From Eutreptiella sp. 'Long Island Sound 2002' (lineage: Eukaryota; Protista; Euglenida): a stretch of 64,000 nt of DNA. The notes beneath the pieces are model-generated. The model did no database searches. It saw only the letters and a program-made list of their open reading frames with translations, and was not told where the DNA came from. Shown here piece by piece: positions 1-64,000 of this stretch. Both the position numbers and the translations under genes were made by a program. The stretch covers positions 91,016,001 through 91,080,000 of the forward strand of contig OZ038378.1 in assembly GCA_964036045.1 (NCBI GenBank), given 5' to 3'. Position 1 is the stretch's first letter; each line of letters opens with the position of its first letter.

Positions 1-78
1 CTGCGTCCCCAAGCCCACACCAGCGAATTTCTAAGGCGCCAAAATTTTAGGAGGCTGTTTAGATCCTCTTTTTGATGG

Positions 79-114
79 CCAAAGAGTCCAAAGAGTCCAA
101 AGAGTCCAAAGAGC
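79..114. repeat. 9-bp tandem repeat (CCAAAGAGT)x4
   Basis: Four consecutive units read directly; the last is CCAAAGAGC. Confidence 0.9.
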
Positions 115-1695
115 GTTTTACTTGCCTTTTGGGGGCAAGGCCGGAAATGAGTGGTGGGAATTGCCAAACGAATTTTTCCTTTTGCGGCACGCATACGCAC
201 ACACACACACAAATATACTCCTGAACTTAACCTTGCATTCATTTACTCAAGCGCCCGCGGGGGCGCTATGCAAAAAAAAAAATTCAGAATGTGACTCTTT
301 GCTCTTCTCTTTTCGTCAGAACTGCACTGCAGAGGAATGTATACTGTGGCAGTCTTCATGTGCCTAACGTTCTTTTAGAGTCAGATGAAAACAGCGCAGG
401 ATTTGATGACCACCTGAGAACCAGGTAACCACCCGAATGCGATGCATGGGAAGCCGTAAGACCCAGGAATTCCGGTTTTCACAGAATCTCAGGGGAACAG
501 TACCATAGTTGCGCTGCAGAGACCCCGGTCCCTCCAGAAATCCAGAAGCCCCTGTCCAGGAATTAAGTCAGGGAAAATATTCGGTCCGAGTTCCAGGATT
601 TTTTGAGATCACCAAGTGTTGACAGTGCCGATATGGTCAGGATTCCGCTAATTGAGAACCAGATGTATGAAGAACGCTGTAAGCCTCATCGTGTCAACCT
701 GTGCAACCCTTTACCTCATGCCGTACAAATTGTGACTCCTGCCGATGTCCGTCCGAAGAACTGCAGCGTGAAGAGCAGCCCAGGGGAACGGCCTCCCTCT
801 CTCTCTCTCCTTTCAGGGTTGAATAATTGAGCACTGTGGGTTGTTTGTGCCAGCAACTTGGATAATTGCTGTCACATTGATCATCCCTTTCAGGATTGAG
901 TCTGCGGCCCTTGCCCTGATGATCCGTGTCCGAGCCCGAAAAGGGATACCAAGCCTGCGCCAGACAACTAACACAGTTTGAGCTAGGGTATTACGCGTGT
1001 GACCGAGATGGCGCGATTAACTTGGGCTAATGTGGTTCTGATTGAAATGCCATACTCAGTCCTCCTGTGCCTACAGGGCACGGTGCCCTGGCTGCTGGCT
1101 GTGGCAGCTGGGACCTGAATGCATGCACATGAATGAGAGAGTGGCAGTCTCACTTCTAGTTGCAGTCAGAAACCCCGTGCGAGTCTTTCCAGTTCTCTCC
1201 CTCTCCGACCTTGACGCACATACAGCCTCGGTGAACCCCAGGTAACCGTTGTCTTGAGCTTGGTACCCCAGTGGGTACACTCTCACGTTTACATGCCTGC
1301 GTGATCCGGATTTTGGTTCAGAAAGTTTTGTTTCGCCCTTTTGCCCTTTGTGTCAGGCAATTTTAGCCAAGACGCCGTGCGGTGGGGACAGCAAAAACAA
1401 AAACGGAGGGAAAAGAAATTGCTTTTGCAACACACACATGGCTACATACATGCTGCGATGCGCGCACGCCTAATCTGGCCCACTGTCCTACACCAGCGCT
1501 TCACTTGGGCACTATCCATAAAGCAGCAAGAATGTGCTTGCTAACCCACTTCTGAGAACTGTGTCAGACGGCTACATGTTACCAGTGGCTTAGCGGAACT
1601 GAGCTCTGTTGATGTGGATGTCTTTGTTCACCTTACCCATGCAAACTGTTCACGGGATGCGCCTCAAGGAAGCTACCTTACTGTGTTCAAGTACC

Positions 1696-1848
1696 AGCAC
1701 CTGAAGGCCTTTTGCTCCCGTGGTATTCCCAGGGCAAAGGTCTCTTCACCAGCATCCGGAAAGCACCTGAAAGCCTTTTGCTCCCGTGGTACTTCGAGGT
1801 CAAAGGCGTCTCAGCCAGCATCCGTAGCCTCTTCGCCAGCATCCGTAA
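1696..1848. repeat. 66-bp imperfect tandem duplication plus partial third unit
   Basis: AGCACCTGAA(G/A)GCCTTTTGCTCCCGTGGTA starts at 1696 and 1762; CCAGCATCCG occurs three times. Confidence 0.8.
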
Positions 1849-2733
1849 AGTGCGAACAAACATTCGTATCTCCAGTCCAGTCTGGTTTGCTTCCAGTCGC
1901 CACCTGAATGAATGGGTTGACAGGGTGTTTGGTTGTCGTGGTTATTTGTGGTCTCTCGGTTGGCGATGATGCACCGCAGCTTTGGTTGCATTACGAGCTG
2001 GCCTTGCTACTACGTGTTCTATTCTTGCCTATCTGTCGTTGGTTTTACTCGTTTGTTCACGGAGACATCAGACCTCCGAGGTGAGAAACGGTCGTTCAGG
2101 GGGCCTCGATAGCCTTTGGAGGATCAGCCCACCATGTTTGCCTTGCTTTGGTTGGCAGCCCTTGTCGGTAGGTAGCCATCACACTAACCCGATATTCATT
2201 CTGGTCTTGAATATTCCGTGTTCTTCCGACGTAAAGGGTACATCCTGAGTTTTGCCTTACCCCACCCATGCTACTTTTCTTTCTGTCTTTTATTTCACGC
2301 ATTTTACGCACTTCTGTTATAAACATACTGCCCGAAGGACCTGGAGGCCTGAGCCCTCCTCTAGTATGCCTAATTACTCTGCTTTATTTACTCTTACTCT
2401 CTTGCCTTGCCACCTACTTTGATGGGTAGTGCTGCCTGCAATTTCCAGCTGTACGTATACAACGTACGATGCAGCTCGTTGCACTGCCAAAGCAGCAGCG
2501 CAGCTCGTTACACTGGCGAGGAAGCAGCACAGTATAGCTCTGTAGGTTACGCCACAGAATGGTTTGCCTGTACAAGTTTATGTGTAGTAATTTATGAAAG
2601 TTCACGTTTGCATAGATGTGTTGCTGGTACTAACTGCAGCTACACTGCAGCGCAATGCTTTTTCAAGCAGAACCTGGTAATGCTGTAAGGCTTTGAGAAA
2701 CTTGCCATCGTTGCAGTGAAGTAAGGTCTTCAG

Positions 2734-3005
2734 GGTTTTCTGTGCTTTAGCACAGTGTGTGCTGATGCTCCCGCATTCTGGTGTGCCTAGTGTTCCTGAG
2801 GGGTGACAGTGATGCCTGTGAGGCCAGCCAGGCTGACCCGGGTGAGACTTACGACCCGCTGGGTTTGACTGACGAACCTGACACCTTCGCCAAACTGAAG
2901 GATATTAAGAATAAGATCAGCCGTCTGGCAATGTTCTTCTCATTGTGCTATTACAAGCAGGCTATTGTGATCAGTGAGGGAGGAGTTGAGAATCCCCAGC
3001 ACCAG
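2734..3005 (+). pseudogene. Lhcb: Degenerate chlorophyll a/b-binding (LHCII) fragment, helix 2 end to helix 3
   Basis: PGETYDPLGLTDEPDTFAKLKDIKNKISRLAMFFSLCYYKQAIVISEGGVEN aligns by eye to LHCII [52 protein letters not shown]. Chl ligands E and N are altered, the upstream VLM motif is in another frame, and no N-terminus is seen. Confidence 0.85.
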
Positions 3006-5787
3006 TGGTCAGTGTCCTTCCCTGCTGGGTACCCCTGTGGCTCTGCTGACTGCCTGTGGTCGTGTGTCTCACAATTAGGCTTCATGGCACAGCGCCCCGA
3101 ACTCAACACGTGGTTGGGGAACATCACCTTGTGTTGCTGGTACCGCGTTAGTAAACCAGCCCTTCTGCGTTTCAGGTGGAGTCTACAGTATTTTGTGTTT
3201 AGCTGACTTGTTACGGCCTACACTTGTCTCGTTGTGGCTCTGCCTGAGCCTGCATGTATGTCAATCTATCCTGTGTATTATGTATGGACTGCTGTCCTGA
3301 TGCTTTTCTATTTTTTTATCCAACTTTGGCAAGTGGACCCTTCCTGTATCGAAGTGGGATTTCCGACTTGCCAGAATTTCCTGTTGTTTGTTGAAATAGA
3401 CTGAAGTGACCAACCTTTCTTCTTGCTCAGTTACCTCTTTGTTTCCTCTCACTGATTACTCTGTCTGAGCGAGAGCCTACTCTGGATACTGCTTACAGGG
3501 GCTGGAGGGTTGGTAAATGTATGACCGGCAAAGCAACAGAAGCGGTGCCCGGGGTGGTCAAAAGCTCTGGTTTCCGGACAGCCCCCTTATCTCTTTCAGA
3601 ATGCGGGGGGGAGAGTGCTGCTTTTTTGTCCAGATAGAGGATCGACTGTTCTTTGAACCTGATTTATGGTGACTGTGTCTAAGATTCCTTATTCTGAACC
3701 AATGTCCAGGCAGTACCTCCTGTTGGATGCCTGAAGAACCTTAGTACTAGGCATTGCCAGGTTGATATCGCCCAGGCCAGCATGTCTTTTGCTGTACTCT
3801 TGTTCGGTATTCAGTGTGAACCTTCTGTACAGCACCACTGTGAGTGCCCCGTCCCAAAAAACGGGAGTTTCGCGCGCCTGTGAGAAGTGGCAGTTGCTGC
3901 GCACTGGTACCCAGTTTGGATGTCCCAGGCCTGACGACCGGAAGCCCATGATTCGATCACAGGGCGTTCTGCTTAGTACGTTTGGGTTTTACAGGCTGTA
4001 TAGCCATAGTTTTCTCTCTTCGGAGCATGCGACAATTTCATACGCACTGTTTTCTCTTCGCCCACTGGGAGGGCGCCGACTTGTCCCTGTTAAGGACAGT
4101 GGGATGTGCAACTTTGTTTGTCTGCATGTTTTAATGACGGTTGAGGGTCCAGACCACATGTACAACTGGACCTCTGGTTCTGTTATGTGGATGTGGACCC
4201 TGTCTACTGTGCAGAGCAGTTTCCTTCCTCCTAGTTCATTTCCTAGTTATTACTCTCGCCACTGTCGGATTCTTTGCTGGTACTTTGTGACACCCTGAGC
4301 GTATATCTCTCCGTATTCGAGGTACCTGACGTGTACAGGACAGTCCTGAATTGTCTGCCACGGGTCCACTGAAGTGAATGTCGGTGGTACTTTGTTTTGC
4401 ACTTAGTGGTCAAGTCACAGTCTTGGGCAGGACACCAGCTTCTTCAGTCGGTAGCCGCAGACACGGCCTGATTTGTTGTTGAAGTCCTGCCTTGTTTGTT
4501 CAGGTTAACCAGACATTAATCTCCTTTCGGTACCGTGTACGCTGAGGTGCCCTGACGACCATCCATGTTAAGCTATGTGATTACTACGATGGGATACCGA
4601 TACCTGGGGGCTCGCCAAAGCCATGAGCATGACAACAATTTTTGAGTAACCCCGTCCGTACCCGGAAGTGCATAACTCAAGTCGAGGAGACCTCTGAGGA
4701 TGCAGGGAGTGGGTATTACGTCTGGACTTTGTCGAGATAGCCAGAAGCGTAAGTCTGGGGGGACTATTCTGCCGCTTGACAAATAATTACGTCTGGACAT
4801 GGTTGAGCTACCCAGGTTTGTAAGTCTGTTATGACCGTCCTGGCCACTCGGCGAACTAGGTAACCTTCTTAAGTTAAATCCATGAGAACCTCTGAGTTCC
4901 CAGTTAGCATAGGCGTAGGAGGTGTGAGTACAGGTCTGAAACCACTTTGCTTCTAACGACTCTGGAAATATCCTGTCATACCCAGAGCTAAGGGCTGGAT
5001 GTAATCAGTCTGTGTGACAATAACGGCCCATGGTGTTCCAGGAATTGGCCTTGAGGCATTTGCCTATGCCTGGTTTCGCTGACGACAATGATTCACTGTT
5101 CTATGGTGTCCCCTTGTGTCTTGCCTAAGGGAGGATCATTTTAGTGTGGGTTCACATCCTCGCACCTGCCGAGCTATGTCTGGCGAGTGGTAGTAATTCT
5201 CCTGTCTAGACTTTTCAGCTACAGTCTTCGCTCTGGCTGCACTTCAGTGCATGCACGATGCCTACGAGACCGGACGTTGTGCTGTCCTTTTGTGGCTCTC
5301 AGGGTGTATAGAATTTGCAAGGTGCATTTTAATGTGAACCTGCTCTGTCCTCTATGGTCTCTGAACGTAGGATACCGAACAACTCCTTAGAGTTTGTTGG
5401 TGAGACGATGCGGTATTATAGATGCATTACTGCCTCCGTCTGCCAAGGCCAAGTTTCTGACTTCTTTGAGCGTTGCTTTGTCCCCTATCTTTTGCAATGT
5501 AGCTTTTGAAGTGAAAGGCCCTGTTTGGTGTTTGCCAGGCCGTGCGGCAGGGTTGTGTTGTATGAGTCGAGCGTTTGTGTAATTTGTGTACAAATGTAAA
5601 CAGGGCTAATTTCTAATGGTGTATGGGTATACTGATGTCAGAATTGTGACTGTGGGTAGTGTATCAGGAGCGAACCCAGCCTCCTCAAGGTTAGTAGTCC
5701 TCCTCTGGTGTTTGACTAGCGTCTCAGAAAATCTATGAATTTGCTCATGAGAAGTAATTCATGTGCGTCACCTGGTGTGGAGTGTAT

Positions 5788-6949
5788 CACATATGATTTT
5801 ACGATGTCGCCAGATCCCAAAATTCAGTTGCCGGACTACCGCTGAACCCGCCGCGGTCGCGATTTTCCCGCCGCAGCAAGCATTTCCGGCTCATTTTGCG
5901 AGATTTGTGCCAATTCTGTGCGCAGTTAAGCAGATTTAAGAAGCGCAATCTGCCAATCGCAATCATATCCTGCTCTTGTGATCAAATGACGGTCATCCCA
6001 TCAACCTTTAGGGAGATATTTCCAAAATACCGCCTTTTCGGGCCTTTTTCGGCACTTTTTCACGAAGAAAGTGGCCTAAGTGGATCTCGGTGAGGTCTCA
6101 TGAGATTTCAAATGGGTCAAGGTTCTCCCTAACGTTAGTTTGGCCTTAGCAAACCACAATATTTGACCCTAAATGGTGGTGCATCAAGATAATTGAGTGG
6201 CGGGTGCCAAAATTGCCTCAAAACAGCCATATTTGCCCCTTTTAACTTGTAAAGGTTAGTTTGGCCTTGGATGGAGGCAGACACAGAGCAGGAAAACACA
6301 ATTTACAGCATCCGTATGTACACAAATTTGCCGTTTTTCATGAAAAATCGCAAGAAAAATGACCGTTTTCCGGTCAAACATTGAGTTCTTTTGGCCTGAG
6401 ACAAGCAGTTGAAGACCCCCCTCTCCATTTGGAGGGTGCTGGATACGAAGAAGCAGGTTGTAGAGGCAAATATATCACGAAAACACAATTTACAGCATGC
6501 GTATGCACCAAAATTTGCCATTTTTCGGGAAAAAAACGGCCAAACATGGTTGTTTTTTGGCCAAAAATTGAGTTTTTTTAGCTTCAGATAACCAGTTGAA
6601 GACCCCCTCTCCCTATTTTGAGGGTGCTGGATGCTAACAAGCAGGTTGCAGGGGCACACAGATCACAAAAACGCAATTTACAGCATGTGTATGCACCAAA
6701 ATTTGCCATTTTTCATGGAAAAAAACGGCAAAAAATGGCCGCTTTTTGGTGAAAAATTGTGTTTTTTGGCCTCAGCCAAGCAGTTGAAGACCTCCCCACC
6801 CCTATTTTGAGGGTGCTAGATGCAAAAAAGCATGTTGTATGGGGACACAGATCGCCCAAACACAATTTACAGCATGCTAACTACTTGAATGGGTGTTTTT
6901 TTTATTGTTGCAGGTTTTGGGATTTTTGGACGTCATAAAATCCTATGTG
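5788..6949. mobile_element. Non-autonomous TIR DNA transposon (CAC...GTG family, element E) with internal tandem array
   Basis: Left end CACATATGATTTTACGATG...ATCCCAAAA; right end reverse-complement CACATAGGATTTTATGACG...ATCCCAAAA. No clean TSD. Confidence 0.75.
6295..6880. repeat. ~187-bp tandem array, about 3.2 copies, inside element E
   Basis: CACAATTTACAGCATG-like motif recurs near 6296, 6482, 6669 and 6858; CCCTATTTTGAGGGTGCTGG is shared with the 37.7-39.1 kb array. Confidence 0.85.
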
Positions 6950-8867
6950 TGGTTGTATGTTCAATCGGTGCGCTTCCTCAAATTAACCGCTGTCCGAGTT
7001 GATAGTAGCATATCAGCTGCTTCATGCACTGTATGCACACTTCCGTCTGTATTTAATTTCTGTGCTATCTGGTCCCGACTGATGTCAGGTGTGTTGGCGG
7101 AGAGCCAGTCTCAGAGGATGCTTGCCCACAGGGTGCTGCATGTTCACCCTGAGGACGTAAAGGGTGACGTTTCATTCAGCTAGACTGATCACCTGAGTAC
7201 AGATTGCTGCATGTTCTCGGAAAGGGAAGCTCATTGGAGTACAACGACAGGGTTATTTTTCTGCTACTTCAAAGAATACCTGCATGGCTGTCTCCAGGTT
7301 GTGCCTCATTGGTCTGTGCCTCTGTGACTGGGACGCCTGTGTTCATTTCGCAGATTCCAGATATCCAAAGGCTTACTGGATTTTGTAACCCTTCTGATCG
7401 TCTCCAGAATGCAGAGCCCTTACATGATGATGTGATTTGCAAGGCAGATCTAAAAAGACAGTTCCTTTGCAGTGCTGGCAGCCCCGGGTACCCCTATGCC
7501 TGAGAGTTTCACCAGAGCTTCCTACTGGGGCATGACCCCTCTGGATTTTCTGTTTCCAGTTATTCCCTCTGCAGATGTACTGGTAGCTGCTGCCGTTGGT
7601 TGTCGGCTTGCCTAAGACTTTTAGGTGCCGGGCCGACAAGGAAGAGGATTCCTGATATTTCAAGGAGGACCATGTGCCTGGAGGCTTGTGTTCTGAACCT
7701 CCTGGGGTGTGAGGTGGAATATTCTCAGAGTATGCAAGAAATGCAGAATTTTAGGTGAATTGCTTTGATTGCCATTGGCGTGGTGGGAGGCTCAGGAGCT
7801 TGTTTTGCGGGCGAATTTGTTCCAACTGTCATGTTGATTTCTAGTTTGCCGTGGTGTTTGCCTGGGCACAGTGCTTATGGCTTCTACACCCCTGTGCCCC
7901 TGACCAGAGCGCCCCCTAAGACTTCCTTACCTTTTGTGCGTCGTCTGGGGGGGAGCCACAAAAACTGCAGGTACAGTGTGCGGGGCACTCTGCTCACATC
8001 TGCGATTCGGCCTGCTAATTCTTGTCTGTAGATAGTGACGGTGGTATGCTATCGTTGAGATGGCTGGCCTGTCGCCGTCGCCATCGCCGACGTCTCAGTT
8101 CTTCAAGACACATTTAATGCTGATGAGAGTTTGTGGAATTATCGCCCTGATTTATCAATTTCTGAATGTCGTTTTATCAATAGAATTATCTCGTGCCCGA
8201 ATGTAGATTTTCATGGCGGTATTTCAGTGCTGTGCGCATCTCATTCATGTACATTCATTTTTAGCAATGTTCCGTGTCATGCGTGCTGAGTTTGGTGATT
8301 GTTTAAGCATACGAGTGGAATCGTTTGGTCGAAGCATGCATTCCTTCATTCATGCCAGTTCTCCTCACATGCATACAAATAGTATGTGCATAATATTGCC
8401 GTATGCTTCTCTTTGTTGCTTCCGTTATCTCTTTATAGGCATGTAGGCGGAGCCAAGCCTCGCCCATGCATGGGGCTACACAATAGATACGAGGCACGGG
8501 GGCTTCTTGGTGTGGATATAGATGACTCGAGGTTCAACCAGGTACGGCATAAAGAACAAAGATGCACTCATGCCGTACTGAGGAGTGCATTGCCTCCATG
8601 TGGGATTCTTGCTCTGGATTGTTGCTTCGCTTTGTTTGTTGTTTGCTCGATCGTTTGGTATCACATTTTCAAGAGAACCTTAGTTTGCTCCTGTGCTACC
8701 AAACCCACTCCCAATATATTGGAATACTTGTTTACATACACACACGATATACGTGCAAGGAACACACTCGTTTTGACACTCTTTTTCTGTTTTGCGGAAT
8801 ATGCCAATTTTGTTTAGGATGTTCGAAAGTTACAAAAGGAGTCGTCTAACTTTTTATCTTTGTACTC

Positions 8868-11800
8868 AGGGAGTGGCACGTCCGCCGGGCGAAGGAGCTG
8901 GCACAAGTACAGCAACGCTATTTTCAGAACCCCCAGCCCTACAAGTTCCTAAAGCACGTGGACAAAGTCCTGGGGGAAACCCGCCACCAAGGTATCCAGG
9001 CGGTGCGCCTGCGAAACAGCACAGTCACCAACAATCCCAAAGTGTTCCTCGAGGAAGTCCTGAAAAGCTTCCAACGCCAAAACAACACCGAGGAAGAGGA
9101 GTTATCCGCGTACACGGAGGAATTGACAACGCATTTGCCAAAACTCTACAACCGGACACAACGACGAGACATGCACGGCACCCCGTTCACCATTCGGGAA
9201 CCAGATGAAGTGCTGTACAAACTGCAACCGGGAAAATCCCCGGGGCTGGACGGCCTCCCGGCGGAGCTCTACCGCAGGCTGCCACTGAACCTGAAGAGAC
9301 ACTTGGCCGCGTGCCTGTGGGATATCGTCATCGGGAAAACAGACGTACCACCCTATTGGGCGAACCTGGTACACCCACTGTATAAGAAAAGCGACTGGGC
9401 CAACCCAGACAACTGGAGGCCCATAGTATGCGCTACAACGGGAGCCAAACTCTATGGATGCTCATCCACAAACGGGTGGCCCTGGCAGTTTACCGCGCTA
9501 TACCGCCCATGATATGGGGAGTCATACCTGGTAGGTCGCCGCTGGAGGCAATATTTATGCAAGAGGCCGCCGTAGACATGGACCAGATGAGCCTGATCAT
9601 CATGTCCCTGGATGTCGAGGGGGTTTTCCCCAACACCCCGCATCGCCTCCTACCGGCTGTCTGGAAACACATGGCACTCCCCTTCCAGGGTTTCCTACAA
9701 GCATATCTTGCCACCCGCATGTATGCAGTGAAAACGGATGTGGGCACCACCCCATGGGTCCGCCTCAGCAGTGCAGTCCCGCATGCAGGTGCGGAGGGCC
9801 CATTCCTCTTCCTGCTCGTCACCCTCCGTCTGGCCTTTTACATCTGGCGCACATACCCAGACGTGGCACCATACCCCCTACGGACCACGCTCCTAGCATT
9901 TGCGGACGACATAGCGGTGGTGACCGCCACCGCCCGTCAGCCCCTGCCAACCACCAGATGCCACCAGTGCCACAAACATACTCCATGCCGTCACCAACTA
10001 TCTGGAGGGCAACCAGCTACTGGCGCACAACGTCAAATCTGCCACGATGGTACACAACGCACCACCACCACCCCTCCGCCCAGGAGGCCCGCCCATGAAC
10101 CCAGTGAGCACGGCCACCTACCTGGGGGTCCAAGAAGCGGCCACAACCAACGAGGTCACCCTGCCACCAAAACCTGATACGGCAGCTGAATCGGACACTA
10201 GTCATAGCGCGCATCGTGGCACTCCCCACGCAGCTCCTGGCATACTTCCTACAAGCCGTGCTGAACGCAGCTATAGGGTTCCAGGCCCTGCACCTAACAC
10301 AACCCAAATAAATGCTGCAGGAGGCCATTGCCACGGTACGGCGAGCGTGGACCATCCACGGCCACCAGCCCACGTCACTACCCGCGGCGGTGCGCAGGGC
10401 GTCACTACCATACTACACGTACACAGCTCACACCGCGACCCACCTGTGTCGTCTCATGCACAATTATGAACCGGAGGTGAGGGAACTCTTCATGCACGTC
10501 GACAGTACGAGAGGCCCAGTACCATCGCAACACCTGCCCCGAATACATACTTCACCAGCGGGGCCTCCTCACCAAGGTAGGGACCCGCATATGGAATCAC
10601 CTACAAGTCCTGCTACCCCGGCACAAAAATGTCATCCAAACGGGCCATCTGTGCAGGGAGACCGGCCCTGTGGCGGTCCTACACACCGATGTGAGTGAAG
10701 GGCCAACAGGAAGCACCACCACTCTGGACATGGTGGGCACCCCGCTACACCTCGTACGACTCACTTTGAACCAGATGCGGGCCCTCCAGCGAGTGGGCAC
10801 ACACCACGTCCCCTTCCTACAGCACCCAGAGTGGCCCAGCAAGTCGGTGTTGGAAAGTCACATGCGAAACGCGGCCACACGAACCGGACACACAGAGCGG
10901 ACCGATGGGGAGGTATGTGGGGCATACGGTCTGTTTTGGAGCACGCACAAACGGCCGCTACCACGGGCCCCAGCAGGTGGAAACGCGGCCCACCACCGGC
11001 TGCCGGAACAAGTCGAGTATGTACCAGGCGCCACGGTGTTAGCGCTACTCCTCCTGGCGCCCAACGGACTCAAAACCACGTTGCGACCTGGCAGAGCGCG
11101 CGGCAACTTGTGGATGCTACTGCCGCCCACAGCACGCAACTTCTGCCCGCTGCTGCTACCGGAGGACACGCTGACGGGCACCTCCACCACTTGTTCGAGA
11201 TGTGGGCCCCAAGCGCCAGCCACCCCGTGGCCCCTCCTCCAACTACTGGGGTGCTACCACCACATACCAACGGCCCACGCTACCCCCGAACAACACCGGT
11301 GCCTGCACACACACTTCGAGCGGGCTTCAGCGGAGGACACGGCCACAGTAGCGTGGGGACCCAGCGCCGCGGCAGAACAGATATTCCATCGGGAAACGTG
11401 GGACACGAAGCACCCAGCCATTACCTTTCTGCCGCTGGCCAAACACCGCAGCAGCACACCGGAGGCCCCCGCCTACCCGGTTAAACACCGCTGCTCCATA
11501 GTCCAGGACTGGCAGACAATTGGAGGGACCACATTCCACCCACAGAAGGCGTACCTGCTATGTATACGGCTACCTCACAAAAGGCCGCGAAGGGAACAAC
11601 GACTATGCACGCATGAACTTAGCGGCAACCGGGATCATCCGCCAGAAAATAGTCGTCTACGCTACCTGCAGGCTCCAACCAGCCACCACCACACTGTGGG
11701 CCACGACAGAACAGGGTGCACGTGTCCGCGCCTACCAGCCAGCGACGCCATGCCGCCTGCCATGCCCGGACAACCACAACACCGTCAGTTTTGCGGATGC

Positions 11801-13538
11801 CACGAGCCTCACCCCGGCATCCAGGGGGGCAGCTTTGGAGTTGCGGATGGACGCCGCAGGCCGACTGCACCAACACCACCCCACAGGGGCCACCATCCTG
11901 GGGACCCCCTCCACGGGGAACCAAAGACACTGGCGATCATCGTGGACGTCGTCAATGACGCCCACCAACAACCGCGAGACGACGCGCACCATGTCTGGGC
12001 CATAGTACACGCAGCGGCGGACTTCAAGATCGTCCGCAAACAGGCCTGGCAGCCCCTGCACAGGACACCCGACTTCAGCCTGGGCACCCAGGCCAAACAC
12101 CTCTCGGCGGCTTGAAGACGCCTCCCCAAACACGTCGTCTTACACCTCGTCGAACAACAGTCCCATTGGTACAGCCTGGCCAACGGACACATAGACTTAC
12201 ACGCCCACAACCAGCTTGTAGAGCATATGCCGGACGGCGAGGACCCGCCGCTACAGGACCACATGCACAGACACCTCCAACACATACCGCCGATCCCGCA
12301 CCCCGTGGAACCACCAACCTGGGTACCAGACGACCAGATCAACAACTACACGGGACAGGCGTACCAATACCCGCCACCCATCCGCACCATGGCGCACATC
12401 CGAGGCAGCCATGCCGACAACACCCTCATGAACCACCTCCAACATAAACTGCAAACCGCGTTGTACTTCTCAGCTCTTGACCTGTCCCTGCTGCCGGTAC
12501 ACCTACAAGCACAATGTGCCCAACTCTTGCTCTAACAACTGCCCCTCCCAGACAGGGTGGCACGCTGGTAAGGCTGACGAGGTATAGACATACCCCCAGA
12601 ATACACCAGATGCCCCTGCCACCTCCAACAGCCGGAGACGTCACTCACAGATCCAAGACCGGGCAAAGAAGGCACAACACAAGCAAGTGCACAGCACGTC
12701 AACTGTCAACTGTTCCGGAACCTTTACCAGCAACACAAATCAAGTCCCAGGGACCTCAGTTCTCAACAGTTCTCACCAGTTCAACGTTGTGTTTGCAAGC
12801 AAGGCAAAAACAAGGCAATTGCAAAGCATTAGTCAGAAATGTTGTGTCAAAATTTAGCAGCCAATAGCCGGAAATGTCCAGAGCGATCTGCACTACAGCT
12901 GAGCAGCACAACAACAGCAGAACAACAATATTCAAACGACTTTTGGCAGGCATCTTTAGATTCAACCACAGCATTGTAATGTTCTGACATATCCACACTT
13001 TTGTGCCAAGGGATCAAATGTATTCAAGCAATGGATTTTGCAAAAATTCATGTTTGAACGACAAATTTTTGGCACCGCGGCCGTTTCAGATCCAGTGCGG
13101 TAGCGTAAATGCGGTTTGGCCGCAGAATGCCCCACAAAATCATAGGTGACATGGGAACACTTCGAACAATGTCCGTTGGCTCAAGGACGCAACCACCTGG
13201 CCACGTGGATACCGGAGGACACCATAGCACAACACGCCAGATGCAGCCCGACCGCCCCACCGAGAGATGAGGTCCGGCGCCTGATGCGGCAACCGGAGAC
13301 CAAGGAAGGGGTGCTCAGGGGAGCGGTACCGCTCCAGCTCTGCAGGATCATCGCCGACCACGCTCCGGAACCCGAAGCCACAGTACGTCACATGCAACTC
13401 ACCGCCGTCAAGAGGGCGGACGCACAGCTGCAGCACCGCGTCCAGCTGTACGCGCAGGAAGCACAACAGACCTCCCACGACCGCCGTATTTATTACAACC
13501 TCCTCATCCATTACCAACCCGCACAGCCCGGCGACTAG
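8868..13538 (+). mobile_element. Non-LTR retrotransposon family 1 ORF2, 5'-truncated and frameshifted: RT - RNase H - C-terminal CCHC knuckle
   Basis: KSPGLDGLPAELY, NWRPIVC, SLDVEGVFPN, PHAGAEGPFLF and FADD (8958-9920). RNase H remnants FADA...HGEPK...VLHLVEQQSH...NGHID (~11790-12215). CPCHLQQPET/WEHFEQC is split by the 12642-13148 insert. Stop at 13536-13538. Confidence 0.92.
12642..13148. mobile_element. 507-bp CAC...GTG insertion (element A) with 4-bp TSD ACGT/ACAT
   Basis: Flanks are ACGT (12638-41) and ACAT (13149-52). Removing the insert and one TSD restores GAG ACG TGG GAA CAC (ETWEH). It is an inverted homolog of 14050-14575. Confidence 0.85.
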
Positions 13539-13667
13539 CAACACACACTGGCACACGGCAACCGCCAGGAAACTGCCATCGCACCACCCGCCACACCGCA
13601 CTGCACACAAGCGCGCGCACTCCCGTACAGTAACCTGATTGTGCCACGAACTGTACCTCTTCTCAGG

Positions 13668-14049
13668 ATGCCTGCCGGTGAAGCCCCCCATCCGCGGCCT
13701 GGGATCCGATGTGGCGTCTGCTGGGAAATACTCGAAGAGAACGACGCCCCACTCCTTGGGCATGACCTCGGCTGCGGCAGCGCCGAGCAGCTGCACTGGT
13801 TCTGCAGCCCGTGCATCGCGCACCTGCATGCCTGCCTACTTAGCCGGCGGCGGCACCCCCTCTGCACTGCTCCGCTGCCACGCGAAACCCAATCCGACGA
13901 CCTCACGCTCCACACACTGCGCAACCTGATTGCCCAGAATGTCTCGGCGCGTGACGCAGAAAACAGCCCCGACGTTGAATGGATGGACGTCCTCAGCAAC
14001 CAGGACCCAGCAGCACCGCCACCTCGCCCCCCCTCGGCGTGCACCAACG
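13668..14049 (+). CDS. RING-finger (C3HC4-type) ORF downstream of LINE ORF2, cut by element B
   Basis: CGVC-x17-C-x6-H-x2-C-x2-C-x13-[H]PLC: ...RCGVCWEILEE...LGCGSAEQLHWFCSPCIAH...RHPLCTAPL. The seventh ligand is H instead of C. ATG at 13668. Confidence 0.75.
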
Positions 14050-15790
14050 CACCTATGATTTTGTGGGGCATTCTGCGGCCAAAACCGCATTTACGCTACC
14101 GCACTGGATCTGAAACAGCCCACTGGATCTGAACCGGCCGTGGTGCCAAAAATGTGTCGTTCAAACATGAATTTTTGCAAAATCCATTGCTGGAATACAT
14201 TTGATTCCTTGGCACAAAATTGTGGATGTGTCAGAACATTACAATGCTGTGGTTGAATCTAAAGATGCCTGCCAAAAGTCGTTTTAATATTGTTGTTCTG
14301 CTGTTTTTGTGCAGCTCAGCTGTAGTGCAGATCGATCCGGACATTTCCGGCTATTGACTGCTAAATTTTGACACAACATTTCTGACTAATGCTTTGCAAT
14401 TGCCTTGTTTTTGCCTTGCTTGCAAACACAACGTTGAACTGGTGAGAACTGTTGAGAACTGAGGTCCCTGGGACTTGATTTGTGTTGCTGGTAAAGGTTT
14501 CGGAACAGTTGACAGTTGACGTGCTGTGCACTTGCTTGTGTTGTGCCTTCTTTGCCCGGTCTTGGCTCTGTGAGTTTACTATTTGCCTGATTTGTTGCAA
14601 AGCCTGTTCTGCAACCCTTGACTCTCCCTGAAAAGCGATCCCCTGTGGTGCAGAAGTACCCATTCCAACGGTCAGGCTTTGTAGCTCATCTTTGGCAAAT
14701 AGTCTCAAACTTGCAGGCACGGGCCCTTTGCACCGCACAATGCTCAAAAGAACTAGGCTTCACAAAGGTTGGCAGGTGTTTGAAATGACAATGAGAACTG
14801 AGGTTTGTGGTTAACTGAGAAGTCAGTTTGAACTGGTCCCACCCTACGATGCTCAAAAGAACTTTGCTTCACAAAGGTTGGCACAGGTTTTTGAACTGAC
14901 TTTGAGAACTGAGCTGTGCAGGTAACTCAGAACTCGGCTTGAACTGGTTGCAGCGTACGAGGCTCCAAAGAACTTCGCTTCACAAAGGTTGCCACAGGCT
15001 TTTGAAATGACGATGAGAACTGAGGTGTGTGGTTAACTGAGAACTCGTTTTGAACTGGTCGCACCGTACGAGGCACTGAGGAACTTCGCGTCACAAAGGT
15101 TGGCCCAGGTTTTCGAAATGACGATGAGAACTAAGTTGTGTGGTTAACTCAGAACTCGGTTTGAACTGGTGGCAGCGTACAAGGCGCTGAAGAACTTCGT
15201 GTCACAAAGGTTGGCCCAGGTTTTTGAAATAAAGTTGAGAATCGAGGTGAGTGGGTAACTGAGAACTCGGTTTGTGGTGCAGTCTTGGTTCCAGCTGTCT
15301 TGAATGGTTGAGAACTGCTGTAAGGAACTGGATGTGTACTGCCGGTGAACGGCATGCTGCTGCTGCTGCTGCTTGCTGCTGCCTGTTTTGTATCACTCCT
15401 GGTTTTCCACTTCCGTGCACAGTATACTTCGAGTTGACTTTGGGCATGGGCCTGATTTCGAGGACCTTCCACCTACGGGCATTCTTCACCCGCTTCGCGT
15501 TGCCCTCCACTTCTGCACCGTGGTGCTCTGCAATGGGCTGCTGCACTCTGGCGCTGGGCAACAGGCTTCACTGAAGGTCCTTTTGGGCCTGCTCTTTGGA
15601 TTTCACTCTGGGTTTCCTGACCTCCGAGGTCGTTCTGGGCATCCTGGTTGGGCTTCACTCTGATTTCCGTGACCTGGGGCTGCTGATTTTGGTGGATTTC
15701 AGTTGACTTCGTCATTCTTGAACTGCAAGTGGAGATCTGTGCTGCTGGTGGTGGATATGCAGCAAGTGTGTTTTGTGTTGCCACACTCCA
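14050..15790. mobile_element. CAC-terminal element B, longer relative of element A; right end unresolved
   Basis: Starts CACCTATGATTTTGTGGGG; about 520 bp are the reverse complement of 12642-13148. Confidence 0.7.
14735..15290. repeat. ~111-bp tandem array, 5 copies, inside element B
   Basis: TCACAAAGGTTG recurs at about 14760, 14870, 14980, 15090 and 15200. Confidence 0.85.
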
Positions 15791-15942
15791 GTATGTAGCA
15801 GTTTATTCATTGTGCACACACCCAAAAATCTGCCCCCCCCCCCCGCTCACTTGAGGTGTTGTGTACAACCCCAAGGATCCCCCCCCCCCGGGGGCTCTGC
15901 ACACTTTTGCCTCTTACCTATCATCAATTTCCTCCCTAGACT

Positions 15943-16450
15943 GACACATGGGCGCTGCTAGACGAGGGGGCAGACCCCACGATCTGGGTCCCAGACTACG
16001 AACATTATGACGACGCTCCACGGGGCAGCCTACCCCCCGTTGGCAATCTGCCAGACAGTTGGGGCCCCATCGGCCCCATGAACCGCGACAACTGGCGCAC
16101 CACCGTCATCACCCTCACCACCCGCCTCCCGTTCACCTTCGGCTGGCTGGTGGGGGACGCAGAGTGGGCCATGGGGGTCGTCCGCAGCGCCCATGGCAAT
16201 GAATGGGGGGATTTCTTCTACTGCAGCGGAAGCCTGGTCGAGGGGTCGCCCGAGAGGCTAATGGCGGTCTATCTAAAGCGAAGGGAGATACCCCTCCCCC
16301 GCGGCCTTGTGTCAGTGGCGCGGGGCGCCCAACAACCGCTCGTCCGCCTGCCACGGCCGGTCATGTACGGCAATGCGGCGGTGGCCAGGATGATTGCCGG
16401 AGGTGCCCGGCACCACAGCTCCTCCACCTCCACCTGGAGAACCGCGACCA
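15943..16450 (+). CDS. Unknown Trp/aromatic-rich ORF segment, possibly the continuation of the RING ORF
   Basis: Open frame DTWALLDEGADPTIWVPDYEHY...NWRTTVITLTTRLPFTFGWLVGDAEWAMGVVRS...; same strand and C/A-rich composition as the LINE. Confidence 0.45.
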
Positions 16451-19000
16451 TGACCACCCTGCCTCGTGCGCCACAGCAGCAATCAGGGCGACAAATGTTC
16501 GCGCTCTGGCACCATCGGGGGCCGGCACACCACAAAACCCAACGGCCTCCGCGTCCTCCAGCCCGTCCACCTCCGCCCCCCACGCAACCGTCGACTCACC
16601 ACACCGACCGCAGGCCACCGACGCCACACCGGCTAGGGGCGCTCTGGCACCATCGGGGGCCGGCACGCCACAAAACCCAACGGCCTCCGCGTCCTCCAGC
16701 CCGTCCACCTCCGCCCCCCACGCAACCGTCCACTCACCACACCGACCGCAGGCCACCGACGCCACACCAGCTAGGGGCGTTCTGGCACCATTGGGGGCCG
16801 GCACGCCACAGAGCCCCCGACAAGAACGTGCATCCAAATGGGCGGCGCAACAACACCAACCGCAGCACCATGCAGCCACAGCGATCCGGGAGCACCGGGC
16901 ATCACCTGCAGGGAGGGGAACCAGCCCCACAAATACTGCGACAGCAGGCACCCGACCCGAGCAACCCCTCAGCACCGTACACCCGCAAACGGGCCCAGGC
17001 CCAGGCTCCACAGTCGACCCAGCTCCACAACCCCAGAGACCACCCAAAGCGTCCACACGCGGCCGCCAGCCAGCAGCCTGCCAACCAGCTGCAACACAGG
17101 CCAACCCGGAGCCCCACCCGCACCACAGCCCACCAGTATGGCCGACAGAGGGCCCCACACACGCGCCGTCCGAAGGCCCTCCCACACAGACATGTACCAC
17201 TACCCCGACCAACGCCGCCAACGCCGGGCCCGAGCGACCCCTCGGCACCATGCGCGCCCACACCCACAAACCCACGGGGAGCCCCAGTCCCCAAGCTCCA
17301 CGGACACCCAGCACGTCGGCCCCGGGGTAGCATCCGCCGGCCCCGGCACAGGCCGAGCCGGCGTCCCAGCAGCTCCACGACCCACCAGCCGGACCGGCAG
17401 TACGGCCAACAAAAACGCCATCTCGCAATAGCCCGGCCCCCAACCCGGACCCGGATCCGGACCCGACGCACGCCACCGTCACGGCTGACGCCCCGCGGGC
17501 AAACGCACCAGGCCGCGAGCTACCGACAGGGGTGCCGCGTCCGGAGGGCGGGACACCGGAAGCCAGGCCTGCCGCGGCGGAGGCAACTGGCGGCACGCGG
17601 GCACTGGCAGGCCACGTGGGAGGCCAGCCCAGGCCAGCACCCGTGCCGGATGGCCAGACCCGAGAGGTGGCACAACTGGCAGACAGCGCAGCCACGCCGC
17701 CCGCACCGCCCGCCCAGCCACAACGGGAGGAGCCCAAGATGAACGCCACGGAGGAAACGGGGGGACCCACCCAGCGGACAGAAGTGCCACTGCCAGCGGC
17801 GGACCTACCCGCCCGGGGACCACCCCGAGCGGAGTTACCTAGCGGGGGCGCGGGCCAGACAGGAACCCAGCGCGCCAGCGCGCCGGCCAATCACCCGCCA
17901 GACATGGCAGCTTGCGGAAGCGACGAGGGACCAGACGCTGGCCAACCTGGTACGGAGCCTCGGGGACCAATGCCGGACGCCGGGCATGCCGCCGGCCTCC
18001 CCCCACCAACCGCCCACGGGGCGCGACCCGCTGGTCACGCGGGCGCCATCCCCTCCACAGCCCCAGCATATTTCGGAGACGCAGGCGCGCTGGGGAACGC
18101 CGCATCCGGGGAGCCACCACGGGGCCCGCCTGGAACCCACGCAAAGTCTGAAGCCCCGGCAACCACACCCGACATGCCAAAGCGCGCAGCCGACAAGGGA
18201 ACCTCGCCCGGCGGGCAGAACCGCGATGAAGACCCCATCGATGCCTTCATGGAGTCCCGCAAGAGTACCCTCGACACGGACCCAACACGGGCTGCCCAGC
18301 GCGGCCATCCTGAGCCAGGAGACAACCATACAGGGGGCAAACCCCTGACGGTGTCCCGCCAGGCACACGTCCAGTGCAATTACGCGGCCCCGGGGACGAA
18401 AACTGAACAGGCCGCCGCCACGGAGAACGGGCCCGAGACCGCAACCGGGGCAGCGGACCAGACCCCGGACGAGCACAGCGCCCCAGGGAGCGGAACGCGT
18501 GTCGCGACGGGCAGCATTACCGCTTCCGAACCTGCCGACCAGCCACCGAGGACAACCCCATCCTGGGGGCGGGGGCATCTGGACTACGCGCGCTCGGAAG
18601 GCGACGCCCGCCACCCCAGCGCCCACGCAGGACAGGCGGCGGCCCAAGACCTGGACCTATGGATCGACAGGATCACCACAGGGGAGGGGCTCGCCCTGGC
18701 GGTCAGCATCTGATGGCTGCTTACTTCACCATCCCGCCACCTCAAGGAGGGAACACGCACGATGGAGGACGTCACATTGGGCCATCGGGCAGAACTGCAC
18801 GCAACCCCGACCACAATGGACCAATCCCGGCCACTGGCACTACGTGGCCACCCGGCTCATGGCGCATATGGGAATCTACAGCGCGGACAAAATGAAAGGG
18901 CTACGCTGGCTCTGGCCCCATCGCGCGGCCCTGCACATCCATACAGCCATGCAAAGGCACACTATCTGGGCCATCCCTGGGTCCCCGGGCTACCAGGGAC
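16450..19000 (+). pseudogene. Long Pro/Ala/Thr-rich disordered ORF with a globular C-terminal remnant
   Basis: ORFs 16203-17330 and 17532-18713 share one frame, separated by a single TAG. They are followed by DLDLWIDRITTGEGLALAV... and, after a frameshift, WHYVATRLMAHMGIYSADKMKGLRWLWP. Confidence 0.55.
16501..16810 (+). repeat. 138-bp (46-codon) tandem repeat x2.3
   Basis: GCG(C/T)TCTGGCACCA starts at 16501, 16639 and 16777. Confidence 0.9.
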
Positions 19001-20024
19001 ACACCTCGGGCCACCGGCGACCACGGTCCCAAGAGGTTCTGCAACCCCCCAGGCAGGCGACACGCCATACCTCCCCAGGACGCCACCAGGGGCCATCACC
19101 CGCGTTGGGTTCCTCCCAAGGCATGTACAGAAGCCCCCTCCGACCATTCGCCCCGCGAAGGGACCGAGGCAGCGCTCACACTCCAGGGGTGCAGGGCGGC
19201 ACACCAGAGCGGCACCAGGAGAAAAGGAACCCTGGCCGCTCCCGGCGCCGCAGCCGCACGCTGCCTCCCGCAGCACGGCGAGTCATCCTCCACGAGGGTA
19301 TGGACAGAAGCCGTGGAGGCCCGAACAAACCCGGTGCCCAACGGACATCATCTGCCACTGATCCCTGACCCCAGTCCAAGATGCCCCGCACCAAGCAGGC
19401 GAACATCTTCACTGTTCACACGCCGGCGGAGCGAGAGCAACAGGCAGCGCTCCACAGAGACCCCCACCAGCCAGCAGACGGTGCGTCCAGCTCATCCGCC
19501 GCCTCCCTCCCAGGGTCGGCGGCCGGCTCGCTGCCTGGGGGCCAACGCACCGTGGACACCCGGCTAAGGAGACGCGCGGCCGACCAACGGCCCGAACACG
19601 GGGTGGGGGGATGAACCCCTCAAGGCCCCCCCCCCGCAAGCAGGGCGCGACGACAGCGGCCCCTGACACGGGCAACGGCGACCCGACCTACTGGGCCCAT
19701 ACGCCACGGGGCTCCCCACTCGGGCTGCAACGCAGCCAAACCGCCGGGATGCGGAGGACACACCGCGACAACGGAAGCATGACGCGGCCGGCCCGGGAGC
19801 GGAAGAAGAAATGACGGAGACCTCCGGCCCTCAGAAATCCGGTGGCTCACCGCCCACCGCCTTGTCCTGTTCCATGCCCGAGCAACGGGAGCCCTCCACG
19901 GGGAATGTGCCTGAGGGACACCTTGGCACCACCCCAGGGCACCCCTTCCCGACTGCAACCACACCGGACCACGACCGGGAGACCATACCCCCTGCACCCC
20001 CCACACCACCGCAACGGACGAACA

Positions 20025-21120
20025 AGGTCCCCCCTGACGACGCGGAACTGAGGGTGCTCTACGAAATCCACGCCAACACACCCTCGAGTGGGCTTTTCGC
20101 AGCCCTTCGGGAACACTTCGGGGACGTCAGCCCAAACAGGCTCTTCGCAGTGGTCCCCCTGCTGCATGCCGCAACCACAGACATCTTTGTGCGGCAGGTC
20201 CAGGCGCTCGTCACCCCCGGGATGCAGATTGCGACCACCTTGCGTGGATCTGGTTGTTCAACGCAAACAACCCGGACCAGGGGGGCGTATGGGTCCCTCA
20301 CCTGGGCTGGGCACACACGCTCATAACACCATCGACGGACCCCAGACCCGCGCCCAGCACCGGGGGCGCCGCGAAAGGGGCCCCCTCACAACCAAGAGCC
20401 AACACCCTCAACATCCCACCGTACAAAGACCTGGTGGACTGGGAAAGCAGGACAGCCCATGATACGGGGCGCAATCTCAGGGACATGGTGGAGCAGTACC
20501 GGCCAGGAGCGGAGACGGCACGCGCAGGGCCCCCACGACAGGAAGATGACCCCAGCACCGTCGCCATGATCGTGTTGTAAAGTGGCCACTACTACCAAGT
20601 GCGGATCCCCCCGCACCCGCAGGAGTGCCACTGGAGACTGGAAGCTGTCGACTCCATGCTCCCGGCGAGCGCAGCCCTGCCAGACGGCCCCACCCCCCTG
20701 CCCCAAAAACCAGCCCCCAGACCCCCTGACGGCCATCGTGTCGAGCGAAGCTGGCACCTGGCACGCAGGCCATGCCCTCTACTGCCTCTGGTGGTGGGCT
20801 CAGCGCCGCTGGTTGCACACCAGGGACCGGACGGCGACGTGGAGGTTCCACCTGGACCGCCGGCAGCAGGTGAAGGCCATCCCCCAACGGGAGCGGACGG
20901 CGGAGACCGCCGCGGCGACCTTTTGCGATCCACCAGATCAGGGCGCTGGCGATGGGCGGGCAACTGCAGCCCAGCATCCGCACTGAGACGGAAGCCCAAG
21001 CAGCACACGCAGCCCTTGTGCACGAGATCATCAGTGCCCTCCGCAGCGCCCTCATGCGGCGTGTGGGAAACTCCCAGTGCCCTGAACCACCGGGAGCCGG
21101 AACCAGGAACACACTGCCAT
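20025..21120 (+). pseudogene. Ulp1/C48-like cysteine protease domain, frameshifted
   Basis: Ordered motifs: LVTPGMQI...VWVPHLGWAHTLI; AMIVL*SGHYYQVRI (His codon 20587); LEAVDSM (Asp 20650); RQQV (20864); then, after a frameshift over the expected Cys, PFAIHQIRALA. This matches the C48 order H-D-Q-CG.F. Confidence 0.55.
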
Positions 21121-23586
21121 GAACACGCGAGGCGGCAACGTTAGTACTACCACGCCCCGCCATACACGGCACACGCGTGCCCTGCCCACCGCGGCCGGTC
21201 GCCAGCAGTGGAAGGGCACCATGCCGACCCAAGGACCCTCCAAGAACAGAAGCGGCGCTGAGGCCGATGGGGGAAGACACACCGCCACGCACACGCGGCG
21301 CGAGCCCCACGCCAGCGGCCCGCTGATGGGCAGACGACACGGCACCCCTGGGACTGCCTCGTCCCACCAGCGGCTAAGGGAGCGGCCATAAACCGCGATG
21401 GCCCCTGGTAAGCCAACTCCACCCGGGGGAGCCCCCTCGCACAACTCAAAGACGCACAACCACGCAACACACCCCGCCGATGCCTGTCAATCGGACGCGC
21501 CGGCGAGAGTGGCATCGGGCCGCCAGACTTATGCAGCGGGCACCCAACAAATGCGGGCCAGCCTTGGTAGCCCTACACCCCGTGCTGTCAAGCAGGAACA
21601 CTAACCCGACCACCCCGCCGAACCCCAACGAATTCCTCACACGTGTCCCGGGCGAGGGCCACGCTCCCCGAGCCACCGCAATCCATCAGCGTCAAGGAAA
21701 GCGACGGGGTCCCCGACACTGACCTGTCCTTCCGCCTGAGCTTCCTCTCCCTCAAGCCGGGCACGAGGTGTACCGGACCAAGGGGGCAGCCGGACACGCA
21801 GGACCCATGGGCCCGCCAATGACCACGGGAATGTTACATCGAGCCCAGCCCGCCGTGTCATGCGGGATCCCCCGGCGTTGGAACACTGAATTGAGAATGT
21901 TACTTCCAAGGGCAGGGGATCAAGGGATGAATATGCCACCAGAGCCGACACCCATACCGTCCGAGAAAAGTGGACTCCAAGGCACCAGGTCAGAGGGCAC
22001 CCACAACGGCACCACTGGGACGGCTCCAGCACATGTAACCTGCGAGAATGTTGTGAGGGACACGCTCCCCGCAGCCCCGAAAGCTATCAGCGTCAAGGAG
22101 CGAGAGAGCGGCCTCAACACTGACCCATATTCCTTCATTTCATCCTGACCCCCTTCCCAGGACCCGGGAATGTGACGCCGAGCACGGCCCTCCGCGCCGT
22201 ACCGGACGCCCCGACACCAGGGCACAAGCCAGGCCACCCTAACCTCCGGCAACCACACGGAAGCACCGACGCACACACCACCGGAGCCGCAAAGCACGGC
22301 ACAACACGGCACATGACGGACATGGCCTGAGCCAAGGCAACTGGCCGGCGGAAACAAGCACTAGCACCGCACCACCGAGCAGAACAGTACCCCGGGGCTC
22401 CCAGGGGGAAAATGGGGGTGCACCGAGGAGGACGAAAGGGGCCTTGCCGGCGACGGGGGTGTACATATGATCGGCACAAGCGAAGGTGAAGGGACAGCCG
22501 AAGGGCACTGCGATGTACTAGATCATGAGTTGTGTGTGTAAGGCTGCCTCCAGGGCGGGACAGGGCGTGTCGTACCGAATTTCAAAACTCTTCTCAGCAG
22601 TCGTACCAATTCTCAATACTTTTCTCCCCCCGAGGACACGCCCTACCATGAGGGGGCGACGCACCGCCAACACGTGCCATGCCCGCCCAACGCAACTAGA
22701 ACAACTGAAACGGACCCTACACGGACACCCCGGCCCAACGCATCCGACACAAGGACGGGCCGGCCATTAGGCGGCGAAGACGACGGCCAACCCAACAAAA
22801 TGCTGGTAACAACACAACAATCTCTCACGCAGACGCGCCGCAACCTGGCGAACCACGACAAAACACGCCAGACAGGAAACAAATAACGTAGGAAACAGCC
22901 TGTAGCAACCAAACGCGGCCGGCCAGGTTCATACGGGCCACCGCATAACCTCGAACGAGCCGACCACCTGCGGCCACGACGACGACGAATCAACACAACG
23001 CGTCAGGCACGCCCTGGTCGCAACACGACCGCCACATCGGTGGGCTGGACAAAACGAACCTCCGAACTAACCGGGAAGACAACCAAGGCAACACCCGGCT
23101 ACACCGGCGGGGGCTGCATGGCAGTCGACCCCGGGACGCACCAGCCGACCATAAGGCGGCTGACACGGCCGGATACCAACCCAACTGCTGCAGAAAAAAC
23201 CACCCGACAGTGAACAGACCGCACGCTAGCCGGCCGACTCCAAACCCGCCAGGAATGTAGGGGTCGGAACAGGAACGGGGTCCGATGGGTCGCGACACCA
23301 TGATGCGCCACGGCCACCTGCGACCATACCCACGAACGCACCACAACGCCGAGATTCTACCATTAAACGACCGACCAACCAACCACAACGACGTACTTCG
23401 AACCCCCGGCCCCCCGGGAGAGCGCAAGCTCGACCGAGTCAGGAGGCGTGAGTGTGCGCCACAGCATGCGAGTCCCGTAGCAAGTGCTTCTTCAGGTGGC
23501 CTCACTCCTACTGAAAACCTACCCAGGTGGGGGTGCCTGCAGCACAGGGCATTTGGCCTCGCTCCGGGCCCCTGGGCCCCAGAATC

Positions 23587-23859
23587 CGCAGGCTGATGAA
23601 GATCTGCGATGGGACCCTCCCCCACGTATTGTCGACCCGAAGGAGAGGAATGTGAGACTTCGGTCGAATATGGGTTACCTCTCTGGACAGAACCCGCAGT
23701 AGGGTGATGCTCGCGGCGACTGCGCCCTTCTTCTATGTGGGGGAGCCGCTTTGTGGGGGCACGTGCAGTAGGGCCGTTCGTGGGTGAGCAAAAGCCCCTT
23801 GGTAAGACTCCCCTGCGGGGCGACTGCAGTCCGGAAATGACCTACCTACCTACCTACCT
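23587..23859 (+). other. Structured putative LINE 3' end followed by (CCTA)n tail
   Basis: Hairpin 23621-23674; two GCAGT-AGGG...GGCG-ACTGC stems (23695-23724 and 23764-23828); CCTACCTACCTACCTACCT at 23841-23859. Confidence 0.6.
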
Positions 23860-23864
23860 CTCTG

Positions 23865-24375
23865 TTCTTTCCCCATCCTCGGCGGTATGCGCATCAAGTG
23901 AAGGTGTTTCTTTTCTATCCGGTACCGTACACTATGGTTCCTGTTCCTTGTAAACCAGTTGTGCCGCTCCATCCGCCTCATGATTCCCTACGCCCGCTCG
24001 ATGGGACTCCTGCTTCACCAGATGTAAGACCAGCGGCACACTCCTCATCCCCATATTGTGTACACCTGCGACGCCAGCCCCGTGTCCAGGGCTTCATGCA
24101 GCGGCTTGATGGCGAGTCTCCTGAGGGATGCCATGTGGACCTCTGCGTCCAGCACCATCCACACTTCTGTCACATCCTCCCCCAGCCTCGCAACCACGTC
24201 CGCCATCGTTTGTACCTCTCCATGGGACGGGACCCGTATACGACCTTGTCAACAATGACTACCATCTCCTGTCCTACTCCCTTGACCCGTACTGCTGCCG
24301 CCCCCGCCTTCGGCGGCTGCCCCTCCAATCCTGGCCCATCCAGAAACACCACCACTCTACCCTTCTTCGGCTCCG
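23865..24375 (-). pseudogene. RNase H domain of LINE family 2
   Basis: VVVFLDG...(HGE)...WMVLDAEV...LHLVKQESHRAGVGNHEADGAA, with one frameshift. Confidence 0.85.
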
Positions 24376-25282
24376 GTATGCGTACTTAGTGATGTGAATG
24401 AGACTTTTTTTGCCGAAATGAAATGAGCGATTTTTTTTCTCGTTTTAATGATCGATTTTTTTTCGTTTCATATGAAATGAGCAATTTTTGTTTCTCGTTT
24501 CATTTGTTTCGATATGTCTTGACTTAGTTGATGTGACCAAAGAACAACGAGGCATTGTTGATGTTATCTCAAAACAACAATGCGTGCAAGTTCTACAATG
24601 AATGGTACTCGTTGAATACACATTTTGGCCAATACGGCCATACGAAGTTAGAGTTCTCTTTTGTGTCTTTGTATTTTGAAAAAACGGGGTCGGTCGGTCG
24701 GTGTGACCCCAACCCAAAAGACTTTGCTGTGGCATGTGCACTGCCTTACCTTTGCAACTACATTGCATCCTTTGGTGATTAAACACTTTTCTGGCCATGT
24801 TCGGACGGTCCATCTGCTGCCCACATTGCATCTCTTACGATGAACCATACTTTGACCCACACTTTGCAATGCACTCTGCTATTCAATGTGCACCTCTTTT
24901 TTGCATGACACAAAGACACATTGAACTACCTTCCCGAAATCCAAAAGCTTCAGACCGGGTTGATGTGGAGGCCACCTACCTATAGCCACCAGCACACCTC
25001 AGTGGGTCTAAAAACCTGTTAAGTGCTCATGGCAAACAACCTGAAGTGCTCATGGCACAGAAAGAAGACAGTATAAAAATACTAAAACAAAACCTCTGTT
25101 TTTTCAAAACAAACGCAAGTGAACAAAAGAAAAGACACTCTGCACACAAGCAGGCAGGTGCACAGCAAAGAAAATTTAAAACAATGAGCAGTTCACACTC
25201 AGTGCAAAGTGCAGAGCACGGCTTACCTAGCCACTGCTTGAAAGTGAACAAATTTGTATGCACATGGAAAAATAAAGCAAAG

Positions 25283-25369
25283 GCACTGTGCTGTGCTGTG
25301 CTGTGCTGTGCTGTGCTGTGCTGTGCTGTGCTGTGCTATGCTGTGCTGTGCGGTGCTGTGCTGTGCTGT
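25283..25369. repeat. (CTGTG)n microsatellite
   Basis: Read directly. Confidence 0.95.
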
Positions 25370-25886
25370 CCCATGCTGTGCCATAAATGCATGCTTGCTG
25401 CCATGCTGGCATGCTGCTTGGTGCCATAAATGTGCACGTAAGTGCTCTGCATCTAGCGATAGCAAAGTAGCGCCAAAGGCCGCCACAAGGTGGTATACTT
25501 GATAACCAGACAGGCCTGGCCCTGACATGTATCACTGGGCATCTCAGCCCACAAACAAAAGGAAGGGAAGCCCATTCCTCAGCGCCACAAGAGAAGGCGC
25601 GTACGGCACTTATAACAACCAAACGTGGCTTCGTTGGAAGACTCAGTTTGCACATGCATCAAATCTAAATTCCTGTCCCGGTTGGCCTGCGGCTGGGACA
25701 TGTTCTCCAAGAGCGCAAGGAGGGTCTTGGCAGCTTGCTGTTGGCGCACTCATCTGCCGCCACGCTTGCCACGCTGTCGCGTGGGCCCAGGGGTGGATTT
25801 GCATGAGCTGGGTGTCTCAACCCAAGCCACAGCGCCATCAGCGGCGGCGCATTGTGAGTAGGCGTGCATATTCACTTGCGTGCGGG

Positions 25887-26040
25887 GAGTGTCTGTTTGC
25901 TGCGCAGCACCTTGGGCGTACTCGGTAGCGCCATTCTGAGTGTCTCCTTGCAGCGCAGCACGTTGGGCGCACTCGTTGGCGCCATGCTGAGTGTCTCCTT
26001 GCAGCGCAGCAGCCATACCCAAGGTGTCGACAGCTTGCAG
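25887..26040. repeat. 51-bp tandem repeat, about 2.5 copies
   Basis: GCGCAGCA starts at 25902, 25953 and 26004. Confidence 0.8.
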
Positions 26041-26292
26041 CAACGGGTTGACTTTGCTGTGTAACGCACGTTGTGAACTGGCGATGCCCTCCAGCTTCTG
26101 CACCACGCACGATGCTTCAGTCCTGTGAGGTACAAAATGCGAACAAATGAAACTCACCAACAGCTTGTGGTCAGTCAAATGACGCACCAACACTCAAAAT
26201 ACAGTCACAGCACCCAGGAACAATGGAAGAACACTCAGGGCATGCACACACACTCAAGTAGTGGACACAGGACTCACAAACACTCAATGGGC

Positions 26293-26293
<1 letters not shown>

Positions 26294-26335
<42 letters not shown>
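26294..26335. repeat. (CAG)n microsatellite
   Basis: About 13 consecutive CAG. Confidence 0.95.
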
Positions 26336-26337
<2 letters not shown>

Positions 26338-29300
26338 GAGCGACAAGCAGCTGCTGCGGGGGGCGGCAACGGCAAACCTTTTGCTCGTCTGCAGCTCTTG
26401 ACGGTTTTTATTCCTCTTCCTCTGATTGCATCTCCTGCAGCCCTTTGCTCTCTTTCGTCTCCTCTTCGTTCCCTCCTTTTCTATTTGTTCTTCACGCCCA
26501 ACACTGACGGAGAGAGCAGCAACGGATGTGAAGGCAGAAGGACTGCTACACCTTTGCAATTTTCTTCAGATGAAAAGGAGACAAATGACATAACATAAAG
26601 CACACCCTCTCCCGTAAATCTTCGTTATTCAGTATCCAGCCGAGTAAAAGGGATGTGAGCGCTTTTGGACAGGTGCTGCCGGGGGAATTTTGGTTGTGTC
26701 GGTTGGCAAAAGCAAAACAGAATTCTAATTTCATATGGCCTAACTCCTTCAAAGAACCTTATCACTTACAGCAAACCATTGTTAACACCATTTGTATCAT
26801 GAATTGCTTTAGTATTCATAATATGATCTGAAGTCAGAGGCTTCCATATTCCTAAATATCAATGCCTCTCATTGGTGAAATGCTTTTGCCACTGTGGCAT
26901 TCAACAAACCTTATCGTCAATAACAACCCTTTTGCTCAATGCTTTGCTTTACTCTTCACGATGTTGTATCTGGCCGGGGCCTTGTGCACTTTTTAAAAGC
27001 TCTAGGCAATAACAACAACCATCCAAAAGCCTCTAGGAAATACAACAATGCAAATACCCCAACACCATACTGTCAAAAACACAAGGAGTGCTTGAGGGAG
27101 CTGATTGGTGAGCCTGAAGCATCGCAGTGTGATTGATTTGGATGCCAGTTTCTCATCTTCTCGAAAAACAGGGTGTTTTTGATGAAACGAGCAATTTTCG
27201 TTTCTCGTTTCATATAAAATGAGCCATTATCTTTTCTCGTATCACTTTTTTCGAGATTTTTTAATCTCATTCCCATCACCATGCGTACAACCTCCCTTCG
27301 GTAGTGGCAGTACACCGTGTGCAGGCCGATATCATATGCCCCAACCCTTTCATCGACGCTTAGTTCTTTCACACCCCGGTACACCGCCCATTTATTGTCC
27401 GTCCTTGCTTTCCAGCCATTTGTCACCACTACCCCGTGACACCATGCCCTGTCCCCTTTTGCTCTGCCCTGCTCCAGGTACGCCTGTACCAGAACCAAGT
27501 ACCACACCCTGTCCGCTGGAAACCCGTGCACCGTAAGCCTGATCTGCGACGCACTTTCCCCACACGTGTGGCCAACCGGCACCAAGGGCGCCTCCTCCGC
27601 GGGCCGGCCCGTGTCCGTCATCTGGAAGGTCACCTCTACCCCATCATCCTCCTCCCGCAACAACCCCACCGTCTCCAAGCCTATCTGGAGCCCTGCCCTA
27701 TTCCCCTCGTGCTCCTCCCCCGACCAAACCTCCATGCCCCCTTGGGCCTCCTTGTGGTCATGCATCTCCCTTAGCAGCCGTAGCACTGGTCCCGACCACT
27801 GTCCCCGGACGTCCGTAGTGCGCACGGTCGCAGTCGGGAAGTCCCACGCCATCGTTCTCAGGACTGGCCACCGCACCTGCCCCACCTCCTTTGTGCATCT
27901 CCAGCACTGGTCCCTGTGCCCTGGCCCCCCCGGGATGTTGTCTCTCCGGAACATATCCGCATGTACATCGTAGCACTGCCAACCCGTACTTTGCACGTTC
28001 CCCCGCTGCCCTTTGAGTTTCAACAAAGCACACAAGCAGTATGCCCCGCCTTCCCTTTTCTCTTTCTCCTCTGTTCAGCGCATTTTCTCCCTCCGCCCTT
28101 TCCCCTTCCCCGCGCGCCTTCACCTTCCTTGTGATCCCCCATTGCGCAACCCACTCTTTCCACATGCGTTGCGTCAGTTTGTCCCACCTGGTGCGTGTTT
28201 CATGCCCTCTTGCTCGCCGCATCAGCCAGTTGTACACACCCCATTCCACGAACCCCTTTTCTCCATAAAGCTCCGCGTGATTCAGCCCTGCTCTCTTGTA
28301 CTCCTTCATATCCTTCCTGCGCACGTGGATCACCTCCAAACTCAATCACCCCTGCATCACCCACCGCACTGTTCCATGCGCGGCTCCTCTGAAGTCTGTG
28401 TCCAGCGCCAGGATCGGTCCACGTCTTCCGCAGTTCCTGTTAATCGCCAACATGTGCTCCTCCCCGGGCAACAACGCCTGCAGCAAGCGCCACATGCGGT
28501 CTCTCTTCCCCGCCCTCAACCCCCACCTTCTGTGCCACACATAGCGTGGGCACATGTTCTCCTCCCTCTGCACTTCTGCAGCTGCATGGCTGCACACGCG
28601 GCACACCACCTCCTCCTTGTTGTGGCACATCCTGTTTAGTGCTCTTGCCATATGCGCCCTATACGCCTCCCCCGTTGAAGGCATACCCTCTCCAAAATAT
28701 GTCGTTGGCGATCGCAACACGCACTGTGGCATCTCCCTGGGTATCATACCCCCTGATGAGACTCCGCACCTTGCTCTCCACCTCCTCGAGCTGTCCGCTC
28801 CAGTACGGGAGGTCCATCCCCTGATACCCTATTGCCGCGTTGAGCACTGCTCGGAGGTAGTACAGAACCGTCTGTCTTGACGGGGGGTGACTCCGGAGGA
28901 CCACCATCATCGCTCGGAACCCCCTGAGTAGCTTATCTGGCATCCTGATGCCCTCTGCTCCCATGGTCTGGACGTGCCCCAGGACCACAGCCTCTTCCGC
29001 CCTCTAGAGCCACGCCACCCCGTCCCCGACATCCAGCGCCATACCACCCTCTCAGCCCCTCCCCCAGGACGGCCAACTTCTCCGTGCTCCAGACAAGGTG
29101 GCTAACCCATCCGTACCTCTGCATGAGGTCCTGTACCACTTGCTGGGCCCTTTTGTCCCGGGCTATGGGCACTGCATCATCCACGTATGTTCCTGCCGGT
29201 GACGTGTGTCGCATCATCGGCAGTTGCGCATACTCTCGCGCTATCCATCGCATCAGTGGGAGCATGGCAAGCATGTACGGAAATGGGCCCTCCACTCCGC

Positions 29301-29339
29301 CCTGTGGCACCCAGCTACCTGGGGTCACCCACTCTGTAC

Positions 29340-30734
29340 TAAAGCAGCTTCAAGGGGGGGGGGTTCCTCAAATGTCCTCAGTTCTACTAACCTTGAAGAA
29401 AGTTTTCTAACCTACTGCCTTCCAAGTCCACACCGCCTGACCCGGAACATGCAAGACAACAAATCAATCACATGGCTTACAAAGGGTTGTGAGAGGTTAC
29501 CTACCTCTCAGGCAGTTCTGAAACATACACACAACGGTTAAGGGTCAAGAGAAAAAGTAAATTGCAAACCTTCTCCCTGTTTAACCTAAGGTGATTATGG
29601 GTCACAAATCATTCAAAGATGCGGAAATCGTAAATTCAGAAACAGATTGAAACGCGGTTACCAGACAAATACAAAGAAGCCTGTATCCTCTGCACATACA
29701 AGACACTGTAGCACAAAACAGGCTACAAAACGGGCACAGCTGGACAAGTGAATTTTACATTCACATCAAAATTGCACTAGATGCACAGTCAGAGACAGAA
29801 ACACGCACCAAGTACAGAGAGGTCACACCACGAACACTGTCCAGAAAAACAAGGTGACTGAAGTACCCTGCACAGAACACCGCCCTGCACGGTGCTCCAA
29901 ACACAGGGAAACACACTGCCCTGCCCTGTCACGGCAGAATTCCTGGTTAGTCAGTTGCAGTTGGTTGCCTGAGGTCTACACACCAACCCGTTCATAGGTT
30001 GTAGTCCCTACCTTACCCTGAGTGCAGAACACGCCATCAGCAAAAGCTGTCTCGCACTGGCTGAGTGTAAAACACCCTCCGGCAGTCAGCAAAAGGAGTC
30101 TGGCACTGGTTGAGCGTAAGACTTGCTCCAGCAGTAGGATCGGCCAGACCACAGTAAATCAAACTTACCTGCACGTTCATGGAGTCCTGTCAGTTGTATG
30201 CTGTGATGATCTTTGTGTCAGTTGAATGGTAGGACGCGCACAGGTAACCCACTCTTTGACTGTGCTACATTACACACCCGGGACCCTACAACTTACGTCG
30301 ACGTCGTTTCAGTGACCTGCGACATCGCCGAGCTACCCTCATGCGAGCGCCCATGCTTATACACCGCACTGAGCGACTAACCACGTACCAGAAGCGCTCA
30401 GCCGATTTTCTGCAAAATTCGTAGAGTCGTAACTCAAACCAACGCCACCAAGCGCCGAAATAACACCGTAGTAATCCCAACCCTTTAAAGCTGACAGTTC
30501 AACATCCAGAACGCTGCGATTCTAGAAAAATCACAAAATAAAAACTGGTAAATCTCTGGCGCGCGTCGACGGTGTCCGAACTCCAGGTTTACCTACAGTG
30601 ATTTCAAGGTTAAAGACACAGAGAATTAGGTTAGAATAAATGACGGACAGTAGGAAAATGGCTGTCTGCAGTCCTGGACCAGAAACTGTCTTGAGTCCTG
30701 AGCCTAGCGTAGGGGCAGACCCCCATACACATCA
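29340..30734. mobile_element. Solo-LTR-like insertion (1395 bp) with 4-bp TSD GTAC
   Basis: GTAC at 29336-39 and 30735-38. Removal restores RT codons GNGCTEWVTPG. Termini are TA...CA. Confidence 0.75.
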
Positions 30735-33700
30735 GTACAGCCGTTCCCCGTGGCTACTGTGTACCTTCTAGTGCGTAGGTACTCCCCGACATAAACGCCT
30801 TATGCGAGCCCCAATCGCCTCCAAAACTCCTCTATGAGTCTGTGCTGCATGTTGCAGAACGCCCCCTTCACGTCCACGGACACTATGAACACCTCCAGCT
30901 CCTCATCATCCAAGTATATGTCATACAGGAAGCTTGCTTCCTGTGTGGACCTGCCCGGCACAGAACCTGACCTGTTGTCCGTAATAACCGCCGCCGCATA
31001 CGGCCTGCGCTGTATTCTTGCAAAGACGAGCATCCACACCAGCTTGGCCTCTGTGACAGCACAGCATAGGGGCCTCCACCTCCCCGGCCTCAGGTGATCC
31101 CCCTTGTTGTACAGGGGCCTCACCTTGCCCCCCCACTCTACCGGGGACTTGCCTGTGCGCAGCACCTCCGTGACCCTCCCTGCCAAACCATCCAGCTCAG
31201 GCGCACCAAGGTTCTGGTACGCCTCTGCCACCAGTTGGTCCACCCCTAGGCTCTTTTTCCTCCTAAAAGCCCACACCACCTCTGTTATTTCCCCGAACGT
31301 TACCCTACGGCGGTGTATGGCCTCGCTTTGCTCCTCCGTGAACACCTGCGGCAGCGCCAGCACCATCGTCGTTGTGGTTTCGCTCAGCCCCTGCTGCCCT
31401 TGGTTGTGCTGTCTCCGAACGCTCTCGCGCACCACCTCCAGCACTTGCCGTCTGTTGGTCATGACTCTGCCATCCTGCAGCCTCACCGCCCTCATCTCCT
31501 GTGGCTGCCCAGGCTCCGCGAGCTCCTGGATGCACCGCAGTGACTTGTACGGTACCGCTGTCTCCATATACCTTTAATGCTCTGCCACCACCTTCTGGTA
31601 GACCCTCTCATGCTCATCTTCCACTGCCCTCCTTGCCGCCTGCACCCTTTTCCTTGCCCGCGCCAGCTCCTCCTTCCACTTCGCACCGTCTGCCTTTGTT
31701 CTCGCCTCCACTTCCTGTTGCCTCTTCCTCAAATTGGCCACCAGTTGTTGCCGCTTGGGCTGAGGTTGCGAATTCCCCATCGGCCTGCTAAACCCACACA
31801 CGTTTGCCGCTTTCCGCATGCCCCGATGCGCGTGACCCCCCCGCCTCATTTGGACATGGACTTGCTGCACCCACTGCTGCCACCTGTTGTCGTCCCCCTC
31901 CTCTGGGCATTGCACCGGCGGCGGCAGACTGACCGCCTCCTCATCCGACTCCTGTTGCTCATCGTCTTCTTCTCCTGGCTCCCCCAACTTCACGTCCACA
32001 GTCACCATCATCTGGCAATGCCCCTTCCTGTCCCTCATTTCCTCCGGCCCCACCATATACCCCAGCGTGACCCCCCGGACCAACAGAGGGTTTGCATACA
32101 CTGCGTCCATCCTTGACGGTGGTTCCCTCTGCTGACGGGTAGTGTGAGGGGCCTGGTTCTCTGTTGCAGGACACATCCTGCAGCCGCATTTGCTCCACAA
32201 ACAGCCTCACAATCCGGTCCACATCCGTCCCCATGCAGCTCCTCCGGGGATTGTAGTTGAAGTTCCCAACCACGATGACCGGTTCCCTCTCCAGCGCCCT
32301 GACATACTATACCAACAGTTGCGCCGCATACTCCTTGACCCTCTACCCATGCAGGATGTGGCAGTTGATGATGATCACCTGCCCATGCTCCATCGCCACA
32401 TCATATACCGCTATTCTCCCCTTTGCTTCCACTTTCTTGTCTTGTACGACGCCCAGGCACCTGCGCACCAACAACGGCACAACTTGTGCCCAGGCCCGCT
32501 GGTACTCCGGCCCCTAGCCGTCGTACATCTGCGTGCACACAACGTTGTCCTCCCCCTGCAGCCGTATATCCTGATATGCCACCATGTCAGGGTTCTCTTT
32601 GTGCAGCCTCATTTGCTGCAACGCTGCCTTCTCCGCGCGATACAGTGCCGCTGGGTCGTTATGGGTGTACAGCTTGATGTGTTGCCACCTTCCCTCTTCA
32701 TCTTTCAGAACCCCTTCTTGTTCCTTCGGACGTCGTCCTTTCCCACCATCCTTTCCGCTGTGCTGACGCGATGTGCGTATCCTCGTCACTGCCGCCGCCC
32801 GGCGCGTCGTTAATTGTCACTTCTTCTTCGTCGTATTCCTCCCAGACAACACCTCCTCGCCTTCCAGCTCCGGAACCAACTATTCCTGTATGTTCATCTC
32901 TTGTCCCCGCGTAAACACCAGCAATCTCGCCTTGGATATGGCAGTCTTTCCCCTTCGTCTTCTTCTTCCTGATCCTCCCATTGTACAAGGTCCGCCTTCG
33001 TCTCATAGTCCGTGCGATCCCTCTGTACGATCATCTCCTCCACTGTCCCGAACTACATTCTCCACTTCCCTCGGACCTTGTGCGGGGCATACACCTTCAC
33101 CCCTTCCGCCACTGTTCCGGCTCATCGCTCCCTTCCTCACCGTACCTGACCCCTCTTTATCTCTTCCACTTTGGCATCGCATCGTCTGCCCCTCGGCTCA
33201 TCCGCTCTGGTTCCCCCTGACATTCCTCGTCTCCGTTGCCGCTTGTTCCTGTCCCCTGCTCTGTCGTCTCCGGGATCCCCCCTGCTCTCCTGTCCCTCCT
33301 CACCTTCTCCTGCCTTACTCCCCTGGTCCCCGTCCACCACCGCTGCTTCTCCCTTGCCCACTCCTTCTCCTTCTCCCCCACCCCATCGTGTCCCACCTCC
33401 GCGTCCACCTCCAATCTCGGCTCACGATCTTCCTCTTCCTGTGCCTGTCCTGCCTCCCCGTCTCTTTGCTCCTGATTAACCCTGTCCCCTACTATAAACC
33501 GCATTTGTCCACCCATCCCTCTCCTGAACCCCCTCCATCTATCCTGCCTCCCCCCCTCAGGGTCTTCCTCCATCTCCGCCCCCTGCTTTTGCGCATCCTC
33601 GACGGGTTTCCTTGCCCTCGCCAGCGACTCCTGCCTTGCCCCCTCCTCTGTGCCCCGAGATACCATCCACCTCAGCTGCTCCCCTTCCTTACAGCCGTTC

Positions 33701-35979
33701 GGCCACTCGAGCGCCAGCCTTATCTGCTCTTTGATGTCCTCTGCTTCCTCGGCTGCTGTGCCTCTGCCCATCTGTGACTCCAACGCTCTCAAGATGGCCG
33801 TTGTACGCATCTCCTCTGTTCTTCCCAGCCCTACCTCCTCCGCCTCCCCGACCCATCTCATGAGCCGCCGTTCCACCCTCTCAAAAGGGGCCCTGGTGTA
33901 AACTACCGCCGTGCGTCTGCCCCCCCTGGTTTCCGGGACCCACCATGTGAGTCCATCCTGTGCCAAGTCGGTGACTTCTTGGTCTGCCGCTGCCGTGGCA
34001 CTTGCCTGTGGCGTCACGACTTGTATAGTGTGTCCCTTAATGCTCCCCCGTGCCCCCCCGTAGTCCTCCATGGCCAAAACCTTCCTGACCAGGTGCATTT
34101 TGGTGTTCGGGTCCCAATCTCTGGCCGTTCCTCTGCTACTGCGTACCATTTCCTCGACATACAGCGCCGGCGCCAACACGTGCCTCGTCAGCCCCGACAC
34201 CTCCACTGTTCTGCTTGTGCTGTCCACACACACCGCTACCTGTGCATCCTGCTGCATTTGCATCCACAGCACTGCGTGCTTAGGCTCCACCTTCCGCGCT
34301 GTCAGCACCTGTGCCCTCGCCTGTCGCTAGTATGCCTCAGCCCCCTCCTCTGATGTTCCGATCCGGCCATCCGCATATCCCACCAACATGTTCTTGACCT
34401 GGTGGAAGTACACTTCTTCTTCTCCCATATGCAGCCACATTGGCCCTTTTCTCCTGGGCTGCCGCATCCTGATCCCCTGATCCTGATACCCACCTCTCAG
34501 TTCCTACGGTCCGTCTGGCCTGCACAGGCACCTGGCCTGTGTGCTTTCCGGTCTGCACCTGTCCCTCAAGGATTTTGCCTGGCTTTCATGTGGTACCTTG
34601 CTTTGCTCACTGCCCGCCGCACATCCTCACCCCTACACCCCTCCAGCCCTTGCTGCGCCTCTCCATTGTGGATGAAGACATTCTGCCACAGCGACGCCTT
34701 TCCCCTCAGCCTATGTGCCTATTTCTGAAGCACGTCCTTTCTGTCCCTTCCGTCACCCAGTATGTCCAGCCCCTCCGCCGCTGCTTCTCGTTGGCGCTTC
34801 TCTTTCTCCTACTCCGCCCTGCTCAGCTCCGTGGTGTCCTCACCCTCTACCCTACCTGGCTCTCTGAGAACTTCTGCATGCAGTGGTTCCCCCCCCGTGG
34901 GCTCCGACTTCCACCGGATCTCTGGCTGCGCATCCCAGTGCCCGATGGTGAATACCTGCACCGCCTGCCCCTCCCTTCCTGTCCCCGGCTCCGCTCCTCC
35001 CCCCTCCCGCACCCATTCTTCTGCCACTTTGGCGAGGCTGATATGTTGTTGCCCTGCCTCTCACACTCCGGCAATGGCAATCTACTCTCCATGCTGTCAT
35101 CACCCGCGAACCTGTAATGCCACGCGTCCCCGATGTGCGGATGCATGCGGTACGTGCGGTTGGCCATGCGTGCCGCCCCCCCATCCAGTGCCGTTTGAAT
35201 GGCCTCTGCCGCCTTCAGCATCATCTGCTCCCGGAACGTGTAGACCACCTCTTGCGCACTAGGCCCCTGCGTAGTGGGCGCTGGGGTCAACATCGCCCCT
35301 GTGAAGTGTGCGCGCACCGTGCTTGTGTCCTTTCCTCCTTTGGCAGCTCCCCTCCCAACTCCTTTCTTACCGCTGTCCCTTCTCTTCGGTCTGCCCGCCA
35401 CGACATATGCAACCCCCACCACTGCTGTCCCCACGCCGCTACCCTGTACCTACCCTTCCAACCTCGCTCCATCCACACCGCTCGGTCTGACTGCAGTTGG
35501 ACCGCTCTTTCCGGCCCCCATCTGGCTCCCAGTCCCTTCCTGTCCTGCAGCTGTAACATCGCCTCTCCCCCTCCCGTGACCCATAAGTCCACCCCTCCCT
35601 CCTGCCTCCTGTTCCATTCACCCTTACCCGTACCTTCTGGTACATCCTCATACTCCGTTTTCTGCACTTGCACCCCCAGTACTCCTTCCCACCCGGCTTG
35701 CTGCCTTCTTTCCCGTGTGCTTCCCTCTCCCACTTCCCTTCGCTCCCGCACGGGACACTCTTGCCCCTGGTACCGCCACCCCTCGCCTCCCTGCCTGCAC
35801 CTGCTGCACTTCCTGCCACACTCCCTCATCGTTGTGTCCCCCCGGCCTTCCTCTCATCCCCTGGTCCTCTGCTACCTCACCTCCTGTCACCAATTTCACG
35901 TCCATCTCACTTCCTCCACGTCTGTCTTCTCTCTCCCTCCTTCTCCTCCCCTCTCTCCCCCTGGTCCTTCTCTTCTGTT

Positions 35980-36385
35980 GGCTACAGCAGCTCGTAGTGT
36001 CCCCCTCCCCGTCTGCCCCACAGCAACGCTGCTGACGCCCGTTCCCCTTCTATGAACCTCTGCCATCTTCCGATACACTCCCTTGGGTCCCCACTCCTGG
36101 TATAAGGCTATTTTCGATCCTCTTTCATGTGCCTACCTTCAAACTTCACATGCCCCTCCCCATATCTCTCCAGTGAGCACCTTCTCTAGGTATTGCTCCC
36201 ACGTCTGAACTCCTGCGTCTCGCACCATCCGCCGTGCCCAGCCCGTCTCCGGGGGGTGCGCCATATCCTCTTCTGTGAGCGCCCTGCGCACCTCGTCAGC
36301 CGCTGCCTGCCCACCTGTCCCGTCCGCTTCGCTGAGTGCCCAACAGAGGCATTTGACATCCCCCGGGATGACCTGCCGCCGCGCA
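35980..36385 (-). pseudogene. OTU-like cysteine protease domain 3, full catalytic motif set
   Basis: RQVIPGDVKCLCWALSEA (Asp 36358-60, Cys 36349-51), EQYLEKV...IWGGACEV, then LLWGRRGGGHYELL (His 35997-99) after stops and a frameshift. Confidence 0.8.
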
Positions 36386-36489
36386 CTGTCCGGCATTTTG
36401 TCTGGCCATTCGTTCCAGTCTTGCACACTCGCCAGGACCCGTTGCACCGCTGCCGCCACTTCATCCGCATCAGTCCTGGGACCCCTGAC

Positions 36490-37380
36490 CCCCCACAGAA
36501 CCGTGTAGACCCTCTGTCTGGTCCACAGGATACCGGCGTCCATTGGACATACGTCCCCATATTCCACCAGCTTCCTGTACCCCTCCCAACTTTTAGTTTC
36601 CCTGTACACCGCTATTTTGTATCCCCCCTCCGCCGCCCATGCTTGCACGTCCGGTGGTCCTCCCATCGGTCTCCCTTGTGTCGTTCTCTGGATGTACCTC
36701 TGCGATGACTCTTTCTCCTGTGGCAGGCACTTCTCCCTTGTACCCGCCTTGTGTCTACCTTCCACGCTTGTCGCCACACTTGCCTTATCAACTCTTCAAC
36801 ACTATTCGACTTGCCCTCCAGCACGCACAATACTGCCCATAGGGAGTCGACATCCTTCTCGTCCATGTGCTCCAGGACCACCGCGTTCCCTGCCCGTTCT
36901 CCTGCCCCCTCCAAGGTATCCTCTCGCCTCTGCCATCCCCACGCTGCCTTGCGCTGCTGTTCCACGTCGTTACTCTCCGCACCCCCCACACTCCCCACGC
37001 CACACGTCGATGGCCTACTGTTGTTGGACGCCACACTTTGTTCTCTATTGCTCCCCACCAGGATTCCCCGAGCTGGGGCCCGCCTGCCATATTTTTTGTT
37101 GCCTCGTTTGCTTGCTGCACTCCCTCCCACTTCTCCTTCTTTCTCCAACATCACCATGTACACCCTCCTCTTCTTCCACAGGAATCCTGCCCTTTTGCCG
37201 CTCTCCTTTCCATACTCCCCTATCTTCCTGTAGGCCGCTCCACCCTTCACCTCCCTGTACACTGTCACCTTGTATCCTCCCCCCTCTGCCCACGCCTTCA
37301 CCTCCGGCGCCCCCCTCATCCGTCTCCCTTGTACCATCTTCTGTATGTACCCCCGCCACCCGATTCCCCCAGCAGCAGCA
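36490..37380 (-). pseudogene. OTU-like domains 1 (C-terminal half) and 2, catalytically degenerate
   Basis: Two paralogous blocks, YIQ...GAPEVKAWAEGGGYKVTVYRE...YRKIGEYG...FLWKKRRVY and YIQ...GGPPDVQAWAAEGGYKIAVYRE...YRKLVEYG...ILWTRQRVY. Both align to the C-terminal half of domain 3, with VY in place of HY. Confidence 0.65.
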
Positions 37381-37678
37381 GCTCAATCATATAGGCGGCT
37401 CAAGTTGCAGGGTCAAAAACGACAGAAAAGGTAGGGAAATGACAGGTTTCAGAAATAATTGAATGATAATTATTTTGATTCATGATTCTCGACTGTCGCG
37501 AACCTGTACAGTGAAATAAATTTTCTCGTAAGATTGACATCTCCCATGGGTGATATAGGGAAAAGTATTGTTTTGTGTCCATTCTTTGCGCGAGGCCTTG
37601 CGCAAAGGCACTCATTTGTGTCGGATTAATGTACTGCAGCACAACGCATTAGGCAGGTTGTCTAAAAAGAGAAACCGG
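37004..37678. repeat. ~675-bp segment duplicated directly at 39344-40018
   Basis: LINE2 OTU piece plus Academ-like left end; both copies end at GAAACCGG. Scattered substitutions distinguish them. Confidence 0.9.
37392..37678 (+). mobile_element. Left-end fragment of Academ-like transposon (copy 1)
   Basis: TAGGCGGCTCAAGTTGCA terminus matches 39730 and 50523. Confidence 0.8.
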
Positions 37679-39343
37679 CCTAAAACCGTGTGTTTGGGGC
37701 CTGAGTGATCAGTTGTAGGGCTCCCCACCCTACTTTGACGGTGCTGGACTCAGAAAAAAGTATTTTGCAAGGTTCTGGAGCAAGCTATCGATTGTTCTGG
37801 AGCCGCCATCACCCAAAAACTGCATTTTTCGCCCCAAAATGGCCAAAAAATGCCATTTTTTCGCCAAAACAGTGTTTTTGGGGCCTGAGTGGGCAGTTGT
37901 GCCCCCCCCCCCCCTGTTTTGAGGGTGCTGAAGTCAGAAGAAACGTGTTTTGCAAGGTTTTGGAGAAAGATATGGAGTGTTTCGGAGCCGCCATCACCAA
38001 AAAAAACCGCATTTTTTGCCCAAAAATGGCCAAAAAATGCCATTTTGTACCCTAAAACAGCGTTTTCGGGGCCTGAGTGGTCAGTTATAGGGCCCCATAC
38101 CCTATTTTCAGGGTGCTGGACTCAAAAAAAAGTGTTTTGCAAGGTTCTGAAGCAGATAATCAAGGGTTTCAGGGCCGCAATCACCAAAAAAACAAATGTT
38201 TTGGCCAAAAAAAGCCATTTTTGGCCTAAAACAGTGTTTTTGTGGCCTGAGTGGTCACAGGTAGGGCTCCATACCCTATTTTGAGGGTGCTGGACTCAGA
38301 GAGGCGTGTTTTGGAGCAGATGATCAAGGGTTCCTCTGCCACCATCACCAAAAAACAGCTTTTTTGCCAAAAAAATGCCAATTTTTTGGCCCAAAACAGC
38401 ATTTTTGGGACATGAGTGGTCAGTTGTAGGGCCCCATACCCTATTTTGAGTTTGGTTGCCTCAGAGAAACGTGTTTTGCAAGGTTTTGGAGCAAGTTATT
38501 GAGTGTTTCGGACCCGCCATCACAAAAAAAACCGCTTTTTTTGCCCAAAAATGGCCAAAAAATACCATTTTATAGCTTAAAACAGGGTTTTTCGGGCCTG
38601 TGTGGTCAGTTGTAGGGCCCCATACCCTATTTTCAGGTGGCTGCACTTTGAAAAAATGTGTTTTGCAAGGTTTTGGAGCAGATAATCAAGCGTTTCAGGG
38701 CCGCCATTACCAAAAAAACGCATTTTTTGGCCAAAAAAGCCATTTTTTGGCCTAAAACAGTGGTTTTGGGGCCTTGGTGGTCACAGGTAGGGCCCCATAC
38801 CATATTTTGAGGTGCTGGAGTCACAAAAGCGTGTTTTGCATTCTTTTGGAGCAAATAACTAAGGGTTCTGGAGCCACCATCACCAAAAAAACGCTTTTTT
38901 TGCCCCAAAAATGCCAATTTTTTGGCCTAAAACAGCATTTTTGGGGCATGAGTGGTCAGTTGTAGGGCCCCATACCCTATTTTGAGTGTGCTGGACTCAG
39001 AAGAACGTGTTTTGCAAGGTTTTGGAGCACCTTATCGAGTGTTTGGAGCCGCCATCACCAAAAAAACCGTATTCCTTGCCAAAAACAAACATGTATGGTT
39101 TGAGCTATACAAAAGCTGCTATTCGCAACTAGGTCATGAATGTCATATTCCTCGGATACGGGGAATTTTAGATGGAATCAAGCCTGCATTGTCGATCTAG
39201 GGGCTGGAAAGTTTCCAATTTGGAGGGTGGGGGGGGGGGCTAACTCCGGAAAATATGCTCTTTATGGTATAATTTGACAAAAAAAGTAGTATTTCTGACT
39301 GTAGCTGGTTTTGGGATTTTTGAACCCCATAAAATCTTAGGTG
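37679..39343. mobile_element. One-ended CAC-family element C with ~8 copies of a 170-190-bp repeat
   Basis: Right end ...CCCCATAAAATCTTAGGTG. GGCCTGAGTGG-like motif near 37697, 37881, 38068, 38241, 38408, 38594, 38768 and 38943. Reverse homolog of 43259-44150. Confidence 0.8.
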
Positions 39344-39729
39344 CACGTCGATGGCCTACTGTCGTTGGACGCCACACTTTGTTCTCTATTGCTCCCCACC
39401 AGGATTCCTGAGCTGGGGCCCGCCTGCCATATTCTTTGTTGCCTCGTTTGCTTGCTGCACTCCCTCCCACTTCTCCTTCTTCCTCCAAAATCACCATGTA
39501 CACCCTCCTCTTCTTCCACAGGATTCCTGCCCTTTTGCCGCTCTCCTTTCCATACTCCCCTATCTTCCTGTAGGCCGCTCCACCCATCACCTCCCTGTAC
39601 ACTGTAACCTTGTATCCTCCCCCCTCTGCCCACGCCTTCACCTCCGGCGGCTACCTCATCCGTCTCCTTTGTACCATCTTCTGTATGTACCCCTGCCACC
39701 CGATTCCCCCAGCGGCAGCAGCTCAATCA

Positions 39730-41925
39730 CTTAGGCGGCTCAAGTTGCAGGGTCAAAAACGACAGAAAAGGTAGGGAAATGACAGGTTTCAGAAATAATC
39801 GAATAATAATTATTTTGATTGATGATTCTCGACTGTCGCAAACCTGTACAGAGAAATGAATATTCTCGTAAGATTGACATCTCCCATGGGTGATATAGGG
39901 AAAAGTATTGTTTTGTGTCCATTCTTTGCGCGAGGCCTTGCGCAAAGGCACTCATTTGTGTCTGATTAATGTACTGCAGCACAACGCATTAGGCAGTTTG
40001 TCTAAAAAAAGAAACCGGTCGTATTTTTACACGTAACTTTGTACCATTATCAGGGTGGAGTGATGAAAATGGTTCCAGTAATAAATAAATTATGATATCG
40101 CTACACGCAAGAATCTTGAAATGTATAAATGTCCCGGAACAAACTGTGGTTTGATGCGCGAGGCCTCTCGCATGGGATGGCGCACCAGAAACATCAAATT
40201 TATAGTGATGTTTGCGCGGGGCCTCGCGCAATGAAGGTCATAAGCGCTCATACGAACAGAAAATGGACAGATCCACCAACTACACAGCATGTACATTCCC
40301 TTTGATGCGGCGCTGCTGCTTGGGCACCGGTGCAGGTCCCGCCGACTTCACCACCCAACAGCGATGGTAGCGCGCCGCAACGGGGTACCCCAATTAGGCT
40401 AAACCAGTTAAAGGTGGGACCACCAGACAGTTACAGTAAACCGAAAATGGCGCATGCGACAAGCCAATCACTGAACAGTCCGTCGCGGGAACACTGTGTG
40501 ACAGGTTGATGGTTCAAAGCGAGAAAGTTTTTCCAACAGCGATTTTTAGGAAGATACAGTTACGCAAATTTTTTCCACACTACAAATACCCCTGCGAAAA
40601 GTGTCGGACCTTGAGAAGACAGTGGCCGCAGCATCTGGAGTATTCCGCGATGTCTGCTGAGAGGAACCGCCGTACCACACGGTAGAAGAATTGTGGGAAG
40701 GGCTGAAACAAGGGGACGGGGGCGTGCGGTTGTTGTTTGTCTTTCTTCTGCGTCTGCGTAAAAATGAACCGACGCGTTGCAGCGTTGAAAAGGCAATCGC
40801 CGCAGAGGGTAAGAAATGGGTCGCTGTTTTAATAGAAGAGGACTGATGCCTTTATTTACTGATGCACCACCGCGCAGTCCCGTACCAGGGAAAACCAAAG
40901 TCTGTGATTGTGATAGAGGGAAGTAGGGCGCAGCGGCGCATTTTAGCAAGGTCAGGTCTGGCAGGATATAGAGCACCTTCAGTGAAAGAAACAGCCGCAG
41001 TCAGGTTACAGACTACATGGAACGAAATACACAAGCAGTGGGTTGTGTTGTGGGTGGACAACCGGTACAACAAATAATTTACCACAAATCATGACAGGAA
41101 CGACAAGAGCCTTAACGCAACAGCGTTGGCTGTCTTGCTACTACGGGATGCACCACAGTACTGGTATGGTCATCCTAGCGTGGAAGAGCTTGAATGGCGT
41201 GTTCCTGTTGTTGCATGCATGCACGGGAACACTGAGGGAACCTTTGCATGTATCCTGGGTGATCTAGGATTTGCAAGCACGCGGCCTGTTGTGCGAAACA
41301 TCAGGGCACAGCTTGACATTATTCGCCCAGTGCCTGCCAAGAGACCGCATTGGCGGCCCCTCTGTCTAAGCAAAGAAAAGATAAGCAGCAATGTATCGCT
41401 TCTTAACCTACTGCAATTCAGTAGGGGTTTGGCGCAACACAGGCCAACCAGTTGTGCCTGTTTTATGTATGAGAACCTCCATTACCGCATTAGTAAGATG
41501 ATGTATGGTGAAAAAACAACGGGTTGGAATGTCCGACTTTTTTTGCGGTCACACCATATATTATATGGTTTCTGGCACGCAAACAATTTTTGCGTTACAC
41601 AAACATTTCGCTCATTTTGGCCGAATGTGCCTTTTCCCCATAAAGGTTTGTTGCGCAGCGGTGATACAGTCCCCTGTTTTCCCAAGCTGATCACAATGAA
41701 GATAACTGTTGGTGCACTGCAGTTGGGTATGGGCCCGCACATACGGCACCTCAGTAGGAAATGTTACTCCCTTGGGATGGCACGTCCAGCGAATCGGCGA
41801 AGTTGTCTTCGGTACGCTGTGGGTAAAGCCATGCAGGTTCTGTTAACACAATACTGTCCTATGTTACTATACCTAGGACACCTCGTAAGGCGATTCGCCT
41901 CCAGTCACCGGTGCTCTGTGTGGCC
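39730..41925 (+). mobile_element. Academ/DUF6589-like DDE transposon copy 2, 3'-truncated
   Basis: Same terminus as copy 3. LWVDNRYNK, YENLHYRI and LYGFWHANNF are colinear with 50523-52700. Confidence 0.75.
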
Positions 41926-42287
41926 CCATGTCCGCCTATTTCAATAACGGCATTTCCGGCCGGTGGTGCTTGTGTACCTAGGGGGCCCCCGGAGGACATT
42001 TGGCAAGTGTACTGTCTCGATGACCCTGGAACGAGGCTTGTCTTCAAGTGTGCCTCGCTGATGCTGCTAGTGGGAATGGAACCAACAACTACAGCTCGTT
42101 CAGCGGGTTGTCTAGCCGCCCGGGTACTCCTCAGCTGGTTCCCTCGCTGCGTCTCGCTTCTCCTCCATTGCCCCAAGCTCATTTTGTCTCCAACTTATTG
42201 GCCCCGCTCGCGCCTCTTGCCCTTCGTCCCTTGCCCCACCTTGTCCCCCGCCCCGCATGCCTTTTTCCCCGAATTTTCTGCTCGGCC

Positions 42288-45200
42288 CCCGATGATCCAG
42301 CCCGAGGGTGCTCGCCCTCCTCCCCGAATGCTCCAGTCCAGGTCTTACTCCTTGTCCTTGTGTTGGCCATCGGCCCTCCTTTCCCCTCCCTGCTGCCCTG
42401 CTGATCTTGCCCTTGTACTGGTCCCCGTTCTTCCCGGGACTTCCTTGTGTTGGCCGGCTCCTCCTTCTTGTACCCTCGTTGACGAGCCCCCATTTTTTGG
42501 GGGTCTCGTTCTTGCCTCCGCCGCTGTTGCGTTGACCTCCTTCTTGCTCAGCGCCGTGTGGCCCATTCCGGGGCTGCTCATCTTCCTCCCCGGATATTCC
42601 AGTCCAGGGGGCCTACCTGCTTGCCGTTCATCCCACCGGGATGACTCAGCCTGGGCTTTTGATGCCTTCTTGCCTCCTCGGCCCTCCCTTCCAGCTCCAG
42701 TCCATTGTGCTCCTTGGCTTCATCCCCGCTGCTCCAGTCTGGGGCGCTTGGCGCTCTCCTCTGCCTGTCCCTTCATTCAGTGCGCCTTCTCCTTCGTGCC
42801 TTGTCAGGCTGTCATTGGACGTGTCGCTCTTATGTCCCCATATCCCCCTCTCCTGTCTTGGTCCCCGTCCTCACAGTTGTTGTTGTTCGGCGCTTGATCC
42901 TGTCCCCGGTTGCCCAGGACGATCCTTAGCTGGTTGTCTGTCCCTTTTCACCCTCCACTTTCCGGGGCCTTCCTCATGCTACCTTTGTCGTGCAGCTGAT
43001 CTCTGATTTTGGCCGCTCGTTCGCGTTCCCTTATTGAGGACCCAGCCCGGTGCTATTCTCTTTCCTCCCCGGATAATCCCGTCCAAGGTTGCGGCCCACA
43101 CCCACCTTGGTCCTTCCGGATGATCCAGTCCGGGCTGGGGCTCATCATGTTTTTGCGGTCCTCAGCACGGTCCGCCCTCTTGCTGCTTGGCCCCGCCCCG
43201 GATAATCCCGTCCAGGGGGCCATGTTGCTTCTCGGCCCCGCTCTATATGATCCCGCCTCACCTGGGATTTTATGGGGTCCAAAAATCGGAAAACCAGCTA
43301 CAATCAGAAATACTACTTTTTTTGTCAAATTGTACCATAAAGAGGATATTTTCCGGAGTGCCCCCCCCCTCCCCCACCAAATTGGAGATTTTCCAGCCCC
43401 TGGATCGACAATGCAGGCCCGATTCCATCTAAAATCGGCCGTATCGGACAAATATGACATTCACCACGTAGTTGCGAATAGCAGCATTTGTATAGCTCAA
43501 ACCATACATGTTATTTTTTACGCAAGAAATACGGTATTTTTGTAATGGCCGCTCCAAACACTCAATAAATTGCTCCAAAACCTTGCAGAACACATTTTTC
43601 TGAGTCCACCACACTCAAAATAGGGTATGGGGCCCTACAACTGACCACTCATGCCCCAAATATGCTGTTTCAGGTGAACAAAAAATTAGCATTTTTTGGG
43701 CAAAAAAAGCGTTTTTTGGGGATTGTGGCTCCAGAGCCCTTGATCATTTGCTTCAAAACACTGCAAAACGCGCTTTTCTGAGTACGGCACCCTCAGAAAA
43801 GGGTATGGGGCCCTATCTGTGTCCACTCAGGCCACAAAGACTCTGTTTTAGGCCCAAGAATGGTTTTTCTCGCCATGTTTGGCCAAAAAATGCCTTTTTT
43901 TCGTGATTGCAGCCCTGAAACCCTTGATTATCTGCTTCAAACCTTGCAAAACACTTTTGTCTAAATCCAGCACCCTGAAAATAGGGTATGGGGCCCTGCA
44001 ACTGACCACTCAGGTCCCAAACACACTATTTTAGGCTACAAAATTCCATTTTTTGGCCATTTTTGGGCAAAAAATGCGTTTTTTTTCTTTGTGATGGCGG
44101 CTCCGAAACACTGGATAACTAACTCCGAAACCTTGCAAAACACGTTTTCCTGAGTCCACCACACTCATTTCATCAAATTGAAATCACACGAAAGCGCGAC
44201 CGTATCACTTTAATCAACATTATTGTGTTCAAAAGTGCAAATATAGCTGTTTGGGGCCTTTTTTGGCACCCTCCGGGCCATAACTTTGAGTAAAGGGCAT
44301 GCACGGTCACAAATTGTTGCTTGCCAAGCCTCACATAACACAGGGGACAAACGTGATCGATTTGAAATCACACGAAAGCACGGCCGTATCACTTAATTCA
44401 ACATTTATGTGTTGGAAAGTGCAAATATAGCTGTTTTGGGCGTTTTTGGGCCCCCTCCGGATTATTATCTTGGGTAAAGGGCTTGCACGGGCACAAATCA
44501 TTGCTTGCCAAGCCTCACGTAGCACAGCCGGCAAACGTGATCAATTTGAAATAACATGAACGCACGGCCGTATCACTTTAATCACCATTCGTGTGTTCAA
44601 AAGTGCAAATATAGCTGTTTTGAGCGTTTTTTGGCACCCTCCGGATTATTAACTTGGTTAAAGGGCAGGCACGGGCATAAATCATTGCTTGCCTAGCCTC
44701 GCAGGGCACTAGGGACAGCCTTGATCAATTTGAAACCTCATGACACCACAAGGAAATCATCAAAATGACCGTTTATGGCCCGAATGTCGCAAAAATGTGC
44801 AAAAATGGTGGCATTTTGGTCTTATCTGGACATCCGGTAATGCAATCGACGTGATTTAAATACAGCAACTAGATAACGTCGTATTTTACCGATTGCCCTA
44901 TCTAAATCGAGGCAGATGCGCACATATTTGGCACAAATCACCAAAACTTCGGCAAAATTGGGTTGTGGCGGGCCGTAACTCTCGATCGCGGCAGTTTTTA
45001 GACGATTCAGTTACGGGATTCCGGTACTTCATAAAGTCCTACGTGTGCCTGGCCCTCTCCCCCGGTCGGTCCTTGCCCGGATTGCTCTTTCATCCCCTTA
45101 CCCTCTTGCCTTGGCCATCGGTCATCATCCCCCTCCTCACTTGATGTTATCGAACTGGTCCTCCTGCTCTCGCCCTTGAACTGTTCCCTCGGCAGCCCCC

Positions 45201-48200
45201 GATGAATGTGCTGTGGCCGGCACCTCCTTCGTGACCCCTCCCTGCTGACCCCGCCCGTTTCCTGTTCTTGCTTCCTCTGCCGATGATCTCTGCTTTTGGC
45301 CCCTCCTTCTACATCTGCCTTGGATGATCCAGTCCGGTACAACACGCCTTCCTCCCTGGAGGCTCCAGTCCTCTCTCCCCCTGCTGATCCTTCTCTCGGT
45401 GCGCCTTCCCCTTCGTGTCTTGTCAGGCTGTCCTTATCCGGGCTGCTCTTCTGTCCCTGATATCCTCACTTTATTTTGTTGTTCTGTCCCTCCTGCCCTT
45501 GTCCTTGTTCTTGTTCCCAGGTTGCCCCTGGATGCCGACCTTGTGCTGGTTGCCTCCTCCCCCTTGACCCACTCGGCGGCCCCTTCGATGTTCCAGTCCA
45601 GGGGCCCATAAGCTTGTTTCCTGGCCCCACTCCTGACGTTTAAGTTCGGGGTTGTGCACTGCCCAACCCTGTATGCTCCAATCAGGGGCCTCTCCTGTCT
45701 TGGTCCTCATTCTCCTCTTCACTGATGGTGCCGCTCGGTCCGTGATCTTTTCCTCGGTTGATGATCTTGTGCTGGCTGGCCCTCCCCTGTTGATCCCCCC
45801 CTCTTTGGGGTTTTGTTCCGGCGTCTGCTGCTGATTACATGTTGATCGCCGCTTCCCGCTTCTCCTTCTTGTTCCGCCGCGGGCGATCCAGGCTATGGCC
45901 GTTCGCCTGCATCCCCGGTTGTTCCAGTCCGGGGCTTTGGCCAGCTTTTCCCCGGATGCTCCATTCCCGGGGGCCCGCCCGCTTGTCTCTTCTTGGCTCC
46001 GCGGCCCTCGGGCTGTTCCAGTCCAGGTGGCCGCCATCTTGTTTCTTGGCCCCGCCCTGGATGTTCCCGTCCTGGGCCAAGGGCTCACTCCCCGGCATTA
46101 TCCAGTCCGGGGTTGTGTGCCGCTCCGCCCCGGATGCTGGGCGTTTGACTCTGCCTGGCTGACCTTGTCCGGGTTGTTTTTTCGCTCGTTTATCCTGTCA
46201 TCCTTTGTACTGGTCTTCATCTGCTTCCTCACTGTTGGTGTTGCCCCGTATTGTCCCCGGCTGCCCAGGATAATCTTCAGTTGGCTGGCTCTCTCCTGAT
46301 GATCCTCCATCCCTTACGGTCTTGTTCCGGCGCTCCTTGCAGATTAGCTGTTGACCGCTGCTCTCCTCTTCTCCTGCTCCTTCTGCCCCGCACGATCCAT
46401 TCTGGGGCTGTGGTCCGCGTCTCCCCTGATGCTCTCGTCCAGGGGGCCGAATCGTGTTTCTTTGTCCCGCCCCGGATGCTCTGGTCCCACTCCGCCGGAT
46501 GCTCCAGCCCGGAGTTCTGCGTGGCTCCGCCCTGGATGCTCCAGTCCAGCCCCTGTCTTCCACATACACTCCTCTCTCTTTTTGGCATTCTTCACTGATG
46601 GTGTTGGCCGGTCTTTGATCCCGAACCCCATTTTCCAGGATGACTCCAACCCCTGTCGATTGTCCATTTTTTGGGGTCTTTTTCTTGCGTCCCCTGTTGG
46701 TCTCCGCTTTCCGCTTCTGCTTCTTGTTCAGCCCCAGACGATCGGATGCTCGCCTTCATCGCCGGACGACCCTATCTGGTGCTTCAGTCCTCAGCCCCCC
46801 GGTTGCTCCAGTCCAGGGGGCCCTCCTGCTTGCCTTCTTGTTCTTCCCCGGATGGTCCAGTCCGGGTTTGTGTCTCTTCTTGGCTCCGCGGCTCTCCGGA
46901 TGTTCAAGTTCAGGGGGCCACCTTCTTGTTTCTTGACCCCGCCCCGGATGTTCGAGTCCTGGGGACTGGGCCCACCCTACGGGTGATCCAGTCCGGGGTT
47001 GTGTGCCGCTCTGCCCCGGATGCTCCCGTCCGGGGCGGGCTTTTTGGCCCTCTCCTCCATCTGTTCTATCTTCCGTTGCACCTTTTCATTCCTGCTCTGC
47101 CCAGCCGACCCTGTCCGGGCTCCTTTGTCCGCTCCCTCCTCTCTTGTCTTGGCCTTCATCCCCCTCCTCACCAACGGTGTTGCTCGGTCCTTGATCGTGT
47201 CCCCGTTTGCCAAGGATGATCTCGTACCAGCTGGCTGTCCCGTGTTGATTGTCCATTCCTCTGGGTCTTTATCTTCTGTCTCCTCTTGTTGTCCGCTTTC
47301 TGCTCCTCCTTCTTGCTCAGCCCGGGACGGTCCAGTCCGGGGCAGTCCGCCTTCTTCCCCGGATGATCCAGTCCGGCGCGGGCTTGGGTCTGCAGCCCCC
47401 TGGTTTCTTCAGTCCCGGGGCCCCTCTTACGTGCCCTTTTGGTCTTCCCCGGATGATCCAGTCAGGGTCCATGCCTGTTCTTGGCTCCACGGCCCTCCGG
47501 TTGCTCCTGTCCAGGGGGCCGCCTTCTTGTTTCTTGCCTCTGCCCCAGATGTTCGAGTCCGGGGCACTGGGCCCACTCCCCCGGATGAACCAGTCCGGCG
47601 TTTTGCGCCGCTCCGCCGGGGATGTTCCAGTCCGGGGCGGGCGCTTTGGCTCTCTCCTCCAGCTGATCTTTGATTCGTTGCGGCTTCTCCTTCCTGCTCT
47701 GCCCGGCTGACCCTGTCCACGCTCCTTTGTCTTTTCTCTCCTCTCTTGTCTTTGCCTTCATCCACCTCCTCACTGACGGCGTTGTTGAGTCCTTGATCGT
47801 GTCCACGCTTGCCCTGGATGATCTCGTGCCGGCTAGTTCCCCCCTGATGCTTTTCTGTTCCTCGGGGGTCTTGTTCTTGCGTCCACTGTTGTTGTCCGCT
47901 TTCGGCTCCTTCTCCTTGCTCAGCCCCGGACGTTCCAGTCCCGGGCCGTGCGCCTGCTTTCCCGGGTGATCCAGTCCGGGGCTTTGGCCCGCAGCCCCCA
48001 TGTTGCACCAGTCCAGGGGGCCCTCCTGCTTGCCCTCTTGGTCTTCCTCGGATGATCAAGTCCGGGTTTGTGCCTCCTCTTGGCTCTGCCGCCCTCCGGT
48101 TGCTCCAGTCCAGGGGACTTCCTTCGTGTTTCTTGGCCCCGCCCGAGATGTTCCAGTCCGGGGCACTCGGACCGAGCCCCCGGATGATCTGGTCCGGGGC

Positions 48201-48840
48201 TGTGCGCCGCTCTGCTCCGGATGCTCCATTCCGGGGCTGGCACTTCGGCTCCCTCCTCCGGCTGATCCTTCATTCGTGGCGCCTTCTTCTTCCTGCTCTG
48301 CCTGGCGGTCCCTGTCCGGACCGCTCTTTCGTCCCCAACGCCCCTCTCTTGTCTTGGCCTTCATCCTCTTCCTCAGTGATGGTGCTGCTCTGTCCTTGTA
48401 TGTGTCCCCGTTTGTCCAGGATGATCCTGTGCTGGCTGGCTGTGCCGTGATGATCTGTCATTCCCTGGGGGTCTTGTTCTTTCATCCGGTGTTGCTCTCC
48501 GCTTTCTACTCCTCCTTCTTGTTCACCCCCGGACGTTCCAGTGCGGGCGGCTCGCCTTAATTGCTGGATGATCTAGTCCGGGACTTCCGTCCGCAGCCTC
48601 CCGGACGTTCCAGTCCAGGCAACCCGGCTGCTTGCCCTCTTGGTTCTCTGCGGATGTTCCAGTCCGGGTGCCTGTCTCTTCCTGGTTCCTTGGCGCTCTG
48701 GATGCTGCAGTCCAGGGGGCCTTGTTCATTCTTCCTTGCCTGGCCCCGGCTTTTCCAGTCCGGGGCACTGGGTCCACTCCTCGGATGATTCAGTCCGTGG
48801 TTGTGCGTCACGCTGGCCTGGATGCTCCAGTCCAGGGCGT
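42288..48840. repeat. Degenerate array of CCCCGGA-TGNTCCAG-TCCGGGG hairpin motifs with ~600-bp higher-order period, interrupted by element D
   Basis: Dozens of motif variants. A higher-order marker (GTCC/TTTGATC...GGATGA) occurs near 46600, 47180, 47780 and 48380. Confidence 0.8.
43259..45045. mobile_element. Complete CAC...GTG non-autonomous TIR element D with two ~180-185-bp tandem arrays
   Basis: Left CACCTGGGATTTTATGG; right reverse-complement CACGTAGGACTTTATG. Flanks CGCCT/TGCCT (4-5-bp TSD). Arrays at ~43540-44160 and ~44180-44740. Confidence 0.8.
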
Positions 48841-49074
48841 CATTGTCGTTCTTTGCCTGCTTTGGTCGGCGACTGGTACGTGTGTGTGTGCTGCTTTTTG
48901 TTTTGCGTGCCCTTCGTTGCTCTTCCCCCCCCCGCTCCCTTTTGCTCTCCATTCTCCTCCTTCCCCTCTCTTCTCCCATTCTCGCTCCATCCCTTGCTCC
49001 CTCAGCCCCCTCCGGCTCCAGCCGTAGCTTTCCCTTCGCGGTGGCTCTGTCCGGGCAAGCCCTCAAGCTCCTAG

Positions 49075-50330
49075 TCCCTACGCACGCACTTTGCTATGCT
49101 TTAGATTACGCACAGATGTTATCCCTCTTGCGTGTTCGCTCCTTTGTTCTTAGTGGTATTTTCTGTCCTCTTGTCCCCATGTTCTTTCCCCCTTAAAATG
49201 CACTTTGTTCTGGTCTGGAGAACACTCTCTTGCTCCTCCCTCCTATGCCCGCTTGCTGCCTCTGGTTCTCCCTTTCTCCCTCAGCCGCGGTCCTCCTGTC
49301 CCCCTCTCGCCACCTTGTTCCTTGCTCCCCTGTTCCTCTCCGGCCGTTTCACTCGCTTTGCGGTGGCTTTGTTGGGGCACGTACCCAAGCTCCTAGTCTC
49401 TACGCACGCACTTTGCTATGTGTTTCCTTTTATGCGGTTGCTTCCTTGTTCTTCGCTGCATGATCTCATGCTCACTTGTGCCTTCCCCCTTTGCACGCAC
49501 TTTGCTGTGATTTGGGGCACGCAGTTAAGCTCCTCACTTCTACGCATGCAGTTTGCGACCTCACTCATCCCCCGGGTCCCTTCTTGCCTCCTCTCCTCTG
49601 TCCTTTGCGGTTCTTTTGTCCTAATTTAGCCTTGCTTTATGTTTGCGCCTTTTTTTTTGCAAGCACTTTGCTTTGTGTTGGGGCACGCACAGGCACTTTC
49701 CCCTCGTTCTCTTTTGGTGTCGGGTTTGCACTCCTGCTCCTTGCACCCAACTTAATTATTACCCTTTAATCATTATTACCTTGCACCTTGCCTCCTGTAC
49801 TCCTTTCTTTTTTCCGCGCCCAAGAGTATGCGCTTGTTTATTGTCTTCTCTTGCTCGTTCCTTGTTTGGTCCCCACGACTCTTTGTATCTATCGACGCCC
49901 AGGAGTAGGCGCGTGGTCTTAACGCACTCATGACCTTTGGTATTTGTTCTTTGGGTTTTGGACACCTTGTGTTTGGCGACGCCCAAGAGTAGGTGTGTGG
50001 TCTTAATGCACTCACGACGTATGCTATCTACTTGTGTTGGCGTCCTCGTCCGTTTTGTCGGCGCCCAAGGGTAAGTGCTTGTTCATTTGTTTTCGTCGTC
50101 CCTTGTTTTGTCCCCGTGACTCTTTGTATTTTTCGACGGCCAAGAGTAGGCGTGAGGTCTCAATGCACTGATGTCGCATGCTATTGATCCTTTTTGTTTT
50201 GGACTCTTTGTACTTGGCGACACCCAGAGGTAGGCTTGTGGGCTTAATGTACTCATGACGTATGCTATCTATTTGTGTTTGTGTACTCGCTGGTTTTGTC
50301 AGCGCCCAGGAGTGAGCGCTTCTGTTGTTG
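49075..50330. repeat. Low-complexity region with dispersed short repeats
   Basis: GCACGCACTTTGCT occurs about four times (49.08-49.68 kb). GCCCAAGAGTAGG..TGGTCTTAATGCACTCA-like motif occurs about four times (49.9-50.25 kb). Confidence 0.55.
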
Positions 50331-51049
50331 TTTTGGGTTTTTGTTGCGTGGCACCTTCCCTTTCCCTGGCGTGGTGTTGGAGCACGCACCCAAGCACTAA
50401 TTTCCCAGTTGCGGGCACTTTGCTGTTCTTTTGGCGCGTGCCCAACCAATTCCTAGGTGTTTTCACTCGTTGTTTATGTTGTGTCGATGTGTGTGGTGGA
50501 TTTTTTCCGACCTGGCCAATCACTTAGGCGGCTCAAGTTGCATGGTCAAAAACCACGGAAAGGGTAGGAAAATGACAGGTTTCCAGAGGCATCAGAAAAT
50601 TGTTGTTTTGATGGATATTTCTAAACCGTCGCGAACAGGTATGGCGAAATTAATATTTCTATAAAAATAACGTGTCCCATGGGCGAGACAGGGAAAAGTA
50701 TTGTTTTGTGACCATTCTTTGCGGAAGGCCTCCCGCAAAGACGTCCATTTGTGTCAAATTAATGTAATACAGCACAACGCATTAGACAGGTCGTCAAAAA
50801 ATAGAATCCTGTTGTATTTATACACGTAACATAGTACCATAATCAGGATTGCGTGATAGAGATGGATCTATTAACCAAAAAAGTTCAACATTGGTGTACC
50901 GAAGAGTCTTGAAAAGTATAAATGTTCGGGAACAAACTGTAGTTTCACGCGCGAGGCCTCGCGCATGGAACGGCGCATGAGAAACATTAAAGTTTCGGTG
51001 ATCATCGTGCGATCCCTCGCGCAACCGATGTCAGAAGCGCTCATAGAAA

Positions 51050-53369
51050 ACAAAAATGCAACAGATCCACCAACTACACAGCATGTGCATTCCCTTGATG
51101 CGGCGCTGCTGCATGGTCGTCCATACAGGTCCCGCCGGCATCTCCAGTTTTCATACTGTGGTCACCGCTGCCTTCACTGCCCAACAGCGATGGTAGCGCG
51201 CCGCAACTGGCTACCGCAATCAGGATTAACTAGTCAAATGTGGGACCATCAGACAGTTACAGTTAACCGAAAATGGTGCATGAGACAGCCGAATCATTGA
51301 ATAATTGGTTGCGGGAAAACTGTGTGACAGGTTGATGTTTCAAAGCAAAAAAAACTTTTCAAACAGCGATTTTTACCAAAATACAGTTACGCAATTTTTT
51401 TTCGCAGCAAACATGCCCCTGCGAAAAGACGTGGACCTTGAGAAGACAGTCGCTGCAGCATCTGGAGTTTTCCGCGATGTCTGCTCAGGGGAACTGCCAT
51501 ATCGCACGGCAGAAGAACTGTGGGAAGGGCTAAAACAGGGGGACGAGGGCGCGCGGTTGTTGTTTGTGTTTTTTCTGCGTCTGCGCAAAAATGAACGGAC
51601 GCGTTGCAGCGTTGAAAAGGCGATTGCGGCAGAAGGCAAGAGATGGGTTGGTGTTTTGATAGAGAGGCCTGGCGCCTTCCATACCAGGGAAAACCAAAGT
51701 CAGTTGTTGCGACAGAGAGAAGTAGGGCGCAGTGTTCCATTGTAGCAAGGTCAGGTCTGGCGCGGTATAGCGCACCTTCGGTGAAGGAAAAGGCCGCAGT
51801 CAGGTTACAGACTACATGGAACAAAATACACCAGCAGTCGGTTGTGTTACGGATGGACAACTGGTACAACAAACAGTTTACCACAACTCCTGACAAGAAC
51901 GACGAAAGCCTTAACGCAACAGAGTTGGCTGTTTTGCTACTAAGGGATGCACCGCGCTACTGGCATGGTCATCCTAGCCTGGAAGAGGTTGAACGGCGTG
52001 TTCATGTTGTTGCACGCATGCTTGGGAACACCGAGGGAACGTTTGCATGTATCCTGGGTGATCTAGGATTTGCAAGCACGCGGCCTATTGTTTGAGACAT
52101 TAGGGCGCCGCTTGACATTATTCGCCCTGTACCTGCCAAGAGACCACATTGGCGATCCGTTTGTCTAAGCAAAGAAAAGGTGAGCGGCAACGTCTCGCTG
52201 CTTAACCTATTGCAATTCACTAGGGACTTGGCACAGCACACTCGACCAGTTGTCCCTGTGTTATGTGATGAGAACATCCATTACCGCATTTGTAAGATGA
52301 TGTATGGTGAAAAAACAACAGGTTCGAATGTCCCGCTTTTCTTGCGGTCACACCCTATATTGTATGGTTTCTGGCACGGGTACAAATTTTGCGTTACACA
52401 AACATTTCGCACATTTTGGCTGATTGTGACTTTCCTCCGTAAAGGTTTGCTGCGCAGCAGTGACACCGTCCCCTGTTTCCCCAAGCTGATCACAATGGAG
52501 ATAACTGTTGGCGCACTGCTGTTGGGTATGGGCCCCCACATACGGCGCCTCAACAGAAAATGTCACTCCCTTGGGCTGGCACGTCCTGTGAATTGGTGAA
52601 GTGGCCGCCGTTACGCTGTGTGTAAGGCCATGCAGTTTTGTTAACACAATAGTGTCCTATGTTACTATACCTAGGACACCTCGTTACACAGTCCAATTGG
52701 GCTGGGGAGACAGCCAACACAGGTTTTTTTGCTTCTGAGGGATTGCTGATCGTTATGTGTCTGTTAGACCGTTTGAACATGGGGGACACACCTTTAAAGT
52801 ACGAACGCACTGTCGCAACTGCGCTTTGTGCCACACTGCATGGCACACAGCCATGCCAAGACAGGCTTTTGCCGAGGAGTTTTGTGAAAGTCTGCTCTCC
52901 AGCCTTGTGACAAAGAAAAGGCCAGAACAGAGGTGCAGTGACCATTGAAGATGTTGACAATCTGTACCATCTCATCACTATCCGCAAAGAAGGTCACAGG
53001 GTGAACGTCTGCAAAATCTCCAATTACCTTGTCAACTCCATGCATCAGCGGTTAACTGCTTACTTGAACGCAGAGCGTGTATATGTGCCTTTGGTTAGGT
53101 GGTGTGCTGAGCCTACTTGTGAGGTTCAGGCACATTGGCCGCGCAGGGGTGTACCCAACTTTTCACCGTCTCCTCTAATTCCAAAGGGTTCTAACCACAA
53201 CAAACAAGTCCTTGTGTCTGTGTTGTTGGTGCTGGAGCAGCAGGGGCCGCTTAAGGCTGGTTTTAAGCGTAAATTCTCGGAGCTGGTCCCCCAACGCAGT
53301 GTGTTGGAGGAACAGAGAGAGGCCGACACGCTGCGAAACGTTCGAAGAAGATTGGAGAACATGCAGTGA
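51050..53369 (+). pseudogene. DDE transposase, Academ/DUF6589-like, with stops and frameshifts
   Basis: MDNWYN...SLNAT (51856), VLCDENIHY (52264), LYGFWHGYK (52366) and AEEFCESLLSSL (52874) parallel the Academ DN..HxT / D..Y / GxFH / DxxxEQ motif order. Confidence 0.6.
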
Positions 53370-53592
53370 TGCACGAGGCCTCGCGCAAACAGCATGATAC
53401 AACAGGTTATTACACCCCCTCTCTTGCGCAAGGTTGACAGTCAAAAACAGTGGCGTGCCCCTCCACTGTTGCATTCTCAAACATACTCTACTCGTTTTCG
53501 CTAAAAGCGCGTCCAATATGCATTGTTGACGAAGTTTTTGACCCTTTCTAATGTTAGATTTCCTGCAATGGAGGCTTTATTCTAATTGCAGA

Positions 53593-54222
53593 ATGGCAAG
53601 CCCCGCCAAAAAAACAGCCGAAAAACGAGAAGATACCGACTATGACCCTGGGACATGAGGATCGGAAGCTGGAACACCAAAGAAGGGGCGGAAGAAGAAG
53701 GAAACACCAGATCCTGGGCTAACCTTTGGTACTTACATCGAGGACCACTTGAAGCCGGACGGGAGGCAGGTGGAGGTTGAGCTGGACAACGTGAGAATCG
53801 ACCAGGAAAAGACAAAGGGACAGATCAGACAGGAAGATACGAAGTTACTGCAGAAGCGCATTGAGTCACTGCATTCAGCACCGCCAACAGGCCCATTACA
53901 CGTCGTTCCCTGGGAAGATAATAGTATGTTGCCAACGGACTGTTCACTCTTCTCGTTGCGCGAGCCCTCACGCATGGGCGCGTCTGGTATTTGCAGATGG
54001 CGATTATTGGGGTGTATCTGGAGAGCAGAGCGTGGAAGCGTTTGTGAAGATTCAGGAGAAGCGACGCACAGGTCCGAGGAAACCGGGGCCAGGGCTCCAT
54101 TCAAGCAGCCAGCCCGTCAGTCCCAACCAACAAGCGAGCCAGCGAAGCCACCGCCAAAGGGTAAGACGTCCGTTGCTAAGGCTCTGGGTTCTAAGATGCA
54201 AGATGTTCAAAAGAAAAAGTAA
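53593..54222 (+). pseudogene. ParB/Srx-like domain ORF with one GT-AG intron (53924-53996)
   Basis: ATG 53593; in-frame TGA 53656. Splicing GTATGT...TTTGCAG gives VEVELDNVRID...GQIRQED...IESLHSAPPTGPLHVVPWEDNNGDYWGVSGEQSVEAFVKI, which resembles the ParB N-domain pattern. Confidence 0.55.
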
Positions 54223-55399
54223 TTTGTTTGTTTGTTCTGATATATTATGCGCGAGGGCTCGCGCTATGCATTCTTCTTCGACGACCTTTTTGCTTTCACC
54301 TTGTGCGGCACATTTTTCCCTGTGATGCACTTTATTGGGCTGTTGTGTTGGTGTTTGCGCGAGGCCTCGCGCAAAGAAGGGGTGCCAAAAAATGCTTGTT
54401 GTGGTGCTGTGCTTAACACGGTTTTCGAAAACTGGTTTTTACAAAGATTGACAGCTCATGGGTGTTTTAATTGGAAAGCATAACTGGTAGAGGAAACAAA
54501 AAGTCATGGTTTTCTCAAAAAAGGAATGATTTTTTTGAGAAAAAAATCATTTTCCCGGGCAGTGGGTTTTCTGGAAAATAAATGAAAATGGACCAGTTAA
54601 TTGCTTTTTGCGGGATTTTTGGTTCTTGTTTTTTTGGGTCCCCCCGAAAGAACCATTTTTTCACAGTGCCGCGGAGAGGCAATTTTGGATACATTTTGAC
54701 CATGCAACTTGAGCCGCCTAAGAAACAGTGGCGTCAAAACTGTGCGGGGCTTTCGCAGGTCGGAAGAAACAAATTTTCCCATCCTTTTATTTGTTTGCTG
54801 TGTCTTTTTCCTGTTGTTTTCTTTGATGCATCTGATGTGAAGTCTACCATGAAGGAGGCTGAGAGGTTCCAAGGTGCTCCGAAGCAGGATGTGGTCTTCG
54901 GGCAAGGCGATTGACTCTACCATTACAGTAAGAAAACGTGTATTCGCCTGGAAAAAGCTAAGCTCCAGTAGTCTCAGAGATGCCTAGAGGCATACTACAT
55001 TTTTGTCTTAGTATTGGCCGATCCAAAATAAGATGACAAATCATTTTGACCTATAAAACCAAGCATTGAACTTTGGACGTTGTGTGGACCCCTGACCCCC
55101 CAACTGCTTGAACATAAACACCAGTGCTTGGACTGACTAAGGCGCTGACATTGATCCAGAGCCTATACATTTTTCTATAAATTCTCATGAATTCTTAACT
55201 ATCCTAGTGGTCTGCACCCTAGGGGGCTGGGGCACCTCTTTCTGAGAGGTCCTGGGTTCCATTCCCAGTCAGCCTAGCTAAGTAGGAAGGTCCCATGTGA
55301 CATGGCACTGATCTCCGCGCCACAAGCCATGCAACCTCAGCACCTATGGGCCCAAAAACAGAGAGTGCACATCTCCAGATGGCACTAGAAAAAAGAGAG

Positions 55400-58300
55400 T
55401 GCCCATGTGGGCAGTTTTCACTGGATTTTATGATATTTTCCAACTATCTTTCCTTAAACACTGTAATTATTGTGAGTTCCTTAATGTAGATACAATGTCT
55501 ATCTTTTCTGCTATGACTGCAGCCCTTCATTTTGCAACTTTGATCCTGAATTTCCTCTTCTTGCACTGTGGGTACTTTGGAGTTATGGTTTATTATTTCA
55601 TTTCATCAAAGCATTGGTATTTGGAAAACCTGGGCTACAGCAAAAAGCGGCAGAAGCTGGCAGAGGCACAAACAAAACAATATCATCAAAGCATCAACAG
55701 TGAAAGCTTGTTTTAACATTCTGGTAGCAGAGAATTTCAGTCCTTGCGTACCTGCCACCCCGTGCAGTACAACCAGTACGTCCAGACTGACAACACTTCT
55801 GAAGGGCTAAAAAATACCATATCGACGTCAAGGACACTGCCGAGAAGACAACGCGCTCAGCGGCACTGGCAAAGCCAGCCACCGAAGCCCAGACCTGGTG
55901 AACCCGAACCTGAGGAGCCTGTACCTTCAGTGCCCTTAAGTCAGTAAGTGGGCTCGGGGACGATTCGCTTGAGGGCTTGGGAGTCGCCTTCAGTGGACTA
56001 TCCGTTGGAGCACCTGAAGGCAAGGAGAGAGGGAGGGCAGCAGTGGATATGGGAGTCTGAGAGGAAGACCCTGGAGATGAACACGATCCATCAGATGAGG
56101 TACTCTTGGATGACAAACTTTCTGAGAGCGCACCAAGCGCCTCTGATCACCCTGCAGCACCCTCTCCAACAACCACTACACTCCCAGCTACAAATACAGC
56201 AGCGTCCTCACGCACAACCACCCCACTTATGGCTTAGGGTCTAGGCTTTACTGGTATGCCTTTCCCAACCTATGGTGTACAACCAGTCGCGATTGCGCCA
56301 CTTATGGCGACAGCAGTCAGCGAACCAGTAGCATCCAGCTCCACCTACACCTGTATCCATGAGCCTGCACCACTCTGATACGCTGAGGGCTATCAGAGGC
56401 CCCCTGCTGGTGTGGGCCCAACCTATATTCCTGGGTATGCAGCACCTTGGCCTGGCTATGCCATGCCAGCGCCTGGCTTTGCCTCTGTGAGTGGCCTCCG
56501 AGGCCCTGAGTTTTGTGGAGGACGGAGCAGGGGATCGGAAAGATGCTCTAACAGGTCCCTGACGCTCTCGGAGATTAAGGAGGCTCTCCGCAGCGGTACT
56601 GGAGAGCTAGTCACCGACACGACGCAAGAACCCAGGACCAACCTGAAGCCCCTCATACCCCCTGAAACCTGAACCTTTGACCATCGGAGCTTCCCCTTAC
56701 CGAGTGCAGGCCAACCACCTGATGGCGGGACTGACACATACTCTGGGTGGCCTGAGAAGTCGACGTATGCCGACCCCTGCAGCTGTACCAAGGACTCCCT
56801 TCGTGCCAAGAACTGCCCAGCCGCCCTATTCAAGCTAAGCTGCATCAGTTGGGACTGACAACCTTAAGGGCTATGGTTGACGTGGCGCCCTATGGCTCCA
56901 GGGACTTGGGCGGTGATCCTTCAAATGATGAACTGCCATCTCTAACGTTTGCTTCAGCTTCTGAGGACGATGAGCCTGAGGACCCCGAGAACCCGAGTGG
57001 CAGAAAAGAGGAAATGTAGAGGAAGAGCAAGCGCCACGAGAGACGCAGATCCAAGGAGGCTAAGGCTATCACCACCTCTAAGATTGTGGTGAAGTTGCCT
57101 GAGTTCAGTGGGAAGGACCTGAGCGAGGTCGCGGAGAGTTTTGGCCGTTCCCTGAGGATGACCGGCCAGACCCAGGCTACTCGGCGTATGAAGTGTGACC
57201 TGCTCTTACAGTGTTGCAAGACCAAGTACTTGGAGAAACAAGTCAAGCAGATCGTGACTAACTCCGCTACGTTCGCCGAAGTTTTGGTTGTCCTTGAGAG
57301 GCAGTACGCCTCCTACAAGACCAACCTAGCAATCCGGACCGAGATCCAGAACCTAGCCATGTTGCCCAACAACCCCGAGGCTGCGTATATCTCTGAACTA
57401 CTGGCCGACTTGGACCACTGGGTAGGGCAACTGACGCGCGGATCCTACGGCAGCAATGAGATGCTTCTCTAGTTGGTGGCAAAGATCCCTCGAGACGTGT
57501 GGGATGAGTGTCGGGCTACGGCGGAACGCAAGGCAAGGACGCTCACCTAGGGGGACTTGTCTGTCCTTCTATTGGAGCTCGCGCTGGGGAAGGAGAGTGA
57601 CCACCACCTCAACACCTACCGCGCTTGAGGAGGCAACTCTTGGAACCATGGCCGTGGGCATCAAAGACCTCGACCTGGACAAGGGACTACCCCTAAGAAT
57701 GCTCGCTATATGAGCACTGTGCAAGACCTCTTCTGGTGTGATGTCAGAGACAGGCAGAGCGGCCTCGTGCATGCCCCGGACTGCGACCAGCATGGGTGCT
57801 TCGTAGTCCAGGGCAAGAAGCAGGAGACCAACACCGGTGGAAAGGCTAGGATGCCTGACCACTACAGGTGTGGCATCACCTGTGCCTTATGTGGCAAGCG
57901 CAGAAAATTCCAGGATGAGCGCTACCACAAGCAGTGCTTGTCAGCCAAGCTGAAGAGGGAGGCCCAGAGTGGCGGTGGAAGTGCCCGAAGCAAGAGCCAT
58001 GGCGAGAAGGGCAAGGGTAAGTCTCAAGGACCAAGCAAAGGTCAAGGTCAAGCGCAAGGCAAAGGTGGAGGACGCGGAGGCCCTGACAAGAAGAAGCAGG
58101 ACAAGAACACGAATAAGAGCCAGGACAGGTTCGGGGGAAACCCCAACCCTACGCCAGGGGAGACCAATCCTGAGCCCTCTGGTGGGCAGCAAAACACGGG
58201 GCCTATGACCTGTTCCCAGACGCAAGCTCAACAACAACAAGGGATTAAGTGTGCCAAGGAAGATGGGGATGAGTCTAACGCCCGCAAATGTTGCCGCTTC

Positions 58301-59060
58301 ATGCGAATAGCGCAAAAACTGCGCAAGAGGGGTTTTGACGTGACCTGTTCCGCTGATTTCTGACAGAGACGCTCTGGGGGATCAACAGACCTGGTATTCT
58401 GGGTACGTATCCGTCTTTGGGGACGAGAATACCTGGGGGTACTGGATACTGCGGCTACTATATCAATTGTGGCCAAGAAAATGTTACCTTGTGAGGACGT
58501 GAAGAACACCATGCCTACCGCAGCCATTCGCATGGGGGATGGCCATGTGGTGCACAGTTGTGGGAACTGGGGGGTTGACATGCCTATGGGAACAAGGAGC
58601 ATTGCCCATGGGTTCTAGGTGAAGGACACCGAGGCATTCGACTTCGTACTGGGGACCAGCTTCTTCGTCAAACACTCCCAGATCCTATCCCTCACGCTGC
58701 AAGCATTCTATGTCCTCCAAGTCGACCATGGTGACGGCGGGGAATCTGTACCACTGGAGCACTCTGAGCACATGTCAAGCTAACTGGGGGTGTGCAAAAA
58801 GGGGCCCTCTGCCATGTTGGTCGCGTCCAAAACAGAGGACTATCAGCTCTTTGGGGATGTCTTGGAGCAAGGTCTAAAGGAGTTGCGATACTCCAGAGAA
58901 GACCTGAATGTAGAGTTGTTTGCCAGTGACAAGCAGCACGTCCTGGACCTCTACTGCAGCAAAGGGCAAAATTGCTGCTGGAAGCTTTGTTTGCCCTCTT
59001 TCAGGATGGCCTACGGGAACCCCAGGTTCAGTGAACTGTGGAAGGTCTTGACCAAGGTTG
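55400..59060 (+). mobile_element. Decayed LTR/YR-type retroelement 5' half: gag - Zn knuckle - aspartic protease - DNA N6-adenine methyltransferase; truncated
   Basis: One frame from ~57060 with scattered stops: KLPEFSG (gag), CALCGKRRKFQDER (degenerate CCHC), VLDTAATISIV and FVLGTSF (protease), VELFAS...YCSK...YGNPRFSEL.KVLTKV (Dam-like). Confidence 0.75.
58890..59060 (+). pseudogene. DNA N6-adenine methyltransferase-like domain (DIRS/Ngaro-type MT)
   Basis: ELFAS (motif I, DLFAS-like) at 58914 and NPRF (NPPF-like motif IV) at ~59020, followed by KVLTK. Confidence 0.7.
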
Positions 59061-59096
59061 CCGGCGCGTCCTCCAGGCCCATCTGGAACTCGAAGC

Positions 59097-59390
59097 ATGT
59101 AATGATACTCTGCTTGTTGATGTATTTTCTTTGTAATCTCCAAGGCTCCTTGTGTTTTCAAAACCCTTCAGAGCCCAAATCCTTCACAAGCACAGAACGA
59201 TACAAATCAACAATCATTTCTCAAAACTCAATGTCATCCCATGAGTCTGTATACACACAGAAGTTTTTCAATGTACAATACCTACAAATGCGCTGCTCCT
59301 GGCTTTCTAAATGTCTATCTTATTTTACCTTCAGGCGTTTCTACATGCGCGCGCGATCGCATTAGTGATCTTTGCACCTAAACCTATTAC
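59097..59390 (-). mobile_element. ~295-bp repeat (second copy 61964-62257), possibly a Penelope-like RT C-terminal remnant
   Basis: The two copies align throughout. The minus frame reads EGKIR*TFRKPGAAHL..., similar to the PLE YRKPT thumb motif, but has many stops. Confidence 0.45.
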
Positions 59391-61466
59391 ACCCCCTTTC
59401 TAAACTATTTGCTGGGGGGCATCTCAGGAAATTGCTGGCTCAGAAACAATAGCCACTCAGATCAGTGACGTCTTAAAAAAAAGCCACTCAGATCTTTGCA
59501 CTGAGGGGGTGCGGGGGGGGCTGAGCTGTTGAATGCCCAGAACAGGGTGTCAAACAAAAAACGGTCAAACACACACCCGAAATTCAATGAGGCTTGCGAC
59601 AGAACTTCACTGCAGCCCTACATACCAGTTAGGATGGGCATTCGTGTTCGCAGGCAGCGTGTGGCACAGCATACTGACCTGCCTGCTGTCTGCAGCAATC
59701 GCTAAGCAGGCGCTGCAGTGCTGTGAACCCCGAGGATGGGGGGGGGAGGCTGCGCAAAAATCTTTGACAATTTTTGCGTTTGCTTGCCTCTGAAAAGGTT
59801 GAATTATGTAAAAACATTAATACCTTGCCTGCCTTGCAGCACAAACAGCGTGGACAGTGTTGGTTATATGTTGCTCTGCCCAATTTACTGAGACTGCCAA
59901 CCTGCAGTAATATACAGAAAGTCCACTTAACCTGTATTAACCTGAATGCATTCTCTTTGATGCTTCTGCACCGAATTCAGACCCTTGAGCGCTTCGTACA
60001 CGTGCTGCCCATTCCCTGTTGCTGGAGTGCAAAGGCAAAAGGCGAAAAATGCATATCATATAAAAGACGTGTCTAATCTCCATTCATACATGAACATATT
60101 CACCAAAGCGAAACTTCTGATTCCCACTTCCCTCGCGACCTGAACAGCAAGCACTGAGGTTACAAACTACACATATACACAACAACAACAACTATGCTAA
60201 TGCACATGACATATAAAAACGTGCATGAAGACGATGTGAGCCCAACCTGCAAAATTTCTAACAGCTGTCATGATGCCAAACGCGTAAATGTATTTGATGT
60301 ATCTGTAAGAAAAACTGAGCAAGCTGACCAAAAGCTCATCAACACTCAGCCTTGATTTGAGATGGACACACAAAAATGCACACACTTACAATAAAGGCAA
60401 GTAAAATAACACAACACGCTCACACAGACGTAGGAAAATGTAACACCGTATAAAATGTAAAAAGAAAAAAAAAAGAAAAACCTACCGAAACCAAGGGGTG
60501 AAAATGAAACACTGAGGTACTCACACAGACAGGGTCATAAAAAACGTAACACAATAGCGGGCATATAATTCCTGCTCACCAACCCACAGCAACAATATCC
60601 TGAAGACCAGGCCCTGTGAATCACGCATCAAGGCCAGGGGGCGGAGCGAAACACATGCACCGGCCCGAGCAGAAACATCACCCTAAAAGTACTAACCAAT
60701 CTCAGGGAGGGGTTTCCAGGGAAAGAATCACTCACACACATAGAACAAGCTGCATCGCGCACCAAAAAAAAAATGGCTGCATCACACAGCGCGGGCCGCG
60801 TACCTCACGCACCACTCAGCGCATCACGCGCGCAACCCAGGGCTTCGGGGTCTGGAGCCTCACGCTCGTTAAACAGTAGGGGGTTTGCCGTACATCTATT
60901 CATTGCCCATCACGGGCAGCAGCTGCTGCAGGCGGCAGACAGAAAAATACCACCCATACAGTAATGTAGAAATAGAAACCCTGAAACACCTATCAACTCA
61001 CCATGGAAGGTCACACCCTTAACTATAAAAAATATGAAGTGAAATCCAAAAATGAAATAAGGGTTCCGCCTTTACCCAGAGGGGGCAGGCAGACAACCAG
61101 TCCAGAATACATAGAAAAATGATGGACAAAGAAAAAACAACTAAAGGCAAATCCGAAGGGAAACACTGAGAAATAGCACTCACACTAAGCAGGCATGCAA
61201 CAAGCAACACACCACAAATGTGTGCTCTGCTGCCCACCATACACTCGGCACTTGATTCTGTCGTTGACATTTGAATCCACCTGGGAGGCAGGAGTCGAAT
61301 ACGAAACGCAAAGTAGTAATCATAAAATTCAATAACTACAAAGTGAAGCGTAGTGCGTTCAAAAGCGAAGCACAAAGTGTTCACAACAAAAAATGCATAC
61401 AACGCACCCATAAGACGCTACCTACATTTACTCCTCTGGCTGTGTTTCCGGTCACTCTGTCGGTCG

Positions 61467-64000
61467 TCAACCGTGAAGCTTCGCTGTGGCGCTGTGCGTG
61501 CCGCCAGTCTCCTTGACGGCTGGCAGCAAATTCTCCACACGCATTCTCAATGCGGCGTTCCCGTCATCCCTGGTTGCCAGTGTTCGTTCCAACAAAATTA
61601 TCCAAGCACTCTGTTCGGCAACCTTCGTTTCAGGGGCCTCGAAGCGACCTTGGTCATCCTGCTGCCGCTGCCGCATACGAGCCGTAAGCACGCCTATATT
61701 TAGATGGAGGCCCTTGCAGGCCTTGTCAGCGCGCCTCCGCTCTGCACGCAGCTCCTCAGCGTGCTTGGCGCGTGCTGCCTCAAGCAGGCGGCTGATCATC
61801 TCCTTGGCATCTAGCAAGTTGTCACATGGCGCTAGGGAAGCTGTACTGGGCAAATTGCTCTGCTGGAGGCCGTTGTCCCCACCGCTTGAAGCACTCCTTG
61901 ACAATGACGCCTGTTACACAAGAGACATACCGAGGATCTCCAAGATTTTTCGACTGATGAGATTGTAATGATAATCTGCTAGTTGGTGTATTTTCTTTGT
62001 AATTTCCAAACCCCCTTGTGCTTTCAAAATCCTTCAGATCCTAAATCCTTCACAAGCGCAGCGCGATACAAATCAACAAACATTTCTCAAAACTTAATGC
62101 CATCCCATCAGTCTGTATACACAGAGAAATTTCATGCTGTACAATACCTACAAATGTGCTGCTCCTGGCTTTCTAAATGTCTATCTTATTTTACCTTCAG
62201 GCTCGTCTACATGCACGCGCACTCGCATTAGCAATCTTTACACCTAAACCTATTACAAGCACTCCAGGTCGCCCGCAAGCAACGTCGTCGCCCGCTGCCC
62301 ACTGCTCGAGAGGCGGTGCTCGTGGACGCTCTCGGCCGCATGAAACTCGCAGTGCCGCAGTTCACAACTCCCCAGGGGCGGAGGCGGCACAGAGGAGGGC
62401 GTGGGGAACAGCTGCGCAAATGGCGGAGCCGTGCCATGCCAACGTAGACGTCGGGCCTGGTTTTGTTCTCGTACATGAGCGCCATCGTCGAGTCACCAGG
62501 CCTGTACTCCATCTCCCCCTCCACGTCCTCAGCAGCCCCGTCCACCGCCCCTCTACCTTCCCCCGCAGCCGCCAGGGCCGGCGGTGACTCTGGCTGCAGG
62601 GGGTAAGGCGCTAGGGGCTGCTCATCTGCAGCTCCGCCGCCCGCCGCCTCTGCCGCAGCCGGCCATTTCCTGAACTGGGCCGGCTGCCGGGCGCGCCAGG
62701 CTGCCGTGGCGAAGTCCATGTCGTATTCCATGCCGCCCGCCCAGAGCTCCCCCTGGAGCCCCATACGCCAGTTCCTCCACTCTCAAATCCAGTCCGCACC
62801 CCCCTCAACTGCCGTACGCTCCCCACACTGTGCCACTGCCTAGTGGTTTGCAACCACTTCAGCCGCCTGTACCGCTGCCCCCGCTTGCACCCGACCTGGC
62901 TCCCGTTCTGCACTCACTTGCCCCACGTCGACACCAAGTGACGGGTCCAGTCCCATCTCCCCACCAGCAGTCTCCCATTCATCCGCGGCAACACTCTGCT
63001 CGCCCAGCATCTCCTGTTGACCACTCCCAACCAGGGCCTCCTCGATCAGCACGCTGATGCAAGAGCCATCAGTTGTGGCCAACTCTTCTGCCGTAAGCTG
63101 CGCCCGCTCGCTGCTTGCCACCTGTCGACGACGGGCCGTTGGGGCTTGCTGAAGCAGCACGCTGATGTTGGGGAGGCCAGTCGGGGCTACCCTTCTGTCG
63201 CAGGTTGCACCTGCACGGCCGCCGGCAACCCTTGCATTGGGGGCGCCTCCCTATACTCCACTGGTGCTGGCAACGGTTCATGTGTCCGAGCCGGCACACC
63301 CACTGCGTGGCATCTGCTGCCACCCCACTGGCTTGCACAGGCTGCGCGTAATACGTCAGAGGTACTTCTGCTGGCATCGCTGGAGGCACAGTTTGTGCCT
63401 GTTGCGGTGGGATTTCCCTTGGAGCAACGTGGGTAAGCAGCATCGCATGCGGAGGCTTCGGCGGCACCGTGTGCGCTTGCGGCTGTCCCGTTGGCGCGTG
63501 GTACACCCCTGAGGTTCCCCTGCTGGCATAGGTTGCACTGTCCCAGAGTGCGCGAGCTGCATCCCCGCTGGCACTGCTTGGGGCGCTGGTGCCACAGGCG
63601 CCTGTGGTACCCCCTCCGCCACAACCGGAGGCAACGGGTTTACTGCATCCGGCGGAGCCAGCAGCACAGACTTGGCGTGCGCGGATGGCACCCGTTCTGT
63701 AGCGACATGAGGTGCGGGTGCCGTTTGCAGGGGCTGCATCGGTATGGGTACTCCTAAGGGCGGGGGCCGCACTGGCGCAGTGGGCGCGTGCTGCATCCCC
63801 GCCGGCACTGCCTGGGGCACTAGCGCCGCCAGCGCCTGAGATACCCCGGCCGGCATACCGGAGGCGCTTGTGTGGGCTGAGCCGGCAGGATGCCCGCAGG
63901 TACCGCATTAGGCAGGGTTGCCGTATACAGAGGCTGTGCGGGCACCAGCGGCGGCCCCTTTGGTGCCGCATGGCGGACTGGAACCATGTGCGGCGGCGGC
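61467..64000 (-). pseudogene. Fragmented low-complexity/coiled-coil ORF(s), probably TE gag/ORF1-like; runs off the window
   Basis: ORFs 63356-63856 (Pro/Ala-rich), 62840-63160, 62228-62764 and 61467-61904 (heptad-like). No diagnostic motif. Confidence 0.35.
61964..62257 (-). repeat. Second copy of the 59097-59390 repeat
   Basis: Direct alignment by eye. Confidence 0.8.

Follow-up and report, generated by a model that had tools for sequence, protein, structure and literature searches.

An 18.2-kb APE-type LINE of a euglenid carries a third long gene after its reverse transcriptase gene

LINEs usually measure 4–8 kb and contain one or two open reading frames (ORFs). The ingi/L1Tc-type LINEs of trypanosomatids are about 5 kb in length, with a single ORF and a poly(A) end, and the Terminons of bdelloid rotifers, which are telomeric and built around Penelope-like (Athena) reverse transcriptases (RTs) without an APE-type endonuclease, extend to tens of kb. 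Viruses are known to encode proteins that target SUMO or ubiquitin and help to escape repression, among them the RING E3 ICP0 of herpesvirus and the clan-CE protease of adenovirus. Among non-LTR retrotransposons, the NeSL/Utopia elements encode a Ulp1-like cysteine protease at the N-terminus of a single ORF, upstream of the RT, together with a restriction-like endonuclease, and are site-specific and of ordinary length (PMC4640811). The Dualen LINEs of Chlamydomonas are described as having a Josephin-related cysteine protease and both an APE and a restriction-like endonuclease (PMC9977147). The accessory proteases reported to date lie inside the pol ORF, upstream of the RT (PMC4640811, PMC9977147).

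The window analysed here is a stretch of 64,000 nucleotides from the genome of the euglenid Eutreptiella sp. The Euglena spliced-leader motif is present 5,458 times, versus 0 for a control pattern, which bears on the identity of the organism. The joint explanation that best accounts for the data, and which we hold to be probable, is that positions 8864–23859 are the larger part of one full-length but decayed copy of an APE-type LINE of about 18.2 kb, and that its third ORF (ORF3) encodes a RING-type finger and a C-terminal domain that is Ulp1-like by motif. The features are as follows ("ref" denotes reference positions of the family).

8864..12639, + strand: middle part of LINE ORF2, spanning the RT domain and what follows (ref 2744–6536); collinear copies and Pfam RVT_1
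12640..13144, no strand assigned: nested non-LINE insertion of 505 bp, missing from all other copies, with alignments restarting exactly at 13145 and G+C down to 0.48
13145..13538, + strand: C-terminal end of ORF2, stop TAG at 13536–13538; stop common to copies
13668..14048, + strand: start of ORF3 with RING-like finger at 13710–13844; ATG conservation, ligand pattern, Pfam, PDB and Atlas
14049..15945, no strand assigned: nested 1.9-kb insertion of a young, non-autonomous, non-LINE repeat that splits ORF3; missing from other LINE copies
15946..20035, + strand: middle part of ORF3; collinear with other copies, one frame kept open when 13 copies are read by majority
20036..21085, + strand: C-terminal domain of ORF3, Ulp1-like by motif, stop TGA; alignments, ESM Atlas and dN/dS
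21086..23839, + strand: 3' untranslated region (UTR), about 2.75 kb; no open frame above 200 codons in the majority reading
23840..23859, + strand: (ACCT)5 tail and 3' end of the element; all copies with a 3' end finish in (ACCT)n
23858..23869, + strand: target-site duplication CTCTCTGTTCTT; 12-nt exact match at both expected junctions

The family is laid out as a 5' region of about 3 kb, which may hold a further ORF, followed by ORF1 (about 430 codons), ORF2, ORF3, the 3' UTR and (ACCT)n. More than a thousand candidate copies are present in the genome, with 74–90% identity between copies, and every copy examined shows decay. ORF2 runs as a single frame of about 1,770 codons from ref 1612 to 6921, as judged by chaining overlapping protein alignments. 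Within one 939-codon piece of it (L018:2824-5640), Pfam identifies Exo_endo_phos at residues 52–241 (29.7 bits, cut-off 24.5), also matched in a second copy, and RVT_1 at residues 553–775 (46.9 bits, cut-off 29.6). The presence of both domains, with the APE upstream of the RT, identifies the element as a true APE-type LINE. The closest solved relatives are structures of human LINE-1 ORF2p (E about 1e-5), and in the window copy RVT_1 is matched with 25.7 bits by an ORF at 9428–10174. An RNase H-like motif can be recognized by eye in L014:1735-3336:-, where Pfam reports nothing, and a Cys/His motif lies at the end of ORF2. The ORF2 stop is TAG in 9 of 12 aligned copies and TAA in two, both of a diverged subfamily. 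Pfam revealed no second APE or RT downstream of ORF2, in agreement with the sequence-only reading that preceded this analysis.

That reading had also placed the ORF2 stop at 13538 with a same-strand ATG beyond it, and both are confirmed, as is the long C/A-rich, G+C-rich open region that follows. It had divided this region into a RING ORF, a long disordered ORF and a Ulp1 domain; all three do lie on the same strand after ORF2, but the majority reading of 13 copies joins them in one reading frame, open for 1,840 codons, against 786 at most in either of the other two frames. The ORF3 so defined, of about 1,800 codons and in the same frame as ORF2, begins with the ATG at 13668, 130 nt past the ORF2 stop and directly after a pyrimidine tract and AG, and ends with the TGA at 21083–21085. 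The ATG is retained in 11 of 12 copies and the stop is common to seven of eight. In the middle part of ORF3 a conserved block reaches about 16400 and gives way to a low-complexity stretch rich in Pro, Ala, Gly and Thr, which has internal repeats and, at about 1,100 codons, makes up some 60% of ORF3. Frameshifts and stops are found in the middle part of the window copy, and no intact ORF3 was found among the LINE copies examined.

Close to its N-terminus, ORF3 has an eight-ligand pattern, C-x2-C-x17-C-x6-H-x2-C-x2-C-x6-C-x2-C, seen in copies C7, C2, C14 and C4b, and the ligand columns are invariant or almost so across copies. Third Cys and His are separated by x6, versus the usual 1–3. Pfam scores fall under the cut-offs, with a best of 17.0 bits versus 27.3 for zf-RING_2, 16.2 for zf-RING_5 and 13.1 for zf-C3HC4; the zf-RING_2 alignments (E 0.007 and 0.026) cover the full model length. 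The window copy, in which the eighth ligand is mutated (CLLS versus CPLC in other copies), gave no Pfam match. The best PDB match is the RING of RNF4 (E 0.55), and all Atlas neighbours with a Pfam family belong to RING families (0.89). The ligand pattern supports assignment as a RING-type zinc finger; of the RING label given earlier, the Cys/His pattern at 13710–13844 stands, but it does not reach the Pfam cut-offs.

The C-terminal domain of ORF3 is conserved over about 350 residues and corresponds to the motif block, at about 20036–21082, that had been labelled Ulp1/C48. Its conserved blocks are, in order, L-x-x-L-x-P-G-x-x-I-x-D, G-H-Y, D-S, Q and N-L-C-x-V-F, giving a motif order of His, then Asp/His/Glu, then Gln, then Asn-x-Cys. 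The His (GHYYQ) and the Cys (NLCxVF) are retained in the copies read and in a sister family, and a Gln precedes the Cys. At the putative catalytic acidic position most copies have D, whereas C2 and the sister family have H and C3 has E. The window copy itself has several frameshifts in this domain and damage to its Cys motif, which reads NLCPVF in other copies. By this motif order and its protein-language-model neighbours, the domain resembles a cysteine protease of the Ulp1/SENP type (clan CE) and is a putative member of that class.

A competing explanation, to which we give slightly less than an even chance, is that ORF3 is a real gene whose C-terminal domain has another or new fold and a different role, for instance in binding RNA or RNP, its likeness to Ulp1 motifs being coincidental. 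The profile and fold searches are on its side. Neither 10 ORF pieces nor the window pieces nor 37 family members matched PF02902; scanned in six frames with this profile, the genome gave 55 candidate loci, none at a listed LINE copy, although other C48 loci of the same genome are found in this way; and a PDB profile search with the domain returned 0 matches at E up to 10. AlphaFold models of the domain were poor in both runs (pLDDT 44.5 and 56.0), and with these models Foldseek found nothing in the PDB at E 0.001 or better, while the best VIA-align Z of 4.1 involved terminal helices only. The alternation of D, H and E at the "Asp" position points the same way, as may the distance between the putative Asp and the Cys, which looks longer than in Ulp1. 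Against coincidence, 25 of 30 ESM-Atlas neighbours (0.95, 186 shared features) fall in clusters carrying Peptidase_C48, the conserved blocks stand in an order and local setting typical of clan CE, and the sister family retains the His and Cys. Of the Ulp1/C48 label, therefore, the motif block and the Atlas neighbours remain, but no confirmation came from Pfam, the PDB profile search, AlphaFold or the fold searches.

ORF3 was maintained by selection, and a third gene of about 1,800 codons after the RT gene is real. In the C-terminal domain dN/dS is 0.44 relative to the sister family (69% nucleotide identity), with 1.63 and 0.91 in the wrong frames. Differences fixed between subfamilies show a synonymous excess both in the RING part (16 synonymous versus 22 non-synonymous) and in the part before the protease-like domain (15 versus 13). 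It is accordingly highly unlikely that everything past ORF2 is one long, non-coding 3' UTR in which a C/A-rich, stop-poor composition happens to leave frames open. The low-complexity 60% of ORF3 would fit that description: all three frames are largely open at ref 7900–10200, because of base composition, a codon-position signal is absent there, and no Pfam domain in ORF3 exceeds its threshold. A non-coding origin does not, however, account for the single frame of 1,840 codons, the conserved ATG and stop, the eight-ligand pattern retained across copies, the synonymous excess in two parts, or a low dN/dS that is confined to the ORF3 frame.

The whole unit of about 18.2 kb moved as a single RNA by target-primed reverse transcription. 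The window copy is full length; its initial 5.7 kb lie upstream of the window, at C1:91007642-91013326, and three later insertions, of 11.5 kb, 505 bp and 1.9 kb, interrupt it. The first occupies window positions 1–8863, and the LINE resumes at 8864, with an exact junction to its upstream 5' part (ref 2747/2744). What had been read as the beginning of the element at 8868 is this resumption and not an element end. The partner of CTCTCTGTTCTT is at L032:1630-1641 (C1:91007630-91007641), immediately 5' of the element, so that a 12-bp target-site duplication brackets the complete copy across junctions 32 kb apart; the probability of such a match by chance is about 1e-4 (46 x 48 positions compared). 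The proposal of one element of more than 15 kb with a downstream ORF had thus understated its size. The roughly 10 kb of 3' cargo proposed with it comes down to about 8.4 kb of element sequence after ORF2; the segment at 14049–15945 is a nested young repeat (as 12640–13144 is a nested insertion), with 111-bp internal tandem units and more than 500 candidate copies elsewhere at 96–98% identity.

Other copies have the same arrangement. The window copy is collinear with them across ref 1–15297 (85–88% identity to copies C7, C4a and C5 over 8864–12639), the ORF2 stop is not a break point, and all 12 fetched copies that reach this stop continue directly into the RING region. Among the best 40 matches per segment, the RT and post-ORF2 segments are 3.72–3.77 kb apart in 10 other copies, the post-ORF2 and "Ulp1" segments 4.43–4.46 kb apart in six, and the "Ulp1" and tail segments 3.39 kb apart in at least three, and copies with the same spacing occur on many chromosomes. 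The suspected linkage to the RT is therefore real within these matches, and we did not see the RING or Ulp1 segments occurring mostly apart from the RT or lying upstream of another APE–RT, nor other copies ending just after ORF2. As 5' truncation would produce, the 5' ends of copies vary, with positions at ref 1, 129, 413, 2486 and further upstream; the majority of the best 40 matches start at the full-length 5' position, which is defined by two sequenced copies and the coordinates of the other matches. All 5'-truncated copies, of whatever length, have the identical 3' end. Genome matches to the tail segment end at one common position, and (ACCT)n closes all seven fetched copies that include the 3' end, with flanking sequences diverging beyond it; the sharp end in a short tandem repeat was thus read correctly from sequence, but the tail is (ACCT)5 at 23840–23859 and not (CCTA)4. 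The best conserved part of the 3' UTR is its final 200 nt or so, which align well even with the sister family and are predicted to form a stable fold, for which covariation support is absent. Truncation at varying 5' positions, a constant 3' end closed by a simple-repeat tail and the target-site duplication make up the insertion signature of a non-LTR element, and copy-against-copy BLAST gave no LTR-like self match. That the unit is instead a composite, in which a conventional LINE of about 10 kb lies beside an unrelated downstream repeat (through 3' transduction or repeated adjacent insertion) and was spread by segmental duplication, is scarcely credible: a length extreme for a LINE, the shift in composition after ORF2 and a few listed copy pairs that resemble local duplicates (such as C4 at 93.05 and 101.52 Mb) speak for it, but equal spacing on many chromosomes, truncated copies that share one 3' end, a duplication enclosing the whole unit, ORF3 in frame with ORF2 across a conserved stop and start, and a sister family (69–75% identity) with the identical order of protease-like domain, UTR and tail all speak against it, and the present data contain no copies of ref 6925–15297 that lack an upstream LINE and are flanked by target-site duplications of their own.

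For the function of this single unit we offer a tentative proposal, which on present evidence we judge rather unlikely to hold in full: the LINE would encode its own ubiquitin/SUMO effector, a protein of 1,800 residues, RING E3-like and deSUMOylase/deubiquitinase-like, that disarms SUMO- or ubiquitin-dependent repression by the euglenid host or processes a read-through polyprotein. Its source would be an 18-kb RNA with several ORFs, from which ORF3 is expressed either because ribosomes read through the in-frame stops that separate ORF1, ORF2 and ORF3 or because the spliced leader is trans-spliced to the acceptor-like site ahead of the ORF3 ATG. Through its RING E3-like and de-conjugating protease-like parts, ORF3 might act on the host ubiquitin/SUMO system in favour of the element, for example by relieving SUMO-dependent silencing; alternatively, its protease could process an ORF2–ORF3 read-through product. 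Translation of ORF3 might proceed by read-through, by re-initiation or from a sub-message trans-spliced to the spliced leader, the last of which would use the pyrimidine tract and AG directly before the ORF3 ATG. Of the "ubiquitin/SUMO writer and eraser" first suggested, the RING pattern and the Ulp1-like motif order stand but the functional labels are not established; with a finger below Pfam cut-offs and a Ulp1/C48 assignment that has no formal support, the phrase describes a hypothesis.

The family widens the range of cargo carried by non-LTR elements still able to retrotranspose and bears on how multi-ORF RNAs are translated in a trans-splicing organism. Should ubiquitin or SUMO truly be the target of the RING and protease-like parts, the family would provide a retrotransposon-encoded counter-defence such as is known chiefly in viruses. 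With more than a thousand candidate copies, the family is also relevant to annotation of Euglena genomes; a large share of the repeats in the published Euglena assembly has no classification (PMC11252322).

The viral RING and clan-CE proteins offer a functional analogy only, as products of selfish genetic elements that encode RING E3-like or Ulp1-like enzymes; they have no sequence relationship to this LINE, whose RING and protease-like activities are putative. Terminons resemble the element in encoding an RT, in being far above the usual size and in carrying several extra co-oriented ORFs, whereas the euglenid LINE is of the APE type, lies dispersed and has a target-site duplication. With ingi/L1Tc elements it shares the host phylum and the domain order of APE, RT, RNase H-like motif and C-terminal Cys/His motif, but it differs in its 18.2 kb, its three to four ORFs and its (ACCT)n tail. 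Like NeSL/Utopia, it is a non-LTR element with an accessory domain that, by motif, appears Ulp1-like; it differs in having an APE-type endonuclease upstream of the RT, in placing the protease-like domain at the end of a separate 1,800-codon ORF3 after ORF2, paired with a RING finger, and in a C48 similarity too weak for Pfam. The APE upstream of the RT and the protease-like domain in ORF3 depart from what defines the NeSL/Utopia clade, in which a restriction-like endonuclease lies C-terminal to the RT and the protease is N-terminal within one ORF. A restriction-like endonuclease was not seen in the euglenid family, nor was a Josephin match found. Dualen is likewise a protist/algal LINE with APE, RT, RNase H (here a motif seen by eye) and a cysteine protease of deubiquitinase type (here Ulp1-like motifs), but the extra domains of the euglenid family lie in a third ORF past ORF2 (PMC9977147). 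What sets the euglenid family apart is a length of 18 kb, mobilized as one unit, and a third gene of 1,800 codons under selection.

The LINE described from the window is real, and it is one element. The 2.28-Gb genome was searched with four of its segments, namely the RT, the stretch just after ORF2, the C-terminal part of ORF3 (the 'Ulp1' segment) and the tail, and each returned hundreds to thousands of candidate matches at 82–92% identity. Among the best 40 matches per segment, many loci are shared downstream of the family RT at constant spacing. The distance from the RT to the post-ORF2 segment is 3.72–3.77 kb in at least 10 copies, that from the post-ORF2 segment to the 'Ulp1' segment is 4.43–4.46 kb in at least 6, and that from the 'Ulp1' segment to the tail is 3.39 kb in at least 3. 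The distances in the window copy exceed those of the other copies by 0.5 kb and 2 kb because it carries two nested insertions.

Nested insertions in the window copy
12640-13144, nested insertion within the LINE copy
14049-15945, nested insertion; the inserted sequence is a young non-autonomous repeat that contains internal tandem units of 111 bp (at least four)

The repeat at 14049-15945 has more than 500 candidate copies in the genome at 96–98% identity, and its activity is thus much more recent than that of the LINE it interrupts. From approximately 9000 to 23500 the plus strand has a G+C content of 0.56–0.73 and is C/A-skewed, with two dips at 12500-13000 and 14000-16000.

Alignment with 13 other copies shows that window 8864-23855 is collinear with them, and comparison of these copies among themselves shows that the family reaches further upstream than the part within the window. 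Examination of the 10 kb directly upstream of the window located the missing 5' part of the window copy at C1:91010591-91013326 (C, chromosome), which joins exactly to window 8864 (ref 2747/2744, in family coordinates). It follows that the LINE copy was interrupted by a foreign insert of 11.5 kb, of which window 1-8863 forms a part. Position 8864 had been considered as a 5' truncation point, wrongly, as the same copy continues upstream of the window; ref 1 as the family 5' end was likewise rejected, since homology extends further upstream. LINE homology runs a further 2.9 kb upstream of C1:91010591-91013326, and most of the best 40 genome matches share one 5' start point. A 12-nt sequence, CTCTCTGTTCTT, adjoins both ends of the copy, being found before the 5' end (L032:1630-1641; L numbers and G000 denote other genome sequence) and after the (ACCT)5 tail (window 23858-23869). 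The window copy therefore arose by a single insertion of an approximately 18.2-kb element, and today covers 32.2 kb (C1:91007642-91039859). The 5' ends of other copies are truncated at varied points, but each copy finishes in (ACCT)n, with unrelated sequence beyond it. The sequence-only reading had proposed a single giant LINE extending well beyond ORF2. The ORFs it described are present in the window sequence, and its one-element interpretation is borne out by the collinear copies, the constant spacing, the uniform (ACCT)n end and the target site duplication around the whole unit.

The 11.5-kb block (L032:7327-10000 together with window 1-8863) interrupts the LINE copy at ref 2744-2747, and in its window part all ORFs are shorter than 180 codons. 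At the opposite end, some genome matches share only the last ~497 bp of the LINE (window 23363-23859), with one common start and 91–92% identity; examples are G000:C15:46573788-46574284 and C6:79528659-79529157. They are more alike than the LINE copies are, and may represent a non-autonomous (SINE-like) partner that borrows the LINE 3' end.

In another copy, a 939-codon piece of ORF2 matches both Exo_endo_phos and RVT_1 over the Pfam cut-offs. The sole Pfam match in the window copy is a weak one to RVT_1 at 9428-10174, with no RING or C48 domain detected there. The closest solved relatives are, weakly, LINE-1 ORF2 proteins, and when the APE-RT piece was used in a word-based protein search, all matches were from the same family. 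Overlapping protein alignments between copies define ORF2 as one frame of approximately 1,770 codons, which runs from the TGA that ends ORF1 (ref 1609-1611) and is closed by a TAG at ref 6922-6924 (window 13536-13538). In two copies, both from a diverged subfamily, the closing codon reads TAA, an exchange which indicates that the stop itself is kept. ORF1, ORF2 and ORF3 lie in one shared frame, for which the chance is 1 in 9, separated by single stops (TGA, then TAG). The ORF1 stop lies within AATGA, and this together with the shared frame hints at read-through or coupled translation.

Following the RT, a series of RNase H-like motifs (FADASG, GEL, VDA and H-x-x-x-x-N-x-x-x-D) was recognized by eye.

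RNase H-like motif series
L014:1735-3336, minus strand (ORF2 of another copy); ref ~5600-6050; window ~11700-12150; identified by eye

Pfam detects no RNase H domain in the ORF2 of L014:1735-3336, and returned no match for ORF1, the 5' region or the C-terminal part of ORF2. Outside the window, the initial 2.9 kb of the full-length element (L013:1501-3915, L032:1642-4590) holds a further conserved reading frame, seen in one copy as pieces of 290 and 475 codons in one frame and blank by Pfam; this may be an extra ORF ahead of ORF1.

The frame of ORF3 was mapped by aligning 13 copies over ref 6400-15297, with the majority reading serving for frame mapping only. That reading gives an open frame of 1,840 codons (ref 6925 to 12422), in the same frame as ORF2, and the other two frames reach 786 codons at most. 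A map of stop density along the reference coordinates proved too noisy, the reference copy itself carrying indels. A division of ORF3 into two overlapping ORFs was rejected: it arose where the majority reading was tied at a 3-nt indel (ref ~10117), a site that 8 of 9 copies read through. The first ATG lies 43 codons past the TAG (window 13668) and is kept in 11 of 12 copies; the sequence before it, CTCTCCTCAG, resembles a splice acceptor. The ORF3 stop (TGA, TAA or TAG; window 21083-21085) is kept in 7 of 8 copies. Downstream of it, frames do not exceed 200 codons, and the last 2.8 kb is accordingly assigned to a 3' UTR. Covariation analysis of the 3' terminal 200 nt gained nothing, as the sequences are too alike. 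Across the whole genome, the 24-nt spliced-leader motif of Euglena was counted 5,458 times, versus 0 for a control pattern, which marks the organism as a Euglena; the occurrences are scattered along the chromosomes at irregular spacing and are not just in tandem arrays.

Substitutions in ORF3 were counted, part by part, as differences fixed between two subfamilies.

Substitutions fixed between two subfamilies, by part of ORF3
RING part: synonymous 16, non-synonymous 22
Before the C-terminal domain: synonymous 15, non-synonymous 13
C-terminal domain: synonymous 10, non-synonymous 17
Low-complexity middle: synonymous 30, non-synonymous 61

By these differences, frame preference is absent from the low-complexity middle. 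A sister family at 69–75% identity is represented by a 5'-truncated copy on an ENA contig of the same organism, which keeps the order of C-terminal domain, UTR and tail. Read in the ORF3 frame, the C-terminal domain has a dN/dS of 0.44 between the two families, compared with 1.63 and 0.91 in the other frames; ORF3 was hence a constrained, protein-coding gene.

Copies with an intact pattern near the start of ORF3 read C-x2-C-x17-C-x6-H-x2-C-x2-C-x6-C-x2-C. The top Pfam matches of this finger are zf-RING_2, zf-RING_5 and zf-C3HC4, all sub-threshold but over the full model length; the best PDB match of its family profile is the RING of RNF4 (E 0.55), and its Atlas neighbours with a Pfam family all belong to RING families (0.89). 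From these comparisons we accept a RING-type finger in ORF3, with putative ligase activity.

The C-terminal domain contains conserved blocks in the order LQALxTPGxQIxDxLVDxW; VWVPHLGWAHTL; IAMIVLESGHYYQVRI...EAVDSM; and QRERTAE..TATNLCPVF. Their order and local context are those of clan CE, and the ESM-Atlas neighbours of the domain are Peptidase_C48-bearing clusters (0.95, 25 of 30 matches). The putative acidic residue varies. Formal tests, however, were negative or uninformative. Pfam found neither C48 nor any other domain in single-copy ORFs of the 3' region, and a PDB profile search with the protease-like alignment gave zero matches. An exhaustive profile search gave 163 matches; the 8 looked up are without exception unnamed fragments in this organism's ENA assemblies, and thus provide no independent annotated relative; 37 relatives from this search yielded two chance matches only by Pfam. 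Two AlphaFold runs (with 14, then 150 sequences) were of low confidence, and Foldseek against the PDB and VIA-align wide returned nothing meaningful. On balance, membership of clan CE is slightly favoured by motif order and ESM-Atlas neighbours. The Ulp1/C48 label gained no confirmation from Pfam, the PDB or fold searches. It is reasonable to infer that ORF3 would act in the ubiquitin/SUMO system.

A genome-wide scan for Peptidase_C48 gave several near-identical above-cut-off matches, each within a 1,182-codon open frame, at separate loci including G000:C1:197535377, C1:84247907, C1:84303907 and C11:30342262. These may belong to a further repeat family, one that encodes a genuine C48 protease.

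Among the papers searched, none describes a LINE whose ORF downstream of ORF2 joins a RING to a protease, nor a comparable LINE in Euglena. Dualen is known to have a Josephin-related protease (PMC9977147). NeSL and Utopia, which are RLE-type elements, carry a Ulp1-like protease at the N-terminus of the pol ORF (PMC4640811), whereas the protease-like domain described here resides in a separate ORF3 downstream of ORF2.
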